Shown here piece after piece: positions 1 through 64,000 of a stretch of 64,000 nucleotides of DNA. The stretch is from contig MEWB01000001.1 in assembly GCA_001773215.1 (NCBI GenBank), positions 151,108 to 215,107 on the forward strand, written 5' to 3'. The stretch comes from a candidate division WWE3 bacterium RIFOXYC1_FULL_40_10. Its GTDB lineage: Bacteria; Patescibacteriota; WWE3; UBA101185; UBA10185. The notes beneath the pieces were generated by a model. The model saw nothing but the letters and a program-made list of their open reading frames with translations. It was not told the DNA's origin and ran no database searches. A program made the position numbers and the translations under genes. Within the stretch, counting starts at the first letter, position 1. Every line of letters begins with the position of its first letter.

Positions 1-449
1 GCGAAGTTGTCTATATAGTGCCAACCGGCTCCCGTTGCGTCTATTTTAATCGATTTTGTTGCATATTGAGGTAAATATATTGCAGAATCCCGCGTATAGA
101 TGGCACCGGTATCCGGGGAGAGGGAATTCCATCCCTGGGTTTGAATGTTTGATGTGGGGTCAAAAGTTTCGAAAGAAGGATTTGTCGCCAGGTTCAGTGT
201 GTTGCTGAATGTCGTTGTTTGCCATATTCCCGAATCAACTTTGTAATTAACCGTTTTAACCCCGCTTTCAAGATCAGAGGCAGACAACGTGAAGGTAACA
301 GGGGTTACATACCATCCATTATTTCCGTTTGGCGAACCGGGATCTAAAGTAAGGGTAGATACCGGAGGTGTTATATCTGCGGCGTACACTTTAAAAGCAA
401 AAATTGCCGGTAAAAAGGATATAACAGCTAAAAATAATTTCTTGAGCAT
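1..449 (-). CDS. Partial (5' end in window, runs off window start) secreted protein with signal peptide and Ig-like 'TPP...GWY..PVTFTLSASD..SGV..YKVDSG' domain
   Basis: Reverse-strand translation from ATG at 449 gives MLKKLFLAVISFLPAIFAFKVYAADITPPVSTLTLDPGSPNGNNGWYVTPVTFTLSASDLESGVKTVNYKVDSG..., open to window edge. Signal-peptide-like N-terminus. Motif typical of bacterial surface Ig-like domains. Not in ORF track because it lacks an in-window stop. Confidence 0.4.
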   Translation of the reverse strand, partial: MLKKLFLAVISFLPAIFAFKVYAADITPPVSTLTLDPGSPNGNNGWYVTPVTFTLSASDLESGVKTVNYKVDSGIWQTTTFSNTLNLATNPSFETFDPTSNIQTQGWNSLSPDTGAIYTRDSAIYLPQYATKSIKIDATGAGWHYIDNF

Positions 450-502
450 TATGTATATGATAGAGCAAAATGAACAAATTGCTAACAATAAGTTGTTTCT
501 CA

Positions 503-1576
503 TTAAGATTTTTGTTCAATCATGTCAGCAGTGAGAACTGCCATCCTTTTCATCATTTCGTACAATCCGAGGCCTTTTTTTCTGTCTCCAGTCCTTGGTG
601 CAGCGAATCTTCCTCCGGCATAGTGATAATAGTTATAAATAGAGTCTGGATCTAGTAGCTCGTTATTATGTGCGAGTATGGATAAGTGGTGTCTTAATTC
701 TTCTGGGTTAAGTCTGGTAACATTGTATGGGAATATCAGTTCCCCGCCATTATTATTGTACTCAGCAGCTAATTCTTTAAGTAGGCTTTCCTCAGTAGTG
801 GCTTTGCTCATTTCTATGTCAAGCATCCGTATTTCTATCAATTTGTTAAACTCTTCTCTTTGAAGCTGTTTAGCGAGAAAGGCAAGGGATTCCTTTAAAT
901 CTGAATTATTCAATTCCTCTATAAATTCTTTCGTACGTTTGAATACTCTTGCGTCTACAACCAATTTTTGTTCTGGATCTCTGTACCAGAAAGGTCCATG
1001 GCTATTCTCAAATTGATAAGTTCCCTCTGGATTCGTGCCATATATTTTGTTCAGTTCGGCTAAAGCCCCGTTGAGTGTAGCGCCTGTATCCTTAAACTCG
1101 TCAACTATCAGTACTTTCTCGTCGGGGGAGATTTGTAACATCTTTGTCATCATGGATGCAGTTTCGGGGTTTCTGATTTTCCAAGGATCGTCAGTTTTTC
1201 CCAAATCCATAAACCTAACTTTAGGCGGAACGAACCCTTCAGGAAGCAGTTGCCTAGTAGTTAATTGTTCCACCAACTGCCTATATAAGTAAGCTCCAGG
1301 TCTTCCCGATTTATCTAGGAAAATCAGTGTGTCGTAGGGATCCCCATGTTTGAATTCGTTAAGGGTCTTGTTAATAAGGCGGATTGTTCCTGGGAGCATG
1401 TATTCGGACTCGTTGATTTCTTGACTACCCCTGTTAAAGGAGTCATCATGGAATCCCCACCATTTGCCATAGTTTTTCTTCATTTCTCTTTCAATTAGCT
1501 CGATGTTATCGTGAGCCAGATACAATTCCGGTGCATCTCTTTCTGCAGTAATCTGCGATATCGCCTCTGAAATCAT
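503..1576 (-). CDS. Phosphoribosyltransferase (PRTase type I)-domain protein with long C-terminal extension
   Basis: PRTase PRPP-binding signature VLIVDEFKDTGATLNGA (hydrophobic x4, D-E, then TGAT). 357 aa is much longer than canonical about 180-230 aa PRTases. Confidence 0.45.
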   Translation of the reverse strand: MISEAISQITAERDAPELYLAHDNIELIEREMKKNYGKWWGFHDDSFNRGSQEINESEYMLPGTIRLINKTLNEFKHGDPYDTLIFLDKSGRPGAYLYRQLVEQLTTRQLLPEGFVPPKVRFMDLGKTDDPWKIRNPETASMMTKMLQISPDEKVLIVDEFKDTGATLNGALAELNKIYGTNPEGTYQFENSHGPFWYRDPEQKLVVDARVFKRTKEFIEELNNSDLKESLAFLAKQLQREEFNKLIEIRMLDIEMSKATTEESLLKELAAEYNNNGGELIFPYNVTRLNPEELRHHLSILAHNNELLDPDSIYNYYHYAGGRFAAPRTGDRKKGLGLYEMMKRMAVLTADMIEQKS

Positions 1577-1668
1577 AATGGTAGTATACGTAGTTTTATT
1601 GGTGTACTCAAGGTATCACAGAACATGGTAATTATCTTACGGTCAAAGCACTTTTACCGCGTTTATTT

Positions 1669-1950
1669 GTGTATAATTTACACATGCCCAATGAAGGTAA
1701 AGAACATAGCTGGTTGGTAGATCCTGAGCGCGCGAAATTGATTACCCCGGAGAGGGGATATGGTACTAGACTCGCGGCTTATTTAGAAACTACCGAAGCA
1801 GTAATCAAAGAGATTCGAAAAAGAAACGATGCATCTCCCATAAAGTTGCTAATCCAAGTAGTAGATTCCTATAGAAAAGCAACCTATGATATTGTCGATA
1901 CCCCGTTGAGTGGGGAAGACGTTAGAATCCGCAAAATTATAGAAGGGTAA
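1669..1950 (+). CDS. Hypothetical protein
   Basis: 93-aa ORF in intergenic position. No recognisable motif. Confidence 0.2.
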   Translation: MYNLHMPNEGKEHSWLVDPERAKLITPERGYGTRLAAYLETTEAVIKEIRKRNDASPIKLLIQVVDSYRKATYDIVDTPLSGEDVRIRKIIEG

Positions 1951-1966
1951 ATTTAGTCTTTAATAT

Positions 1967-3247
1967 ATGCCAAAACAGGAGGAAGAAATAATTGGAGTAG
2001 AAGAACCTGAGGTCGTAACCACTGTGGCTGAAGAGTATGATGTTGAGGATGACGAGGAACACACTTGGACATTAGTCACTTCAGGGCGTTTATTTGAAGA
2101 AGGAGAAGTTGATACAGTGGATCTAGAGTTCTTACAAAAGCGTAGGTATTCGGTAATAGAGTACAAGGACAATGAAACCGGGGAAACGCTTAAAGTTATT
2201 AGATTCAAGCATACTCAGCAACTACCTGTGGATTTGCCGGCGGGATTTGGTTTCAAAGGTGGTGTGGCTAGGAATGTAGTATTAAGTGAGTTAGGAGATC
2301 GTGTGTTGCCTCCCAGAGATATCGACATTGTCGCTATTTCAGACCAGTCCCCGGATGTATCAAAGTCAAAGGAGCTAGAACAAAAATATATGGCATATGA
2401 TGCCAAGCATGGTTATGGTGTTGAAACTGAGAGTCTGGCTCACTATCTAGAAACAAGAGATTTTGGCATGAATGAAGTTGCAGTTGTAGGTGAAGACGTG
2501 TATATGACATTGGATGCCTTAAGTGATCTTAGGAATAAGATAATCTGGCCTACTAATTTTGAGAAAGAGACTTGGTACGACAAAAAACGTGATGAGAGAG
2601 GTGGTATTGGACCCAAGCTTGTAATGAAGTCGCTCAGACTATATAGCGAAATGTGCTGTATGTATGGCAAAAGCGAAATAAAAGGGGTTGGGGACTGGCA
2701 GTTTGATTCTAGGGAGATACCGTTCTTTCACATAGCACTTCAGCTGGATAAGGCTTTTGAGAATGGTGACACTGTAGCGGTAGCTTTTTTTAGGGCGTTG
2801 CTTTTGAAAGGGATAGTCGTTCAGAGCGAGTTAGCCCCTCCGGGATCCCTAAGGGCAGATTCATCGGTTGAGTTAGCAATAAGGTTGCGTTATCGGCTAG
2901 ATAACTTCACCTTTAGATCTAAACCGGAGTTGACCGGCCCCTTGGATTATTATTATAGTTATTTGGCGCATTTTAAGGATAGTGACAGTAAAATATTGGA
3001 TACAAGTCATTTGAGTGGAGTGGACAGAAGGTACTTAGAAGAAAATATTGGCACTTTTCCGTTGCCCGATTTTAGTGAAGATACTTATTCTTATGCTAGG
3101 GAGTTGGAAGATTGGAAAAGGGGGTCAGAAGTAAGAAGACAGACTTTTGCAGAGCTTCCCGGCCCTATGGAATCGGCTTTTCTTGAGGCTATGAGGGTTA
3201 AAGAAGCTGAAGAAAAAGGTGATAGACCGAAAAGAAATTTTAGTTGA
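1967..3247 (+). CDS. Pol-beta superfamily nucleotidyltransferase, CCA/poly(A)-polymerase head-domain-like, acidic N-terminus
   Basis: GFKGGVARNVVLSELGDRVLPPRDIDIV has the same GGxVR[DN]-(about 16)-DxD pattern as the genuine CCA enzyme in this window (GGSVRDAVI...DFDLEI). No HD or tRNA-binding body recognised. Confidence 0.4.
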   Translation: MPKQEEEIIGVEEPEVVTTVAEEYDVEDDEEHTWTLVTSGRLFEEGEVDTVDLEFLQKRRYSVIEYKDNETGETLKVIRFKHTQQLPVDLPAGFGFKGGVARNVVLSELGDRVLPPRDIDIVAISDQSPDVSKSKELEQKYMAYDAKHGYGVETESLAHYLETRDFGMNEVAVVGEDVYMTLDALSDLRNKIIWPTNFEKETWYDKKRDERGGIGPKLVMKSLRLYSEMCCMYGKSEIKGVGDWQFDSREIPFFHIALQLDKAFENGDTVAVAFFRALLLKGIVVQSELAPPGSLRADSSVELAIRLRYRLDNFTFRSKPELTGPLDYYYSYLAHFKDSDSKILDTSHLSGVDRRYLEENIGTFPLPDFSEDTYSYARELEDWKRGSEVRRQTFAELPGPMESAFLEAMRVKEAEEKGDRPKRNFS

Positions 3248-3710
3248 TATAAGCTATAATCATCCCCATGAGTTTATCAGTTGGAATGCACAGTACGCAA
3301 CCGTAATTTTGAACAACCCTGTTTTTACGCCTTCTTTTGTTTCCTATAAATCTTTATTTTTAATTGATGAACCTGGAATAGTCCGTATTCCTTTTGAAAA
3401 AACTATTGTATTACCTGAGCCTAGAAAGGGTAGGGTAATTGTTGAGCGGGATGTGTTAGGAAGGATTGTGCATTCAAAAGTTCCCCAGATGTCTAGACAA
3501 CTGAAACTGTAACTCATATACTATTAGGTAATGGAGTATAAAATAATCAATAAGAATAATAATAAAAACAGGATTTCACGCTTAAACAAAGAGCTTCAAA
3601 CCTATAAAGAATACTTGCAGGCACTTACAAACCAATCCCATCTTTTGATTTCAAGATTGCAAAATAAAGAAAAACAAAAGGAGACTTTATCTAAGAAAGG
3701 TTAAGAAATT

Positions 3711-5555
3711 ATGCCACAAAATCCTGCTCCAGAAGCTCAAGGACAAGAAAAGTTACCTGAAGACTTAAAGGAAGTTTTAGGTGAGGGTGCTGCTGTACAT
3801 GACGAAGCAACTTCTATGATTCATGCAAACATGGGGGGGGCTATAAAAATGGCAGAGACAACTCTTGGAGAAGATGCAAAACCAGAGTTGGAAGCCATGA
3901 AGGAGCTAGCAGACAGAGCATCCGAAGCAAGAAGTGCATTTGAAACGAGAGCAGAAAGATTAAGCTCGCCTTATGTTGTATCCCCAGAACTACAAAAAAC
4001 ATTAAGAATAGCTACCGTTTTGAAAAAACCATTACTACTTGAGGGTGAACCTGGTACTGGAAAGACATCTTTAGCTTACGCATTAGCAGGAGAGGAAGAC
4101 CTTCCTTTAATACATTGTCGAGGTAAGAGTACATTAACTGCTCAATCTGTAATGTACGAAATAGATTATGTTGCCAGATTGAATGATGCGACCCTCACTC
4201 AAGCTATTCCAGAAAATATGCGAGCAGAAGCGGGAAAATGGGAAAGTTATTTGAAAGCAGGAAATGACCCCAACAGCACCGAATTTCAGGGATTTATGCG
4301 TGGTCTCGATAATGCTGCAAGACTCCTAAATTTAGGCAGGGTGTCGGATGTACGCAACTACATTAGTTACGGCGAGCTTGGCGAAGCAATAATTAGAGGT
4401 TCAAGAGGTGAAAAAGTAATTTTGCTTTTTGATGAGGTTGATAAAGCTAAAAGAGAGTTTCCTAACGATTTGCTTGATGAGTTGGAACACATGACTATGC
4501 GTATTCGGGAGACAGGGGAGGAAGTTAGTTCGCCCAGGGAAAACATTGTTGTTGTAATAACCTCTAACCATGAAAGAGATTTGCCAGAGCCATTTTTAAG
4601 AAGATGTGTCTACAGCTATTTGGAATTTCCAAAACCAGACCAACTAACGGAAATAGTCAAAGCTCATATACCAGATGTGGAAGAAAAGCTTTTACGAAGT
4701 GCTGTTACAAGATTTTATGAAATAAGGGAAACGCAAGGCTTGCAAAAACCTCCTTCCACTTCAGAAATGTTGGATTGGGTAAAAGTATTGATGGAATTTG
4801 GTATTGAAGAAGTTGGTGGTGCAACGCCACTTCCAGAAGCAGTATTAAAAATAAAAGAAGACATGGACTTAGTTAGAAAACGGGAAAAAGAAACACGAAC
4901 AGGTGTATACGAAGCTGATGATTATGATGAGTTTTCAGTTTTAGAGGCGTACGAAATGGAAACGGCAGCGATTGAAGCCTTACGAGGAAGCAGGGTAGTT
5001 AACTTCAAGGGTGAGGAATACTACAGAGACAGACCTTCCTCGGAACTACTGATGGCACTTGCTAACGGGGGAGTAGCATTTAAGTATTCTGAAAGAGATA
5101 GAGAACCTTTTGAGATACTTGTGGATGGCGTGAAAATGGTTGCTCCTATGACTTTTGTATTCCCTCATAGACTTAGTGCTGAAGAACTTGCTTTATCTAC
5201 AGACGAAATACTTCAGAGGCAACAGGATAAACCAGAAGGTGAAAGAATGGGTAGAAGGCAGATAATCCAGGAAAAAAAGGCTAGCAGACTCCTAGCAGCT
5301 TTGGAAGAAGGCAAATTAGTTGCAGGAGAGTTTGTAGTAACCGAGCAGCCAGTTGCATTTACGGGTGTCGAAACATCTAATCAGTACTTTGTTAAAGGTA
5401 AAGATGCTTCTGGTAGAACTATATTTAGAACATCGGATGGCAAGTATATTTATGAAAAATCTACTAGTGAGGTGTCCAGCGAACCATCTGACGAAGATTT
5501 ATTAGGTTCAGCAACACTCAAGAAGCTTTCCTTTGACGATGAAGACGAAAAGTGA
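3711..5555 (+). CDS. MoxR/CoxD-like AAA+ ATPase
   Basis: Walker A LLLEGEPGTGKTSLAYALA, Walker B VILLFDEVDKA, sensor region ITSNH. Immediately followed by a VWA protein, which is the canonical MoxR-VWA pairing. Confidence 0.7.
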   Translation: MPQNPAPEAQGQEKLPEDLKEVLGEGAAVHDEATSMIHANMGGAIKMAETTLGEDAKPELEAMKELADRASEARSAFETRAERLSSPYVVSPELQKTLRIATVLKKPLLLEGEPGTGKTSLAYALAGEEDLPLIHCRGKSTLTAQSVMYEIDYVARLNDATLTQAIPENMRAEAGKWESYLKAGNDPNSTEFQGFMRGLDNAARLLNLGRVSDVRNYISYGELGEAIIRGSRGEKVILLFDEVDKAKREFPNDLLDELEHMTMRIRETGEEVSSPRENIVVVITSNHERDLPEPFLRRCVYSYLEFPKPDQLTEIVKAHIPDVEEKLLRSAVTRFYEIRETQGLQKPPSTSEMLDWVKVLMEFGIEEVGGATPLPEAVLKIKEDMDLVRKREKETRTGVYEADDYDEFSVLEAYEMETAAIEALRGSRVVNFKGEEYYRDRPSSELLMALANGGVAFKYSERDREPFEILVDGVKMVAPMTFVFPHRLSAEELALSTDEILQRQQDKPEGERMGRRQIIQEKKASRLLAALEEGKLVAGEFVVTEQPVAFTGVETSNQYFVKGKDASGRTIFRTSDGKYIYEKSTSEVSSEPSDEDLLGSATLKKLSFDDEDEK

Positions 5556-5576
5556 AAAGTTTCCTAAGGGCTTCAA

Positions 5577-7382
5577 ATGAGTGAAAAATTTACACCAGAA
5601 CCAGAAGTTCCTCAAGAAGAACCCTTAGCAAGCAAGGGTAAACCTGAAGTTTCAGTAAAGCTACCAGAATCCCCAGACATTAAAATCGATATTGAAAAAA
5701 AAGAAATAATAATCCTTTCCGAAGGTACTGAAACTGGTGAAAAAAGGCATCCTTTTCAAGAGTTTATGTATCACCTAAGGGGTGAAGGTATAAGAGTTTC
5801 CACAGGAGAGTGGCTAGACCTACAAACGCTGCTTGCGGCTGGAGAAGTACAGAGTTTGGACGAGCTTTATGTAGTAGCAAGAGCAGTTTTAGTTAAGGAT
5901 GCAGTTAATTATCCAAAATATGATGTAGCTTTTGGAAAACTTTTTTATGGTATAGAACCTCCAAGCGAGGAGGAAGAAGAAAATGAGGATAGCTATGATG
6001 AGCAAAATGATTACGATGACCCGCAAGACGGTACTGAATCTGAGGATGCTTTAAGGGAAAAGGCAGAGGTTGAAGAAAAAGAGAAAAAGGAAAAATCTGA
6101 ACCAAGCGAACCTGAAACAGACAAAGAAGCGGAGGAGGATGATGCTGAGGATAAGGAAGCAGAAAAGAAGGAGAAGAAAAAAGAGGAAGAAAAAAAGAAA
6201 CCAATACAAAAAGAAAAAGAGGATATTGATGAAGTCGAGGAAGCGACTTCTAAAACGACAGAAGATAAGCATGGTGGCGATGAGGCGACTAAGGATATTG
6301 AAGATTCACCTAACCCTGCTGATGAGGGCAAGAACAAGGAAAACAAAGGTGCTGAAAAAGGCGAGGATGGTTCGGAAGGTAAAGGCGAAGGTGAGGGTGG
6401 TGAAAAGAAGACGAAGAAAGGTACTGTTGGCGAAGGGGGTAAAAATAAAAGTGGTATGGGGAAAGAAGGTGAGGGCGAAGAAGAGGAGGAAACAGACGAA
6501 GCTGATGAAACAGATGAAAAAAAAGAAAGCAAAAAAGGAACTGGTAAATCTGGAGGAGGCGGGGGTAAACACAAAAAGAAATCAAAGGAAAGTGTTATGC
6601 GTGCTAGCGGTAAAGGAGGTTACGCATCTGCGAGAGAACGAGTTCAACAGAGGGAATACGAGGAGCTTAGAGATGATAGGACTCTTGGCTATGAGCAGTT
6701 CGGTAGAGCTTTATCTAAATTACGCACAATTGTACAGGAAACTACTTCTGCCAAAACTAGGACATTAGATGCCAGAGCTACAGTAAGAGCTATTGCCGAG
6801 CATGCAGGGACTCCAGAGCTGCTGTGGAAGGAAGAAGTGGAGGAGAAGCCTAGTGTAGTGCTTTTATTTGATGTTGGTGGGAGCACAGACGAATACAGAC
6901 CCATTCTTGAAAAACTATTTTCAGCAGCAAAAGACCATTTAGAAGGTTTAGAGGTCTATTATTTCCACAATGCTATCTATGGTGAGGTATGGCCGCAGAA
7001 AGATGGCAATTGGGGTAAGCACTTTGTGCCAGTATCCGATATTTTGAAAAAAGATTCTTCCACAAAGTTTATTATTATTGGCGATGCTTGGATGGCTGAC
7101 AGCGATGCAATGAATGGTGGTCTTCACGACTCTTATTTGGACTTAGACCCAGATGCAAAAAAGACTGAGCCTTGTTATAGGTGGACAGGACTCGAAAACT
7201 TTCAAGCAATAACCGAAGCTTTTCCAGCAACTGTGTGGGTAAATCCTATTTTAGAAAAACACCGAGACGATGCAGACGATTCTGGAACAATAGCGGATGT
7301 AGAAAGAGTTATTACTATGTATGACCTGAGTTTAAGAGGTATAGAAGCGGCAGTTAAGAAACTTATGGAAGAGGAACAGTAG
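5577..7382 (+). CDS. VWA-domain (CoxE-like) protein with about 230-aa E/K/D/G-rich low-complexity linker
   Basis: C-terminal LLFDVGGSTDEY...FIIIGDAWMADSD resembles a VWA/MIDAS-like fold partner of MoxR ATPases. Central region 5930-6600 is poly-acidic/basic (EEEEENED..., KKEKKKEEEKKK). Confidence 0.55.
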   Translation: MSEKFTPEPEVPQEEPLASKGKPEVSVKLPESPDIKIDIEKKEIIILSEGTETGEKRHPFQEFMYHLRGEGIRVSTGEWLDLQTLLAAGEVQSLDELYVVARAVLVKDAVNYPKYDVAFGKLFYGIEPPSEEEEENEDSYDEQNDYDDPQDGTESEDALREKAEVEEKEKKEKSEPSEPETDKEAEEDDAEDKEAEKKEKKKEEEKKKPIQKEKEDIDEVEEATSKTTEDKHGGDEATKDIEDSPNPADEGKNKENKGAEKGEDGSEGKGEGEGGEKKTKKGTVGEGGKNKSGMGKEGEGEEEEETDEADETDEKKESKKGTGKSGGGGGKHKKKSKESVMRASGKGGYASARERVQQREYEELRDDRTLGYEQFGRALSKLRTIVQETTSAKTRTLDARATVRAIAEHAGTPELLWKEEVEEKPSVVLLFDVGGSTDEYRPILEKLFSAAKDHLEGLEVYYFHNAIYGEVWPQKDGNWGKHFVPVSDILKKDSSTKFIIIGDAWMADSDAMNGGLHDSYLDLDPDAKKTEPCYRWTGLENFQAITEAFPATVWVNPILEKHRDDADDSGTIADVERVITMYDLSLRGIEAAVKKLMEEEQ

Positions 7383-7455
7383 AAACCCAAGTTTGTCGTT
7401 ATAACCACTATAAGATATAATACCCCTTACAAAACTGCATTTCCTATCAAAAATC

Positions 7456-7869
7456 ATGGAGGAAAGAATGGAAGACACAATTGGTGTTTTATGCCCATTC
7501 ACAGGCAAGGGAAACCTTCCTGTGCCGACTAGCCCTGTGTGGGCGGGCAGCGTGCCAGGTGAGAACATCTGGTACTTTAGTCATGACGAAGTGGAATCGG
7601 ATGGTCTGGCTGATGCTGTTGGACACCTCATGGGTGAAGAGACGGATATTCGCAAGACTATGCGTTGCATTGAAGCCCTTCAAAATAGTGGCAACTTGCA
7701 ACGAGTTGGAGAGTGGTGGTTTTTGCGTTTGCCGCAGCTTCCACGCCTTGAACTTCCAAGCGTTGCCGATATTGTGCTTGCTGTAGCTGACGGTACAGAC
7801 ATTGTGAGTGAAACACGCTCCAAGTTTGAAACCTACGCTCAGCAGCTCCAAACGGCATTGACGCAATAA
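7456..7869 (+). CDS. Hypothetical protein encoded in locally GC-rich (about 50%) segment
   Basis: 137-aa ORF. Surrounding 7.45-7.9 kb has visibly higher GC than flanks and open frames on both strands. Coding status uncertain. Confidence 0.3.
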   Translation: MEERMEDTIGVLCPFTGKGNLPVPTSPVWAGSVPGENIWYFSHDEVESDGLADAVGHLMGEETDIRKTMRCIEALQNSGNLQRVGEWWFLRLPQLPRLELPSVADIVLAVADGTDIVSETRSKFETYAQQLQTALTQ

Positions 7870-7982
7870 GGACTAAATCCAAAGGCCAAGAACACATCCA
7901 GTCCGCTTGAAGAAGAGCCTGTTAAGGGTAAAAAAACCTTTCGCAGGCTCTTTCTGTTTTATGTAGGTGTTAAAATATATGT

Positions 7983-8465
7983 ATGCGAAGGCTTACTGAA
8001 AAGCAACAAAAATTTATTGAAAAGTTAAATGCTGGTATTACACCTGTAGTTGCCGCCGAAGACTTGTACCGTTGTAAAAATCGTAATGTAGCCAGAGTCA
8101 TAGCGTCAAAAAATGTTAATCATCCTGTTATCTTTGAAAAAGTACGAGATGCTTTAGATTATCCTGGTTCAAAAGCTAGGGTAGAGCATATTGTAAAGGT
8201 AATTGAAGATGGTTTAACTGCTAACAAGACCATCATTACGAGGGTAGGGGACTTAGTGGAAGTACCAGACCACAAAACACGCTTGTATGCAGCACAGCTA
8301 GCTTTAAGAGTTCGTGGCGAACTTAAAGATATTATTGTTGATAACACATCTCATGATATTCATGTAAGTTTTAAGCTAATAAAAGCCAGAAGTCCTGAGG
8401 AAGTAGCCAGAGCAATGGGTAATACGAATACCAGGGCAGCAATACTGGAAGGTGAAACTAGTTAA
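7983..8465 (+). CDS. Putative phage terminase small subunit-like / HTH DNA-binding protein
   Basis: N-terminus LTEKQQKFIEKLNAGITPVVAAEDLY...ARVIASKNVNHPVI parallels the TerS N-terminal pattern (LSPKQE(R/K)F..EY...NATQAA..AGYS...). Weak, by eye. Confidence 0.3.
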   Translation: MRRLTEKQQKFIEKLNAGITPVVAAEDLYRCKNRNVARVIASKNVNHPVIFEKVRDALDYPGSKARVEHIVKVIEDGLTANKTIITRVGDLVEVPDHKTRLYAAQLALRVRGELKDIIVDNTSHDIHVSFKLIKARSPEEVARAMGNTNTRAAILEGETS

Positions 8466-8784
8466 TAAACGGTTAATGCTTACTTCCAGGACATCCCTTA
8501 AAAGGGTTACCTTGCCTGTGTGTTTTATTTTTCTTTCCCAGAACCATGTCGTTATTCGATGCTTATACGACATCTTTGTATTGAGGCAAATGCTGTAATA
8601 TCAAGCAAAAACAGTTGTACTCATGCGTCTTCTGTGTAACACACCTCTGATTTAATCTCATAGTGTGTGTTTTTGCTTTACGCTTTTGGGCTTGAGGGGT
8701 GTCACGCCGCCGCCGAGCGTTGATGAGCGTATGAGAAGAAAAAATCCGAAACCATAGGTATAATGTCTTCACATAAACATAAAT

Positions 8785-9429
8785 ATGAGTATAAACACAG
8801 ATAAATATAAAATAGTACCGCATGCAGCAGTCTTACTGGTGCAAAAAATACTGGAGAAGACAGAACCTCTTGCTGATACCAATGTGATATATCTTGAGCA
8901 TGTTTCCAGACAGCAGCAGAATACCTCTAAAACCTTTGTTTACGACAGTAGAAGCACAATAGAGTACTTGTACGGTGTTGGCATACTCCATGAGATTCGC
9001 CGAATAAAAAATGATGGTAGAACAGTAGAAGATTGGAAATACAAAGTCCATTTTTATAGAAGTAAGGCAATCGATTTTCTTCAAAATCTACCACTAGACG
9101 AAAACATTTACGAAATAACCTACGATGACCACATGCGTGAGATAAAAATAAACGGGAAACTTTTGACCAAGACATACTTTGGCAGCGATACGGATATGCT
9201 GTTTGAGCATGTTTACACTCATCCTGGCATACTATTGGGAAAAACTAGTATAGAGGTGGCAATCGACCAGAAGATGCGTACTTTAGCTGCAATTGTAAAA
9301 GACTTAAAATTTGTGGGTGTTTATAGAGAAGTATTTTTCCCTGTGGTTACTAAAACCCAGATTAAGTTCGTCAATCCTATTACCAGGCGTTATGCCTTAG
9401 AGAACCATCTTCCATCATTACCCTTATAA
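8785..9429 (+). CDS. Hypothetical protein (element-borne)
   Basis: 214-aa ORF with no recognised motif. Lies within the putative integrative element. Confidence 0.35.
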   Translation: MSINTDKYKIVPHAAVLLVQKILEKTEPLADTNVIYLEHVSRQQQNTSKTFVYDSRSTIEYLYGVGILHEIRRIKNDGRTVEDWKYKVHFYRSKAIDFLQNLPLDENIYEITYDDHMREIKINGKLLTKTYFGSDTDMLFEHVYTHPGILLGKTSIEVAIDQKMRTLAAIVKDLKFVGVYREVFFPVVTKTQIKFVNPITRRYALENHLPSLPL

Positions 9430-9503
9430 ATCAGTTTATGTGGTTTTATGCGAGTTTGTGCGTATTGGCTCACTAACCCCTTTCTATATGTGATTCTGGT
9501 TAC

Positions 9504-9749
9504 ATGGATAAGGCAGAATCAACATTATATAAGACTTCGACATTACCCCTAGCGGTATGCCTGTCCTTAATTTATCCCTTGAAATCAATTGAAAAAGGTA
9601 GCGACAGAAATCTGGTTTTTGTATTTGAAGAAACCAAGGACTTGCTTGATTCCATTGAACTTTATTGGAACAAACAGCTCCAAGTTGAACCGCAGTCATT
9701 TTTCTCCAGAATGCGGGAACTGAAAGCGAGGCTTTATGAACAGGTGTAA
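9504..9749 (+). CDS. Hypothetical small protein
   Basis: 81-aa ORF upstream of primase. Confidence 0.2.
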   Translation: MDKAESTLYKTSTLPLAVCLSLIYPLKSIEKGSDRNLVFVFEETKDLLDSIELYWNKQLQVEPQSFFSRMRELKARLYEQV

Positions 9750-9877
9750 AGTTCCGCAGGTTTCATATAAGGCGGTGGCACTTGCTCGTATTGAGGAAAA
9801 ACTGGACAAAGTTTATCAAATTATTTTCCAGCAAATGGAAAGCATGGGAATGACCCAGGAAGGCAATAAGAATAAAA

Positions 9878-12070
9878 ATGAATCAGGTGGAAACAATAAC
9901 AATTAAAGAATATCTTGATACGAAAGGCATACCATACAAAGAAAAGGGTAAAGAGCTTATAACAGCATGTGTTTTCAATAGCTGCGACAGCGACAGTCAT
10001 GCAGGTGAGGAACACTTATATTTTGATGCAGACACTTCTCAATATAAATGTTTCAAATGCGGTGAGACTGGAAATATCTTCACGCTTTGTGAGTTTTTAG
10101 GCGATGACAAGAAAACAGTAATTAAACAAAGTACTTCTGTGGGAACGGCAAGAGGCGTCAAAATTACTCTTGAGCAAATAGAAAGCTATCATAAAGCCCT
10201 ACCAGACCGCATAAAAAAATATCTTGAGGAAAAGAGAGGTATATCCACAGACTGGCAAAATACTTTTATGCTAGGGTGGGGTTCTTTTTATGGGAAAAAC
10301 TGGATAGTTATACCTTACAAGGATGCAGTAGGTAACTTTTCCTACCTAAAGCTTAGACGAGACCCTGAAACTGGTGAGGGCGAAAAGTATATGCGATTCC
10401 CAAGCGGGGCTGAATCAGCCATATACGGCATCGAAGTGTTGAGGGAAGAACAAGACTTACTTCTGATAACGGAGGGGGAGTTTGACGCTATGGTTGCAAC
10501 CATAAACGGAATCTCTGCAATATCTTTTTCTACAGGTGCGGGTAGTTACAAAAATGAAATCCGAAAACATGCGGAGCAGCTAAAGAAAATCAAGAAAATT
10601 TATGTGTGTCTGGATGCCGATATTGCGGGTATCGCCGCATCTACTGAAGTTATGAAGGAGCTTTTAGCGTTTGCACCTGATGCGGAACTTTACAGAGTAG
10701 ATTTATCGGAAAAGGTTAGGGGTGTTGGTAAAGATATTACGGATTATTTTGCTAGCTGCGGAGGTACTCCTGATGAACTTATTTATAAACTGGCAACTCG
10801 TTTTACGAAAGAAGATGTTGGGAAGGTAAACAGAATAATAACTGTACCCAAACCACAAAAAGATGTGTCGATAGAAGGTTGGAGAAATATAATTATTTCA
10901 ACTTTCCCCACCTTGCTTTTTCCTGCGGAGCTGTCTTTGTCTGTTTTAGGGCAGCTACTTATAAACGATATTAGTAATCCTTTCGGTTTGGTTTTGGTAG
11001 GTATGCCTTCTTCTGGAAAAACCATTACTCTCAACTTCTTTTCTGATGTTGACGAGCTTGTGTTTTGCTCGGACAAGTTTAGTGCAGCAGCTTTTGTTTC
11101 CAACGCTTCAAATGTTAAGGCAGAAAAGTTAGCCGAAATAGACCTTTTGCCAAAAATTCGCTACAAACTTTTTGAAGTGCGGGACTTAGCGACTCTATTT
11201 AGTAAGCGTGACGACGACTTGAATGAAGCTCTCGGTTTACTTACAAGAGTATTTGACGGTGAAGGCATTTTTACAGATTCAGGCACTCACGGACACAGGG
11301 GTTACAAAGGTGAATATCTGTTTATGTTCTTAGGTGCAACAACGCCAGTTTCACCAAGAGTATGGAAAATGATGGGCAATTTGGGTAGCCGTCTTTTCTT
11401 TTACAACATTGATAGTCCCGCAAAGACGGAATCAGAACTCATGGAGCAGATTACAACAAGCTCTTATAAGCAGAAAGAGAAGAAATGTCGTGAGGTAACA
11501 AAAGATTTTGTTTATAGTTTATGGAACGAGCATCCGAAAGGCATTACTTGGAAAAAAGAATCCGACTCGCCAAGAGCAAAAAGCCTGGTAGCAAAATCCG
11601 CCATATTTTTGGCAAGACTTAGGGGCGTGATAAACATTTGGAAGGACAGAAACGAATATTGGAGTTCGGACGAATATAACTTCACCATGCCTGTGGTTGA
11701 GCAACCAGACCGCTTAAATCAACTTTTTTACAATCTTTCAAGAGGGCATGCTGTTATTTGTGGACGAGATTACATTGATGACACCGATTTGAAGTTTGTA
11801 ATTGAGTTGGCAATACAAAGTTCTGAATATGTAAGGTCTTCAATCATGCGTGGACTTCTGAAGAATGGAGGTAGTCTCAAAACCAGCCAGGTTGAAAAGT
11901 TATTAAATTGCTCAAAGCCTACAGCATTAAAAGAAATGGAGGTGTTAAAAATACTAGGCTTATGTGACTACCGTGAAGAACTAACACTAGGATACCCTGG
12001 CAATAGTGAGAAACTTCTTGTGCTAAAAGAAGACTTTATGTGGTTACTAGAGGAACTAAAAAGAGAATAA
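9878..12070 (+). CDS. DNA primase (zf-CHC2 + TOPRIM) fused to C-terminal P-loop NTPase domain; mobile-element replication initiator
   Basis: N-terminal zinc finger CVFNSCDSDSHAGEEHLYF...YKCFKCGETGN. TOPRIM LLLITEGEFDAMVA ... CLDADIAGIAAS. Downstream Walker A GMPSSGKT. Architecture matches P4-alpha/SaPI Pri-Rep-type proteins. Confidence 0.7.
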   Translation: MNQVETITIKEYLDTKGIPYKEKGKELITACVFNSCDSDSHAGEEHLYFDADTSQYKCFKCGETGNIFTLCEFLGDDKKTVIKQSTSVGTARGVKITLEQIESYHKALPDRIKKYLEEKRGISTDWQNTFMLGWGSFYGKNWIVIPYKDAVGNFSYLKLRRDPETGEGEKYMRFPSGAESAIYGIEVLREEQDLLLITEGEFDAMVATINGISAISFSTGAGSYKNEIRKHAEQLKKIKKIYVCLDADIAGIAASTEVMKELLAFAPDAELYRVDLSEKVRGVGKDITDYFASCGGTPDELIYKLATRFTKEDVGKVNRIITVPKPQKDVSIEGWRNIIISTFPTLLFPAELSLSVLGQLLINDISNPFGLVLVGMPSSGKTITLNFFSDVDELVFCSDKFSAAAFVSNASNVKAEKLAEIDLLPKIRYKLFEVRDLATLFSKRDDDLNEALGLLTRVFDGEGIFTDSGTHGHRGYKGEYLFMFLGATTPVSPRVWKMMGNLGSRLFFYNIDSPAKTESELMEQITTSSYKQKEKKCREVTKDFVYSLWNEHPKGITWKKESDSPRAKSLVAKSAIFLARLRGVINIWKDRNEYWSSDEYNFTMPVVEQPDRLNQLFYNLSRGHAVICGRDYIDDTDLKFVIELAIQSSEYVRSSIMRGLLKNGGSLKTSQVEKLLNCSKPTALKEMEVLKILGLCDYREELTLGYPGNSEKLLVLKEDFMWLLEELKRE

Positions 12071-12154
12071 TTAAGTTATAATTACACATAGTGTCATGTA
12101 TCCTTTATCGATAAAGATAATCTGACGCTGTATCTGCCCAGAAAGAAGTATTTT

Positions 12155-13750
12155 ATGAGATTAGCTTTTTATGGCAGAGTAAGCACTCAAAGACAGGAAA
12201 AAGAAGAAACGATAGAAAACCAACTTTTGGTAGTTAAAGAAAAATTTGAGAAGGAAGGTCATGTATTTGTTAAGGATTATATCGATGAAAATTGGTCGGG
12301 GATGGTTTTGGAGAGACCTGATTTAGACCAATTAAGGCTTGATGCTGCTTCTGACTTATGGGAGGGCATTGCAATGTACGATACCGATAGATTAAGCCGC
12401 AAGTATATGCACCTGTGTATCCTACAGGAAGAGTTTGAGAAGGCAGGGAAGCAGCTATTGTTTGTTACGATTAAGACACCCGAAAATGATGAAGACCGTC
12501 TGATGTTTGGAATAAAAGGCTTGTTTAGTGAATATGAACGCTACAAAATTTCTGAAAGATTTAGATTAGGGAAGTTACGAAAGGCTCGTTCAGGGCAATT
12601 GATAATTTCACATGCACCTTTTGGGTATCGCCTCTTTAAAAAAACCGACAAAGAACATACTAGGATTGAAATAGAGCCTTACGAAGCAGAAGTAATAAAA
12701 ATGATTTTTACATGGCTTGGCGAAGAGGGTTGTAGCATCAGAGAAGTTATAAGAAGGCTTACAGATAAAGGTATACAGCCAAGAAAGAGCATGCGTAAAG
12801 TTTGGGCAACTTCCACAATAAATAACTTTATACACAACGAAACATATATGGGGACGGCATATTTTGGAAAATCTAAAGCTATAGAACCTAAAAACCCATT
12901 AAAGATTGAAAAGTATAAGCGGATAAAGAAGACTAGCCGTGTTCTTAGACCTAAAGAGGATTGGATACTAATAAAAGTTCCAACTATAATTACAGAAGAG
13001 CTATACAACAAAGTAAGAGCTAGGATGGAAGTTAACTCAAAATTTGCACCTAAGAATAAAAAACATGAGTACCTGTTAACTAGCTTGGTTGCATGTCCAT
13101 GTGGCTACAACAGAGTGGGGGAGCAAGGAAGGTATTACAGATGCAGCCAGCGTATTTATACATTTCCAGTAAAACAGTCCTGTACAGAAGGTGGTGTTGA
13201 TTCCAGCATGCTAGATTCTATGGTATGGCAGGAAATTTCTCAGCTCTTGTTGCAAAAAGACCTGATACTCGACTATTACAATAGGTGGACTGACTCGTTA
13301 AATGCTAAACACAATACTTATGAATCTCAAGTTAAGCCCTTAGAAAGAGGCTTAGACAGCTTAGAACGAGAATCTGCAAGGTATGTGAAAGCATTTGGTG
13401 CTGGATTGCTCGACTTTCAACAGTTTCAGGAGCTAAAAGTAGAGTTGGACAATAAAAGGTTATTGTTACAGGCTCAAATAAGTGTTAAAAAGTCTAGTGC
13501 AGACGAAGCGAAACGGACTCACTTAACAGAGGGAATGGTTGACACTTATTGCCAATTTGCATCAGCAGCGTTAAACGGTTTGTCATTTCAACAGAAACAA
13601 GAGATACTTAGAACGGTGGTTGAGAAGGTTACAGCCACACAAAAGGAAGCAATTATTTATGGTTACATACCCGTTAAAAAACTTAATACAAAGGAGGATA
13701 TCCTAAATGTCGAGCAGCGTCCTATCCATAGGAATCATTGGATTGCCTAA
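12155..13750 (+). CDS. Large serine recombinase (serine integrase)
   Basis: Catalytic N-terminus MRLAFYGRVSTQRQ (Y-x-R-V-S-T-x-x-Q). Recombinase domain, Cys-rich zinc ribbon CPCGYNRVGEQGRYYRCSQR and coiled-coil C-terminus. 531 aa. Confidence 0.8.
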   Translation: MRLAFYGRVSTQRQEKEETIENQLLVVKEKFEKEGHVFVKDYIDENWSGMVLERPDLDQLRLDAASDLWEGIAMYDTDRLSRKYMHLCILQEEFEKAGKQLLFVTIKTPENDEDRLMFGIKGLFSEYERYKISERFRLGKLRKARSGQLIISHAPFGYRLFKKTDKEHTRIEIEPYEAEVIKMIFTWLGEEGCSIREVIRRLTDKGIQPRKSMRKVWATSTINNFIHNETYMGTAYFGKSKAIEPKNPLKIEKYKRIKKTSRVLRPKEDWILIKVPTIITEELYNKVRARMEVNSKFAPKNKKHEYLLTSLVACPCGYNRVGEQGRYYRCSQRIYTFPVKQSCTEGGVDSSMLDSMVWQEISQLLLQKDLILDYYNRWTDSLNAKHNTYESQVKPLERGLDSLERESARYVKAFGAGLLDFQQFQELKVELDNKRLLLQAQISVKKSSADEAKRTHLTEGMVDTYCQFASAALNGLSFQQKQEILRTVVEKVTATQKEAIIYGYIPVKKLNTKEDILNVEQRPIHRNHWIA

Positions 13751-14819
13751 TGTAGGCAAATCTACTTTATTTAATGCGTTGTTAAAGAGACAGGCTGCTT
13801 TGGTTGCAAACTATCCCTTTGCGACAATTGAGCCAAATATAGGAATGGTGGACGTCCCTGACAGTAGATTACATAAAATGGCGGAGTATGTGAGAAATGA
13901 TTATGGTCGAAAGTTGGGGGATAGGGAAGTGCCCGAGAAAATTATTCCCGCTGTTGTGAAATTTTACGATATCGCAGGTTTAGTTAAGGGAGCCAGCCAG
14001 GGTGAAGGACTAGGTAACGAATTTCTTGGTCACATCCGAGAGGTAGACGCCCTAATTCATGTTGTAAGAGACTTTTCAGACGAAAATATTATAAGATCCG
14101 GATCTGTTAGCCCTAAAGAAGATGTATCAATCATAGAAACCGAGCTTATTTTGTCGGATTTGGCAGTTATAGAAAAAATAATTAATACTTTGTCTGCAGG
14201 GAATAAGTCTATTAAGAACCCTAAAGTTACTCAAAAAATTGACATCCTTAATACAGTGAAAACCAATTTCGAAAAAGGTGTGTCTGCCAGATCTATAGGT
14301 TTATCAGAGAAAGAAATAGAAGTAATCTTTGACGTTCCTTTATTAACTCTGAAGCCGGAGCTGTATTTATACAATGTAGATGAGGATGAAGTAGCGGAAA
14401 AATCTAAAGCAGACTCTGATAGTTCGATTTTTCTCTGTGCAAAGATTGAATCAGAGTTAGCGGGATTTTCCGAGGAGGAAAAAATTCAATACCTCACACA
14501 TTTAGGGTTGCAAGAGAGCGGATTAGATAGGGTAATCAGAAAAGGCTATAAACTGCTATCCTTGCAGAGCTTCTTAACGATGGGACCAAAGGAAGTTAGG
14601 GCATGGACGATAAAAAAAGGCACTAACGCCAGAAAGGCATCTGCAAAGATCCATACCGACTTTGAAAAAGGCTTCATAGCGGCGGATATAATAAATTTTG
14701 ATGAATTGGATAAGATTCAAAGCCTTAGAAAAGCAAGAGACTTGGGTTTAGTTAGACTTGAAGGGAAGGACTATTTAATGCAAGAGGGCGATGTAGTTGA
14801 GTTTAGAATAAATGTATAG
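13707..14819 (+). CDS. ychF: Ribosome-binding ATPase YchF (Obg-family GTPase with TGS domain)
   Basis: IGIIGLPNVGKSTLFNAL P-loop at N-terminus. C-terminal TGS-like segment. About 365 aa length typical. Confidence 0.85.
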   Translation: MSSSVLSIGIIGLPNVGKSTLFNALLKRQAALVANYPFATIEPNIGMVDVPDSRLHKMAEYVRNDYGRKLGDREVPEKIIPAVVKFYDIAGLVKGASQGEGLGNEFLGHIREVDALIHVVRDFSDENIIRSGSVSPKEDVSIIETELILSDLAVIEKIINTLSAGNKSIKNPKVTQKIDILNTVKTNFEKGVSARSIGLSEKEIEVIFDVPLLTLKPELYLYNVDEDEVAEKSKADSDSSIFLCAKIESELAGFSEEEKIQYLTHLGLQESGLDRVIRKGYKLLSLQSFLTMGPKEVRAWTIKKGTNARKASAKIHTDFEKGFIAADIINFDELDKIQSLRKARDLGLVRLEGKDYLMQEGDVVEFRINV

Positions 14820-14900
14820 TATATTCCATTTTGCTTAGAAATTAATCGTGGACAAGCACTGCAGTTTGTATATAATGCAGACCGTACGAGGATTGAGCTT

Positions 14901-15188
14901 ATGAAAAAATATGAACTAATGTTAATAGCGAATATCGACCTTGGGGAGCAAGGTGCAAAGGACTTTTTTGTCTCAGTAAAGGATATGATCCAAAAAATGG
15001 AGGGTGCTATAGTTAGAGAGGATTACTGGGGGAAAAGGAAATTCGCGTACGAAATAAAAGGGAAATCCGAAGGTTTCTATAGTGTGTTGGAGGTTACCTT
15101 AGAAAGCGCCAGTTTGGCCGATTTGAAAACTAAACTTAATAGAACCTCCGGAGTAGTTAGATATTTAATTACAGCTTTGGCAAAATAA
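14901..15188 (+). CDS. rpsF: 30S ribosomal protein S6
   Basis: MKKYELMLIANIDLGEQ...REDYWGKRKFAYEIKGKSEGFY matches S6 pattern (HYEI.F...DWGRR.LAY). Conserved rpsF-ssb-rpsR order. Confidence 0.85.
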   Translation: MKKYELMLIANIDLGEQGAKDFFVSVKDMIQKMEGAIVREDYWGKRKFAYEIKGKSEGFYSVLEVTLESASLADLKTKLNRTSGVVRYLITALAK

Positions 15189-15209
15189 AGCCTGAGCTAA
15201 AAGGAGATT

Positions 15210-15665
15210 ATGGCATCAAGAAACTTAAATAAAGCCATATTGATTGGGAATCTCACAAGAGATCCTGAGTTGAGATACACTCCTCAAGGAGTTGCCGTAG
15301 CAAGTTTTGTAGTAGCTACAAATAGAGAGTGGAGCATAAACGGAGAGAAAAAATCCGCTGTTGATTTTCACAATGTGGTAGCTTGGAACAAACTGGCTGA
15401 AATTTGCGGTCAACTGTTAAATAAAGGGTCTAAAGTATATGTAGAAGGAAGAATTCAAACCAGGGACTGGATGGATCAGCAGAACGTGAAGCACTACAAA
15501 ACTGAGATTGTGATAGACGACATGATTTTACTTAAAGGTGGAAAAGATATGACAGGAACTCCCTCTGCGGAGACAGCACCTTCTCAGGAGCCCACAGGCG
15601 AAAGTGAAGACATTAATTTCGACGACTTGGATTTCGAAGACTTGTCAGTACCAGCTGCAGAATAA
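15210..15665 (+). CDS. ssb: Single-stranded DNA-binding protein
   Basis: LNKAILIGNLTRDPELRYTPQG OB-fold N-terminus and acidic tail DDLDFEDL. Confidence 0.9.
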   Translation: MASRNLNKAILIGNLTRDPELRYTPQGVAVASFVVATNREWSINGEKKSAVDFHNVVAWNKLAEICGQLLNKGSKVYVEGRIQTRDWMDQQNVKHYKTEIVIDDMILLKGGKDMTGTPSAETAPSQEPTGESEDINFDDLDFEDLSVPAAE

Positions 15666-15675
15666 GATTTATTTA

Positions 15676-15699
15676 GGAAGGGGGCTTCGGCTCCCTTCC
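15676..15699 (+). terminator. Intercistronic GC-rich hairpin with UUCG-type tetraloop between ssb and rpsR (no U-tract)
   Basis: ggaagggggcTTCGgctcccttcc. Not followed by T-run, so more likely attenuator/processing/stability stem than full terminator. Confidence 0.3.
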
Positions 15700-15712
15700 A
15701 CCACAGAAAAAT

Positions 15713-15976
15713 ATGAAAGAAGCAAAAAAAACAACGAGAAAAAAGACTATAAATACTAAAAATACAAGGGAAGCTTTGCCTTCGTTTGAAAGATTAGATA
15801 TTGAACCGAACTACAAGGATGTTTTGGTTTTAAGAAGGTTCATTAATGACCGTGGAAAAGTTCTTCCTCAGAAATACACTTCCTTGTCCTCACGTAACCA
15901 AAGAAAGTTATCTTCAGAGGTCAAAAAAGCCCGTTTCATGGGATTGCTACCTTATACAGACAGACACATGTTGTAG
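15713..15976 (+). CDS. rpsR: 30S ribosomal protein S18
   Basis: LRRFINDRGKVLPQKYTSLSSRNQRKLSSEVKKARFMGLLPYT matches S18 signature. Confidence 0.85.
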   Translation: MKEAKKTTRKKTINTKNTREALPSFERLDIEPNYKDVLVLRRFINDRGKVLPQKYTSLSSRNQRKLSSEVKKARFMGLLPYTDRHML

Positions 15977-16005
15977 TCTTCTAATCTACCAGGTATCATA
16001 TCTAC

Positions 16006-17082
16006 ATGCCCGTTCTAGCTGCTTGCTTTGGATATTCCGGAGCTTACTTTTTAATCGAAACACCTAAAAATAAGAAAAGTGAATTCAACTTCGTGACCTT
16101 TCCCTATACTTATATTCCTGCGATATGTGGGGATTATTGTGATTCCAAAAAGTTTAATACTTACCTTATGGAGAAAATAGCAGGGGATTTTGGAGCAAAA
16201 CTGTCGGATTTTGATATTTTAATTACCGACGTTTACGACTACCCCCGTGTTACGTTCGAGCCAACCCAGTTTGTAACTCTCAACAGACTATTCCAGGCTA
16301 CATCAGGTCCCTACCCAATATATGTTTCTAACCATTCAGTTAGAACCAAAAAGGCAGCAATTGGCATAAACCTTCTTAAAGGGGTGGAAACTCAGTCGGG
16401 TCACGAAAATTTTGAACTTAACTTTGGAAAGATATTTAGCCCGAACGAACTCGAGTATATCTACAACCACGAGATTTACCCTCAAATATCTGCTGTGGAC
16501 TTGTCTACCAGAATTGATTTGGATCGGAATATCGTTAATATGGTAACCAAGGAGACAGATATTGGTATAAGTGCCGACAGTAATCAACTGATCTTCATGG
16601 GGGCGAGGTTTATCGATAGAATTCTAGATCCCGAACTGGATTACGTCTTGGCGTTGGATTTTATCCAGAATCCCGGAGTATATTCGGTTTATATTGACCG
16701 AAATAATGCATTTATACTTTTGTCACTACTCAGTTTGCATAAAACCGACGCAGAAATCAACTTCGACAAATACCTGGAGAAGGCGGGAACAGTTATTAGA
16801 ACTCACGGTGAAACTGAATGTTTAATAAAATCCGGTAGTAGTACTGGCCAGATATTCACGCTTATCGAAAACGAAGTATTCGTGGTGCCCCTGGATGAAA
16901 ATTCGATGGCGGAAGTGCAAGTTAGAGGGTCTCATGTCGAAAAAGGTGTTGTGGCTAATGTTAAAGGGGGAAAGGTGGGAATTATTTTTGACACCATGCA
17001 AAGAAACGTCCTCATCTCAGATGATAGGAAAGCTCTAAACAATTGTATCAAGTTTTTCGAGTCCTCTATCAAAGGCGTTTAA
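16006..17082 (+). CDS. Hypothetical protein
   Basis: 358-aa ORF with coding-like composition. No recognised motif. Confidence 0.4.
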   Translation: MPVLAACFGYSGAYFLIETPKNKKSEFNFVTFPYTYIPAICGDYCDSKKFNTYLMEKIAGDFGAKLSDFDILITDVYDYPRVTFEPTQFVTLNRLFQATSGPYPIYVSNHSVRTKKAAIGINLLKGVETQSGHENFELNFGKIFSPNELEYIYNHEIYPQISAVDLSTRIDLDRNIVNMVTKETDIGISADSNQLIFMGARFIDRILDPELDYVLALDFIQNPGVYSVYIDRNNAFILLSLLSLHKTDAEINFDKYLEKAGTVIRTHGETECLIKSGSSTGQIFTLIENEVFVVPLDENSMAEVQVRGSHVEKGVVANVKGGKVGIIFDTMQRNVLISDDRKALNNCIKFFESSIKGV

Positions 17083-17085
17083 GTT

Positions 17086-18081
17086 ATGTATGTACCTGTT
17101 TTAAAGAAAATTCATACTTCAATTAATACTCTGGTGGAAAGGGCTTTACCGGTTAGTGGTGCTATATATGTGAAGCCGGGGGTCGAGCTTAGGCCATTCG
17201 ATAAAGTGGGTGACTGCTTATTTTCCCATCAAATGATGCCGCTGCCCGATAAATTTAAGCCAAAAAAGAAAATAGTTCCTGGAGGTAGAGAGAATTTTAG
17301 AAGGGATTCAGTAGTAGGGCACTTAGCCAGAGAAAGAATAATTGCACCTTTTGACGGAGATTTGGTGTTCGACGGAGAAGTCTATGTTTTTAAGGAAATC
17401 GAAAAAAAACATAGTTTGTTATCGGGAGTTTGGGGTACGGTCTCGGAGGTAATTCCCTCTATGTCGGTGCTTATTAAAACACAGGTCGCTGATATAGCCT
17501 TTGCCCTGGCCACTCCGGTTGTTGCGTCGGGGGAAATGGTGATCTTTCCAAACCCAACGGAGATACTTGAAGAGTATTATCTTGAGAGTTTCTTAAAGAA
17601 TCCGTTAGGCAAAGTGGTATATATAGGAAATTATGTGAAAGAAGATGTTGTTGAAAAAGCCCATAAGCTGGGAATTGGAGCTGCAATATGCGGCAGTACA
17701 ACCAAAAAAGCGTTTGACTATGCCCTGAAGAATAAGTTTGGTTTGGGAGTAATTAGCGGTTACGGTAAGATGCAGGTTCCCTCGAGTGTTTACAATTACC
17801 TAAGTAAGATTTCGTATCGCCAAGTTTTCTTTGAGGGAGAGAGAAGTATACTGAGGGTACCGATTCCACTTGAAGAGTTTATGCAAAATAATGACAAGGG
17901 GTGTGTCTTGATCAAAGAAGTTCTCCCTGCCGACAAGGTGCAGGTTTTCCAAAAAAACTATTTTGGTAATATAGGAACGGTTGACAGAGTTGGTGAAAAT
18001 AGTATATTTGTAAGGTTCAAGACTGAAGATAAAAGTGTTATTGAGATCTTATCTCCGAATTTTTTTATACTTCAGGATTAA
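17086..18081 (+). CDS. Hypothetical protein
   Basis: 331-aa ORF starting 4 nt after upstream stop (translationally coupled). No recognised motif. Confidence 0.4.
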   Translation: MYVPVLKKIHTSINTLVERALPVSGAIYVKPGVELRPFDKVGDCLFSHQMMPLPDKFKPKKKIVPGGRENFRRDSVVGHLARERIIAPFDGDLVFDGEVYVFKEIEKKHSLLSGVWGTVSEVIPSMSVLIKTQVADIAFALATPVVASGEMVIFPNPTEILEEYYLESFLKNPLGKVVYIGNYVKEDVVEKAHKLGIGAAICGSTTKKAFDYALKNKFGLGVISGYGKMQVPSSVYNYLSKISYRQVFFEGERSILRVPIPLEEFMQNNDKGCVLIKEVLPADKVQVFQKNYFGNIGTVDRVGENSIFVRFKTEDKSVIEILSPNFFILQD

Positions 18082-18102
18082 CTGTTTTGAGTAGTCCCTA
18101 TT

Positions 18103-19320
18103 ATGAGTCCATTTGAGAAGTTTCAAAAATATTTATTATCCTTATTAATAGCTGTAAGTTTCTTTTATGGTGGGTATTATATTGGGCGTAGGGGATTTCA
18201 AATCGAATTAAAGAAAAGTCCACCGCAGATTGAATTTGTAAACAAAAACCCCACCGAGAAGAGTGTGGATTTTAGCTTATTCTGGGAGGTATGGGATATT
18301 GTAAACAATAAGTACTTAGAAAGGCCGATCGATGCGCAGAAAATGATATACGGTGCCATAGAGGGAATGGTTTCATCCTTGGGAGACTCCCATACCGAAT
18401 TTTTGCCTCCTCAGCTTAATCAGTCATTCGATGATTCGTTAAACGGGAAGTACCAGGGGATTGGTGCTGAGCTGGATGTGAAAGATGGGCAATTAATTGT
18501 TGTATCGCCTCTAGACGGATCCCCAGCCTTGAGTGCGGGGTTAAAGCCTGGGGATAAAATACTTGCGATTGGAGAAGATACAACATATGGCTTAGGAGTA
18601 ACAGAGGCAGTTTACAAAATAAGAGGAGACGCCGGTACTGTAGTAGAGCTTACAATCCAGACAAATGATGACAAACCCAGAAAAATGAATATAACAAGGG
18701 GTGTAATTTCGGTTGCCAGCGTTAAATGGGAAGATAAAGGAGAAGGAACTGTATACATACGAATTAGCCGCTTCGGTGGAGATACTGATACCGCTTGGGA
18801 TAAAGCTGTAGCGGAAATAAACACTAAAGTCACCGAACTGGATGTCATTGTCATAGATTTGAGAGGCAATCCAGGGGGATATCTTCAGTCGGCGGTGCAT
18901 ATTGCTGGGGAGTTTTTTAGAAATAAGCCGGTGTTATATGAGGAGAATGCCGCGGGTGAACAGATCCCGCTTAACACTAAAAGGGTGGGGAACTTTCAAA
19001 AAGTTCCCGCATTGTATGTTCTAATTGATGCAGGAAGTGCCTCCAGTTCTGAGATATTGGCTGCAGCGCTTCGAGATAATACAGGAGCCATTCTAATAGG
19101 AGAAAACTCCTTTGGCAAAGGAACAGTACAGGAACCAATAGAATTTGGTGATAAATCAAGTGTTCATGTAACGGTTGCAAAGTGGCTCACTCCAAAGAAA
19201 GAGTGGGTCCATAAGATTGGTATCAAACCTGAATTTGTGGTAGAACGTACAAATGAGGACTTTGATAAGGGTCAGGATCCGCAATTAGACAAAGCTCTCG
19301 AACTAGCCCAGGAAATATAA
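18103..19320 (+). CDS. ctpA: C-terminal processing peptidase, S41 family (PDZ-containing)
   Basis: PDZ GLKPGDKILAIGEDTT. S41 catalytic region VIDLRGNPGGYL. N-terminal TM. Confidence 0.8.
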   Translation: MSPFEKFQKYLLSLLIAVSFFYGGYYIGRRGFQIELKKSPPQIEFVNKNPTEKSVDFSLFWEVWDIVNNKYLERPIDAQKMIYGAIEGMVSSLGDSHTEFLPPQLNQSFDDSLNGKYQGIGAELDVKDGQLIVVSPLDGSPALSAGLKPGDKILAIGEDTTYGLGVTEAVYKIRGDAGTVVELTIQTNDDKPRKMNITRGVISVASVKWEDKGEGTVYIRISRFGGDTDTAWDKAVAEINTKVTELDVIVIDLRGNPGGYLQSAVHIAGEFFRNKPVLYEENAAGEQIPLNTKRVGNFQKVPALYVLIDAGSASSSEILAAALRDNTGAILIGENSFGKGTVQEPIEFGDKSSVHVTVAKWLTPKKEWVHKIGIKPEFVVERTNEDFDKGQDPQLDKALELAQEI

Positions 19321-19324
19321 GCCT

Positions 19325-20446
19325 ATGAATCATGAAAACAAGAATATCAGGGTAGTGATAGGTGTAATTTGGACAATAGTGTTTGCTGGTGGTCTGTTCT
19401 TTTTAGCCTTACATTACAGCCCAGTTTTAAATCTAAAAACAACATATACAGGCCCCAAGTCACTTGTGGAGCAAAAAGTAGTACAGGAAGAATCGACGAT
19501 AATTGACGTTGTTGAAAGAGTTTCACCTTCGGTAGTCAGTGTTCTACTTAAGCAGACTTCTTACGATTTTTTTGAGGGGACAACTCAGCAGGAATCAGGA
19601 ATTGGCACAGGTTTTATTGTTGATGCTAATGGCTTAATAGTAACTAACAGTCATGTTGTGAGCGATCCAACGGGTCAGTATTCGGTAGTTTTGAAGGATG
19701 GGACAATCTTTGAGGTTAAGAAGGTAAATATGGATGAAGTGTCGGATTTGGCTATATTAGAAATTACGGCGCGCAACCTACCTGTAGTAGAATTGGGTGA
19801 CTCCGACTCGTTAAAAGTAGGGCAGGGGACTATTGCTATTGGAAATGCCTTAGGAAAATACCAAAACACTGTTACAACAGGTGTAGTAAGCGGAATAGCA
19901 CGCCAACTTAGTGCCTCCGGCGGTTTTGGAACTCAGGAAAAGGTGTATGAGAACGCTATTCAAACAGATGCGGCGCTTAACCCCGGAAATTCCGGCGGGC
20001 CTTTATTAAACTCCTCAGGGCAGGTGATTGGAATAAATGTGGCTACCACGCTAGGTGCCGACAATATAAGTTTTGCTATCCCTGTGAACGATTTAAAGCC
20101 GTTGCTAGAGAGTTTCATAGAACAGGGTAGGATTGTAAGGCCTTATTTGGGGATACAGTATCAGATGGTTACTAAAGATATAGCAAGCTCACAAAACCTT
20201 CCCGAGGGGGCCTATATAACTAGGGTTTTTGTAGGGTCCCCGGCAGACAAATCCGGCTTAAAAAGAGGGGATATTATAATTAGGCTTAATGATACAGCTA
20301 TTACATCAAGTGTTTCTGTGGCCAAACTACTAGCAAAGCTATTAATAGGAGATACGGTTACTCTTACGGTGGATAGGGAGGGGAAAATTAGCGAATTGAA
20401 ACTAATTTTAGAAGAAATGCCAGAAACATATACAAGCCAAAATTAA
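19325..20446 (+). CDS. htrA: HtrA/DegP-family serine protease with PDZ domain
   Basis: [19 protein letters not shown] (His region), [11 protein letters not shown] (Ser region), C-terminal [15 protein letters not shown]. Confidence 0.85.
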
Positions 20447-21381
20447 ACTTTGTTCAGATTTTCCATCACTTCTGCTAACATATCTTCTATATCTCCATTC
20501 ATACGAACTTCGAGATTATGCCAGCTTTTTTCTACTCTGTGATCGGTTATTCGGTCTTGAGGAAAGTTATAAGTTCTAATTTTTTCATTCCGATCCCCTG
20601 ATCCTACTTGTCCGGCTCGCAGTTCAGTAACATTGCCCACCTGCTGTTCTTGCATCATGTTATAAAGCTGAGACTTTAGTACCTCCAAAGCCTTCTCCCG
20701 GTTTTTTCCCTGATAGCGTTCTTCCTGACACTCAACTATCAGTCCGGTTGGTTTGTGTGTTAGTCGGACTGCTGTTGAAACCTTGTTCACGTTTTGTCCT
20801 CCCTTACCTCCGGATCTGAAAAAATCCCATTCCAAGTCATCGGGATGCACCTCAATTTCGATTTTTTTCAACTTTGGTAGGACTGAGACGGTTGCAGTAG
20901 AAGTATGTATTCTCCCTCCGGATTCGGTAATGGGTACTCGCTGTACTCGATGAACACCGGCTTCGCCCACCAACATTTTGTAGCAATTTTTTCCATGAAT
21001 TTCGATACTGATAGTTTTAATCCCACCAGCAGAATTCTCCGATCTGAATAGTTCCTCGTACTTCCAGCCGATTAGGTCTGCAAATCGCGTATACATTTTT
21101 AGTAAATCCGAAGCGAAGAGCCCTGCTTCATCACCTCCGGTTCCGGACCTAATTTCTAGGATAACGATATTTGAATTGATATTTGAATCCTGCTTTGTAT
21201 CCGTATCGGGGTCAGAAAGTGTAAATTGGGGTGTCTTTAGGCCGGTTATCTGGCCCTGGAGTGAGGTAATTTCGTCTTCCAGCAGTTGAGTAAGTTGCGG
21301 ATCTTTTTCTGTTTCCAATGCCAGTCTCACTTCTTGCAGCGCTTTTTCAAGGCGGGTTATTTCGGCTTCTAGGTATTCCAT
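20443..21381 (-). CDS. prfA: Peptide chain release factor 1
   Basis: GGQ motif [20 protein letters not shown]. Tripeptide discriminator P-I-T ([14 protein letters not shown]), i.e. RF1-type PxT rather than RF2 SPF. Confidence 0.8.
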
Positions 21382-21387
21382 AGTTAT

Positions 21388-21714
21388 CTATTCGGATTCT
21401 TCTTTTCTTAGATCTTCCAGTATTTGCCTAACAGTTTTCTTTTGAACCGGTGCTTCAACCACTTTCTGTTTCTTAGCGACTTTTAGAGCCTGTGTTTGTT
21501 TCTTTCTTTCTGTCGCCATTTCTAGCTTTCGTGTAAACTTGTCTATCCTTTTTTCTGTGTCTACAAATCTATGCTGCCCTGTGAAAAACGGGTGGCAGGC
21601 ACTGCAGATATCGACGGAAATTGAGTCAAGTGTTGAAATAGTCACGAAGGAATTTCCACATGCACATGTGACCACGCAGTTGTTATTTACTTTTGGTTGA
21701 ATATCTTTTTTCAT
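21388..21714 (-). CDS. rpmE: 50S ribosomal protein L31 (with C-terminal K/E-rich extension)
   Basis: MKKDIQPK...CACGN...CSACHPFFTGQHRFVDTEKRIDKF matches L31 zinc-ribbon signature. Confidence 0.8.
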   Translation of the reverse strand: MKKDIQPKVNNNCVVTCACGNSFVTISTLDSISVDICSACHPFFTGQHRFVDTEKRIDKFTRKLEMATERKKQTQALKVAKKQKVVEAPVQKKTVRQILEDLRKEESE

Positions 21715-21732
21715 ACGACGGATGGCAGTATA

Positions 21733-22758
21733 TCAATTATCTTTATTTGTGTAAAGAATGGAGTCGTACTGTGCAATTGCAACCCCAGAGAAGATAATTA
21801 GCATGGCTAGTATGGCTATTTTAGAAGGCACTTCGCCGAGTAACAAGTAGGCCGCAGGGAAAGTAATGAGAGTTGATAGGTAGCCATACACGGCTGTGTC
21901 TCTTACGTGGGCTTTTTGCAAGCCCCACTGGATAGCTAAGTATGCTACAACAGAAGAGAGAAGCGCCATGTAAAGAATACCGGCAATACCCTTAGGGTCT
22001 ATAAAACCCAAATAAAAGTTGGTTTCTCCGAAGAAGCCAAAGTATTCCAGAACAGCAAAGGGTAAAACAGTTGCCAATCCGACAAAAAAAGTTATATAGA
22101 CTATAAGAGTAGGGGAGTAGACTTTTGTCATGGGTTTTATATGGACGAAACTAAGTGTTTTTTTCAGCAAACCCGATCGTTCCCCCATACTCAGCTTGGA
22201 CCATAATAGATAAAAAGACCACGCTACCACAGATATAAAAGCTAATAGATTTCCTACTATTCGAAAGCTTGGATTAACGTTGGCCCTGTTTCCGGTGACA
22301 AGTGGTTCCAAGATAACTGCTAAAGTTCCAATCGCGGCCAAAGAAGCACCAACAGCAACTTTTCTATCGATTCTCTCATTGTAAAAATAATGGCCTAAAT
22401 ACATTGTAATTATTGTGCCCGAAATACCTATAATTCCGATATCGATTGCCGTTGTATATTTATATGACAAATAAACGATTATAAGCTGGGTTTGTGAAAA
22501 CAAGCCAAGCAAGAAGAAATTGACATAGTCCTTGGTGTTAATTGGGGTTCTTTTTAGTTCGATAATTAAAAAGGGCAGTACCAATACACATACAATTAGC
22601 ATCCTAACAAATAGGAACGTTGCAGGAGGTATGTAGGCTAAAGTATATTTAATAACCGGTCCGGCAATTCCCCATATTACGCTGGCGGATATTAAAGCTA
22701 AATGAGCCGACAGCACCGAATGGGATATTCTATTGGTGGACATTGTTTTGGGCATCAA
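21733..22758 (-). CDS. Polytopic membrane protein, probable DMT/EamA-type transporter
   Basis: About 10 hydrophobic segments in 341 aa. Size and topology typical for EamA duplication. No strong motif. Confidence 0.4.
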   Translation of the reverse strand: MMPKTMSTNRISHSVLSAHLALISASVIWGIAGPVIKYTLAYIPPATFLFVRMLIVCVLVLPFLIIELKRTPINTKDYVNFFLLGLFSQTQLIIVYLSYKYTTAIDIGIIGISGTIITMYLGHYFYNERIDRKVAVGASLAAIGTLAVILEPLVTGNRANVNPSFRIVGNLLAFISVVAWSFYLLWSKLSMGERSGLLKKTLSFVHIKPMTKVYSPTLIVYITFFVGLATVLPFAVLEYFGFFGETNFYLGFIDPKGIAGILYMALLSSVVAYLAIQWGLQKAHVRDTAVYGYLSTLITFPAAYLLLGEVPSKIAILAMLIIFSGVAIAQYDSILYTNKDN

Positions 22759-22781
22759 CTGTAAATGTTAGCAGTGAATTG

Positions 22782-24071
22782 CTACATCTCCAACTCTTTT
22801 TGCTGGCCGGATCGCATGTCTTTTATTATCATTTTATTAGACTTAATTTCAGCATCCCCTATTATTATTGCGAATTTGGCATTTTTTTTGTCGGCATATT
22901 TTAGCTGTTTATCGATTTTGGTGTCGGATTGGAGCCAAGTAAAAACCTTTTTACCGTCCTGCCTTAGCTTACTAGCAACCTCCAAACTTTTTTCAAGATA
23001 GCGACTGTCTGTACCCGGCCACAGTGTGACAAAGTAGTCGAGTGCATCGTCGAAGTTTGGAATCAGTTTCCAGCCTTTTAAGAATTCAGCCAAGGTAATA
23101 TCACCCATTGCAAAGCCAGTTGCTCCAAGTTTGTAATTGCCGAAAATAGTGATCAGGCCATCGAATCGTTCTCCTCCAAACAGGGAGCGGGAGTTTTCGA
23201 CGTTTTTGTCATATATTTCATAAACTAGCCCGTCACTGTATTCAAAACCTCTGATAATCGAAGGGTCGAAACGGCAGTATTTGAGTAGCCCCGACTTTCC
23301 TAGTAGTAGAGATAAATTCATAATATTCTCATAACCTTTATTTGTCTTAAGCACATCTAGGTCAATGACATCAGGTAATGTTTCCAGGGATGAACCCAGG
23401 AACTTTTCGACTGCTTCCCCATATTCAGGTGACAGGCCCATTTCAGTGAGGATCGACACGAAATCGCTTTCCGACATCTTTGCTCTTTTATCCATTATGC
23501 GTCTTACTTCTGTGGCGGTTTCAAAATCCAATTTTAGGACGTCGTTAAGAAGCAGATTAACAAGTCTTCTATCGCTGAATCTGATCTCAAACATGGTTTC
23601 GTTAGCCCCAAATTCTTTAAGTATATCTGTAGCAACCGAAAGTATTTCAAAATCCGCCGTGACCTCGTCTATGCCGAAAATATTAACCTCCAGCTGATAA
23701 AACTCACGGCCTCGACCTTTTTGCGGTTTCTCGTATCGCCAGTTGTCTCCTATCATGAACCATTTAATAGGCTGGGGTAGAATATTGAACTTTTCGGCAA
23801 TCATTCTGACTGTACTGGGTGTCAATTCCGGACGAAGTGCGACTTTTCTTCCGCCTTTGTCTTCAAAGCTGAACAGTTGCTCGTTCACGATTTCCTGTCC
23901 GGACTTGGCAGAGAACACTTCAAAATTTTCTAAGACCGGAAAACTATATTGTTCAAAGCAATACCTATTACATACCCGCTTCCAGGTGTCAAAAATGTAA
24001 TTCTGTAAGCGCATTTCCTCAGGATAAATATCTCTCGCGCCTTTGTATGGTTGTGTGTTTAGTTTAGTCAT
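22782..24071 (-). CDS. hisS: Histidine--tRNA ligase
   Basis: N-terminus PYKGARDIYPEE (class II HisRS motif 1 region), ...RKVALRPELTPSTVR, ...GGERFDGL. Confidence 0.85.
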   Translation of the reverse strand: MTKLNTQPYKGARDIYPEEMRLQNYIFDTWKRVCNRYCFEQYSFPVLENFEVFSAKSGQEIVNEQLFSFEDKGGRKVALRPELTPSTVRMIAEKFNILPQPIKWFMIGDNWRYEKPQKGRGREFYQLEVNIFGIDEVTADFEILSVATDILKEFGANETMFEIRFSDRRLVNLLLNDVLKLDFETATEVRRIMDKRAKMSESDFVSILTEMGLSPEYGEAVEKFLGSSLETLPDVIDLDVLKTNKGYENIMNLSLLLGKSGLLKYCRFDPSIIRGFEYSDGLVYEIYDKNVENSRSLFGGERFDGLITIFGNYKLGATGFAMGDITLAEFLKGWKLIPNFDDALDYFVTLWPGTDSRYLEKSLEVASKLRQDGKKVFTWLQSDTKIDKQLKYADKKNAKFAIIIGDAEIKSNKMIIKDMRSGQQKELEM

Positions 24072-24963
24072 AATTAGCCTTTCTAAATAATATACTAGTA
24101 TTTGTTTTCACACTACTAATTAAACCCGGATCGGGAAAAATCATGGGAAGGGGATCCGCGCCTATAGATCGTCTAAGAAAATTCGTTATTACAAGAGCTC
24201 TTTTACTTACTTCTTCAGTGTTGAACCAGACGCAGTTTGACATATACTTAGTTTTTTCCAGCTTCTCAAGAATTATCCCCTCAACCCCATATGTTGCTAC
24301 GGTTCTAATTGCCACTTCTTTTGCCAACACTTTATCTTTTATGCCGATGTGCTCCCGAGTTCTAGTTATCTGTTTGTTAATAATGGAAGATGCTAGCAGC
24401 TTTTGGCGAGGTTTAGCTAATTCCTTGTAGACCAGGTCAAACAAGTTACGATACGTTTTTTGTAGCCCGGTCATTTTTAGTAGGTCCCAAAAATTATAGA
24501 CCCTCACAGTTGCGGGGTAGTCTGCAACACTATTAGCAATTAACGACCTAAACTCATTTTTTTTCAAAGTAATAACTTTACTGTCCTCATATTTGAGTGA
24601 GGAAGGGTAGATGAATCTGGAGTTAGTATCTGCGATTAGTTTAACAAACTGGAAATTAATCCCCGATGCCTTTATGTATTTTAGGATATCACTTTCCTCT
24701 TTTTTCATAGATACCGCTCTTGGTATTTCTGTGTAATTATCTATAGGGACTCCTTTGGCGATATTGGGCATAGCCACATCAAAGCTAATGTAAGGCGTAC
24801 CTGAAGTCTTGTCGTATTTTATATAACGCGGGGGACATTCCCAGTTAAATAGGGTAATAGGCTTGTAAGGATCCGCAAAATAGTTTTTGATCTTTGCAGC
24901 ATTTTGAATTGGCATCTTCGATACTTTATTTAGTTGTGTAATCATCTTGTCATATTTATTCAT
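24064..24963 (-). CDS. Hypothetical protein
   Basis: 299-aa ORF overlapping hisS start by 8 nt. No recognised motif. Confidence 0.35.
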   Translation of the reverse strand: MNKYDKMITQLNKVSKMPIQNAAKIKNYFADPYKPITLFNWECPPRYIKYDKTSGTPYISFDVAMPNIAKGVPIDNYTEIPRAVSMKKEESDILKYIKASGINFQFVKLIADTNSRFIYPSSLKYEDSKVITLKKNEFRSLIANSVADYPATVRVYNFWDLLKMTGLQKTYRNLFDLVYKELAKPRQKLLASSIINKQITRTREHIGIKDKVLAKEVAIRTVATYGVEGIILEKLEKTKYMSNCVWFNTEEVSKRALVITNFLRRSIGADPLPMIFPDPGLISSVKTNTSILFRKANYD

Positions 24964-25016
24964 CTGTTTTTCTTTCTGGAGGACAAATATCTACTTGGTA
25001 TTTGTCCTCCAATCTA

Positions 25017-25700
25017 TTATTTAAGCTGGATCACAGGGATCCACTCAGATTTGCTGAGCGCAGCATTTTGTAATACGCTAACTCCCGGGCTTTCAACACC
25101 TGCTATTACTGGGTTAACAAAAAATCTCTTGCTCCATATACCATCCTGTGCATAGCCCGCGAAAATACGCTCAATCCAGTTGGTAACTGCCCAGGCCGGA
25201 GTTGAGTTCCAGGGAATAGTCCTCAATCGTTCGGTTTCCATCTTTGTAAACGAACCCGGCACATTGTTCCATGGTTTAGTTCTTCTCCAATTACTCCATT
25301 CCAGCAAATAGCGGTAGTCTATCAACTCTATTGTTGATATAACTGCCCCTGAGTTGGCCAGCTCCCGAGGAGGTTGCGGGACCTCCAATGGATTTTCAAC
25401 TAATAATATGGCGTCGGCTGTAGCAAATAAGGCCGTGGTAGTTGAAATTTCCACTCCTTGATTTTGCAATTCTCCTCTAAGAGAAAGTGATTTCTCTAGA
25501 GCAACTTTCCCCCGATCCGATAACCCGGGGTCAAATCTTGTTACCAGGCTATTGGTTTCCTTATTGAATCTCCACCCATTTTTTCTGATATTTGGGCATA
25601 TCCAAAAAATCAGATCTAGTGGTAGTTGAAGATGCTCTTGTGTCAGATTCCTTGTGTTGGCCACGCCTTTTAATGTTCTTATATCACTTGGTTTTAACAT
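25017..25700 (-). CDS. Hypothetical protein
   Basis: 227-aa ORF. No recognised motif. Confidence 0.35.
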   Translation of the reverse strand: MLKPSDIRTLKGVANTRNLTQEHLQLPLDLIFWICPNIRKNGWRFNKETNSLVTRFDPGLSDRGKVALEKSLSLRGELQNQGVEISTTTALFATADAILLVENPLEVPQPPRELANSGAVISTIELIDYRYLLEWSNWRRTKPWNNVPGSFTKMETERLRTIPWNSTPAWAVTNWIERIFAGYAQDGIWSKRFFVNPVIAGVESPGVSVLQNAALSKSEWIPVIQLK

Positions 25701-25720
25701 GCTTCTCTCCTTTTCTAGAC

Positions 25721-25747
25721 AACAAAAAAACCCGCTTGTTGCGGGTT
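25721..25747 (-). terminator. Rho-independent terminator downstream of pepF
   Basis: On minus strand AACCCGC-AACAA-GCGGGTT followed by TTTTTTTGTTG (plus-strand aaaaaaacccgcttgttgcgggtt). Confidence 0.6.
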
Positions 25748-25882
25748 AGCCAAAAATATTGAGTACTACTCTTTACTTACACAAATAAGGCCACGCCCGC
25801 TATAAAAGGGGTTTTATGGAACTTATGATGCATGTTGGAAAGAGTTACAATACTCATATCAGTGCAAACGGTAACACAAGCA

Positions 25883-27649
25883 TCACTTTGTGTCAATTTT
25901 GGCGAATAGTTTTTCACTCTCCCTTAATTCCTTTTCAATTTCGCTGATTCCCGCCTTCCAGAAGGTAGGTTTAGTTATATCTAAGCCAAGCTTTCCGAAT
26001 ATTTCCACCGGTGAGTGCGAGTCTCCCGCCCGGAGAAATTCCTTAAGCTTTGATATAAATGCAGGATTTTCTTGGTACAGATTTTGCATAGCCTTGGAAA
26101 TTAGCAGACCGCTGGCATAAGAATATACGTAGAAATAATTCCTGATATGACTCCAATATACCCACCAATTTTCCGATCCTTCCGACTGTTTCACGTAGTC
26201 ACCCATGTAGCTTTTCATATGTTTTTGAAAAATTTTCCCAATTTGATCTCCGGGCAGGTACGCGGTTTTTCTAAACTCCGAGTGCAATTCTTGTTCAAAT
26301 TTATAACAAGCGACCTGTCTAAAAATAGTTGCTATGCTAGCGCCCAGTTTTTCCATTTTCATGTAAAGTTTATTGTTTTCCGGGATGCTTTTCTCTATTT
26401 CTTTGTATACAAAATCTTCCATAAAAGTGCTTGCAACTTCTGCGGTTGCCAAAGAATGGCCGCAATTTAAAGCATTTTGCACTTTAGCACTTAAATCACC
26501 ATGGATAGCATGTCCCATCTCGTGGGCAAGAGTAGTTACATCCTCGATGCTCCCCGTGAAGTTAGTTAGAATATAACCGGGCAGGGTAGGTATGCTGTGC
26601 GTACAAAAAGCACCTCCCGTCTTACCCTTTTTAGGGTAAACATCGATTCTGGAATTTATAATGTAGTCGTTAAATATATCCAAAAATTCGTTATCTAGGT
26701 TTCCAAAAACTTTTCGTATTAAGCCTACACTTTCCTCGTAAGTATATTTCTTTGCTAAGTTACCCATTTTTACATACCTTTCGTGATATTCCAGCTTCTC
26801 AACACCCAAAACTTTTGCCTTCAGCATGTAAAAACGCTGGGCTACGTCGTATTTTTCGGTTACGGCTTGGAGTAGTGCATCTATAACATTAGCTTCTATA
26901 TCATCACTAATAAGTCGGGCCAAATCAGGTCTCTCTATCTTTTTTAGTTCGTCAATGGTCTTTTTGTATTGGAGAATGGCGTTTAGTTCTGCAACAGCAG
27001 TATCCAGATGTTTTTTGAACACGTTATTTGTTTCCTGGGCAGCAGTGTCTCTTACTTTCTTAGTTGAACTTTCAAAAGCCTTGAGTGCTTCCGGGAGTGT
27101 CTTTACTACATTGTTACCTTTCTCGTCAATAATAGTCAGCTGCTCTTTGGCCAAGAACTCTTCAGTCATATCAGTCCACTTTGAGTAAGCCATGGGAGAT
27201 AGAGAGTTTATAATTTTCTCCTCCGGCTCGGAGAGGAGGTACTTGGAAAGGGCAAAAAGTTGTTCTAGGTAGTGATGGTAGGGTTTTAGAGTTTGTGATC
27301 CTAAAAACTTTTTTTGTTCACCTATGCTAATTCTAGCCAATTTATGCTCGAAAAACATGATGGCATTAGAAATATTAATACTCTTTTCCTCCAGCTGATT
27401 ATATTTTGCCTTAATTTCAGGATTATTTTGTTCCAGACACAGCCTAAGTGAGTAATAATATCCGGTTTTACCGGTTGTTCCGTAAAGCTTTTCTAACTGT
27501 TCGTATTCATCCAGAGCCTGTTTTAATACTTCGGGGTCTTTTAGGAAATCCTCTCGGTTTCTCCATTTATTTATAAACGCGTGGTTAGCCTTAATGGTTT
27601 CATCAAGGTCTGAGACGAGTAAGTTTGAGAGATCCCAGTTTGTAGTCAT
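25883..27649 (-). CDS. pepF: Oligoendopeptidase F, M3B family
   Basis: Zinc-binding HEMGHAIHGDL (HExxH). About 590 aa typical of PepF. Confidence 0.8.
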   Translation of the reverse strand: MTTNWDLSNLLVSDLDETIKANHAFINKWRNREDFLKDPEVLKQALDEYEQLEKLYGTTGKTGYYYSLRLCLEQNNPEIKAKYNQLEEKSINISNAIMFFEHKLARISIGEQKKFLGSQTLKPYHHYLEQLFALSKYLLSEPEEKIINSLSPMAYSKWTDMTEEFLAKEQLTIIDEKGNNVVKTLPEALKAFESSTKKVRDTAAQETNNVFKKHLDTAVAELNAILQYKKTIDELKKIERPDLARLISDDIEANVIDALLQAVTEKYDVAQRFYMLKAKVLGVEKLEYHERYVKMGNLAKKYTYEESVGLIRKVFGNLDNEFLDIFNDYIINSRIDVYPKKGKTGGAFCTHSIPTLPGYILTNFTGSIEDVTTLAHEMGHAIHGDLSAKVQNALNCGHSLATAEVASTFMEDFVYKEIEKSIPENNKLYMKMEKLGASIATIFRQVACYKFEQELHSEFRKTAYLPGDQIGKIFQKHMKSYMGDYVKQSEGSENWWVYWSHIRNYFYVYSYASGLLISKAMQNLYQENPAFISKLKEFLRAGDSHSPVEIFGKLGLDITKPTFWKAGISEIEKELRESEKLFAKIDTK

Positions 27650-27702
27650 GAGCGTATTCTCCTACATGAAGTAAACTTTATCAATTGTAGTAGAATTGGC
27701 AT

Positions 27703-29049
27703 ATGCTGGAAGAGGTTAAGAACTTAGCAAAAATAACGCTGTCGAATAAAATCCGTAACAACGGGGAGTCCAAATATGCTCATGTACAGAAAGTAGAAAG
27801 GCTATTGATAGAGCAGGGGATAACTGACATAGAAATACATACTCTATTGTATGTCACACACCTTATGGAGGAAAATGGAGTGGGGGACTTCGGGGAAAAA
27901 GTATTGGCCCAAGCAAGATCCTACATCAACATGTCTCATAACAAGTCTACTTCTATCGACTTAGAGAACAATCCTTTGCCAATTTTGTTAGAAACATTCC
28001 TAAGTTTGGCTGCCGAACCCAATGTTGCCATTGTGAGGATGGCCGATAAGGCCGAAAATATTAAAAGTGCGCATGTTTTTGCCCCCGAGGAATCTCGGAG
28101 AATGGCACTGAGTGCACTTAATATCTACGCACCAATAGCCAAAATCTTGGGCCTGGGCGGTTTATCAAGAATTCTTCAGGATGAGGCTTTCAAAATTCTG
28201 GATCCACAAAATTTCCATATACTAGATAGTGAAATTAAAGATGCAGAGTTGGGTGTTAAAAAACAACTTGAAGAGACAGGTGCTTTTTTGACCAGTATTG
28301 CGGAGGAACAAGAGATTAATACAGAAGTGGCGATGAGAGTGAAGGGAGTGTTTTCTGCTTATTCGAAAATGGTAAAAAAAGACTATTTGCATGTGACCAG
28401 CCTGTCGGATTTGTTCGCGATGAGAGTGATTGTTGATAAAATCGAGGATTGTTATGCTGTAGAAACTTTGTTGAACAGCTTACTGGATGTTTTTGAAGGT
28501 GAACAGAGGAATGATTATATTCAAAAGCCTAAGCCCGGAGGGTACAAAAGCATTCATTCCTATTACAAGTTGGATACAGGGGGAGTTTTCGAAGTCCAAA
28601 TTAGAACTAAAGAAATGCATGAATGGAACGAATTCGGGCAAGCTGCCCACTTTTGGTATAAATATAAGGACTTCAAAAAAAGATACTCTCAAGATCCCTC
28701 AATATTAGAAGAATTAAATTTTTTCAAGGCTCAAGGAAAGATTAAAGTAGGTAGGTTTGGCAAGCAAGTATACGTGTTTACTCCAAAAAACGATATTGTA
28801 GAGCTAGATAAAGGAGCTACTGCCCTAGATTTTGCCTTTGCTTTGCATGCTGACCTTGGTTTAAGGGCAACCGGTGCACATGTGAATGGAAAATACGTTC
28901 CTTTGGATCACGTTCTTTCTACGGGTGACAGAGTGTTGATTGAGAAAAGTAATTCGACAAAAGTACCGGGAAGCAAAAAAATCAATATGGTGACAACCAA
29001 AAAAGCCAGAAGTTACATCAAAAAATTGTTAAGGGCTAATTTAAAATAA
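27703..29049 (+). CDS. RelA/SpoT homolog: (p)ppGpp synthetase domain + TGS domain, apparently degenerate N-terminal HD domain
   Basis: Synthetase motif YKSIHSYYKLDTGGVFEVQIRTKEMHEWNEFGQAAHFWYK. TGS region VYVFTPKNDIVELDKGATALDFAFALHADLG. N-terminal segment lacks clear H...HD metal motif. Confidence 0.7.
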   Translation: MLEEVKNLAKITLSNKIRNNGESKYAHVQKVERLLIEQGITDIEIHTLLYVTHLMEENGVGDFGEKVLAQARSYINMSHNKSTSIDLENNPLPILLETFLSLAAEPNVAIVRMADKAENIKSAHVFAPEESRRMALSALNIYAPIAKILGLGGLSRILQDEAFKILDPQNFHILDSEIKDAELGVKKQLEETGAFLTSIAEEQEINTEVAMRVKGVFSAYSKMVKKDYLHVTSLSDLFAMRVIVDKIEDCYAVETLLNSLLDVFEGEQRNDYIQKPKPGGYKSIHSYYKLDTGGVFEVQIRTKEMHEWNEFGQAAHFWYKYKDFKKRYSQDPSILEELNFFKAQGKIKVGRFGKQVYVFTPKNDIVELDKGATALDFAFALHADLGLRATGAHVNGKYVPLDHVLSTGDRVLIEKSNSTKVPGSKKINMVTTKKARSYIKKLLRANLK

Positions 29050-29066
29050 TATGATAAGATATCGAC

Positions 29067-29714
29067 ATGGTGGAAATCAATTTTATTAATCATTCCTGCT
29101 TTAAGATAAAAGGAAAGGAAGTTTCCTTAATTGTAGATCCCTATGATCCTGAGCAAACCGGCTATAAAATGCCCAAGCTAGACTGTGATATATTGCTCAC
29201 AACCCACGAACACTTTGATCACAATTATAAAGATGCAATATCAGGTTATAAATTATTAATTGACGGAGCAGGTGAATATGAAGTTGGCGGGGTCTTTATC
29301 CAAGGAATCGAAGTTTTCCATGACAACGAAAATGGAGCCAAGAGAGGCAAGTCTACTCTCTATGTAATAGAAATAGATGATTTTACGATAATGCACTGTG
29401 GAGATTTGGGTCATGAGTTGTCAAAAGAAACCCTGGAGCACATACCGGATATAGATGTGCTACTCATTCCGGTGGGAGGTACCTACACCATTGATGCCGA
29501 AGCTGCCGCTAAGATAATCTCTTCCATTGAGCCGGGTTTTGTAGTTCCCATGCACTACCAAACTTCTGAAGTTACCAAACTGTCTAAAGATTTGGCTAAA
29601 TTAGACAAGTTTTTGGATGAGATGGGAGTGGATGTTGGTATGAAGAAACAAAATACACTTAAGCTAAGTAACAGAAGCGACATTCCCGAAGAAACTGAAG
29701 TTGTGATTCTCTAA
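29067..29714 (+). CDS. MBL-fold metallo-hydrolase
   Basis: TTHEHFDHN (HxHxDH) motif. About 215 aa. Confidence 0.7.
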   Translation: MVEINFINHSCFKIKGKEVSLIVDPYDPEQTGYKMPKLDCDILLTTHEHFDHNYKDAISGYKLLIDGAGEYEVGGVFIQGIEVFHDNENGAKRGKSTLYVIEIDDFTIMHCGDLGHELSKETLEHIPDIDVLLIPVGGTYTIDAEAAAKIISSIEPGFVVPMHYQTSEVTKLSKDLAKLDKFLDEMGVDVGMKKQNTLKLSNRSDIPEETEVVIL

Positions 29715-29731
29715 CTGCCCCAGTTAGTAAT

Positions 29732-31054
29732 ATGTTAGATCAATCAAAAGTACATGTTCCGCCTCACGACATCGACGCCGAGAGATCGGTACTTGGTTCT
29801 ATCCTAATAGATAAAGACGCTATTGTGAAGGTAGTGGAGTTTCTGCGCCCAGAGCACTTCTACAAAGATTCACACAAACTTATATTTGAAGCAGTTCTCA
29901 GCCTCTATGAGCAGAGGGAGCCGGCGGATTTAATAACAGTACCTAACGAATTACGTCGAACCGGGAATTTAGAACGATGTGGGGGAGTGGCAAATCTAAC
30001 AGAACTAGTCAACTCCATTCCAACAACAGCTAACGTGGAGTCTTATGCGAGAATCATCCATGAGGGTGCTACGCGAAGAAATTTGATTAGGGTGGCGGCT
30101 GATATAAACGAGCTGGTTTTTAGTGAAGCGCCTTTATCAGAGGTTATGGACAGATCTGAACAGATATTGTACTCAGTAGCTCAAGATAGGGTGTATCAGG
30201 AATTTGTGCCGGTGAGGCAAACTTTGGAAGTTACGTTCGAGAGGCTCGAGGAGTTAAGCCGAAATAGGGGAGAGATGAGAGGAATTCCAACGGGTCTCAA
30301 AAATTTAGACAGGCTATTGAACGGGCTTCAGAAGGAAAATCTAATTATTTTGGCAGGACGACCTTCGGTGGGAAAATCGGCTTTGGCGATTAACATGGTA
30401 CAGTATGCCGCCACGAATAAGGATGCAGGTGTTGCCATATTTTCACTTGAGATGAGCAAAGAAAGCATTGTGGATAGAATGATCTCATCCCAAGCAGGTA
30501 TTGATAACTGGAAAATTGCAACCGGAAATCTAAGTGAGGAAGACTTTGAGAAATATGGAATAGCATCGGGGGAGTTAGCGGAAGCCGCTATATATATTGA
30601 CGACACTCCGGGGTTAAGTGTTCTGGAAATGAGAACAAAAGCCCGAAGACTAATGTCGGAAAGAAAAATAGACTTGATAGTTATCGATTACCTACAACTT
30701 ATTCAGCCACCTAAAGCCGAAAGTAGGGTACAGGAAGTATCCGCAATTTCCCTGGCGCTAAAGAACTTAGCTAGGGAGTTGAAAGTTCCTGTTGTAGCTC
30801 TATCCCAGCTATCGCGAGCAGTAGAGCAGAGAGGGGGAGCAAATAAACCTCAACTATCGGATCTAAGGGACTCAGGTTCTATTGAACAGGATGCCGACGT
30901 GGTCATGTTTGTGTATCGTCCCGATGATGAGGATAGGACATCCGCTCGCTTATTTTTAGCGAAACACAGAAACGGGCCTACCGGAGAAATTGACCTCTTC
31001 TTTAAGCAGGAATACACAAGATTCTACGAGGTTGAAAGACAAAGAGAAGATTAG
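29732..31054 (+). CDS. dnaB: Replicative DNA helicase DnaB
   Basis: N-terminal PPHDIDAERSVLGSIL. Walker A LAGRPSVGKSALAINM. IDYLQLI and RecA-like C-terminus. Confidence 0.9.
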   Translation: MLDQSKVHVPPHDIDAERSVLGSILIDKDAIVKVVEFLRPEHFYKDSHKLIFEAVLSLYEQREPADLITVPNELRRTGNLERCGGVANLTELVNSIPTTANVESYARIIHEGATRRNLIRVAADINELVFSEAPLSEVMDRSEQILYSVAQDRVYQEFVPVRQTLEVTFERLEELSRNRGEMRGIPTGLKNLDRLLNGLQKENLIILAGRPSVGKSALAINMVQYAATNKDAGVAIFSLEMSKESIVDRMISSQAGIDNWKIATGNLSEEDFEKYGIASGELAEAAIYIDDTPGLSVLEMRTKARRLMSERKIDLIVIDYLQLIQPPKAESRVQEVSAISLALKNLARELKVPVVALSQLSRAVEQRGGANKPQLSDLRDSGSIEQDADVVMFVYRPDDEDRTSARLFLAKHRNGPTGEIDLFFKQEYTRFYEVERQRED

Positions 31055-31539
31055 ATCTTTTCTTCCCATAGAGGCCTTACAGTAGATGGTAAAGGGATTG
31101 GCAGCCTATTTAGACTTATAAACTCCTCGATTTTTTTTAAATCCTCCTTGTCCCTTTCTCTATGGTTGATCAGCTTTTCTCTTATTATGTATTCAAGATT
31201 AACTAGCCGAACCCCCTGTACTATTTCGGACGTATCGATCAGTTCGTTAATATTCCACTCACCTGTGATCCATTTATTTGATATTTCTATATTACCTTCA
31301 AACAGAATGAGTTCTCTACCATGATTGGATTTTGTGGGTTGTAGCACACCTTTGGTTTTTGCGATCTCCCATGCAGCTCCCCGGGCTATTACATCTAAAT
31401 CGTGTAATTCTTGGGTGATGTTATAAACCCACAGAGGAGCGCTTCCAAAAATGGCGTAGTCTCCTGACGGCATTCCTAAGGAAAGCAGTTGTTGAAACTT
31501 TGTTTCGGCCGCTAGATTTCGAGTAGGTAGGTTAAACAT
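31051..31539 (-). CDS. Hypothetical protein with minimal nucleotidyltransferase (MNT)-like motif
   Basis: FGSAPLWVYNITQELHDLDVIA = hGS-x(12)-DhDh pattern of pol-beta-fold minimal NTases. Overlaps dnaB stop (convergent). Confidence 0.35.
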   Translation of the reverse strand: MFNLPTRNLAAETKFQQLLSLGMPSGDYAIFGSAPLWVYNITQELHDLDVIARGAAWEIAKTKGVLQPTKSNHGRELILFEGNIEISNKWITGEWNINELIDTSEIVQGVRLVNLEYIIREKLINHRERDKEDLKKIEEFISLNRLPIPLPSTVRPLWEEKI

Positions 31540-31586
31540 TTCACTATTATATATGGAATAAGTTTAGTGGTACAATATCTGCGTTG

Positions 31587-31674
31587 GCCGTGGTGGCGGA
31601 ATGGCAGACGCGAAGGTCTCAAAAACCTTTGTCCTTCACTGGGCATGTGAGTTCGACTCTCACCCACGGCACCA
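31587..31674 (+). tRNA. tRNA-Leu (anticodon CAA), class II with long variable arm, encoded CCA
   Basis: Acceptor GCCGTGG/CCACGGC, anticodon stem AAGGT/ACCTT with loop CTCAAAA, long variable arm, T-arm GTGAG-TTCGACT-CTCAC, discriminator A + CCA. Confidence 0.8.
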
Positions 31675-31688
31675 TAGGATTTAATTAT

Positions 31689-32243
31689 ATGAATGTTACA
31701 GACTTAAAAAACGGAACTATATATCAGGAAAATGGACAACCTCTTTTGGTTGTTAAATACGAGCATATAAAGGTGAGTAGGGGAGGGGCAACTGTAAAAG
31801 TGAAGGTCAAAAACTTGCTCACCGGGCAAGTATTGGAGAAGTCATATGTTGCTTCTGGGCATGTCGAGAGGGCAGACGTTTACAGGAAAAATGCGCAGTA
31901 CCTGTATAAGGAAGGCGAAAATTATTATTTTATGGATCCCGACAGTTTTGAGCAGTTCTTTGTTGATAAGGAAGTAATGGGGGATAGCTACCGCTTTTTA
32001 GTCGAGGGCCAAAAAGTGCAGGCACTATATTTCAATGGCAATGCAGTGTCGATGGAATTACCTATTTCCATGATATTCGAGGTTTCATACACGGAGCCCG
32101 GTTACAAAGGGAATACCGTTTCGAACGTTTTAAAAAGTGCCACACTTGATAATGGTGCTGAAGTGAGAGTTCCTATCTTTATTAAAATCGGCGATAAGGT
32201 TAAAATAGATACGAGAGATGGTTCGTACGTATCTAAAGCCTAA
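31689..32243 (+). CDS. efp: Elongation factor P
   Basis: MNVTDLKNGTIYQENGQPLLVVKYEHIKVSRGGATVKVKVKNLLTGQVLEKSY matches EF-P KOW-like N-domain. The ORF-track start at 31584 overlaps the tRNA, so the real start is ATG 31689. Confidence 0.85.
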   Translation: MNVTDLKNGTIYQENGQPLLVVKYEHIKVSRGGATVKVKVKNLLTGQVLEKSYVASGHVERADVYRKNAQYLYKEGENYYFMDPDSFEQFFVDKEVMGDSYRFLVEGQKVQALYFNGNAVSMELPISMIFEVSYTEPGYKGNTVSNVLKSATLDNGAEVRVPIFIKIGDKVKIDTRDGSYVSKA

Positions 32244-32245
32244 TT

Positions 32246-33211
32246 ATGCCTATTTCTATATCGCTAACCGATTCAGCATTAATTTTACAAATACTCGGGG
32301 TAGTATTTGGGCTTTTTGTTATCTGGTACGAGGCGAGAAAAGACGGGTTTGACGATCATAGGATTTTTGACATCGCATTCTCCTCGTCAATAATAGGCTA
32401 CGTTGTATATTATGGTTTGGGTTTTCTTAGAAACTGGCTTAGTATTTATTACCTTAACAATATCCTACTTAAGTTACTAACAGTTCCTGCAATTTTATTA
32501 CTTTGCTTCTGTTTTATGTTGGCAATGGTACTAATCGGGTTGAGAAAATCCCGATGGTCTTTGTATAGAATTTTGGATATTTATTCATTAGGATGGGCAG
32601 GTTTTTTGCTTTTTATATCAATGTCCACATTTTCGTTAAAGACTATATTATTAGGTGCGTTCCTGCTGTTAGTCCCAAGATATAGAAGCAGAAGGTTCGT
32701 TTCGGGGTTAAGTTTCTCTGCGTTTTGTTTTATGTTAGCACTCTTTTCGATATATTCCTGGGAAGACTTATCACGATTTACTTTGAGCCTAATTTTGGTT
32801 ATCATTGGGATGCTGAATTTAGTCTTTTTTTCGAGGAAATTTATGCTAAAAAATATATTACCATCAAATCTTATAGCCCAGATTCGCAATAAATTGTTGG
32901 CAAAGAAAAAGAACTTGGATTTGCAGCAAGATTTGCTTGAGAAGGAAGATCCCTACAAAAGGGAAGGGCGTGATATTGAAAGCTCTGAGGCCCTGGAGGA
33001 GGCTGTGTTCGAAGATGCTAGAAAGGTGGACATTGAGAGGACAAAAGAAAGAATTGAGGACGCTTCGGAAGACGTTGAGGGTGCTTTAAAGTCTATTGAG
33101 GCAGGAACATATGGTATATGCTCAGTTTGCGGAAAACCTATCGATAAAGCTCGCCTGGAGGTATATCCCGAAGCTGATAAATGTATAGAATGTGCTGAAG
33201 ATGAGGCCTAG
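32246..33211 (+). CDS. Polytopic membrane domain (about 200 aa) fused in-frame to C-terminal DksA/TraR-type C4 zinc-finger domain
   Basis: C-terminus ...GTYGICSVCGKPIDKARLEVYPEADKCIECA (CxxC-x17-CxxC DksA/TraR zinc finger) preceded by acidic coiled-coil. N-terminal about 200 aa are strongly hydrophobic. Single uninterrupted ORF. Confidence 0.5.
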   Translation: MPISISLTDSALILQILGVVFGLFVIWYEARKDGFDDHRIFDIAFSSSIIGYVVYYGLGFLRNWLSIYYLNNILLKLLTVPAILLLCFCFMLAMVLIGLRKSRWSLYRILDIYSLGWAGFLLFISMSTFSLKTILLGAFLLLVPRYRSRRFVSGLSFSAFCFMLALFSIYSWEDLSRFTLSLILVIIGMLNLVFFSRKFMLKNILPSNLIAQIRNKLLAKKKNLDLQQDLLEKEDPYKREGRDIESSEALEEAVFEDARKVDIERTKERIEDASEDVEGALKSIEAGTYGICSVCGKPIDKARLEVYPEADKCIECAEDEA

Positions 33212-33545
33212 TTTAGTACCCGTATTCAACTGCGACTACTTATTCAATAACTCCTTACCATTGTGGATATATTTGTCGCTTTGTGTCATAATTCTACTTG
33301 TCTCAATGGCACTTCTAAGGAAGATGATTAACACGTCTTTTTTTGGGTATGTAGGGCTTTTCCTTATATTCTTGGGAGGAATGGGCAATTTAGTAGAAAG
33401 AGGAACAACAGGATGTGTAAAAGATTATCTAGATTTTATGGGAATGGTTCATTTTAATGTAAATGACGTTTTAGTATCTTTTGGAATAGCAGTTCTAATC
33501 GTAGTAATAGTATATGATAAAACCAACAATAATATATCAGGATGA
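33192..33545 (+). CDS. lspA: Lipoprotein signal peptidase II (short or N-terminally diverged form)
   Basis: GGMGNLVERG...VKDYLDF...FNVNDVLVSFG matches LspA motifs (GGAxGNLxDR, VVDF, FNVAD). N-terminal NxGAAF motif not seen. Conserved lspA-rluD neighbourhood. Confidence 0.6.
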   Translation: MLKMRPSLVPVFNCDYLFNNSLPLWIYLSLCVIILLVSMALLRKMINTSFFGYVGLFLIFLGGMGNLVERGTTGCVKDYLDFMGMVHFNVNDVLVSFGIAVLIVVIVYDKTNNNISG

Positions 33546-34230
33546 TTTTCTTGCAGTTATAGATAAACCATCGGGGCTAGTAGTGAATCGGTCAGAGACT
33601 GCACCGGTTTATACGCTACAAGACTTTATAGATCAAAACATCACTCTAAAGGTGGATTCGGGGTTTGAGGAAATAGCAGACGATTATCTAGGACGCTCAG
33701 GGTTGGTACATAGAATAGATAAGGATACGTCTGGATTGCTATTAGTAGCCAAGGACACAACCACCTTTCTTAAGTTACTAGCCATGTTCAAAAAGAAGAC
33801 AATAAACAAAGAATACCTGGTACTAGTACACGGAGTTATAAAAGAAGCAAATTTTGTAATTAATGCCCCTATAGGAAGAAATCCTGTCGACCGACAGAAA
33901 TTCGGAATAGTAGAAGGTGGCAGAGACTCAAAAACTAAATTCGAGAAAATCAAGAGTCTAGTAATTGGAGAGGATGAGTTCACATACCTAAAAGCCTACC
34001 CTGTGACGGGCAGAACCCATCAAATACGAGTACATCTATCAGCCTTGGGACACCCTGTGGTGGGGGATGTTACTTACTGTTCCAGAAAAAAACTGAGAGC
34101 GACTGACAAGCTATTCAATCGGATGATGTTGCATGCCCATAAGATTTCCTTTATCCACCCTATAACTCAGAGAGCCGAAAACTTTATATCCCCGGTACCC
34201 ACAGAGTTTTTACTTGAAAAGTATCTATAA
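33514..34230 (+). CDS. rluD: RluA-family pseudouridine synthase (RluD-like)
   Basis: Catalytic HRIDKDTSGLLLVAK motif. About 240 aa. Confidence 0.8.
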   Translation: MIKPTIIYQDDFLAVIDKPSGLVVNRSETAPVYTLQDFIDQNITLKVDSGFEEIADDYLGRSGLVHRIDKDTSGLLLVAKDTTTFLKLLAMFKKKTINKEYLVLVHGVIKEANFVINAPIGRNPVDRQKFGIVEGGRDSKTKFEKIKSLVIGEDEFTYLKAYPVTGRTHQIRVHLSALGHPVVGDVTYCSRKKLRATDKLFNRMMLHAHKISFIHPITQRAENFISPVPTEFLLEKYL

Positions 34231-34273
34231 CAAAACTCTTTTCATAACCTATGCTGATGTATTATGATAGTGT

Positions 34274-35320
34274 GTGATGTCAGCTGCTGCCCGAAAGAAA
34301 TTGAAAAAAAGAATAGTTAAGTTGAAGAGAGCGGTGCTTGGAAGAGCCGCTAAAAAGAGAGTTGTGAAGTACTCTACACTACTAATTCTTGTAGGACTAT
34401 CGTGTTTATTCCTAGCGCTATCCTCAATATATAAGTATTTAAATCAAAATTATGCATGGGCTGTAGAGAAGTCGTCCTATCCAACTGGCACCGGTACTGT
34501 TACAATGGCCTACGCTGTTAAGGACGGGGAAAGACTTAATGAAATCAGATACATAATATTCGATAAGAGTAACCAACGGGTGTTTATCTATGATATGTCT
34601 CCCGATATGGTGTTCGATGTTCCCGGTGGGTTTGGCTATGAAAAAATCGGAACTTTACCTTTGCTTGCCACTTTAAAAGGAGAGAACTCCGAGGAAAAGT
34701 TAACAGAGTTATTAAGAAACACGTTGCTTGGAATATTTTCCTATAATGTTGATCACTATATTGTGGTCCAGAATAAAGTGAGCGTGGAATTTAATCGGTT
34801 TTTTATCGAAGGAAACAGTTTGAAAGCGCTGAATCCTGCATTTATACATGATGTACGGAGCAGTGTGAGTACGGATCTTACTTTAAAAGACTTGTATGAG
34901 TTTTCGACATTGATAAATGGGTTGCCGGAGGATAGGGTATACAAGATAGCTGTAGACGGTTCCGGTGCAATTTTGGAAGAGATGAGTGATCTTTCTATGG
35001 ATTCTGTTCTAGCCAGGGAAAGAAAGAGCATCGCGGTATTGAACGGTACTCCATTGTCGGGAATAGCAGGCCGCACAGCCAAAATAGTTGAAAACATGGG
35101 TGGTAGCGTAATTGCAGTCGGGAATACAGTAAGGAAATTCGAAACGAGCAGCTTAATAGTTGACGACTTGGATTCAGCCAGTGCTTTGTTTTTGAAACAG
35201 GTTTTTGGTATTTCGGTAGTGGAGTCAAAGGATACAACTCAGTTATATGATGTTAGCGAGGTAGACAGGGCGGATATGACACTAATTATTGGTGTTGACA
35301 TCGCTAACAAGCTGTATTAA
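34274..35320 (+). CDS. LytR-CpsA-Psr (LCP)-family cell-envelope protein with LytR_C-like C-terminal domain
   Basis: N-terminal TM anchor. Central ...IYDMSPDMVFDVPGGFGYEKIGTL... similar to LCP core. C-terminal IAVLNGTPLSGIAGRTAKIVENMGGSVIAVGN like LytR_C. Confidence 0.5.
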   Translation: MMSAAARKKLKKRIVKLKRAVLGRAAKKRVVKYSTLLILVGLSCLFLALSSIYKYLNQNYAWAVEKSSYPTGTGTVTMAYAVKDGERLNEIRYIIFDKSNQRVFIYDMSPDMVFDVPGGFGYEKIGTLPLLATLKGENSEEKLTELLRNTLLGIFSYNVDHYIVVQNKVSVEFNRFFIEGNSLKALNPAFIHDVRSSVSTDLTLKDLYEFSTLINGLPEDRVYKIAVDGSGAILEEMSDLSMDSVLARERKSIAVLNGTPLSGIAGRTAKIVENMGGSVIAVGNTVRKFETSSLIVDDLDSASALFLKQVFGISVVESKDTTQLYDVSEVDRADMTLIIGVDIANKLY

Positions 35321-35346
35321 AATACACCTGTACTCTCTCCTTTCTA

Positions 35347-35380
35347 CCCCCGCTCCAAATTAGGGCGGGGGTTTTATTTG
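35347..35380 (+). terminator. Rho-independent terminator after LCP gene
   Basis: CCCCCGC-tccaaattagg-GCGGGGG followed by TTTTATTTGTTTT. Confidence 0.55.
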
Positions 35381-35387
35381 TTTTAAA

Positions 35388-37907
35388 ATGAATACACAAT
35401 ACTTAGTAATATTAGGCACAGTAGCAGTCATTTTAATCTTCATAATTATTAAGAAGCTAAGATCTGTTGATAAAACCGATTTCGGAAAGGTTGAGATGGG
35501 TGACTTTGAGGTATTGGAAATACAGCTGAGTAGGGATACGGAAGAGAAAGGTGAGGCACAGGCCCCGGCACTGCTTGTGGAAAATATGTTTTCAGCACTA
35601 CACGGACTATTAAGATCGGATCCCACAGTGCAGGAACACTTTTCGTTTGAGATTGCGGCCTCAGGAGATACAGGTGTTAGGTTTTACGTTGCTGTGCCCA
35701 GAAATATCATGAAATTTGTCGAGAGTCAGATATATGCACAGTTACCTGATTCTCGTATCGAAGTTGTCACTGACTATACCAAGGAGCTGTTACCTACCAA
35801 AGAAAATTATCAAACTTCCCTTTTAAAACTGGGAAAGCCATCTTTTTTCCCCATAAGAAGCTTCAGAGAATTCGAGGTTGATCCCTTGGCTTCACTAATT
35901 GCTTCTATTTCTTCTCTAAGTGTAGATGAAAAGGTTTGGATACAGGTTGTGGTAAGGCCTTTGGCAGATGTATGGCAAAAAGAAGGCATGACATATGTTA
36001 ATACTATCCGAGAAGGAAGAGTTTACGGATCTAACCCCTCACCCGTTGGAACAGCAGTTGGGGCTCTAAAAAAAGAGTTTGGAGCAATTTTAATAGGTGC
36101 GTTGATAGGTTTGATCTCACCTCCAAAATCGGAATTTGAATCCGGTAAGGGAGCGCCCAAACCCGTTTTGCCTCCTCGGCTTTCAGCTTCTCAGGAACTT
36201 GATTTAAGGGCAATCGAGAATAAATTGTCTCGAATGGGCTTTTACGTCTCAGTTAGAGTCCTGGCTTCTTGCGGAAGTAATGAAAAGGTGGACAGCCGGT
36301 TAAGGGCCGTTCTAGCGTCACTAAACCAGTTTAGTATAGCCAATTTAAATGGGTTTGTTGCAGAAATAGACAAAGATCACGCGCAATCCTTTAGGGACTA
36401 TACAAATAGGGTGATATCTTATCCCGAAAGCTTCATCTTAAGCACAGAGGAATTAGCCTCGGTTTATCATTATCCCTCCGGAAGTTTTGAAGCGCCGAAC
36501 ATTTCATGGGTATACTCCAAAAGTTCGGAGCCGCCAAGCAATCTTCCTACTGAAGACTGTGTATACATAGGAGAAACTATGTTTAGGAATAAAAAAGTCA
36601 AATTTGGCATTAAAAATGGGGATGACAGACTAAGACATATGTATCTAATAGGAAAGTCGGGTACTGGGAAGTCCACTCTTATATATACTATGGCTTGTCA
36701 GGATATCAAGAATGGCGCCGGGGTAGGTGTGCTCGATCCTCACGGTGAGACTATCGAAAGTATATTAGAGAGGATACCTGATAACAGAATTGATGATGTT
36801 GTTATAGTAGATCCTTCAGATTCTGAGCGGCCTGTTGGATTGAACCTGCTTGAAATGGAGGATCCAAGTCAGAAGAATCTTATGGCTTCGGGTTTGGTGG
36901 CCGCAATTAAACAACACTTTGAATATTCCTGGGGTCCCCGTTTGGAATACCTGCTAAACTATGCCATATTGACACTGTTAGACGTGCCGGGAACTTCGAT
37001 ACTAGGTATTACCAGACTATTAGAAGATCAAAATTACCAAAGATATATACTTCATCAGGTTAAAGATCCTGTGGTAGTGAGGTTTTGGGAAAAGGAGTAC
37101 AAAGAGATAAAGGGAAATCAAAAATTTGCTACCGAAGCTATAGCACCAATACAAAACAAGGTGAATAGATTTCTTGCTTCCAGTACCATTAGGGACATTC
37201 TCGGCCAGAAGAATTCTACAATTAACATTTGGGATATAATGAATTCGGGAAAAATTTTGTTAATTAACCTTTCAAAGGGGAAAATTGGCTCAGATAATGC
37301 AAATTTGCTGGGAGCTCTATTGGTTTCAAGAATCCAATTTTATGCCCTCCAACGCGCCAGGATACCTTACGAAAAAAGAACACCCTTCTATTTATATGTT
37401 GATGAATTCCAGAACTTTGCATCAGGTAGTTTTGGTGAGATCCTTTCGGAGTCGAGGAAATACAAATTAGGTTTATACCTTACCCATCAGTACACCGAGC
37501 AGCTACCTGAAGAATTGTTGCATGCTGTATATGGCAATGTAGGTACTTTACTTGCATTTTCGCTTGGTGCGCCAGATGCCAAAGCTCTAGAGCATGAGTT
37601 TGCGCCTTACTTTACTCAAGAGGACATTCTATCCTTAGAAAGATTCCAAGTTTATATTAAGTTAATGATTGATGGTATGACATCACACCCGTTTTCGGGT
37701 AGGATTCTAATTCCATGGTCGGATGAGTTACTAGGTACTATGATTCCAAAAACTCCCAATAGGGAACGTGTATTAGAGTTGAGCCGCCAAAAGTATGGAT
37801 CGGATAGAGCCACTGTGGAGGCCAAAATTGGCAAGTGGGTCGAAACACCATTCGATAAAGGTATGGCAATCGCCCAGGAGAAAAGGACTCCTGATATGGT
37901 AAAATAA
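35388..37907 (+). CDS. Membrane-anchored VirB4/HerA/FtsK-superfamily P-loop ATPase (DUF87/AAA_10-like)
   Basis: N-terminal TM. Walker A YLIGKSGTGKSTLIY about residue 420. Walker B LYVDEFQNF. Downstream SESRKYKLGLYLTHQ arginine-finger/sensor block characteristic of HerA/VirB4/TraD clade. 839 aa with Walker A mid-protein as in VirB4. Confidence 0.55.
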   Translation: MNTQYLVILGTVAVILIFIIIKKLRSVDKTDFGKVEMGDFEVLEIQLSRDTEEKGEAQAPALLVENMFSALHGLLRSDPTVQEHFSFEIAASGDTGVRFYVAVPRNIMKFVESQIYAQLPDSRIEVVTDYTKELLPTKENYQTSLLKLGKPSFFPIRSFREFEVDPLASLIASISSLSVDEKVWIQVVVRPLADVWQKEGMTYVNTIREGRVYGSNPSPVGTAVGALKKEFGAILIGALIGLISPPKSEFESGKGAPKPVLPPRLSASQELDLRAIENKLSRMGFYVSVRVLASCGSNEKVDSRLRAVLASLNQFSIANLNGFVAEIDKDHAQSFRDYTNRVISYPESFILSTEELASVYHYPSGSFEAPNISWVYSKSSEPPSNLPTEDCVYIGETMFRNKKVKFGIKNGDDRLRHMYLIGKSGTGKSTLIYTMACQDIKNGAGVGVLDPHGETIESILERIPDNRIDDVVIVDPSDSERPVGLNLLEMEDPSQKNLMASGLVAAIKQHFEYSWGPRLEYLLNYAILTLLDVPGTSILGITRLLEDQNYQRYILHQVKDPVVVRFWEKEYKEIKGNQKFATEAIAPIQNKVNRFLASSTIRDILGQKNSTINIWDIMNSGKILLINLSKGKIGSDNANLLGALLVSRIQFYALQRARIPYEKRTPFYLYVDEFQNFASGSFGEILSESRKYKLGLYLTHQYTEQLPEELLHAVYGNVGTLLAFSLGAPDAKALEHEFAPYFTQEDILSLERFQVYIKLMIDGMTSHPFSGRILIPWSDELLGTMIPKTPNRERVLELSRQKYGSDRATVEAKIGKWVETPFDKGMAIAQEKRTPDMVK

Positions 37908-37912
37908 CTTTT

Positions 37913-38602
37913 ATGCAAGATAACGAACCACAAGAACTAAAAAGTTTCGAGAGAGTAAGACAGATACTTTGGGATCTTCAAAAAGATATCACCAAAGCAT
38001 TGGACGCAGTAAAGAGAATTGAGGAGGAAGAGAAAAGAAAGTACTATCAAACCATACCCGGAGTGGAAGGGGAGTTTGACGGAGAGTTTCTTGTGGACTC
38101 TTCCGGAAAAAAGCATGACGTTCCAAATAATTATTCAGCCAAATCTAGATTAGTGCATGGCGATCAGCTAAAAAGAATTGAGGACAATGAAGGTGTGGTA
38201 TATAAGCAAATTCATAAGGTAGACAGAGATAAAATAAAGGGAGTTTTGAACAAGAAAGAAGGTCAGTGGTATGTTTTAACTGACAAAGGAACGTTTAAGA
38301 TTTCCGACACTGCTGCTGAGTTCAATCACGCCGAAGTAAATGATGAGGCTGTGGCAATTATTCCAAGAGATAATCATAATGTCCCTTTTGCCGCCCTAGA
38401 TAGAGTTTTTAAGCCGGCAGGATCTCCCGCCACAGCTCCTATAAAGATCGAAAAGGTTGAGGTAAAGCTTTCCAAGCCAAAAAGTGAAAAAAAGCCTGAG
38501 CCCAAGAAAGCTGCTGCACCAGCGCCAAAGCCCGCAGAAAAAAGACCAATAAACAAAGAATTCGTTGCCGATATTTCGTTGGCTGATGATGATCTAAGGT
38601 AA
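37913..38602 (+). CDS. Hypothetical protein with K/A/P-rich C-terminal tail
   Basis: 229-aa ORF 6 nt downstream of ATPase gene. C-terminus KPKSEKKPEPKKAAAPAPKPAEKRP. Confidence 0.3.
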   Translation: MQDNEPQELKSFERVRQILWDLQKDITKALDAVKRIEEEEKRKYYQTIPGVEGEFDGEFLVDSSGKKHDVPNNYSAKSRLVHGDQLKRIEDNEGVVYKQIHKVDRDKIKGVLNKKEGQWYVLTDKGTFKISDTAAEFNHAEVNDEAVAIIPRDNHNVPFAALDRVFKPAGSPATAPIKIEKVEVKLSKPKSEKKPEPKKAAAPAPKPAEKRPINKEFVADISLADDDLR

Positions 38603-38610
38603 AAATCGGG

Positions 38611-39333
38611 CTACTGAGCTACTTCGCTTCCCTCGGGGGGAGTTTCCTCGTCGTCTAAGGTTCCTTTTTTGATATAAGGCCTGATTTCCTGCCTCCCTGA
38701 TCTAAAAACAGGTATTGTAGATCGTAGTAGTATAGTTATCATCTTCTCTTCCCCTTTTACAAAAGCAGCAGTGAATTTTCCGTCCATATCCGATGCTTCG
38801 TTTGCGCGTCTTACAACTTCGGGATTGTCAATCATTCCAACAGAAACCTTTGTTCCTTTTCGGATCTTTATAAGCTCTAACGATTTCTTCTTAACTCTAA
38901 TGTAAAGTTCCTCTCCCGGAGCAAATTCCCTAGCGGTTATGCCTTTTGCAGTGATTATACCAATACATTCGGTGCATTTACCGGGTTCCATCAGCAATGA
39001 TCGCGTGTTTACAGCCTCGTTTGTTTTTGCATCTGTCTGGTGGTTTTTGGCCAAATCTAAGTTTTTCAAGGCAACCGAGTTAATGGGATCCTTATCTAAC
39101 ACTTCTTTGAATACCTTGGTAGCCTTGGGGAATTGCCTAGTTTGGATCAATGCTCTACCCAATCTAAGTTTGGTGGCAATGTCGTTAGGGTACAGTGAGA
39201 GTATTTCTGAATTGAGTTCTACAGCCGAATCCCACTCGGCCTTAAGGGCAGCATCGATCGCTTTTTTAGAAAGTGATGAAAGCGTATGTTGCATAAGTGT
39301 AGATGATAAAGGAATATTAATTTTTGTCAACAA
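38611..39333 (-). CDS. Hypothetical protein with N-terminal TPR-like helical repeats
   Basis: N-terminal about 110 aa resemble TPR-like helical repeats (…ILSLYPNDIATKLRLGRALIQTRQFPKATKVFKEVLDKDP…). Rest unassigned. Confidence 0.3.
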   Translation of the reverse strand: MLTKINIPLSSTLMQHTLSSLSKKAIDAALKAEWDSAVELNSEILSLYPNDIATKLRLGRALIQTRQFPKATKVFKEVLDKDPINSVALKNLDLAKNHQTDAKTNEAVNTRSLLMEPGKCTECIGIITAKGITAREFAPGEELYIRVKKKSLELIKIRKGTKVSVGMIDNPEVVRRANEASDMDGKFTAAFVKGEEKMITILLRSTIPVFRSGRQEIRPYIKKGTLDDEETPPEGSEVAQ

Positions 39334-39380
39334 AGATTCCAGAGTTTCCCTTGAATTCCGAAAGTGCTAATATATAGGCA

Positions 39381-39929
39381 ATGTCAGGACATTCCAAATG
39401 GGCAAATATAAAAAGAAAAAAAGGCGCTAACGATGAGAAGAGAAGTAAAATCTTCTCTAAGCTTAGCCGGTTAATAATGGTGGCAGCTCGTGAGGGTGGG
39501 GGAGATCCTGATTCTAACCCCAGATTGAGATTATCCGTAGAAAAAGCCAAGGAATATCGAATGCCCAAGGAAAATATCGAAAAAGCTATTCTAAAAGGTA
39601 CAGGCGAGCTAAATAGCGGGGGTTTTTTTGAAACAATTTATGAAGGATTTGGCCCAAACGGAGAAGCCTTTTATATAACTGCTCTTACAGACAATAAAAA
39701 TAGAACAGTTGCAGAGATTAGATCGATTTTTAGCCGTTTTGGGGGATCCTTAGGTGGAGCAGGTAGTACCTCTTACATTTTTACTCCAGATCCCGATAAT
39801 CCGATCTTCTCCATGGATTTAAATGATAATGCGTTAGCCGCCAAACTTATGAATTTGTTGGAAGAGCTTGAAGACCAGGATGATATTCAAGAGGTATACA
39901 CCAATTGTAATTTTCCGGAAGAGATATGA
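39381..39929 (+). CDS. yebC: YebC/PmpR-family transcriptional regulator, shortened (182 aa vs about 245)
   Basis: [28 protein letters not shown]...[12 protein letters not shown] is the canonical YebC N-terminus. Upstream of ruvC as usual. Middle/third-domain segment appears missing. Confidence 0.75.
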
Positions 39930-40402
39930 TCATCTTAGGTATTGACCCTGGTACAGCCCGAATGGGGTATGGACTTATTAATTACCAAGGAAGAGGTAAG
40001 ATAACGCTACTGGATTCCAGCACATTTATTACTCCTCAAGAATTTCAGATGCCCAAGCGGTTAAAAATGCTATTTTCAAATCTAAAATCCCTCACCAAGG
40101 ATTTTTCGCCCGAGGTTATGGTTATCGAAAAATTGTTTTTTAATAGAAATGTGAGCACTGCCATAAATGTTGGGCAGGCTAGGGGAGTGGCCATGCTTGT
40201 GGCCGCTGAGAGAAAAATGTCAGTGTTCGAATACACTGCATTAGAGGCCAAAAAGGATATTACAGGCTATGGGAGGGCAGATAAAAAGGAAATGCAAGAA
40301 GCGGTAAAAAGTATATTAGGACTTACTCAGGTGATAAAATCAGATGATGCGAATGATGCAGTTGCCATGGCGCTTTGTTATGCCTTTAAGGAGCTTAGGT
40401 GA
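39926..40402 (+). CDS. ruvC: Crossover junction endodeoxyribonuclease RuvC
   Basis: [19 protein letters not shown]-terminus. About 158 aa. Overlaps yebC stop by 4 nt. Confidence 0.85.
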
Positions 40403-41230
40403 ATGATCGAGAGTCTAAATAATATACTTAAACTAATGCTTAACACAGGTAAGAAGCTAAAGTTTGTGTTGCAATCCGCGCTTTTTTTTATTTTTCTAGT
40501 GTTGCTATCAACAAGAGTACTTCCTCTTAACTGGGTTCAAGCAGGAATATTATTCGTTGGAGTAATTGCTATTACGACCTTGGTATTACACTTTCCCAAT
40601 ATAAAAATTAAAACTCTTGCCCCTGCAACTATAATGCCGGTTACACTATTAGTTGCCTCCTTAGTGTTTTTCTCCCAGTACAGTGATTTGGGGCCTTTTT
40701 TTAAAATGTTTATCTGTGCGGGCTTTGGCTTTTTATATTATTTGATTTCACTTGTAGATAACGTAGTACTAGTGGTACACGAGAAAGAAGAGGCTATACC
40801 GTTGTATCGAGCTGCTTTGTCTTGGAGTCAGGTTGTACAGATGCTGGTTGCCATTCCATTGTTGGCAGGCATATATCAAGCAGACAACATAAAGGTGCCT
40901 TATACTATAGTCCTAATTCTTCTTACTACTATTTTTATCTGCTATCAATTTTGGGTTCTAAGTTTTGATACCGATTCGAAAAAACTTAGGGTAGGGGAGG
41001 CTGTATTTTTGAACCTGCTAATATGTTTTTTCGTTGTGGTTGCAAATTTTTGCGTGGTCTTTATACCCGGTGAGGAGTTTCTTAGAGCCTTAGTCATTTC
41101 TACAGTAATGTTGTTTGGGATAAATTATTTCACTGCGTATTTAAAAAATAGCATAACTAAAAGAGTACTCATTCAATATGCAATTATAATAGCCGTATTT
41201 TTCTCGATCCTATTAGTTTTTAATCCTTAA
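40403..41230 (+). CDS. Polytopic membrane protein, hypothetical
   Basis: 275 aa with about 7 hydrophobic segments. Starts at ruvC stop. Confidence 0.4.
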   Translation: MIESLNNILKLMLNTGKKLKFVLQSALFFIFLVLLSTRVLPLNWVQAGILFVGVIAITTLVLHFPNIKIKTLAPATIMPVTLLVASLVFFSQYSDLGPFFKMFICAGFGFLYYLISLVDNVVLVVHEKEEAIPLYRAALSWSQVVQMLVAIPLLAGIYQADNIKVPYTIVLILLTTIFICYQFWVLSFDTDSKKLRVGEAVFLNLLICFFVVVANFCVVFIPGEEFLRALVISTVMLFGINYFTAYLKNSITKRVLIQYAIIIAVFFSILLVFNP

Positions 41231-41310
41231 AAAAATTTAAGTGAACAAAGGTAGAGTAGTGGAGTGGGGTAGTTTTATTAGCACTATAGGGTCTGCCGTG
41301 ATAAACTATA

Positions 41311-41465
41311 GGGTACGTTTGTCATACAACCTAGGTACAAATGTCATACATATAGGCATTTACCTTGTAGTTAAAGCTTACTTTGCCTCTGCCGGTTCGG
41401 CCATAATGTCATACGTGCTTCTGTAAGGTTGTCATACTTCCTGGGGTAGGGTTGTCATACTTCTC
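41311..41465. repeat. Five direct repeats (iteron-like) with core TGTCATAC, phased 22-23 bp
   Basis: Core copies at 41320, 41342, 41407, 41430, 41453. Units: gggtacgttTGTCATACaacct / aggtacaaaTGTCATACatata / ...ataaTGTCATACgtgc / gtaaggtTGTCATACttcc / gtagggtTGTCATACttct. Confidence 0.6.
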
Positions 41466-41487
41466 GGAGATCCTGATTACCCCGCAT

Positions 41488-41496
41488 TGTGGATAA
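41488..41496. promoter_or_regulatory. Consensus DnaA box (TGTGGATAA = TTATCCACA reverse), followed by AT-rich tract 41540-41610
   Basis: Exact 9-mer match. A single occurrence is not statistically significant alone. Confidence 0.3.
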
Positions 41497-41688
41497 TTAG
41501 TCAGGTGATTGAAAGCACGGGTGTCCATGCCTCTCCGATCAAATAATTATTTACTTTAGAATTAATTAAATAAATAAGAACGTAAAAGGAAAATATCTAA
41601 TTAAGGAATATTTTCCGCTGTTTCCTCCCCCCTGTTATTTAAGTATCCTATTATTTGTATTTGGTGCGTGCTGTCGTTTTTCCCACCT

Positions 41689-41722
41689 ACCACGTCGTTA
41701 AACATACATTATACGACGTGGT
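41689..41722. repeat. Perfect 10-bp inverted repeat (ACCACGTCGT / ACGACGTGGT) with 14-nt loop
   Basis: Read directly: accacgtcgt-taaacatacattat-acgacgtggt. Confidence 0.6.
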
Positions 41723-42050
41723 CAATATCTTATATTTTCCCTACTCTCTTGTTTTTTGATTATTGTTTTGAATTACGAGCTAAGTTTTTTTATTGATGGT
41801 AGAAAGCGTAACTAATCGACTCCAAAAAATTTTAGGCTCCCCTATTATTTCTATTTCGCGTTCTTATGTGGTAATTCCCTCACCCTTTTTGTTAATTCGT
41901 TTTTATTTACCTTGGGCTGTGTTAGATATGTTGGTTTCTCTACTTTTATATTGCCACTGCAGTGTAAAGTGGCAGTTAGCCTCTAGAATCGATTTTAAGC
42001 ATGTTTTAGTATAAAGTTGTAGTTAGTATCATCTTTTAAACGAACTCGTC

Positions 42051-43085
42051 GTGGGATATACTTGTAACACATCTATGAGTAACATTTCTTTGTCATCCGA
42101 TCTAGAAAAAGTGTCAGTTGCGTATCTTGAATATTGTGAAATAGAAAAAAACTTATCTCAGAATACAATCAAGATGTATTATTTTTATTTGACCGATTTT
42201 TTAGATTGGTTAAAAACTTATACCTCGAACCAAACGCCGAAAATTTCGGATTTGAATGATACAAATGTCAAAAAATACCGTCTTGATCTAAATCGTAGGA
42301 TTAGTACCAAATCGAATCAGGAATTTAAGCGGTCTACCCAGAAAACCTTTTTAGTGGCTCTTAGGGCTTTTTTGAAGTATCTGATTGTCATCGAAAACCT
42401 GGAAATAATGTCTCCTGAACAGATAATATTGGGCAAAAGTGATGATCGTGTGCCAAAAGTTCTCAATGAGGAGCAAATGGGACGACTTTTTCAGGTTCAA
42501 GATTTGAGCAAAAGATCGGGTTTGCGCGACAGGTCAATATTGGAGACTTTATTTAGCACCGGTTTACGCGTCAGCGAACTTGTAGCTTTGGATAAAGATG
42601 ATGTAAATCTTATCACAGGTGAATTTACAGTAGTTGGCAAGGGCGGCAAGGCGCGCATCGTATACCTATCGCAGTCAGCAATAATGTGGTTAAAGCGTTA
42701 TTTGACAACAAGAAAAGATCCTTTTCTGCCGTTATTTATTAGATATTCGGGGGTACATATGGTTAAGGATGATTTTGAGGGACACTCTTTAAGGCTAACT
42801 TCCCGAAGTGTTGAGAGGCTTGTGAAAAAGTACACCAAACGTGCGGGAATAAGCATAGATGCAACCCCTCACACTCTTAGGCACACATTTGCAACCGGTT
42901 TACTGCGTGAAGGTGCCGATTTACGTAGTGTTCAGGAGTTGCTCGGCCACTCAAACGTTTCTACCACTCAAATATATACACACGTTACGAATACTCAGCT
43001 TAAAGAGGTTCATAAAAAATTCCATAAAGATGTTAACGAATCCGGCGAAATGGCTGAAGATGTGGTAGAATCGGTTATCAGTTAG
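42051..43085 (+). CDS. Tyrosine recombinase, XerC/XerD-like
   Basis: C-terminal catalytic box HTLRHTFATGLLREGADLRSVQELLGHSNVSTTQIYTHV (R..HxxR...Y). N-terminal SAM-like core-binding domain. Confidence 0.75.
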   Translation: MGYTCNTSMSNISLSSDLEKVSVAYLEYCEIEKNLSQNTIKMYYFYLTDFLDWLKTYTSNQTPKISDLNDTNVKKYRLDLNRRISTKSNQEFKRSTQKTFLVALRAFLKYLIVIENLEIMSPEQIILGKSDDRVPKVLNEEQMGRLFQVQDLSKRSGLRDRSILETLFSTGLRVSELVALDKDDVNLITGEFTVVGKGGKARIVYLSQSAIMWLKRYLTTRKDPFLPLFIRYSGVHMVKDDFEGHSLRLTSRSVERLVKKYTKRAGISIDATPHTLRHTFATGLLREGADLRSVQELLGHSNVSTTQIYTHVTNTQLKEVHKKFHKDVNESGEMAEDVVESVIS

Positions 43086-43126
43086 CTTCCAAACCTTCCA
43101 AAAAGCTTAAGGAGAACACATAACAC

Positions 43127-43477
43127 ATGAGTAAAGTGGCTTTGGTAAATATGGTTCAGGATATTACGGCAGAGGCTCAAACCCAAGAAGTAATCGCGGC
43201 TGCACAAAATCATCGCAAATTCTATATGTGCACTGATAAGGGGGAATATCTTTTGATTGAAACCAAGGGGCACAAGTGTTTCATAAGCCCCCAGGGGTAT
43301 TGTCGAGGTACCCTTGCAGTACGCTACTTAGAAAAAGTTGCAGGCAAGCCGGTACTCTACGAGTGCACTCTGAAATTTGAGACCTTTGTGGGTATCTTGT
43401 CAGCTTCTGCATCCAAGCCCGCTTATGAGATATTGGCAACATACGTTAAGGAGAATTGTACTCGCTTGGCTTCCTAG
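43127..43477 (+). CDS. Hypothetical protein
   Basis: 116-aa ORF. No motif recognised. Confidence 0.3.
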   Translation: MSKVALVNMVQDITAEAQTQEVIAAAQNHRKFYMCTDKGEYLLIETKGHKCFISPQGYCRGTLAVRYLEKVAGKPVLYECTLKFETFVGILSASASKPAYEILATYVKENCTRLAS

Positions 43478-44142
43478 ATAACTCGGGCCGGTTGGGAGTT
43501 TAAAAAACTTTTAACCGGCTCAAAACTTTTTCTGTGGAGTTCGCACGGTCCATTTCGTGTAATCGCTTCTATGTGCTGTTTTGTGCCGTACCCCTTATGT
43601 TTAGCAAAACCGTATTCAGGATAAGTACTGTCATGGGTTTTCATTATTTGATCACGATAAACCTTGGCAACAATTGAGGCTGCCGCAATTGAAATGCTTT
43701 TAGTGTCACCTCTCACAATGTTTGTTTGCTTTTCGGGAGCAAAGCTTGGAACTATGAAACTGTCGGTGAGTACATGGTCAAGCGCTATTTTTAACCGTGA
43801 GATCGCCCTTTTGAATCCTAGCAGATTACACTTACCTATTCCCGTTCTATCTATTTCCTCTACTCCTATTTCCACAATAGAAAACTCAATAGCATTAGTT
43901 CTTATAAATGAATCCAAATTTATGCGCATTTTTTCAGGAAGTTTCTTTGAGTCGTTTATTTTCGAATAATTTTCAGACAGCACGTCGTTATTTGTGAGTA
44001 TGCTTTCCAGATTTAATACTACTGCCGCTACAACCAAAGGGCCTGCGAGCGGTCCCCTACCCACTTCATCGACACCCGCAATGAATTTCTTTCCTTGGTT
44101 AAATAATTGAGTTTCAAAGTCGAGTAATTGCTTCACTTTCAA
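43474..44142 (-). CDS. rnhB: Ribonuclease HII
   Basis: AGVDEVGRGPLAGPLVVAAVVL catalytic N-terminus. Confidence 0.85.
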   Translation of the reverse strand: MKVKQLLDFETQLFNQGKKFIAGVDEVGRGPLAGPLVVAAVVLNLESILTNNDVLSENYSKINDSKKLPEKMRINLDSFIRTNAIEFSIVEIGVEEIDRTGIGKCNLLGFKRAISRLKIALDHVLTDSFIVPSFAPEKQTNIVRGDTKSISIAAASIVAKVYRDQIMKTHDSTYPEYGFAKHKGYGTKQHIEAITRNGPCELHRKSFEPVKSFLNSQPARVI

Positions 44143-46726
44143 CTTCCTCAGGTTCTTCTTCGAACACTCCCACGGATGTTACTCTATCGCTGTCATCAAG
44201 TTTGATAAGGCGAACGCCTTGAGTAGCTCTGCCTAGTTTTGAGACCTGGTTGGCAGAAAGTCTGATAATTTGCCCGGATGCTGTAGCTATCAATATGTCA
44301 GGTTCACTTGCGGGGTCAAGTAATCGTGCAACTATTAATTTTCCTGTTTTTGGGGTTTCTTTGTAAGTCAATATCCCACTTCCGGCTCTGTTTTGAACCT
44401 TATATTCTGCTATCGGAGTTTTCTTGCCATATCCTCTGTTTGAAACAACCAATAGGTTTGCTTTGTTCAAGTCTCTATTCACAATTGCAGTTCCTACAAC
44501 ATAGTCCCCTGCTTTAGCCAGTCTTATCCCGGTGACTCCGCTGGCCGTTCTTCCCATAGGTCTAACATCTTTTTCACTAAATCTAATCGATTGCCCAAGT
44601 GATGTTGTAAGCATAATATCGTCGTTTCCTGATGTAATTCCTGCGTAATTTAACGGATCCTCGGATGTAAGTTTAATAGCAATAATGCCCGAAGATCTAA
44701 TGTTCGAAAACTGGCTCATGTCGGTTTTTTTAACCCTTCCCTTCTCAGTTGTCATTACTATGTACCCGGTATCTGATTCCAGAGTTTCTGTTTTTAATGC
44801 TAAAAAGGCACTAATTTTTTCTTTTGGTAATATGCTTAAGAAGTTAACGATTGGCGTTCCTTTTGCATTTCTTCCTGATTCCGGAATTTCCCATATCCTC
44901 ATTTTGTATACTTTTCCTGTATTGGTGAAGAAAAGCGCCCAGTCGTGAGTTTGGCAAACCCTGAGTTGTTCAATACTGTCCTCTTCCTTGAGAGATTGGC
45001 CTTTGACTCCCTTGCCACCCCTCCCTTGTTTTTTGTACGAGTCTTCCTTCATTCGCTTGATGTACCCGCTATCAGAAATGGTAACAACGCATGCCTCATC
45101 AACTATCAAATCCTCATCACTCAAGTCACCTATCTTACCTTTTACTACCTTAGTTTTTCTTTCGTCGCCATATTTTTCCTTAATGTAATTGAGTTCCTCC
45201 TTAACTTTTTCAATTATTCTCTTTGGCGATGCTACAAAACCCTCGTAGTCTTTGATAGTCTCGATTATTTGTTTAAGTTCATCCTCTATTTTCTGTCTCT
45301 CGAGGGCTGCTAACTTTCTTAACTGCATGTCGAGTATTGCTTGTGCCTGAATTTCCGACAAGTCAAAATTTTCCATCAGGCCTTTTTTAGCTGTGTCGGC
45401 ATCCTTACTGGCTCGGATTAGTTTTATAACGGCATCTAAATTATCTAAAGCAATTTTTAATCCCCTAAGTATGTGTTCGCGTTCTCTAGCCTTTTTGAGT
45501 AAGAAAAGTGTTCGTCTGACCACCACTTGTTGTCTATGCTTGACGAATTCCTCAAGAATCATTTTTAAAGTAAATAGTTTTGGCTCGTTATTTAAGAGAG
45601 CCACAAAGTTTGCATTGAAAGTATCCTGTAACTGCGAATACTTATATAGCCGGTTTTGCACTTTTTTAACAACGGCATCTTTTTTAAGTTCTATCATGAT
45701 TCTAATACCGTCTTTGTTTGACTCGTCCCGTAAATCAGAAATGCCCTCAACTTTTTTGTTTTTTACCAGATCAGCAATTTTGGAAATCAGTGTTGCCTTA
45801 TTTACTTGATATGGAAGTTCGGAAACGATAAGTTTGGTCTTTCCGTTCTTAGTCTCTTCGACCTCCATTTTTGCTTTTGTCACTACCCTACCCTTCCCCG
45901 TGGCGTACATCTGTACTATTTCCTTTTGGTCGTAAATAGTACTACCTGTAGGGAAATCAGGTCCCTTGATAAACTGTGTAAGGTCATCAACATTAGCGTT
46001 TGAAGAAAAGCCCAAGGTTACTACCTGATCTATACCCGGCTTTTTTTGCGTGGGATCGGGTGCTAAACCTATATTATCAGCCTTTTCTATTAAAAAATTG
46101 ATTCCGTCGATTACTTCGATCAAGTTGTGGGGAGGAATTTTAGTTGCCATTCCAACAGCTATGCCCTCTGAGCCGTTTATAAGCAGATTAGGTATTAAAG
46201 ACGGCAAATACAAGGGTTCCATTACCTGGAGGTCGTTTAATTCAAAATCAACAGTATCTTTATCAATATCTGCATACAGCTCTTCGGTTATTTTTTCCAT
46301 TTTACATTCGGTATATCTCATCGCGGCTGGAGGGTCGCCATCAATACTTCCGAAGTTTCCCTGAGGTTTTATGAGGGGATATCTCAACGAGAAGTCCTGG
46401 CCCATTCTAACTAACGATTCGTAAATTGCCGAGTCTCCATGTGGATGATATTTCTTCATGACTTCGCCAACGACGGAGGCGCATTTGTAAAATTTGCCCG
46501 AAAAAGTTTGATTCTGATCCTGCATGGCGTAAATTATTCGTCTATGTACCGGTTTTAATCCGTCTCTCACGTCGGGGAGAGCTCTGGATACAATTACAGA
46601 CATAGCATAATCAAGATATGCCGTTTGCATCTCTTCAGATATTTCTCTTTTTATCACCCCTGCCGGTAAAGCTACCTCTTTGGGGTCAGCGGAACTGCCA
46701 TTTAACTGGGTTATTTCATCTGCCAT
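44114..46726 (-). CDS. gyrA: DNA gyrase subunit A
   Basis: N-terminus ...AMRYTECKM... with catalytic Tyr region. GyrA-box QGRGGKG present in C-terminal beta-pinwheel region. 870 aa. Confidence 0.9.
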   Translation of the reverse strand: MADEITQLNGSSADPKEVALPAGVIKREISEEMQTAYLDYAMSVIVSRALPDVRDGLKPVHRRIIYAMQDQNQTFSGKFYKCASVVGEVMKKYHPHGDSAIYESLVRMGQDFSLRYPLIKPQGNFGSIDGDPPAAMRYTECKMEKITEELYADIDKDTVDFELNDLQVMEPLYLPSLIPNLLINGSEGIAVGMATKIPPHNLIEVIDGINFLIEKADNIGLAPDPTQKKPGIDQVVTLGFSSNANVDDLTQFIKGPDFPTGSTIYDQKEIVQMYATGKGRVVTKAKMEVEETKNGKTKLIVSELPYQVNKATLISKIADLVKNKKVEGISDLRDESNKDGIRIMIELKKDAVVKKVQNRLYKYSQLQDTFNANFVALLNNEPKLFTLKMILEEFVKHRQQVVVRRTLFLLKKAREREHILRGLKIALDNLDAVIKLIRASKDADTAKKGLMENFDLSEIQAQAILDMQLRKLAALERQKIEDELKQIIETIKDYEGFVASPKRIIEKVKEELNYIKEKYGDERKTKVVKGKIGDLSDEDLIVDEACVVTISDSGYIKRMKEDSYKKQGRGGKGVKGQSLKEEDSIEQLRVCQTHDWALFFTNTGKVYKMRIWEIPESGRNAKGTPIVNFLSILPKEKISAFLALKTETLESDTGYIVMTTEKGRVKKTDMSQFSNIRSSGIIAIKLTSEDPLNYAGITSGNDDIMLTTSLGQSIRFSEKDVRPMGRTASGVTGIRLAKAGDYVVGTAIVNRDLNKANLLVVSNRGYGKKTPIAEYKVQNRAGSGILTYKETPKTGKLIVARLLDPASEPDILIATASGQIIRLSANQVSKLGRATQGVRLIKLDDSDRVTSVGVFEEEPEEVESEAITRL

Positions 46727-46731
46727 AAGAC

Positions 46732-47679
46732 TTATTTAGTATACAGTATTACTCTTTCTATTTCTGGTGCAATGTCTTTTTTACGACTGGTTCTTGGACC
46801 GATATCCGCGGATTTTCCTTGTGCCTGTGTTGTAAAAGCCTTCTCAGCTACAGACTTTTCTTCGTCTGTTGAAAATATAATGTGTGAATTTACTTTAAGA
46901 ACATCTGTTACGACACAATAAGCTTGTCCCGCACCTTCTATCGACTTTATTTCCTCCAGTGCCCGTGCAATTTCTTCCTGCATGTCTAAAATCTTGTCCG
47001 GTTCTACAGTCTCAATCTGGTTAATGAACACTTTTTTCCCGTCAAAATCAAATATTTTATAATCTTTTCTGGCTATATCTTGAGGAGTCATGCCTGTTAT
47101 GTCCGATTTTGATTTAAAAAGCTCAAAAGTAAATCTTTCAATGTCTGTCTCTGTGGTCTTTGCTAATTGATGGGCATATTCAGAGTCAATACCCGTTGTC
47201 GTGCTTGATTTTAAGCCTTGTGTATCGGATAAAATTGCCGCCAGCATAAGTTTGGCAATTCCCTCCGAAGGTTTTTGGCCGTATGTGTCGAAATGTTCAT
47301 AAACAATCGTTGAAGTTGATCCGTAAGGTTTTACGTCGAGCCTAATTGGCGATACGAAATCTATATTTATCTTGTGATGGTCGATAATCTCTATCACCTG
47401 CTCATGAGGTATTTTAGGATGTCTTTGTGATATCTCGTTGTGATCTACAAGTATAAAAGCGTCTGTAGGATCAATTGAAATATCGTTGATATTTAAAGGT
47501 AAATCAATTTTTGCTTCTTTAAAAACAAATTCCGTTTCTTTATTAACGTCTCCGGATAAAACAGGTATTACCTTTGAATCTTCGTATCTTTTGGATTTAT
47601 CTAAAAACTCAGCATATGCCACCGGTGCGGCAACCGAATCCAAATCTGGTGCTATATGTCCTATTAAGTAGATATTCAT
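46732..47679 (-). CDS. ppaC: DHH-family phosphoesterase, most like Mn-dependent (family II) inorganic pyrophosphatase
   Basis: MNIYLIGHIAPDLDSVAA (DHH motif I), ILVDHNE, IIDHHK. About 315 aa with DHHA2-like C-terminus. Confidence 0.6.
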   Translation of the reverse strand: MNIYLIGHIAPDLDSVAAPVAYAEFLDKSKRYEDSKVIPVLSGDVNKETEFVFKEAKIDLPLNINDISIDPTDAFILVDHNEISQRHPKIPHEQVIEIIDHHKINIDFVSPIRLDVKPYGSTSTIVYEHFDTYGQKPSEGIAKLMLAAILSDTQGLKSSTTTGIDSEYAHQLAKTTETDIERFTFELFKSKSDITGMTPQDIARKDYKIFDFDGKKVFINQIETVEPDKILDMQEEIARALEEIKSIEGAGQAYCVVTDVLKVNSHIIFSTDEEKSVAEKAFTTQAQGKSADIGPRTSRKKDIAPEIERVILYTK

Positions 47680-47751
47680 GGTTAATTCCTCCTGAGGGAT
47701 AATTTAACATAATAGGCTCCGGGTAACAATAATTCCCGGAGCCATGGGTAG

Positions 47752-47961
47752 TTATCTCAGCCAAGCTTTTATTGCCGAAAGTCCCTGAATTTTCTTCGGT
47801 TTGGTCCCTGTGTAGTCCCAGATTTTGACTACTTCATCAATCCGGGCTAACACTTTCTGAATCGCACGACGTTTACTGCCAAAATAAGGGCTTTCTTGCC
47901 GCCAGATAATTGTAACTTCGTGAGAATTTTTCAATTCGGCTCCTTTTCTAGCTACAGCCAC
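47752..47961 (-). CDS. Hypothetical small basic protein
   Basis: 69-aa ORF. Unassigned. Confidence 0.25.
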   Translation of the reverse strand: MAVARKGAELKNSHEVTIIWRQESPYFGSKRRAIQKVLARIDEVVKIWDYTGTKPKKIQGLSAIKAWLR

Positions 47962-48269
47962 TTGCTTTTGGGTATGTTTTTAAGATCTATTTTCTCAATC
48001 CGTTCTTTTTTTGTTGACCTCTTAGGTGACTTTTTAGGTTTCAGCCTAATTTTAAGAAGTTCAAGATCATGTGTCAGTTTGGCAATTCTGCTGTTGTAAT
48101 TGTGCTCTTTCCGATCCCAGAAATCGTACTGTGCGTTTTCTCGTAGGTCATTATTCTCTTGGGCTGATAAACCCTTTTCGAGGATCACGTGTTTACGTTC
48201 CTCTTGTAACTCAGCTATTCTCTCTCTTAATTCTTCTATTTTAGTTTTTTCTTTATTCTTGCCATCCAT
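47952..48269 (-). CDS. GreA/GreB N-terminal coiled-coil-domain-like small protein (no C-terminal FKBP-like domain)
   Basis: ...RKHVILEKGLSAQENNDLRENAQYDFWDRKEHNYNSRIAKLTHDLELLKI parallels Gre N-domain (…DLSENAEY.AAKE.Q…IE.RI.EL). 105 aa only. Confidence 0.35.
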   Translation of the reverse strand: MDGKNKEKTKIEELRERIAELQEERKHVILEKGLSAQENNDLRENAQYDFWDRKEHNYNSRIAKLTHDLELLKIRLKPKKSPKRSTKKERIEKIDLKNIPKSKWL

Positions 48270-48333
48270 GTTCGCTATTATACAAAAAAACCCTCGAAAC
48301 TGTTAGATTTCGAAGGTTTTACTGATTTTCTGA

Positions 48334-48675
48334 TCACTTTATCACTAGTCTAAACTTTCCGTCAGGTCCCTTTTCTGTGATTGCCAGTTCCAGGTGAGGT
48401 AAAACTTGAGCGGCTGTATTTTCAGTCAATCTTACAAGTTTTCCATTTTCCTTGTGTACAATTTCGCAGCAGTTGTTATCGGTTACCTTTACTTTAACTT
48501 TACCGTCTCTGTCGACAAAAACCACCGCTAGGGGTTTATCACAAGCCCAAATCACAAAAGTTCCATATTTGTCGTTTGGTGGTCTGGAGATAACTAGATT
48601 CGGGAGTTCGCTCCGGATAGTTACCACATCTAAAGGTTGACCTGCTTTTCCAATATAAGGCATTGCCAGTCCCAT
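48334..48675 (-). CDS. Hypothetical protein
   Basis: 113-aa ORF. Coupled to the upstream 96-aa ORF (1-nt gap). Confidence 0.3.
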   Translation of the reverse strand: MGLAMPYIGKAGQPLDVVTIRSELPNLVISRPPNDKYGTFVIWACDKPLAVVFVDRDGKVKVKVTDNNCCEIVHKENGKLVRLTENTAAQVLPHLELAITEKGPDGKFRLVIK

Positions 48676-48676
48676 G

Positions 48677-48967
48677 TTAGGCTCCTTTTATACAAGTCCG
48701 TCTTGAGATACCCGTAGCCTTTCTTATCAGCCTTGCGTGTGTTTTACAAAGAGGTACAGGTGTGCCTCCTGTAGTTCTGCACGATGGCAGGTTATACCTC
48801 TTCTCAGCAGGGTAAGGGCAGAAACAAATATCTGAAGGGTGCCCAAGGCATCTTCCATTGCCTCCGGGAGGATTGCTCTTTGGATCCTGTACCCAAGCTA
48901 AGTATTTTAGAAATTCATCCCACAGTGAGTCATCAACAGCATTCGGTTTTACAGGGGTCAGGTTCAT
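48677..48967 (-). CDS. Hypothetical Cys-rich small protein
   Basis: 96 aa with 9 Cys (CLGHPSDICFCPYP...CRTTGG..PLCKTH...CIKG). Confidence 0.3.
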   Translation of the reverse strand: MNLTPVKPNAVDDSLWDEFLKYLAWVQDPKSNPPGGNGRCLGHPSDICFCPYPAEKRYNLPSCRTTGGTPVPLCKTHARLIRKATGISRRTCIKGA

Positions 48968-49045
48968 GTCAGTCTCCTTTTCTGCTTATTTTCCCCAGTA
49001 TTATCTCATGTTTATCACACTTTTGCAGGATGCTATCATATATTT

Positions 49046-49849
49046 ATGCATTTCTTTAGGGTATATCTTAAAGTAATTAAGTTGGGTTGGGAGCGGGTGT
49101 TATTGTTCAGGATGAATTTCTTGATGGAGCAGCTCAGGAGCCTTATCCTTATGTTTTCTCTTTATTACTTATATGCTTCCCTTTTTCGCACTCAAGGCAA
49201 TTTGTTTGGCTTTGACAGTGTAAAAATTTCTACTTATATAATTCTATCAAGCATTGTTGCCAATTTTGTTTTTAATTACCAAATGCATGCACTTGCAGAT
49301 TCCATTGCCGACGGCAAGATAAATTCCCTGCTTCTTAAGCCTATTAGTATTTTTTGGTATCACCTGGCTCGGGGAGTTGGTGAGCGAATAATTGAACTTG
49401 GTACTTCTTTTGTCACAGTAGCTCTCTTTTTGATTATTACGCGAGCCCCGTTTTTTTTACAACACTCCCCTACTCTATTCGTATGTTTCGTTCTTTTGCT
49501 GATGTTAGCAACAGCTCTTTTTGCAGTTATGGAGTCTACGGTTGGCTTATTGGCTTTTTGGTTGCTGCGTGCCCATGGTCCGAGATTTTTGTTTCAAACA
49601 TTTTTGGAGGTTCTAAGCGGCAAGTTCTTCCCGCTCACAATATTTCCTGCTTTTTTTGTACAGATTCTAAAGTTTCTGCCTTTTGGCTATGTTTTGTATT
49701 TTCCGATTTCAGTTTACTTTGGATTGGCTACCCCAAAAGAGATAGGTTCGACATTTGGGATTACTATTTTGTGGATCAGTACGATGAGTCTTTTATACGT
49801 CTATATATTAAAAAGAGGGCTTAAAGTTTATGGAGCCTATGGAAGTTAG
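49046..49849 (+). CDS. ABC-2-family transporter permease (pair A)
   Basis: 6-TM 267-aa protein. Paralog of 51603..52394 (DGKINSLLLKPISIFWY vs DGTLSNLLLKPISYNLY). Confidence 0.5.
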   Translation: MHFFRVYLKVIKLGWERVLLFRMNFLMEQLRSLILMFSLYYLYASLFRTQGNLFGFDSVKISTYIILSSIVANFVFNYQMHALADSIADGKINSLLLKPISIFWYHLARGVGERIIELGTSFVTVALFLIITRAPFFLQHSPTLFVCFVLLLMLATALFAVMESTVGLLAFWLLRAHGPRFLFQTFLEVLSGKFFPLTIFPAFFVQILKFLPFGYVLYFPISVYFGLATPKEIGSTFGITILWISTMSLLYVYILKRGLKVYGAYGS

Positions 49850-49852
49850 CGT

Positions 49853-50650
49853 ATGCGTGTAACACTCAAAAAGTATTTAAAGGTTTATAAGATATTTGGG
49901 TCAAACGTTTTGAGCAGCCTTTTTGCTTCGAGCCTTGATTTTTTGCTATTGCTTATCGGAAAACTGGTAATATTCTATATCCTTATGTTTTGGGTAAATT
50001 CAATGTTTAGGCACGTTAGCGACCTAAATGGCTATTCGCGGGATCAAGTAATAGTATTTTTCGCTGTATCCTTTTTAATGGATAAGCTTATTCAGGTGTT
50101 TTTCTATCGCGGGTTTCAGCTGTTACCTGGTTGGATAAATGAAGGTGACTTTGACCGTTTATTATTACTCCCCGCTAATTCGTTGTTTTTGTCGGCTTTT
50201 AGGATTACTGATTGGAATGATATTCTTGTCATGATTCCCATATTATTTGTTTTGGTTTCCAAGTTATTTACTGTTGGGGGTTTTAGTTTACTTAGCATGC
50301 CGATTTTTTTGATGTTTGTATTTTTGGGACTTAGTGTGGCCTTTTGTTTTTTCACAATTGTGTCGTCATTAGCATTTAGGTTTATCAAAATCGAGGCTAT
50401 TATGCGAATATATCGAGACTTTATGTATCTAGCCAAGTTTCCTCCCGAGGTGTTTTCCTTGGGTTGGACTGTACTTTTGACATCAGTTGTTCCGATTTTT
50501 ATCATTGTATCGTTGCCAGCTAAGGCTGTACTAGGATTATTGACCTGGCCGTGGGTTTGCACGGGTTTTGGCTCGTTGGCAATGTTGTTTGTGGTGGCAA
50601 TCAAAGCTTGGAAATGGGGATTACATGGGTACAGTAGTGTTGGGAGTTAA
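49853..50650 (+). CDS. ABC-2-family transporter permease (pair B)
   Basis: 265-aa polytopic protein. Paralog of 52375..53184 (GDFDRLLLLPANSLFL vs GSLDRFLLYPLNALYN). Confidence 0.5.
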   Translation: MRVTLKKYLKVYKIFGSNVLSSLFASSLDFLLLLIGKLVIFYILMFWVNSMFRHVSDLNGYSRDQVIVFFAVSFLMDKLIQVFFYRGFQLLPGWINEGDFDRLLLLPANSLFLSAFRITDWNDILVMIPILFVLVSKLFTVGGFSLLSMPIFLMFVFLGLSVAFCFFTIVSSLAFRFIKIEAIMRIYRDFMYLAKFPPEVFSLGWTVLLTSVVPIFIIVSLPAKAVLGLLTWPWVCTGFGSLAMLFVVAIKAWKWGLHGYSSVGS

Positions 50651-50713
50651 GTCCCCATATGATATACTATCGGACAAGATTGAAGACAGGACGAAATCAT
50701 AACAAAGGAGATT

Positions 50714-51157
50714 TTGGAAATGGATACTTACACAGTGATTTTTTCAAGCTTGTTGTGGCTGGTTATAGTTGTACCAGTGTTGTATCTCTTTACTACTGTT
50801 GGAAAGGGTGTCGTTACCGATTTAATTCGTGAGCGGACCCGGAAAACGCACTTTGCATTTTATGTCCGAGCCAGGTTTAGTCTTGGTGGTTTAACTAGAA
50901 AAGTTGTATTTGTACCCATACGAGATTTAGAACCATTTCCCGGCGAACTCACGGTTTATAAACAACGTAATCTGGACGCAAAATTTTATACGGTCACGGC
51001 CTCAAAAGTGAAGAAAGGTGTCTGGTGGGTTAGCCTGCTAGATGAGAGTGGACTCGGGATGGGTGGATATAAGCTGTACTTAATCGACGGCACGCCGGGA
51101 TGCGTAGACATGTTTGCCCAGGGCGAGGTTTTTGTGATGAGGTTGGACCAGAGTTAG
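50714..51157 (+). CDS. Hypothetical N-terminally membrane-anchored protein
   Basis: 147 aa, single N-terminal TM. Inserted between duplicated permease pairs. Confidence 0.3.
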   Translation: MEMDTYTVIFSSLLWLVIVVPVLYLFTTVGKGVVTDLIRERTRKTHFAFYVRARFSLGGLTRKVVFVPIRDLEPFPGELTVYKQRNLDAKFYTVTASKVKKGVWWVSLLDESGLGMGGYKLYLIDGTPGCVDMFAQGEVFVMRLDQS

Positions 51158-51173
51158 GTGAAGGAGTTGGAAA

Positions 51174-51527
51174 ATGAATGAGATAGCTATCGCTGGTGTT
51201 GTTAGTGCACTTTTGGTAACCGGTGCTTTTCTTTTGTGGGGAGTGTACAGGAAGTACTTTATTTGTAAAACCTCCAAGGGGCTGGTTCTTGTGCCAAAAA
51301 ATGAAACTGAGAAACTGGCTGGTAAATCCGAGCACCCTCGTGAAGTCTTGTTGGCGAATAGCTGCTACATTGTGATTAAGCCCGGATATAAGAGAGGTCA
51401 TTGGATTGGCAGGATTGTAGATATGGATGATCCGAAGAAGAGCTTTGCTACCGGGTACTTAGCCAACTACGAAGGGAAAGTTGGAATTAAGAGCATGCAA
51501 AGCTTCTACGCTTTTCCTACCTTCTAG
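51174..51527 (+). CDS. Hypothetical N-terminally membrane-anchored protein
   Basis: 117 aa, single N-terminal TM. Confidence 0.3.
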   Translation: MNEIAIAGVVSALLVTGAFLLWGVYRKYFICKTSKGLVLVPKNETEKLAGKSEHPREVLLANSCYIVIKPGYKRGHWIGRIVDMDDPKKSFATGYLANYEGKVGIKSMQSFYAFPTF

Positions 51528-51602
51528 GGCCCAGTAGTTAGGTGAGATCTTTTATCCCCGGTATTTCTTTATGCCGGGGATTTTCTTGTTATACTTAATG
51601 CG

Positions 51603-52394
51603 ATGCAGGCAGCGCGAAAATATTTCTCAGTATTAAAAACCGGAGTGCTTAACCAAGCTTCCTATCGAACCCGCTTTTTCGGCAATACCCTTGGAAACAT
51701 CGCTTATTTAGTTGTGTATCTTTTTTTATGGAAATACGTTTTTTCCTCCCAAAGTACAATTCAAGGCTACACACTCGGTGCCATGATGACATATTATGTC
51801 CTAACCTTTTTGTTGAAAAGTTTTACAAACAACAATGGGATCTCTTGGGTCTTATCCGATCATATTCGAGACGGAACTTTATCAAACCTTTTACTAAAGC
51901 CAATTAGCTACAACCTTTATATGTTCCTCAATAGCTTTGCTTCACAGATGTTAGCTGTAATTTTCCCTATTATTTTTATGATAGCAGCTACAGTTTTATA
52001 TAGTGATACGATAAAATCCCCTACCAATCCGGGTATATTTATCTTGGTAGTACTTCTATCTACTATGTTAAACCACCTCATTTTTTCACTTATTGGGCTA
52101 ATTAGTTTTTGGACAATAAAAAGTTGGGGAATATTAAGCTTGTTTGGTCGTTTTGCAGATATCCTAAACGGTTCGATTTTCCCGTTAGATTTTTTACCGG
52201 GATGGGCGATTGGAGTGTTAAACTACCTTCCCTTTAAATACATGATGTTTGTGCCTGTATCAGTGTATTTGGGCCGCTTGGAAATGTCGCCGGCTTTGAT
52301 TTTAATTCAACTTGCATGGATTGCCGGTTTACTCGCTTTGTACTTATTTCTGTGGCCTAAAGCTATGAAAAACTATGAAGCTGTTGGAAATTAA
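51603..52394 (+). CDS. ABC-2-family transporter permease (pair A')
   Basis: Paralog of 49046..49849. Confidence 0.5.
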   Translation: MQAARKYFSVLKTGVLNQASYRTRFFGNTLGNIAYLVVYLFLWKYVFSSQSTIQGYTLGAMMTYYVLTFLLKSFTNNNGISWVLSDHIRDGTLSNLLLKPISYNLYMFLNSFASQMLAVIFPIIFMIAATVLYSDTIKSPTNPGIFILVVLLSTMLNHLIFSLIGLISFWTIKSWGILSLFGRFADILNGSIFPLDFLPGWAIGVLNYLPFKYMMFVPVSVYLGRLEMSPALILIQLAWIAGLLALYLFLWPKAMKNYEAVGN

Positions 52395-53184
52395 GCGATA
52401 TTGGAATTTTTTTAAAAAGATTTTCGAGATGCAGGCTATGCAAAACGCCGAGTATCGGGCAGACATGATAATGGTTTTTTTAGCCTCTTGGGGCTATATG
52501 GTTATGAGCCTGGTCTTTTTGTTTGTGTTTTTTGGAAATGTTACAGAAATAGGGGGTTGGAATAAATACGAAACTATTACCTTATTTGCGGTCGGTCAAC
52601 TTGTTTTTTATTTAAATTGGTCGTTTTTTGGAAGTGTGAGTGAAGCTGTTGGTAAGTTTATTCAGGAAGGTTCTTTGGATAGGTTTTTACTCTACCCTCT
52701 TAATGCCCTATATAATATTTCGGTTTGTAGCCCGGATTTTATTGTCACCATTCCTTCTTTTATTTTTACAGGGGCCGTTCTAGTATGGGGATACATTCAT
52801 TTGGAGTCGGAAACAGGGTTGGCCGGTATGATCCTGTGTGTGTTACTAATGATAGTGGGTTGCCTGCAGGTGACTTTTTATAACTTATGCATCAGTTTAT
52901 TGTCTTTTTGGTTAACTGATGTGCGATCAATCCACCGAGTTAGAATTCGACTTCAGGATTTGTATAAATTTCCCCGAGATATTTACCCCCAAGGCTCCAT
53001 AAGGGCAATTTTTACCTATGTGATTCCAATTGCTCTTACAGCCTATGTTCCGGCGTATGTGCTTGTTAAGGGATTTGATTTGTCACTTATCCTAGTATAT
53101 TTGTTTGTTACTGTAATGCTGTTTGGTTTGACACTATTGCTTTGGGGTATGGGGAAAAAAGTTTATTCGAGTGTTAGCAGCTAG
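52375..53184 (+). CDS. ABC-2-family transporter permease (pair B')
   Basis: Paralog of 49853..50650. Overlaps A' stop. Confidence 0.5.
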   Translation: MKLLEIKRYWNFFKKIFEMQAMQNAEYRADMIMVFLASWGYMVMSLVFLFVFFGNVTEIGGWNKYETITLFAVGQLVFYLNWSFFGSVSEAVGKFIQEGSLDRFLLYPLNALYNISVCSPDFIVTIPSFIFTGAVLVWGYIHLESETGLAGMILCVLLMIVGCLQVTFYNLCISLLSFWLTDVRSIHRVRIRLQDLYKFPRDIYPQGSIRAIFTYVIPIALTAYVPAYVLVKGFDLSLILVYLFVTVMLFGLTLLLWGMGKKVYSSVSS

Positions 53185-55601
53185 TATTTGATACCAAACC
53201 ATCCCAACATTGTTTGCCACAACGGTTTTTTAACTTGTTCATCTTTGGTTTGTATGCCTTGAACCTGAGGTTTGAGTTCTTCCTTAGTGTAACTAACTTG
53301 ACGCTGCTCTTCGGGATTGTTTGCCGGTCCGAGAGATTGTGTGGCTATGCCAAGAGATTGTGGGAAAGATGTGGCTGTTGGATCAATATTTAAGTTAAAC
53401 GCCAAAGCACTTTTATTTCCGGCTTTATCTTCCGAGGTTATTAGTATTTCATGTTTTCCAACACCTAAACTAGTTGGATTTAGGTTGAATTCTCCCGTTT
53501 CCTCGTTGACCGTTATTTTTCCGTCCACATTTATATCAAGAATAGCGCTTTTCTCGGTGTGTCCTATAATAGTGGGATTTTGCTCAGTATAGAAATAATC
53601 CTTGTATATCTCAAAGTTTGGTTCAAAAGTACCAATTTTCGAAATAGAAAGGTTCGGGGGTGTGGTATCCACTTTTATTAGCTGTTCAAACGTATCCGAT
53701 TCATTACCGGCCCGATCTTTTAGTCTTATGTACAATCTCTTCTTTTCGTCCCCAGAAGATAAATGTATCCACATATCGCTGTCGTACTCCTGCCAGTTAG
53801 CATCACTAAAGTCTTGGTGCTGAGCTATCTTAATATATTTCGCTTTTGTGGTATTGTTTGATGTATCAAAGTAAAGCTTTATTCTGTGTTGGTTAGTATA
53901 AATTGTAGTATCCCCCACTTCATACCTATCTTGCTTATTTAGTCCCAGTTCCAGTTCCGAATCTAATTTATTAGGATAGAGGGCGAATAAGTTGGTAGGC
54001 ATATAAACGGTATTCTGGTCATAAGATCTGACATAGATTGTTCCTATGTTATCCCCTAGCGAAGAAACATCGCATGTAAATTTTTCGGTTCCCGAATCGA
54101 AAGTTCCATCGTCAGCAGTACAGGCAGTCCACGCACCGTACGTAGTGTTTGACGTATTCCACTGAATTCCTGAAACGGTAAAAGCCACATTTGTATCAGT
54201 TGCTGTTCCGGTTAATCTACCTGTTTCTATAACATCATTATTACTCAAATCTATTGTAGGGGTACCGTGAGTTACACTGTATAGATAGAGTTTCGCTTTA
54301 GACGCCCCAGCCGAATACCCATACGCAACGACGCCAAAATCGCCCCAGCCATCGCCTTCAAAATCCCCAACATCGATTGGTATTGAGTATCTATCTAGAT
54401 TAGATTGTCCCAAGTTTGTCCAAAAGGGAGATGCCGGAGAAGATGTTCCCCCTTGATATAGATATACTTTCCCTTTGCGGGCGTTAGAAGCATAACCCCA
54501 GGCTCCTATAAGCATTTCGCCATACCCATCGTTATCTAGATCTCCGATTCCTAAGGCATGTCGGCCATAGCCATCAGCGGCATTTTCTTGGGTGTAGGTG
54601 CGTTCGAGTGTGGAAAGATCAGTTGATTTGTAAAGCCTAAATGAGGTTTCGCCTGTTCCTGTGGCAAGTATTCCGTCTGTGCCGTGGCCAAAAAAGTCTC
54701 TTGCCTTATTAACAAGCCAGGTATATATAGCCCCCGCAGAAGGGCCAAAATACCTAGCATCCCTTGATAGCACCCCTGACGAGTTCCCATAAAAAACTCC
54801 CAATGCACCCGCATTTGAATACAAGGTACCGTCATAAGGTTGGCCAATAACTATGTCAGGGTACGCGTCTTCGTTGGCATTAGTTATCTGTAACTCCCCG
54901 TAGGAACCACTAAAGCTACCTACCTCTGGAAAAACATAGGTTGACGAAGGAGATTGGAAATTTTGAATAGGCCCTAGGTATAAAGATAATCTTCCCGTAA
55001 GGGTTGGGTTTGTATAGCTTCTAGAAAAACCAATTATATCGAGATTGCCATCCATGTTGAAGTCGAGCACTTTGTTTGCATAACCTAAGCTATCCATCTT
55101 GCCAAACTCCCCCTGCAGTATTGCGTCTATGCCATTCAAAAGGCTGTCTCCGCCATAGTATATCTCTATTCTTCCCTGAGCTCCGGTGGTCTGATTTCCG
55201 TACCAAGGATTGCCCACAATAAGATCATCTACGCCATCCTTATTTAGATCTCCCTTATCTATTTCGTATCCCATGTTAAAGTCCCCAAGAACTCCTGTGA
55301 CTGTTGCCGTAGGAGAAGTGGCTAGTGTACCGTTTGAGGAAGTTTGGAAATAGTATAGCTTTCCCCTGTTACTACTTGCTGTGGGGTCGGCTAGTACAAA
55401 GTCTATATAGCCATCCCCATTGAAGTCCCCCGCTATGTCGTAGGAAATATACCAGCTAAAATTGGATCCGGCAGATGGTAATAAAGGCCCTGCAGACTGT
55501 TTGAGTTCAATACTTGGAGTTGCCAAAGAGTTAGTATTTACCAGAAAAATGGCAAGAACAGCTACAACACATTTAAGACAGGGTTTTAAATTACACTTCA
55601 C
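53181..55601 (-). CDS. Secreted FG-GAP/integrin-alpha-like repeat protein with C-terminal Ig-like domains
   Basis: Signal peptide. Repeated Ca-binding loops DFNGDGYIDFV, DLNKDGVDDLIVG, DFNMDGNLDIIG, DLDNDGYGEMLIG, DFEGDGWGDFGV. C-terminal block ...WTACTADDGTFDSGTEKFTCDVSS...RSYDQNTVYMP... shared with the 62070 gene. Confidence 0.65.
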   Translation of the reverse strand: MKCNLKPCLKCVVAVLAIFLVNTNSLATPSIELKQSAGPLLPSAGSNFSWYISYDIAGDFNGDGYIDFVLADPTASSNRGKLYYFQTSSNGTLATSPTATVTGVLGDFNMGYEIDKGDLNKDGVDDLIVGNPWYGNQTTGAQGRIEIYYGGDSLLNGIDAILQGEFGKMDSLGYANKVLDFNMDGNLDIIGFSRSYTNPTLTGRLSLYLGPIQNFQSPSSTYVFPEVGSFSGSYGELQITNANEDAYPDIVIGQPYDGTLYSNAGALGVFYGNSSGVLSRDARYFGPSAGAIYTWLVNKARDFFGHGTDGILATGTGETSFRLYKSTDLSTLERTYTQENAADGYGRHALGIGDLDNDGYGEMLIGAWGYASNARKGKVYLYQGGTSSPASPFWTNLGQSNLDRYSIPIDVGDFEGDGWGDFGVVAYGYSAGASKAKLYLYSVTHGTPTIDLSNNDVIETGRLTGTATDTNVAFTVSGIQWNTSNTTYGAWTACTADDGTFDSGTEKFTCDVSSLGDNIGTIYVRSYDQNTVYMPTNLFALYPNKLDSELELGLNKQDRYEVGDTTIYTNQHRIKLYFDTSNNTTKAKYIKIAQHQDFSDANWQEYDSDMWIHLSSGDEKKRLYIRLKDRAGNESDTFEQLIKVDTTPPNLSISKIGTFEPNFEIYKDYFYTEQNPTIIGHTEKSAILDINVDGKITVNEETGEFNLNPTSLGVGKHEILITSEDKAGNKSALAFNLNIDPTATSFPQSLGIATQSLGPANNPEEQRQVSYTKEELKPQVQGIQTKDEQVKKPLWQTMLGWFGIKY

Positions 55602-55636
55602 ATAGATAATTTTATAGTACTATCGCACCTCATGGA

Positions 55637-55831
55637 AGGGTCTCGCCTAGCTATCAGGTCTATACTGGCCTAATTTGGCAATTCAGATCTTGTAAATTCG
55701 GTACACTCAGCTACGTTATAGTGTATTCACCCACCTAAGAGCAAAATCCCATGGCCAAAATTAGTGCGAATTTTTTGCGATCCTATGTGACAACAAGTGT
55801 GAGGCAAGACCTGATAGCTAGGCGAGACCCT
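55637..55831. repeat. Perfect 25-bp terminal inverted repeats (AGGGTCTCGCCTAGCTATCAGGTCT / AGACCTGATAGCTAGGCGAGACCCT) flanking a 145-bp spacer
   Basis: Left arm 55637-55661, right arm 55807-55831, exact reverse complements. Lies entirely in the divergent intergenic region between the FG-GAP gene start (55601) and ABC ATPase start (55855). Confidence 0.7.
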
Positions 55832-55854
55832 GTGCGGTGTAGTATCATTTACAT

Positions 55855-56844
55855 ATGTCTACCACAATAAAAGTTTCTAATCTAACCAAAAACTTCAAAA
55901 CATATAAAAAACAGCCTGGGCTAGCAGGAAGCTTTAAAGCACTGTTCAAGCGTGAGTATAAAACTATATCCGCTGTTAAAAGCCTAAATTTAGAAATTGC
56001 TCAAGGCGAGCTAGTAGGTTTTATCGGCCCAAATGGTGCGGGTAAAACTACCACACTAAAAATGCTTTCAGGGCTTCTCTACCCTTCTTCTGGAGCCGCA
56101 CAGGTTTTGGGATTTACGCCATTTGATCGAAAAAACGAATTCTTAAAGCAAATAAGCCTTGTAATGGGCCAAAAAAACCAACTGTGGTGGGATTTACCTG
56201 CAATTGAAACTTTCAACTTAAATAAAGAGATCTACGAAATTAATGATAAAGATTACAAAGAAACATTAGAAGAGCTCACTGAGCTTTTAGATGTGAAAGA
56301 AGTAATGCATCAACAAGTACGCAAAATGAGCCTTGGTCAGCGCATGAAGTGTGAGTTAATAGCTTCCCTACTCCACCGCCCCAAAGTGTTGTTTTTAGAT
56401 GAACCCACAATTGGCCTTGATGTAGTTATGCAAAAAAAGGTTCGAGAGTTTATAAAAGAATACAATAAGAAGTATAACTCTACGGTGATCTTGACCTCTC
56501 ATTATATGGATGATGTAAAGGAAATTTGTGATCGCGTAATTATAATAAATGAGGGAACTTTAGCTTTTGACGGGGCTTTAAAGCAGTTAACAAAGGATTA
56601 TGCCGACTACAAGATTTTGATACCTATTTTCAATTCGGCTGTAACAAAACCTGAGCTAGAGGAGCTGGGCGAGGTTGTTGAGTTTGATCATCCCAGGGCT
56701 GTTATAAAGGTTCCTAGGGATCGAGTCGCCTCTGTGGCAGGCAGAGTGTTGGAGAAGTACGACGTTGATGATTTAGACATTAACGAGCCTAAACTTGAGG
56801 ATGTGATAAGACAAATTTTTGAGAAGCCGAGTAGTCTGATTTAG
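55855..56844 (+). CDS. ABC transporter ATP-binding protein
   Basis: Walker A GPNGAGKTTTLKML, signature-like MSLGQRMK, Walker B VLFLDEPTIGLD, H-loop TSHYM. Confidence 0.85.
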   Translation: MSTTIKVSNLTKNFKTYKKQPGLAGSFKALFKREYKTISAVKSLNLEIAQGELVGFIGPNGAGKTTTLKMLSGLLYPSSGAAQVLGFTPFDRKNEFLKQISLVMGQKNQLWWDLPAIETFNLNKEIYEINDKDYKETLEELTELLDVKEVMHQQVRKMSLGQRMKCELIASLLHRPKVLFLDEPTIGLDVVMQKKVREFIKEYNKKYNSTVILTSHYMDDVKEICDRVIIINEGTLAFDGALKQLTKDYADYKILIPIFNSAVTKPELEELGEVVEFDHPRAVIKVPRDRVASVAGRVLEKYDVDDLDINEPKLEDVIRQIFEKPSSLI

Positions 56845-56850
56845 ATTGCC

Positions 56851-58656
56851 ATGACTACTGAAACTTCAAAATTAACCGTATTAACCCCGGAAGCTGTTTC
56901 CAAGGAGAATTCCCCCGATCGATTTTATGTTAGCACTAAGAAGTATGGTGAAACAATTTCTACCTTAAAGCCGGGTTTTGAACAAAACGTAGAAAAATAT
57001 GAAGGTGTCTATGAAGTGGATGTCCCAAAGGAAGTGCTTAAAGTTTGTAAAGAAATACAAAGTATTGGGGGGCGTTCTTTACTAGTGGGAGGCAGTGTTC
57101 GAGACGCCGTTATTACAAAGGAATTTCCAGAGATGGATTTACGGCCTAAGGACTTTGATCTGGAAATTTATGGTATGTCTATTGAGCAGCTTCAACTTGT
57201 ATTGGAAACTACTTTTGGCTCTGAAAATATCAATACTGTTGGCAAGGCATTTGGAATCATTAAAGTAAAAATCGAAGGTTGGGAGGAACCTTTGGACTTT
57301 AGTATCCCAAGACGAGACTCCAAGACCAGTGAAGGACACAAAGGATTCTCAGTTCAAGGCGATCCGTCAATGACAATAGACGAGGCATCTCTGCGTAGAG
57401 ATTTAACAATTAACTCTATTGCTTACGACCCTTTAACAAGGACGCTTTATGATGCCTATGGCGGTGTGGAGGATATTAAAAACAGAACAATCGAAGTTAC
57501 AGATATCTTAGCCTTTCAAGAGGATCCCTTACGGGTTATGCGTATTATGCAGTTTGCCTCCCGCTTTGGTTTTAAAGTATCCGAAAGAACTACACAGCTG
57601 TGTAGGGAGATGGTTGAACGTGGGGATATGGATGAACTTCCAAGAGAGCGCATTGCCGAGGAAGTTAAAAAACTATTAACCAAGGGAAAACGGCCTTCTG
57701 TTGGATTTGAATTCGCAAGAGAAGTTGGTTTTATAGATAGGTATTGGCCAGAATTGGGGGTTTTAGTGGGAGTTACACAAGAAAAAGATTGGCACCCGGA
57801 GGGAGATGTTTGGACGCACACACTTCAAGTAATAGACGCCGCTGCAGAAATTGCGGACCGAGAAATAAAGGCCGGAAAAATGGAAAAAGCCGATAAGTTG
57901 GTGCTGGTAACAGCAGCCCTTTGTCATGATTTTGGTAAACCCTCAACTACTGAGTTTATAGATGGTGCTTACAGAGCAAGGGGTCACGAACCGGCAGGTG
58001 TTTTACCAACGAGGGAGTTTATAGAGCGCATATTCGGAGATCCCAAATCAAGAGCGTTTTCTGAGATAACAAAAAGGGTTCTTCCTTTGGTAGCAGACCA
58101 CTTGAAGCCGAAGGACTTGTGGAAAAACGAAGTGGAAAAAGGTATAGATCAAACCAGAGCTATTAGGAGTTTAGCCAAGAGATTATCCGATGGGGACAGC
58201 AAAGATTACCCAGATGGCGGAGGCTCAAATATTTATACATTAGCTTTATTGGCTGAGGCAGACCAAAGGGGTAGAAACGGTGCAGGTAGTTCCTATCTAG
58301 CAAGAGATCAGGTGCCGGACCTAGTAAACTGGCAAGATTGGTTGTTAACGCGATCCCAGGAGTTAAAAGTCGAGCAAAAAAAGTCGGAAATGATATTGAC
58401 GGGGAAGGAATATTTGCAAAAGTTGGGCGAAAAAAACGGGGGACCTTGGTTGGGAGTAATATTAGGCGCCACTTACCTCGAACAAGTAGATGGCATGGTG
58501 AACTCCATGGATGAAGCTCTGATCAGAGCCATGGCATTTAGAGAAGTATTTACCCAGAAAGTGAGAAAAGAGTCTCAAATCACAAAACTACAGGAGAGGG
58601 AAATTTGGGATAGGATAAGAAAGATGGAAGATCCCAGAGAGTTTCTTACTTCCTAG
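56851..58656 (+). CDS. cca: CCA-adding enzyme / poly(A) polymerase-family tRNA nucleotidyltransferase with HD domain
   Basis: Head domain LLVGGSVRDAVI...DFDLEIYG. HD domain HPEGDVWTHTLQV ... ALCHDFGKP. Confidence 0.7.
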   Translation: MTTETSKLTVLTPEAVSKENSPDRFYVSTKKYGETISTLKPGFEQNVEKYEGVYEVDVPKEVLKVCKEIQSIGGRSLLVGGSVRDAVITKEFPEMDLRPKDFDLEIYGMSIEQLQLVLETTFGSENINTVGKAFGIIKVKIEGWEEPLDFSIPRRDSKTSEGHKGFSVQGDPSMTIDEASLRRDLTINSIAYDPLTRTLYDAYGGVEDIKNRTIEVTDILAFQEDPLRVMRIMQFASRFGFKVSERTTQLCREMVERGDMDELPRERIAEEVKKLLTKGKRPSVGFEFAREVGFIDRYWPELGVLVGVTQEKDWHPEGDVWTHTLQVIDAAAEIADREIKAGKMEKADKLVLVTAALCHDFGKPSTTEFIDGAYRARGHEPAGVLPTREFIERIFGDPKSRAFSEITKRVLPLVADHLKPKDLWKNEVEKGIDQTRAIRSLAKRLSDGDSKDYPDGGGSNIYTLALLAEADQRGRNGAGSSYLARDQVPDLVNWQDWLLTRSQELKVEQKKSEMILTGKEYLQKLGEKNGGPWLGVILGATYLEQVDGMVNSMDEALIRAMAFREVFTQKVRKESQITKLQEREIWDRIRKMEDPREFLTS

Positions 58657-58662
58657 TTTCTG

Positions 58663-60666
58663 TTACCTATCCACATTCGCATGCTTTGCATGGGTTTGGA
58701 TAAAGCGTTTTCTAGGGGCTACTTCATCACCCATCAGCATTGTAAACACCTCATCAGCTTTTTCAGCATCCCCTATCGTTATCATTTTTAATCTTCTGGT
58801 TGCGGGATCCATGGTGGTTTCCCACAATTCTTCCGCGTTCATTTCTCCTAAACCTTTAAATCTCTGTATTACCGCGGAACTTCCCTCTTTTGTTTTCAAA
58901 AAGGCAACACGATCGCTGTCGTCAAAAAGATACTTCTTATTTTTACCCCACGAAGCCTTGTACAAAGGCGGAACGGCAACAAATATCTTGTTAGACTGTA
59001 ACAATTCCACCATGTGTCTATAAAATAACGTTAGATACAAGGTCATAATATGGGCGCCATCAATGTCGGCGTCGGCCATGATAATAATTTTGCCGTATCT
59101 CAGTTTCTTTTCATCGTACTGCTCCCCTATTCCGGCTCCGAGAGCAATTATAAGGGACTTTAATTTGTCCGATTCGACTATTTTGTCTAAACGAGACCTT
59201 TCTGTGTTCAATATCTTACCAAAGAGCGGTAATATAGCCTGAGTGTTTCTATCCCTGCCCTGTTTTGCTGGGCCTGCGGCGGAATCCCCCTCTACTATAA
59301 ATATTTCGGTATGTTCGGGATCTTTTTTGGAACAATCTGCCAATTTTCCGGGTAGCACTCCCCCACCCTCCAATGCCGACTTTCTAATAACAGTATCTCT
59401 GGCGGCTTTAGCTGCCAAACGGGCTTTTAATGTTGTAATATTCTTGCTTATTATTGCCTGAGCGTCTCTTGGATGTTCTGCCAAAAATATTTCAAGAGAG
59501 TCTTTCATTACCATTTCCACAGCTGTTTTCACGTTCGTATTGCCTAGTTTAGCTTTAGTTTGGCCTTCAAATTGCAAAGTTGAGGAGTCAAGTTTTATCG
59601 AAATAATTGCTGTCAACCCTTCTTTCAAATCGTCTCCGCTGAAGTTTTCATCTTTTTCTTTAAGATAGTTCTCCTTGCGGGCGTAGTCATTGATCATTTT
59701 TGTTAATGCAGTTCTAAAACCGGTTAAATGAGTGCCGCCTTCGGCGTTTTTGAGGTGATTTGCAAAGCAAACGACATTTTCCGTGAAGGCATCGTTGTAT
59801 TGAAAAGCTATTTCTACATCAATATCGTCTTTATCGTCTTTGTAATTTTGGCGAACGTGAAACGGAGTATCGTTTAATATTTTCTTATTTCGATTCAAAG
59901 CTCTTAAATAAGCTTTAATACCGCCCTCAAAATAGAAGGTCTCTTTTTGGTCAGTTCTGTAGTCTATTAACTCAAATCTTATACCGGCTGTTAGATAAGC
60001 GTATTCCCTTAATTGAGCAATGAAGTGTTTGTACTTGAAGTCGGTAGTCTCAAAAATCTCTGAGTCGGGCATGAACTGAACAATTGTACCCGATTCGTAG
60101 TTCCACCCTGCCACATCAATGTTCCACTCTGCTCCTTTAACTTTTGTCTCATTTTTATTCGGCTTTATCTTTTCTACCGGTCGCACTACCTTGCCACCGT
60201 CTTGATACTCCTGAATGACTATAGTATCTCCTCTTTTTACTACAACTCTGCACCATTTAGATAAGGCATTAACAACTGAAGATCCGACACCATGAAGACC
60301 GCTGGATACTTTGTAACTGCCACCGCCGAATTTACCCCCTGCGTGAAGCTTTGTGAACGCTAATTCAAGCCCGCTCACTCCGTAGCCTTTTTTAATTTCA
60401 AAAGGGATGCCTCGACCATTATCGTACACAGCAACAGACCCGTCTTTGAAGAACTCTACTTTTACATGGTTTGCAAAGCCTCCGATTGCCTCATCCATTG
60501 AGTTGTTAACTATTTCTGTAACTAGGTGATGAAGTCCGGGTTGGCCTGTGGATCCAATGTACATACCTGGTCTTTTTCGTACAGGATCAAGCCCTTCGAG
60601 TACTTGTATCTGGTCTGCATTATAATCGTATTTCTTTGGATCTGACATTGCTGGATTAGTATACAT
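58663..60666 (-). CDS. gyrB: DNA gyrase subunit B
   Basis: GHKL ATPase N-terminus HHLVTEIVNNSMDEAIGG, GGKFGGGSYKVSSGLHGVGSSVVNALS. TOPRIM EIFIVEGDSAAG. 667 aa. gyrA (with GyrA box) present in window. Confidence 0.9.
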   Translation of the reverse strand: MYTNPAMSDPKKYDYNADQIQVLEGLDPVRKRPGMYIGSTGQPGLHHLVTEIVNNSMDEAIGGFANHVKVEFFKDGSVAVYDNGRGIPFEIKKGYGVSGLELAFTKLHAGGKFGGGSYKVSSGLHGVGSSVVNALSKWCRVVVKRGDTIVIQEYQDGGKVVRPVEKIKPNKNETKVKGAEWNIDVAGWNYESGTIVQFMPDSEIFETTDFKYKHFIAQLREYAYLTAGIRFELIDYRTDQKETFYFEGGIKAYLRALNRNKKILNDTPFHVRQNYKDDKDDIDVEIAFQYNDAFTENVVCFANHLKNAEGGTHLTGFRTALTKMINDYARKENYLKEKDENFSGDDLKEGLTAIISIKLDSSTLQFEGQTKAKLGNTNVKTAVEMVMKDSLEIFLAEHPRDAQAIISKNITTLKARLAAKAARDTVIRKSALEGGGVLPGKLADCSKKDPEHTEIFIVEGDSAAGPAKQGRDRNTQAILPLFGKILNTERSRLDKIVESDKLKSLIIALGAGIGEQYDEKKLRYGKIIIMADADIDGAHIMTLYLTLFYRHMVELLQSNKIFVAVPPLYKASWGKNKKYLFDDSDRVAFLKTKEGSSAVIQRFKGLGEMNAEELWETTMDPATRRLKMITIGDAEKADEVFTMLMGDEVAPRKRFIQTHAKHANVDR

Positions 60667-60682
60667 TGTGGTTTGTGTAGGT

Positions 60683-61360
60683 TCAATGAGATGAGATTTC
60701 TATTACCAGGCACTCCAGAGCCAGTCGTACATTTACATTTGTTTTTTCGATATCCTCTAATTTCGCAATCAAAGCTTGCAAATTGCTTGCCGTTTGGACC
60801 GGTTTTGAGGCTAATTGTTCTCGTGCCTGTTTAATAAGATTTTCTAAAATATCAGAAATTTCGTCTTTTTCCAGTTTTGCAGTTTCTTCTGCCCATTCCA
60901 ACTTTGTGCCTAAGTCTGCTTCGAGCAAAAAATTATAATCAGCCTCAGTTAGGGTTTCTTCTTGCTGGCCGGATTTCACCGGAAACTTTTTGCACCTGGA
61001 TATAACAGTCTCCAGTAGATCTTTGACAGTTTTTGCTATCAATATTATAGTTGCGTACTCCGGAGGTTCTTCGAGGGATTTTAACAGCATGTTTTGTGTT
61101 TTTGTACTAAGTTCTTCTGCTTTTGGGAAGATTAATAGCTTGTAATTTTTCGAAAAAGGTTTTTTCTTTAAAAAATCTATAGCTTGTTTCACATCTTCAA
61201 CGGTATATCCTGATTTGTTTGAGGGCGTGACAAGCTTAATATCGGTTAACTTGGTGGTTGCAAGATCAATATCTTCATTTGTGATCTCTTTGATTATCTG
61301 TTCCGCTTTGGTGTTACGGTCTTTAACCGATCCACCGTAGATTAATATTGATGCTGACAT
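60683..61360 (-). CDS. holB: DNA polymerase III delta' subunit-like clamp-loader protein
   Basis: LIYGGS... and LLKSLEEPP (clamp-loader sensor-2 region signature). 225 aa. Confidence 0.55.
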   Translation of the reverse strand: MSASILIYGGSVKDRNTKAEQIIKEITNEDIDLATTKLTDIKLVTPSNKSGYTVEDVKQAIDFLKKKPFSKNYKLLIFPKAEELSTKTQNMLLKSLEEPPEYATIILIAKTVKDLLETVISRCKKFPVKSGQQEETLTEADYNFLLEADLGTKLEWAEETAKLEKDEISDILENLIKQAREQLASKPVQTASNLQALIAKLEDIEKTNVNVRLALECLVIEISSH

Positions 61361-61376
61361 GCTACTTATTATACAG

Positions 61377-62004
61377 GAGCTGCTCCAACGCTAGAGCAGC
61401 TCCAAAGGCGGAGCTACTCCTGTAGGAATGGAAATTACTCTCTTCCCCTTTCCCTAAAATCTAGATATACAGGTATATATGCCTGCGATTAACTCCTTAA
61501 AAAAATACGTTCAAGGTGGAATTTATCATGTATACAACAGGGGAAATCGGAAAAGTGAAATTTTTTTAGCGGCTCAGGACTATGATATTTTCTGTTATTT
61601 ATTGGAAAGATATTTACTCCCATGTCCTGTTTCTATGAGATGCAAGAGCTACTCTAACCAGATTAAAGTACACGCTTTTTGTTTGATGCCCAATCACTTT
61701 CATCTACTGCTAGAGCAGATCCAAGAGAGGGCTATATCCAGCTTCATGCACGGTCTTTGTCTGAGTTATTCTATGATATTTAACAAACGGTATGAGAAGG
61801 TTGGCAGACTGTTTCAAGGAGTGTACAAAGCACGTCTTATCACAAGAGAATCCGAGATAAGCACCGTGGCATCTTACATACACATCAACCCTTCCGAAGT
61901 AGGAGCTACTCCGGAGGATTACCCCTATTCTAGTTATGGTTGTTATCTAGGGAAAGACACGTGTAGATTTCTAACGACGGAGCTGCTCCAACGCTAGAGC
62001 AGCT
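61377..62004 (+). mobile_element. IS200-like / REP-associated tyrosine transposase (RAYT) element bounded by identical 27-bp hairpin sequences
   Basis: GGAGCTGCTCCAACGCTAGAGCAGCTC present at 61377-61403 and 61978-62004 in the same orientation. Each forms a 9-bp stem (GAGCTGCTC/GAGCAGCTC) with 8-nt loop. Additional nested palindromes at both ends. Confidence 0.7.
61479..61997 (+). CDS. tnpA: HUH-family Y1 transposase (IS200 TnpA / RAYT)
   Basis: YHVYNRGNRKSEIF (N-terminal beta-strand block), HUH motif CLMPNHFHLLLE, C-terminal catalytic Tyr region GVYKARLI...YPYSSYGCY. 172 aa. Confidence 0.75.
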   Translation: MPAINSLKKYVQGGIYHVYNRGNRKSEIFLAAQDYDIFCYLLERYLLPCPVSMRCKSYSNQIKVHAFCLMPNHFHLLLEQIQERAISSFMHGLCLSYSMIFNKRYEKVGRLFQGVYKARLITRESEISTVASYIHINPSEVGATPEDYPYSSYGCYLGKDTCRFLTTELLQR

Positions 62005-62069
62005 CTGGATTCACACTGCTCTTGGGTCACATTCTATCCCTTAACAACTTATTTTGTTACGATTAATCT

Positions 62070-64000
62070 ATGCCTGTAATTAGATATAACCTGCTTTTTT
62101 TAATTACTCTCCTGTGCATTTTGTGTCCTGTTGCATTTGCAACTCCTTCGCTAACTTTAAAGGGCACTGCAACGGATGGTACTTCTAATACCCCATACGC
62201 CTCCAGAGTATACTTTGGTGACTATAACGGGGACGGGTACGACGATTATGCTACTTCAAACGGCCAGACTGGTAATGGCAAGGTCTACATCTATTTTGGC
62301 GGACTTCTCTTTGATAATACAGTTGATATCACAATTACGGGTGAGGCCGCCAGCGATTTTTTTGGAAGTCAGGAGGATGGTATCTCTTTGGTTGATTTAA
62401 ACGGAGACGGGAGTGACGAGTTAATAGTGGGAGCTCCTTATAACGATGCGGGAGGAAGTAATGTTGGGAAAATTTACATCTATACTGGTGGTGTTTTAAG
62501 CAGTGGTACCTATGCGGCCAGCGTGGCGAATACTACGCTTGTAGGTAATTTAACCGACAGGAGACAACTTGGTAGGTCGGTATCTTATGGCGATGCGGAT
62601 AATGATGGTGATATGGATTTACTTATTGGATCCATAGCAGAGTCTCAGGCGGTCTCCAAACTTCATATATTTACGAATTCATCAGGAGTGGTGGATTTTT
62701 CAGCTAGTTGGGCGATACTTTCGCTGGCGGGCTCCACTGCATATAGTGTATTTAGCAGAGCTATGGCGTACGACTTCAATGATGACAGTTTCAACGATAT
62801 ATTAGTGTCTGATGGTTGGGGGTATTCCTATACAGGGAAAGACCTCAACATTAGTTTTGGGGATGGCACAACAGCTTTTGGAACTACAACATCGTTTCCC
62901 GAGAGTTCCTCAGCCAGTGCCTATGGCCGTGCCAATTCGTACGATGTGTCGGACATCAACTTGGACGGGAAAGAGGATATTTGCGCTAGCATTTACACAG
63001 GCAGTTCTAATAGGGGATCAGTATTTTGCTGGTTTGGGAGAGAGACTTTTTTATCAAGCTACGCCCAAAGTACTGCAGATATCACATTAACCGGTCCAAA
63101 TGCCGGTGACTATCTTGGAAGAGGCCTTACTATTTCAGATGTTAACAATGATGGAAAGCCGGATCTATTAGCGGGAGCAACTCAGTGGGGGGCAACAAAA
63201 AGGGGGGCTTTATATATATATAAAGGAACCGGGGAAACCTTTTCTAGTTCTCCCTGGCTTACTTATGCAAAGACTAGCGGAACCACCAGTTTCGGCGCTT
63301 CTGTGTCAACGGGAGATCTAGATAGCGATGGTTGGGTGGATATAAATGTAACGACTGGAGGCCAATGGGTAGGCGGAAGCGGGGCTTCGTATATAAATAT
63401 TTTCGAGATTGACCATGGAAATCCGACCATAAGCGTGGCTGGCGCGTCTAGCGGAAGTGAAATGGAAGGGGAAGCTATTTCCGGAGATCCCGGCTACACT
63501 GTTAAGGGAGTTGAGTGGAGTACCTCAGCCAACTTATCCGGTACATGGACCGCGTGCACGCCCAAAGATGGAACTTTCGACGAATCTACCGAGGAGTTTT
63601 CGTGCAATGTTTCCAGTTTTGAAGATGGGGAAAGCGAAATATATTTGCGATCCTATGACCAAAATGATGTGTACATGCCGGAACGGTTGATTATGCATAA
63701 AGATTTTACTTTGGACAAAGAAAGTCCCGGTGAAAGCGACCAACTAGTGGGTCTATCCAAGGATAATCTCGTGCAACTTGGTTCTAAAACGCTAAAATCT
63801 GATGACCGAGAATTAACTTTGTACTTTGATGTTAAGGATTCAACAACCGAGGTTAAGTACTTAATGCTTTCCCAAAAGGATGATTTTAAGGGTGCGAAAT
63901 GGAAGGCATATGACGGGGACATCAAACTTAGTTTTGATCACGATGGAAAGAAAAATCTATTTATTAGATTTAAAGATGATGCGGGTAATGTTTCTGATAC
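62070..64000 (+). CDS. Partial (3' end beyond window) secreted FG-GAP repeat protein, paralog of 53181..55601
   Basis: ATG at 62070 with signal peptide MPVIRYNLLFLITLLCILCPVAFA. Repeats DYNGDGYDDY, DLNGDGSDELIVG, DADNDGDMDLLIG, DINLDGKEDI, DVNNDGKPDLLAG, DLDSDGWVDI. Block SGTWTACTPKDGTFDESTEEFSCNVSS...RSYDQNDVYMP homologous to the other gene. Open to window end and not in ORF track for lack of stop. Confidence 0.6.
   Translation, partial: MPVIRYNLLFLITLLCILCPVAFATPSLTLKGTATDGTSNTPYASRVYFGDYNGDGYDDYATSNGQTGNGKVYIYFGGLLFDNTVDITITGEAASDFFGSQEDGISLVDLNGDGSDELIVGAPYNDAGGSNVGKIYIYTGGVLSSGTYAASVANTTLVGNLTDRRQLGRSVSYGDADNDGDMDLLIGSIAESQAVSKLHIFTNSSGVVDFSASWAILSLAGSTAYSVFSRAMAYDFNDDSFNDILVSDGWGYSYTGKDLNISFGDGTTAFGTTTSFPESSSASAYGRANSYDVSDINLDGKEDICASIYTGSSNRGSVFCWFGRETFLSSYAQSTADITLTGPNAGDYLGRGLTISDVNNDGKPDLLAGATQWGATKRGALYIYKGTGETFSSSPWLTYAKTSGTTSFGASVSTGDLDSDGWVDINVTTGGQWVGGSGASYINIFEIDHGNPTISVAGASSGSEMEGEAISGDPGYTVKGVEWSTSANLSGTWTACTPKDGTFDESTEEFSCNVSSFEDGESEIYLRSYDQNDVYMPERLIMHKDFTLDKESPGESDQLVGLSKDNLVQLGSKTLKSDDRELTLYFDVKDSTTEVKYLMLSQKDDFKGAKWKAYDGDIKLSFDHDGKKNLFIRFKDDAGNVSD

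Follow-up and report, generated by a model that had tools for sequence, protein, structure and literature searches.

The 195-bp unit that lies between two divergent genes of the candidate division WWE3 bacterium RIFOXYC1_FULL_40_10, a tiny, uncultured member of the CPR/Patescibacteria known as a MAG from the Rifle aquifer, looks more like an orphan insertion bounded by inverted repeats than a flip switch. The repeat itself was confirmed; it is perfect, has sharp edges and is unique. The unit was tentatively interpreted as a single-copy foldback insertion, or the relic of one, that is static in the sampled population (probability about 0.4). The invertible promoter put forward in the original prediction was not supported. 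All positions are those of the window, meaning the whole 64,000-nucleotide stretch of DNA that was analysed. The features of the locus were as follows.

53181-55601, minus strand: gene for an FG-GAP/Big_13 surface protein of 806 aa, GTG start at 55601, with an N-terminal signal-like segment
55609-55614, minus strand: putative -10-like box TAAAAT, 7 nt before the FG-GAP GTG, outside the left arm
55637-55661, no strand: left arm of the perfect inverted repeat, AGGGTCTCGCCTAGCTATCAGGTCT
55662-55806, no strand: interior, 145 bp, GC 40.7%
55751-55870, plus strand: 39-codon ORF that starts inside the segment, crosses the right arm and has its stop 16 nt inside the ATPase gene
55780-55807, minus strand: weak sigma-70-like site TTGCCT-16-TAGGAT (8/12 matches), at present facing the FG-GAP gene
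55807-55831, no strand: right arm, AGACCTGATAGCTAGGCGAGACCCT, exact reverse complement of the left arm
55843-55848, plus strand: putative -10-like box TATCAT, 6 nt before the ATPase ATG, outside the right arm
55855-56844, plus strand: ABC-2-type transporter ATPase gene, ATG at 55855

The arms were re-inspected and found to be exact reverse complements at 25 of 25 positions, AGGGTCTCGCCTAGCTATCAGGTCT (55637-55661) pairing with AGACCTGATAGCTAGGCGAGACCCT (55807-55831) across the 145 bp, as originally described. The claim that such a repeat would arise by chance with negligible frequency also held; in 100 dinucleotide-preserving shuffles of the window the number of arm matches expected by chance was 0.00, even at 3 mismatches. 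Within the left arm GGTCT occurs twice in direct order and a TAGCTA palindrome lies at the centre, and overall dyad symmetry is absent. When 87 kb of the strain's own genome was scanned, this was the sole long perfect inverted repeat within 600-bp spans. The runners-up at up to 600 bp were several 14-15 nt pairs at 93% complementarity, or unrelated REP hairpins by a RAYT gene. The edges of the repeat are sharp, in that the symmetry was continued neither in the outer flanks (p=0.12) nor at the inner ends (p=0.08) by shuffle test. A longer inverted repeat with face-to-face promoters was considered from the flank pairing TACTAtCGCAC / GTGCGgtgTAGTA in RNA folds and was dropped because this pairing was insignificant by shuffling (p=0.12). 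Folding of the region is governed by the stem, with z=-6.5 and -6.6 for RNA of the two strands and z=-7.0 for DNA. Each arm also holds one BsaI-type type IIS site (GGTCTC / GAGACC, 55639-55644 and 55824-55829), both pointing inward, which is probably coincidence.

The element was identical base for base in the ENA megahit contigs, the ANAN16 scaffolds, the NCBI MAG GCA_001773055.1 and a Logan contig, which together span five samples and three assemblers. An assembly artefact was dismissed on the strength of this identity, and vector contamination was excluded because the locus is embedded in contigs as long as 900 kb that came from several environmental samples. Locus L016 also carries the identical element. 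Own-strain variants, collected through the 90% clusters to which the ATPase and FG-GAP proteins belong, differed only in how the start codon was translated and by one V275I in the ATPase. The sampled population is clonal and offers neither covariation nor an empty site. The 195-bp unit survives this scrutiny as a discrete, non-random element at the DNA level.

The divergent arrangement of the flanking genes was confirmed, with the FG-GAP start 35 nt from the left arm and the ATPase start 23 nt from the right arm. To the right, the ABC-2-type ATPase gene (plus strand) is followed by a gene for the CCA-adding enzyme and then by gyrB and holB on the minus strand. Upstream, four ABC2_membrane_6 permease genes lie on the plus strand. 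The order of this ABC-2 transporter locus (49046-56844) is unusual, in that four to six permease genes precede the ATPase gene. Before the first permease, the 1,366-bp stretch 47680-49045 that begins at the DHH/DHHA2 gene contains only short overlapping ORFs (≤113 aa) and has no Rfam match. Elsewhere in the window, a tRNA-Leu(CAA) at 31587-31674 is overlapped by the listed efp ORF (31584-32243), so the true efp start lies further downstream.

The same ATPase locus was inspected in three relatives (L004, L006 and L009), the closest available, whose ATPases are 73-79% identical to that of the window. In L006 and L009 the gap from the last permease gene to the ATPase gene is about 35 bp, and in L004 a DHH gene lies between the two. 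The ATPase identity of the relatives with the 35-bp gap is 73-74%. Neither an FG-GAP gene nor any element-like sequence was present at this locus in the three relatives. In the window the permease C-terminus (...YSSVSS*) is kept, and the GTACAATAA motif that the relatives conserve just upstream of the ATPase ATG is missing. A block of about 2.67 kb, consisting of the FG-GAP gene and the 253-bp spacer, stands in place of the ancestral permease-ATPase junction. The block is lineage-specific, since the permease adjoins the ATPase in relatives and the FG-GAP gene and spacer intervene here. The right flank was also compared with the ancestral ATPase leader, and the similarity was insignificant (p=0.15-0.54). 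The order and orientation of gyrB, holB, DHH, gyrA and the permease genes vary among L004, L006, L009 and the window, from which repeated inversions and rearrangements of the neighbourhood are deduced.

The FG-GAP/Big_13 surface-protein family has at least three members, of 806, 726 and 1021 aa and 33-36% identical, at 53181-55601, 62070-64000+ and L011 10001-13066. No homologue closer than these 33-36% paralogues in the strain's own genome was found for the 806-aa protein, and the region upstream of the 36% paralogue has no such inverted repeat. Both FG-GAP proteins of the window share the C-terminal tail LWQT(M/V)LGW(F/L)GI(K/E)Y, and both genes are lineage-specific insertions relative to other WWE3 genomes. 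The second (62070 onward), together with a RAYT gene, is inserted between holB and the type IV pilus genes. This 726-aa FG-GAP gene is directly upstream of the pilus cluster, which comprises pilB, pilT, pilC, pilin and prepilin peptidase genes.

The hexamer TATCAT found ahead of the ATPase gene also occurs at the same spacing before the genes at 16006 and 49046. A -10-like hexamer was present 5-8 nt before the start codon in 11/26 operon-leading genes, as against 11.4% of all ATG trinucleotides (p=6e-5); examples in the window are the genes at 16006, 27703, 39381, 49046, 51603 and 60683. A -10 box 5-8 nt before the start codon is the signature of a leaderless mRNA, and the enrichment suggests that leaderless mRNAs, or leaderless-type promoters, are widespread in this WWE3 genome. 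From this enriched sequence pattern we infer the promoter positions of both flanking genes. If these boxes are working promoters, inverting the segment would leave them in place because both lie outside the arms.

Within the segment, the promoter prediction that had been proposed returned a single weak candidate. The site TTGCCT-16-TAGGAT is the sole sigma-70-like match that lies essentially within the segment, its first base being the inner base of the right arm; at 8/12 it is weak, and the 145-bp interior contains no extended -10 box. The best sigma-70-like match of the region is ATTACA-17-TATAGT at 55590-55618 on the plus strand (9/12). In a hypothetical flipped state the small ORF would again have 39 codons and would meet the FG-GAP start codon in a GTGA overlap. 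By exact look-up in a protein collection the present-state and flipped-state small ORFs were never called as genes, a look-up that is uninformative. The 39-codon ORF is regarded as a post hoc curiosity rather than a sign of a gene, and it could be due to chance. Should flipping be shown, it would suggest a switch with a leader ORF that is coupled to the gene then placed downstream.

In the interpretation favoured here, the two 25-bp arms and the 145 bp between them would form a discrete single-copy foldback insertion. Most likely it would be what remains of a small mobile element of the non-autonomous kind, or a scar from insertion of the FG-GAP gene into the ABC-transporter operon. The element would be lodged between two back-to-back leaderless-type promoters, with transcription of each flanking gene driven by a separate -10 box that lies outside the arms, 6-7 nt ahead of the start codon. 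With the promoters so placed, the contribution of the element would be limited to the upstream DNA beyond about -24 for the ATPase gene and -36 for the FG-GAP gene, and the element would be static in the sampled population.

A mobile or insertional origin is suggested by spacer-length arithmetic and by the location at a rearrangement junction. The 253-bp spacer less the 195-bp unit leaves 58 bp, which is close to the genome's compact divergent spacers of 44, 47 and 53 bp. The match of 25/25 followed by no similarity at all has the look of the termini of inserted DNA, unlike a decaying duplication. The 2.67-kb block has replaced the relatives' junction of about 35 bp, and the leader motif has been lost. 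The probable leaderless-type -10 hexamers of both flanking genes outside the arms also agree with an insertion, and the interior is without RNA structure, Rfam match or extended -10 box. Orientation was identical in seven own-strain loci from five samples. Mobile DNA is active nearby, in the form of the RAYT/REP arrangement and second FG-GAP gene 5.6 kb away and of the large serine recombinase element at 1-13.7 kb. Without the 195-bp unit, the empty site would be expected to have CTCATGGA joined directly to GTGCGGTG; no such site could be compared, since none of the relatives at hand has the FG-GAP gene.

Several results weigh against an insertion, and the same results bear on the suggestion that the unit is a MITE. 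No direct repeat of 2-11 bp that could be a target-site duplication was present at the junctions of the unit. A second copy of the arm was sought, allowing up to 7 substitutions, and none was found in about 95 kb of the strain's own genome (window, L011 and L013), roughly a tenth of it. The 20-mer arm core had no match in GTDB representative genomes, JGI metagenome contigs or IMG/VR, and blastn of the 253-bp spacer against plasmid and phage records gave chance matches only. Six-frame stop-free translations of the element, submitted as a chimeric query, left no trace in 5.8 billion protein clusters. The window contains no transposase with matching ends, and there was no DDE transposase among ORFs ≥150 aa. 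The unit does have the terminal inverted repeats on a small non-coding unit that are a MITE trait, and the MITE reading nevertheless fails within the sequence that could be read, because there is neither a target-site duplication nor a further copy. The search for dispersed arm copies, proposed in advance as a test of that reading, thus came back empty. A repeat intact at 25/25 must also be very young or actively maintained, which counts against an old relic; active maintenance would suit a functional element better than a relic.

Two smaller resemblances to mobile DNA were considered. The arm contains GGGTCT, which resembles GGGGTCT, the start of the Tn3 inverted repeat, a likeness at chance level for 6 nt. 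A 19/22 match of the interior to 48078-48099 had no extension and was within chance for the whole window. A REPIN was rejected, since the arms are not the REP sequence that flanks the RAYT gene and the sequences are unrelated. The RAYT-like gene (61479-61997, plus strand) encodes a Y1_Tnp protein of 172 aa whose best NCBIfam match is RAYT (REP-associated tyrosine transposase), below the family cut-off. It is bracketed by two identical direct copies of the self-complementary 27-mer GGAGCTGCTCCAACGCTAGAGCAGCTC (61376-61402 and 61979-62005), with shorter related GGAGCTACTCC motifs at 61411-21 and 61903-13. The organization of the stretch 61376-62005 is that of a classic REP/RAYT locus, here in a CPR bacterium.

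Recombinases were surveyed with Pfam and NCBIfam on window ORFs ≥150 aa and on a further 10 kb past the right end. No Hin/Gin-type small serine invertase or Fim-type invertase was found from -55 kb to +18 kb around the element. The two recombinase genes identified in the window were as follows.

12155-13750: large serine recombinase, 531 aa, Resolvase and Recombinase domains
42051-43085: Xer-like tyrosine recombinase, GTG start, best NCBIfam matches XerD/XerC

The large serine recombinase adjoins a Toprim_2 primase-like protein of 730 aa, in a region that covers window 9878-13750 and perhaps 1-13750. AAA_5 and VWA proteins, together with several ORFs that match no Pfam family, are encoded upstream of the Toprim_2 gene. 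The region probably represents an integrated mobile element with its end next to ychF and the recombinase as its integrase.

Orientation was scored in the assemblies, which show the majority state only; the present junction was found in 7/7 own-strain loci from five samples and the flipped junction in 0/7. The Logan contig running through the element is 58.9 kb long (k=31). The flipped-state junctions would read CTCATGGAAGGGTCTCGCCTAGCTATCAGGTCTTGCCTCACAC and AGGCCAGTATAGACCTGATAGCTAGGCGAGACCCTGTGCGGTG. A 43-nt flipped-junction pattern had no match in the JGI metagenome and GTDB genome collections, a negative that is uninformative because the 20-nt core of the present-state arm is itself missing from both. 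The protein index includes JGI contigs of up to 903 kb with the flanking genes, yet the JGI metagenome contigs do not contain the arm core. The DNA collections that were scanned either lack the strain or have its region masked.

DNA inversion would be the consequential explanation, since full-text literature search found no report of an inverton in CPR/Patescibacteria. A recombinase encoded elsewhere would flip the 145 bp and redirect an internal promoter, or a promoter and leader ORF, to the FG-GAP or the ATPase gene, with phase-variable expression of the FG-GAP protein, a probable host-attachment protein, as the outcome. The geometry fits such a switch, with perfect inverted repeats around a short intergenic segment, divergent genes and a neighbouring surface protein, and sharp-edged perfect arms would be expected of sites held identical for recombination. 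The promoter-like site inside the segment is directed at the FG-GAP gene, weak as it is at 8/12 and without an extended -10 box, and the internal ORF would, whichever way the segment lies, terminate in an overlap with the start codon of the next gene. Against this, the -10 boxes that probably serve both genes lie outside the arms, and a single orientation was seen in all seven loci, including the k=31 contig that passes straight through the element; the flipped-state tests had low power, since the collections scanned were without even the present-state arm. Recombinase core sites usually have dyad symmetry, which the arms lack. The arms, at 25 nt, also exceed the 10-20 nt that is typical of switch repeats (PMC5903667). 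The lack of an invertase within -55/+18 kb is not decisive, because recombinases can be encoded far from their switches (PMC5903667) and a Xer-type enzyme inverts surface-antigen loci in the genome-reduced Ureaplasma (PMC3599477); in the window the Xer-like recombinase is 12.5 kb and the large serine recombinase 42 kb away. Taken as a promoter-bearing segment that toggles two genes, the original proposal was not supported by these observations, and inversion as a whole is judged unlikely. A WWE3 switch run in trans by the Xer-like or another distant recombinase, phase-varying a probably host-attaching integrin-like (FG-GAP) protein, is doubtful, as is inversion at low frequency.

Two further explanations, both rather improbable and each given less weight than inversion, would leave the DNA in one orientation. 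The arms could belong to a static cis-regulatory element, either as paired regulator sites that loop 170 bp and co-control both promoters or as a 25-bp duplex that is transcribed from an upstream promoter and serves RNase III or stability within a long 5' UTR. Relative to the inferred promoters, the arms occupy about -24 to -48 on the ATPase side and -36 to -60 on the FG-GAP side, and transcription from the ATTACA-17-TATAGT site (55590-55618, plus strand, 9/12) would run toward the ATPase gene through the entire hairpin. The stem is very stable as RNA (z=-6.5) and as DNA (z=-7.0), and Watson-Crick perfection without G-U pairs is expected if both strands must pair. Transcription-factor sites are, however, rarely identical across 25 bp, and the arms have no dyad symmetry; the interior is unstructured and belongs to no Rfam family, relatives have no homologous element, and the leaderless-type -10 boxes speak against inclusion of the hairpin in the main transcripts. 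Alternatively, the repeat could be a functionless, immobile by-product of a recent inverted duplication or template switch at the junction formed when the FG-GAP gene was inserted and the operon split. The position exactly at a lineage-specific rearrangement junction, the single copy without target-site duplication and the reshuffling of the neighbourhood among WWE3 genomes (order and orientation of gyrB, holB, DHH and permease genes in L004, L006, L009 and the window) agree with this. A sharp-edged 25-bp duplication placed 145 bp apart, with unrelated sequence between, is not the usual outcome of template switching, and the FG-GAP gene has diverged to 33-36% from its paralogues, so that an equally old junction should show mismatches in the arms.

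RNA-level explanations were examined separately. The element had no Rfam match at the gathering threshold, with chance matches only at E up to 10. The interior folded no better than random, with z=+1.46 and +0.05 relative to shuffles for the two strands, and no homologous element for covariation was present in the relatives fetched (L004, L006 and L009). A structured RNA gene or processing stalk was rejected, there being no Rfam family and no structure in the interior. The long RNA stem in a 5' UTR that had been offered as an alternative is disfavoured, because the probable transcription starts lie outside the arms and the interior is unstructured.

Other known element classes were compared and rejected. 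The neighbours are FG-GAP and ABC ATPase genes with no adjacent reverse transcriptase, which does not fit a retron msr-msd. No intrinsic terminator was predicted in 55400-56000, the loop being 145 nt long with no T-run after either arm. An attC/dif-like site was rejected because a defining feature is absent. For a replication origin, GC skew was positive over the whole window with only gene-strand dips, and 55602-55854 contained no DnaA box at ≤1 mismatch. Over the window, DnaA-box-like 9-mers (≤1 mismatch) were over-represented, with 30 observed and 18 expected. The window's only perfect DnaA box, TTATCCACA (41488-41496), lies in an 820-bp gap without long ORFs before the Xer-like gene (window 41231-43085).

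The foldback insertion was ranked above the inverton, and the inverton above the cis-regulatory element and the rearrangement by-product, which were rated alike. The original prediction described the anatomy correctly and was right to list an inverton, a MITE and an RNA stem, none of which came through its own test. If the unit is only an orphan insertion, its import is small, as one more small foldback DNA at a rearrangement junction. It also serves as a caution that a perfect inverted repeat beside a surface-protein gene does not alone make a switch. If flipping is true, this would be the first phase-variation switch reported in ultra-small episymbiotic CPR bacteria. Under its control would be a strain-specific integrin-like surface protein whose gene neighbours those of the type IV pilus. 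Variation of the host-contact surface would then be directly testable with existing Rifle metagenomic reads. As a by-product of the work, the genome appears to lean heavily on leaderless-type promoters.

The element was finally set beside known systems. The invertons compared were E. coli fimS, the Mpi-controlled polysaccharide promoters of Bacteroides fragilis, C. difficile Cdi1-7 and the Xer-type loci of Ureaplasma/Mycoplasma. The unit resembles these in having inverted repeats around a short intergenic segment (100-300 bp in invertons) beside a surface-protein gene, and their recombinase may likewise be encoded far off (PMC5903667, PMC3599477). It differs in that no second orientation was observed, that it has no convincing promoter inside and that its likely core promoters are placed beyond the arms; its 25-nt arms are perfect, where inverton repeats usually measure 10-20 nt and are often imperfect, and the 73 kb surveyed around it contained no dedicated invertase. 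As in RNase III processing stalks, transcription of the 25-bp perfect duplex would yield a good substrate for RNase III. Unlike those stalks and long 5'-UTR hairpins, it encloses no structured or conserved RNA and the probable transcription starts are outside the arms; nor are there G-U pairs or compensatory changes that would point to RNA-level selection. With REPINs the unit shares two short inverted repeats that form a hairpin, and a RAYT-like gene is 5.6 kb away. Its arms are unrelated to the REP hairpins that flank the RAYT gene (GGAGCTGCTCCAACGCTAGAGCAGCTCC), neither arm is a palindrome in itself, their separation of 145 nt is large by REPIN standards and the unit was found as a single copy. 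From MITEs, including the Tn3-derived TIMEs, it is set apart by having no target-site duplication, no other copy found and no partner transposase with matching ends. It is like them in being a small (195 bp) non-coding intergenic foldback unit with perfect terminal inverted repeats, and its size equals the excess of the spacer over the genome's compact divergent spacers.

Follow-up and report, generated by a model that had tools for sequence, protein, structure and literature searches.

The window analysed in this study is a stretch of 64,000 nucleotides from the candidate division WWE3 bacterium RIFOXYC1_FULL_40_10. The candidate phylum WWE3 belongs to the CPR/Patescibacteria radiation. In the window, a gene for a Y1 transposase-like protein lies in a 710-nt gap between holB, which is encoded on the minus strand, and the gene of an FG-GAP repeat protein. 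Beyond holB follows gyrB, and beyond the FG-GAP gene there is a type IV pilus/T2SS operon. The same exact protein from this host has three further accessions, and it is labelled either as 'hypothetical protein' or as 'Transposase IS200-like domain-containing protein'. The GC content of the open reading frame (ORF) is 0.407, compared with 0.404 for the window. Two copies of a hairpin-forming 27-mer are found at the two ends of the gene, and the features of the locus are listed in Table 1. The original prediction had placed the element at positions 61377-62004; the element is indeed there, with each end one base off (61376 and 62005).

Table 1. Position of the Y1 gene, its motifs and the associated repeats in the window.
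Feature	Position	Strand	Remarks
tnpA_Y1 class-2 (RAYT-like) gene	61479..61997	+	172 aa; OGC60415.1
HUH motif codons N72-H73-F74-H75-L76-L77	61692..61709	+	
Y motif codons Y133-I-H-I-N137-P138	61875..61892	+	presumed nucleophile Y133, presumed third metal ligand N137
Left 27-mer hairpin	61376..61402	+	10-bp stem together with base 61403; loop CAACGCTA
Right 27-mer hairpin	61979..62005	+	same orientation as left; covers the final 19 nt of the ORF; holds the TAG stop
Left compound palindrome	61372..61424	.	outer arms TACAGGAG/CTCCTGTA around three GGAGCWRCTCC units at 17-nt spacing
Third, variant 11-mer unit of the left end, GGAGCTACTCC	61410..61420	+	
Variant 11-mer GGAGCTACTCC within the ORF	61902..61912	+	identical to the unit at 61410-61420
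Internal 16-mer GCTAGAGCAGATCCAA	61709..61724	+	15/16 match to loop and 3' arm of the left hairpin (61390-61405)

Two exact matches to the 27-mer GGAGCTGCTCCAACGCTAGAGCAGCTC are present in the 64-kb window, both of them on the plus strand, in agreement with the claim of two identical copies in the same orientation. No further match with up to three mismatches was found in the 64-kb window, and none is expected from shuffled sequences. Folded as single-stranded DNA, the left copy forms a perfect 10-bp stem with an 8-nt loop (-13.6 kcal/mol, z = -2.3), and the right copy forms nine Watson-Crick pairs plus a G.T and a C-G pair (-11.4 kcal/mol, z = -2.1). The loop length had thus been predicted correctly, and the stem, given as 9 bp, is slightly longer on the left side and extended by two pairs on the right side. 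Both copies have the same loop on the plus strand. Because the 27-mers are palindromic, they can also be read as inverted repeats, but the direct match of the left to the right copy (27/28) is better than the inverted match (23/28). Outside the 27-mer the sequences at the left and right ends are unrelated. The repeat distance from hairpin to hairpin is 603 nt and the whole unit spans 634 nt. The 27-mers had been described as bounding the gene on both sides. This is the case for the left copy, which lies outside the ORF, but not for the right copy, which overlaps the end of the ORF.

The left hairpin is located 15 nt from the ATG of holB and the left compound palindrome begins 11 nt upstream of the holB start codon. 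On the minus strand this compound palindrome folds with -14.3 kcal/mol (z = -3.1). A nested palindrome of this kind had been expected at both ends of the element, but it is restricted to the left end. The hairpin arms are near-palindromes of 11 nt (GGAGCWGCTCC), and on the left three such units follow each other at 17-nt spacing. When up to one mismatch is allowed, the 11-mer has 8 matches versus 0.5 expected, and all but one of them lie within the element. The internal 16-mer codes for LLEQIQ directly after the HUH motif, and its 15/16 match to the left hairpin was reached by none of 300 codon shuffles. This likeness may mean that half of the hairpin was copied from the gene, or that the two segments pair with each other.

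Scans for terminators, promoters and Rfam families over positions 61000-62400 gave nothing at the hairpins, and no T-tract or terminator-like site was found there. The hairpins are not terminators and match no Rfam family. The GT[AG]G tag is absent from the hairpin foot of both copies on both strands. The 5' flanks of the hairpins are TATACA and AACGAC on the plus strand and CCTTTG and GAATCCA on the minus strand, and the single GTAG, on the minus strand, is 11 nt away from the foot of the left hairpin.

The protein matches the Y1_Tnp family (Pfam: PF01797) with 43.8 bits and an E-value of 3.4e-11, which is above the gathering cut-off of 23 bits, as had been anticipated. The only NCBIfam match is the equivalog REP_Tyr_transpos (NF047646) with 48.5 bits, below its cut-off of 80. 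In an alignment of 18 sequences the residues H73, H75, Q113, Y133, I134, H135, N137, S151 and S152 are invariant and P138 is nearly so. The two HUH histidines (H73 and H75) and the Tyr motif have their counterparts in the aligned Y1 transposases, and the 172-aa protein carries the predicted NHFHLL motif at residues 72-77. The C-terminal Tyr region of the original prediction needs a correction in one respect, namely that the catalytic residue is expected to be Y133 of the YIHINP motif and not the Tyr of QGVYKA. In a profile-to-PDB alignment, Y133 corresponds to the catalytic Y132 of ISDra2 TnpA. The third metal ligand, four residues after the Tyr, is Q131 in IS608 TnpA and N119 in E. coli TnpA_REP (PMC6006769), and N137 takes this position four residues past Y133.

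TnpA_Y1 proteins with the Y---NP signature make up class 2, which is RAYT-like, and the IS200 transposases of subclass 1.1 have DH[VI]H and Y[IV]ENQ motifs (PMC6006769). Subclass 2.1 is described by the motifs NH[YF]H, FQ and Y[IV]HLNP and a proximal SS (PMC6006769 Table 1). The protein of the window possesses NHFH, LFQG, YIHINP (133-138) and PYSSY, and by motif comparison only, its set NHFH / FQ / YIHINP / SS corresponds to the second variant in the row of subclass 2.1. The AlphaFold (AF2) model has a pLDDT of 87.8. Its top PDB fold match is the E. coli RAYT-REP complex 4ER8 over the full length (E = 1.5e-6, TMq 0.63), and the fold matches to the IS608, ISDra2 and IS200 TnpA structures have TM values of 0.40-0.46 (0.41-0.46 for IS608 and ISDra2). 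The fold-match probability was 1.00 for 4ER8, 2XO6, 2VHG and 2F4F, in keeping with a shared ferredoxin-like HUH fold. The sequence-profile search against the PDB returned only weak ISDra2 matches (E = 0.02), so that the link to 4ER8 is one of fold alone. Judged by its motifs and the modelled structure, the enzyme is RAYT-like (class 2, similar to subclass 2.1) and not of the IS200 type, because it has Y---NP instead of Y---Q and because 4ER8 is the top fold match. The original prediction had left the choice between an IS200 element and a RAYT undecided. The protein nevertheless falls short of a canonical RAYT, as it scores low against the NCBIfam model and its hairpins carry no GT[AG]G tag of the RAYT type.

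A search for homologues yielded 2,155 proteins, of which the nearest is just 52% identical. The homologues with names come from Microgenomates, Woesebacteria, Curtissbacteria and 'Patescibacteria group'. Most homologues have a length of 200-230 aa, compared to the 172 aa found here. The right 27-mer forms the last five codons of the ORF and the TAG stop (TTELLQR-stop, TAG at 61995-61997), and the stop codon sits within the loop of the right hairpin. With its stop codon provided by the right hairpin, the protein is shorter by roughly 20-55 aa than most homologues, whose C-terminal tail it lacks. The frame stays open past the TAG and reads FLTT(ELLQR-stop-SSSGFTLLLG)HILSLNNLFCYD-stop. We considered that the right hairpin is an in-frame insertion which truncated an ancestral tail, but dropped this idea, as the family HMM score of 243.1 does not rise when 27 or 48 nt are deleted (241.8 and 242.8, respectively). 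Directly after the SS region the protein stops at residue 172, without a C-terminal HTH-like distal domain, and no HTH family of Pfam matched with E <= 1 in 10 CPR homologues either.

An early end might have crippled the enzyme. Taken further, the unit could be a decaying relic, in which the right hairpin removed the C-terminal tail and left a dead enzyme and a fossil. The length difference to most homologues and the position of the stop codon in the hairpin loop would fit such a decay. Furthermore, the four accessions of the exact protein are all of the OGC type and none comes from the DATDUJ assembly (HLD accessions), although HolB and GyrB do have HLD accessions, which could mean that the gene was not called intact in DATDUJ. 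On the other hand, all 24 of the 24 invariant family residues are retained, the structure model is confident and no difference has arisen between the two 27-mers. P0003 and P0004, which are the closest relatives, are likewise short (191 aa) and have hairpins at the stop, and so the short tail looks like a lineage trait. We therefore consider a relic unlikely.

For nine further homologue lineages the loci were fetched. On other CPR contigs, no fewer than seven homologues of the gene lie between palindromes, each with a different sequence. P0004 has the hairpin TAGGCTCAGCCCGCTAGCGGGCTGAGCCCTC with 31/31 identical positions on both sides, and P0003 has GGGGCCAGACCCCG-type hairpins. The hairpin of P0060 is TGACAGGGGTTACCCCTGTCA, and a divergent second Y1 gene on the same contig, a paralogue 8.6 kb away, has ATCAAGGTTCCGAACCTTGAT. 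Doublets of AAGGGGTTACCCCTT are present at P0056, and GGGCTCAGCCC arms are found at the metagenome contigs of the L108 type and the L060/L078/L082 type. At every one of the palindrome-bracketed homologues, the 3' copy of the hairpin overlaps the stop codon or is at most about 10 nt away from it. Hairpins adjacent to the termini in homologues were thus found as predicted, with each of these genes having its own. The association is not universal, with only weak flank repeats at P0017 and P0106 and no flanking palindromes at the P0036 and P0027 loci. As a control, 148 ORFs of at least 150 aa from the same loci were inspected, and flank words of at least 15 nt were shared only at the Y1 genes or their immediate neighbour.

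The related proteins P0004, L108 (70% identity) and L060 (50%) have related stems with differing loops. Related stems with related proteins are the co-variation that is expected of an enzyme and its DNA site. The direct orientation of the two copies is the better match in the window, P0004, L108 and L078. We rejected it as a trait of the whole family, because the inverted orientation gives a slightly better match in P0003 and in the P0060 paralogue, and P0056 has doublets. Extra copies were also observed among the relatives: P0003, P0056, P0060 and L108 each have one extra hairpin copy a few kb away, and in the genome of L078/L138 a span of about 8 kb contains at least 8 cognate hairpins, of which one lies in frame within a UvrD-like helicase gene. 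On the low-GC contigs, 16 of 87 such hairpins are inside long open frames. These extra copies indicate that the family can seed solo hairpins in the manner of REPs; in the source genome such seeding is absent or rare.

One could argue that the hairpins are unrelated to the enzyme and represent terminators, RNA elements or chance repeats, and REP-like hairpins at the 3' ends of genes can in fact stabilise mRNA (PMC6006769). With neither a T-tract nor a terminator-like site nor an Rfam match, and with a layout of gene and hairpin that recurs at the homologues with other sequences but not at the control genes, we regard this explanation as extremely improbable. On this sequence evidence, the two 27-mers are probably functional partners of the gene and not noise, and we refer to them as presumed cognate hairpins. 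The central claim, a Y1/HUH enzyme gene with cognate hairpins, is thus supported by the aligned motifs, the fold match and the hairpins at the same positions in homologues.

The exact protein is found on 23 contigs, which all have one gene neighbourhood. The exact Y1 and HolB proteins are recorded on 20 contigs each. In the three loci L001-L003, from independent ENA and Logan assemblies, the element region is 100% identical to the window. This identity and the single neighbourhood in 23 contigs argue that the sequence is not an assembly artefact. The gene is interior to contigs of 0.67-0.9 Mb, the longest of which has 903,723 bp. P0002/L038 was considered as a second insertion site and rejected. 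It is a contig of 970 nt with 1.7x coverage, and we judged it to be an assembly chimera of two Y1 genes because its identity to the window starts only at the MPNHFH codons.

The insertion site was compared with a relative, as had been suggested. A sister WWE3 species has a syntenic block with the same gene order, in which GyrB is 75%, T2SSE 72.5% and HolB 43% identical. In this species holB is 87 nt from the MshEN/T2SSE gene, and the Y1 and FG-GAP genes are missing. As the gene is absent from the syntenic site of the sister species, the unit is accessory DNA in conserved synteny and not an old gene at a fixed position. The 87-nt spacer between holB and T2SSE cannot be aligned to the flanks in the window, so the comparison is one of gene order alone, and the difference fits a gain of the unit by insertion in the source genome as well as its deletion from the sister species.

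Copies of the hairpin were counted in 81,495 nt of the source genome, which is the window plus flanks of 9.5 kb and 8 kb and corresponds to about 9% of the genome. The two flanking copies are the only 27-mers in this span. No extra hairpin with 3 mismatches, or with the same arms and any loop, was found in the 81,495 nt, and neither was a paralogue or second copy of the Y1 gene. Dispersed REP copies, which would have pointed to a domesticated RAYT, did not therefore turn up in the examined part of the genome. From the lack of an extra copy it follows that there are at most about 33 copies in total (95%), if they are randomly spread over about 0.9 Mb. Under this bound there is no room for a classical REP population with over 100 copies, but a small family would fit. 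A TnpB partner, another item to be checked, was not encountered, as no tnpB-type Pfam family is present among the neighbour genes. With a single context, a single copy in the 81.5 kb and no tnpB among the neighbours, the unit looks unlike a multi-copy IS200/IS605 element.

Outside the source genome, the hairpin with a free loop gave 34 hits in the GTDB representative genomes. All of them are non-CPR and mostly high-GC, and they were rejected as chance matches to ELL/EQL-type coding sequence. All 34 are single sites, with some palindromes matched on both strands and two sites in L022. The source genome is evidently not part of this representative collection. The exact 26-mer had no match in the JGI metagenomes.

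These data bear on two further readings of the locus. The unit could be a classical IS200/IS605 insertion sequence, that is, a mobile element in several copies with a class 1.1 TnpA and subterminal hairpins at both ends. Such an element would account for the match to Y1_Tnp, for the direct hairpins on the same strand, as they occur at the ends of IS608 and ISDra2, and for the missing unit at the syntenic site of the sister species. It is at odds with the Tyr motif YIHINP (Y---NP) in place of Y[IV]ENQ, with NHFH in place of DH[VI]H, with a fold nearer to the RAYT 4ER8 than to IS608/ISDra2 TnpA and with a length of 172 aa including an SS tail motif, which exceeds the IS200 core. Moreover, there is no tnpB nearby, no second copy or paralogue in the 81.5 kb and only one context in 23 contigs, with the gene inside contigs of 0.67-0.9 Mb. 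We find this reading highly improbable.

Very unlikely, too, is a canonical domesticated RAYT with genome-wide high-copy REPs or REPINs, of which the 27-mers would be the ones nearest to the gene. Its RAYT-like motifs and fold, and the many dispersed cognate hairpins of relatives on other CPR contigs, speak for such a system. The copy number bound derived above, the absent GT[AG]G tag, the direct rather than inverted arrangement of the flanking copies, the NCBIfam score under the cut-off and a gene position that is not conserved in the sister species all speak against it.

In our view the locus is most probably a REPtron/TIRtron-like accessory unit, in which a class-2 TnpA_Y1 gene is bracketed by its presumed cognate hairpins in the interval between holB and the pilus operon. 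The unit is accessory and, in the 81.5 kb examined, low-copy, and it is probably neither a high-copy REP system nor a classical IS200 element. The following mechanism is modelled on the chemistry of IS608/ISDra2 TnpA and E. coli TnpA_REP (PMC6006769). On single-stranded DNA, such as that at a replication fork, each 27-mer would form its stem-loop of 9-10 bp, which would be bound by the enzyme. With a Mg2+ ion held by H73, H75 and N137, the nucleophile Y133 would cleave next to the hairpin foot and form a 5'-phosphotyrosine link, and the enzyme would then rejoin the DNA ends. In this way it might excise or copy the 603-nt hairpin-gene segment, as in the peel and paste of IS200, or seed solo hairpins in a REP-like manner. 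A release or copying of the segment would be possible because the two hairpins point the same way on one strand. Across the window the cumulative GC skew goes up, which weakly suggests that the plus strand is the lagging-strand template; both strands are able to form the stem. The current understanding of the mechanism of HUH enzymes is unchanged by these results.

Going beyond the single locus, we tentatively raise the possibility of an undescribed, CPR-wide class of REPtrons, which we consider clearly less probable than not. In such a class, enzymes similar to subclass 2.1 would each co-evolve with their own untagged GC-rich hairpin, which is located at the stop codon and often has the same polarity at both ends. 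In some lineages the hairpins would have reached about one copy per kb, with in-frame copies in housekeeping genes, and in the WWE3 genome, with one polarity at both ends, the 603-nt segment could still move as an autonomous IS. If this is true, the unit in the window would be intermediate, with IS200/IS605 elements on one side and domesticated RAYT systems on the other. For the window itself, the result explains the annotation as 'hypothetical protein' or 'IS200-like'. The loci of the homologues suggest that the tiny genomes of CPR bacteria host RAYT-like enzymes together with cognate hairpin repeats. These hairpins have a bearing on the origin and tolerance of repeats in reduced genomes and on the assembly and annotation of CPR MAGs. 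The loci are also relevant to TnpA_Y1 subclass 2.1, for which REP-like partners have been reported as absent.

Among the known systems, the E. coli REPtron consists of the TnpA_REP/RAYT yafM (subclass 2.2; 4ER8) and its REP/BIME sequences. REPtrons are described in Nunvar 2010 and Ton-Hoang/Messing 2012, in the form in which PMC6006769 cites these works. RAYT genes are bracketed by cognate hairpins at or near the stop codon (Nunvar et al. 2010). The unit in the window has in common with the REPtron the HUH and Y---NP motifs, the best full-length structural match, a single-copy gene with cognate hairpins at or adjoining the stop codon and hairpin sequences which vary with the protein across lineages. 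It differs in that the 5' GT[AG]G tag is missing, in that the flanking copies are direct and not inverted and in that no dispersed copies occur in the 81.5 kb. Further differences are the 48.5 bits of the protein against the cut-off of 80 for NCBIfam REP_Tyr_transpos, the W motif, which is FQ, the HUH motif NHFH instead of DHLH, and the CPR host.

TIRtron repeats come in families of only modest size; they can be self-complementary and can extend into the 3' end of the gene (Di Nocera et al. 2013, PMC3733652). For subclass 2.1 no REP-like sequences were reported, and REPs are found inside the tnpA genes of subclass 2.4 (Quentin et al. 2018, PMC6006769). With the TIRtron/TIRYT systems (subclass 2.1; Bertels group 1) the window protein shares the same motif set, and both are low-copy. 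Here, too, the flanking repeats are self-complementary, overlap the 3' end of the gene and belong to a small family. The TIRYT proteins have a C-terminal HTH-like distal domain (Bac_DnaA_C, HTH_23 or HTH_28), which the window protein does not have, and the repeats in the window are short hairpins that match best in direct orientation instead of long TIRs with GGGGWSAS.

The IS200/IS605 elements (IS608, ISDra2, IS200; subclass 1.1) resemble the unit in the Y1/HUH fold, in the hairpins on the same strand near both ends and in their compactness, with 634 nt for the unit in the window. They are distinguished from it by Y---Q in place of Y---NP, and the window unit has an extra SS tail, a single copy in the 81.5 kb, no tnpB nearby and no identifiable conserved cleavage tetranucleotides. 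A likeness to intragenic REPs and to the Rickettsia palindromic elements is seen in the CPR relatives only, where hairpins occur in frame inside genes; in the window it is just the right hairpin that takes part in a frame, as the end of the Y1 ORF.

In the literature searched, we found none that links CPR bacteria with REP/RAYT systems. We therefore describe the window element as a low-copy example of the known REPtron/TIRtron arrangement, in a lineage for which we found no published description. The pattern of the CPR family, which is based on a dozen loci that are mostly outside the window, may be an undescribed variant of this arrangement, with untagged GC-rich hairpins at the stop codon that are dense or intragenic in some lineages.

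The interval between holB and the type IV pilus operon's MshEN/T2SSE gene measures 87 nt in a sister WWE3 species, while here the same two genes are separated by a block of about 2.9 kb. This block contains the Y1 unit (the RAYT-like Y1 gene with its two 27-mer hairpins) and the gene for a 726-aa FG-GAP repeat protein. The FG-GAP gene is thus, like the Y1 unit, accessory at this site. A second insertion site was considered in the low coverage contig carrying the homologous protein P0002, where the conserved MPNHFH codons are the exact point at which an unrelated Y1 gene passes into that of the window; the site was rejected as an assembly chimera of two Y1 genes. In the DATDUJ assembly (GCA_035290405.1, DATDUJ010000004.1), HolB and GyrB of the source genome carry HLD accessions; for the exact Y1 protein four accessions are shown, all of them OGC. 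The DATDUJ assembly may annotate the Y1 gene in another way or treat it as a pseudogene.

On the holB side, only 15 nt lie between the left hairpin and the holB start codon, and a perfect TATAAT, which was not called by the consensus promoter scan, ends 5 nt ahead of the holB ATG. Given these distances, holB may have no leader, and its promoter elements further upstream would fall within the left hairpin.

Coordinates of the sequence features and loci compared
Feature	Location	Strand	Details
Longest perfect hairpin in the window	24977-25011		13-bp stem, 9-nt loop, TGGAGGACAAATA...TATTTGTCCTCCA
Left hairpin to holB start codon	61358-61375	minus
TATAAT	61366-61371	minus
Left-hairpin loop and 3' arm	61390-61405
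Coding segment directly past the HUH motif	61709-61724		15/16 bases match 61390-61405
holB-T2SSE block	window 61361-64000 and L001 10592-12855		compared with L183
holB-T2SSE interval, sister species	L183 9914-10000
Chimeric contig (P0002)	L038 1-970
GGGCTCAGCCC-N5-GGGCTGAGCCC hairpins	L078 280-2300, L138, L060, L082
Woesebacteria Y1 genes	L174 1405-2088, 10001-10684
P0003 locus with RVT_1/bAvd-like pair	L039 7082-8794, L040, L041

Within the Y1 gene, the segment following the HUH motif resembles the left hairpin, a match reached in none of 300 codon shuffles. The longest perfect hairpin of the window is unrelated to the 27-mer family.

Hairpins of the form GGGCTCAGCCC-N5-GGGCTGAGCCC occur in at least eight copies in about 8 kb of a related CPR genome, represented by four metagenome contigs with a GC content of 0.41, and they cluster, together with further GC-rich mini-palindromes, around the genome's Y1 gene. 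A UvrD-like helicase gene has one of the copies in frame, in the stretch from motif I to motif Ib. Of 87 hairpins of this type in low-GC contigs, 16 are positioned within long ORFs. A Woesebacteria contig carries a pair of divergent Y1 genes at a distance of 8.6 kb; distinct palindromes bracket each of them, and each coding region holds an extra copy of its own bracketing palindrome.

Variable surface-protein genes (FG-GAP, Laminin_G_3, Lcl_C) are found beside Y1 genes in several CPR loci. The homologue P0003 adjoins an RVT_1 reverse transcriptase (363 aa) and a bAvd-like protein (112 aa), with large Laminin_G_3 surface-protein genes nearby, and the RVT_1 and bAvd-like pair looks like a diversity-generating retroelement.
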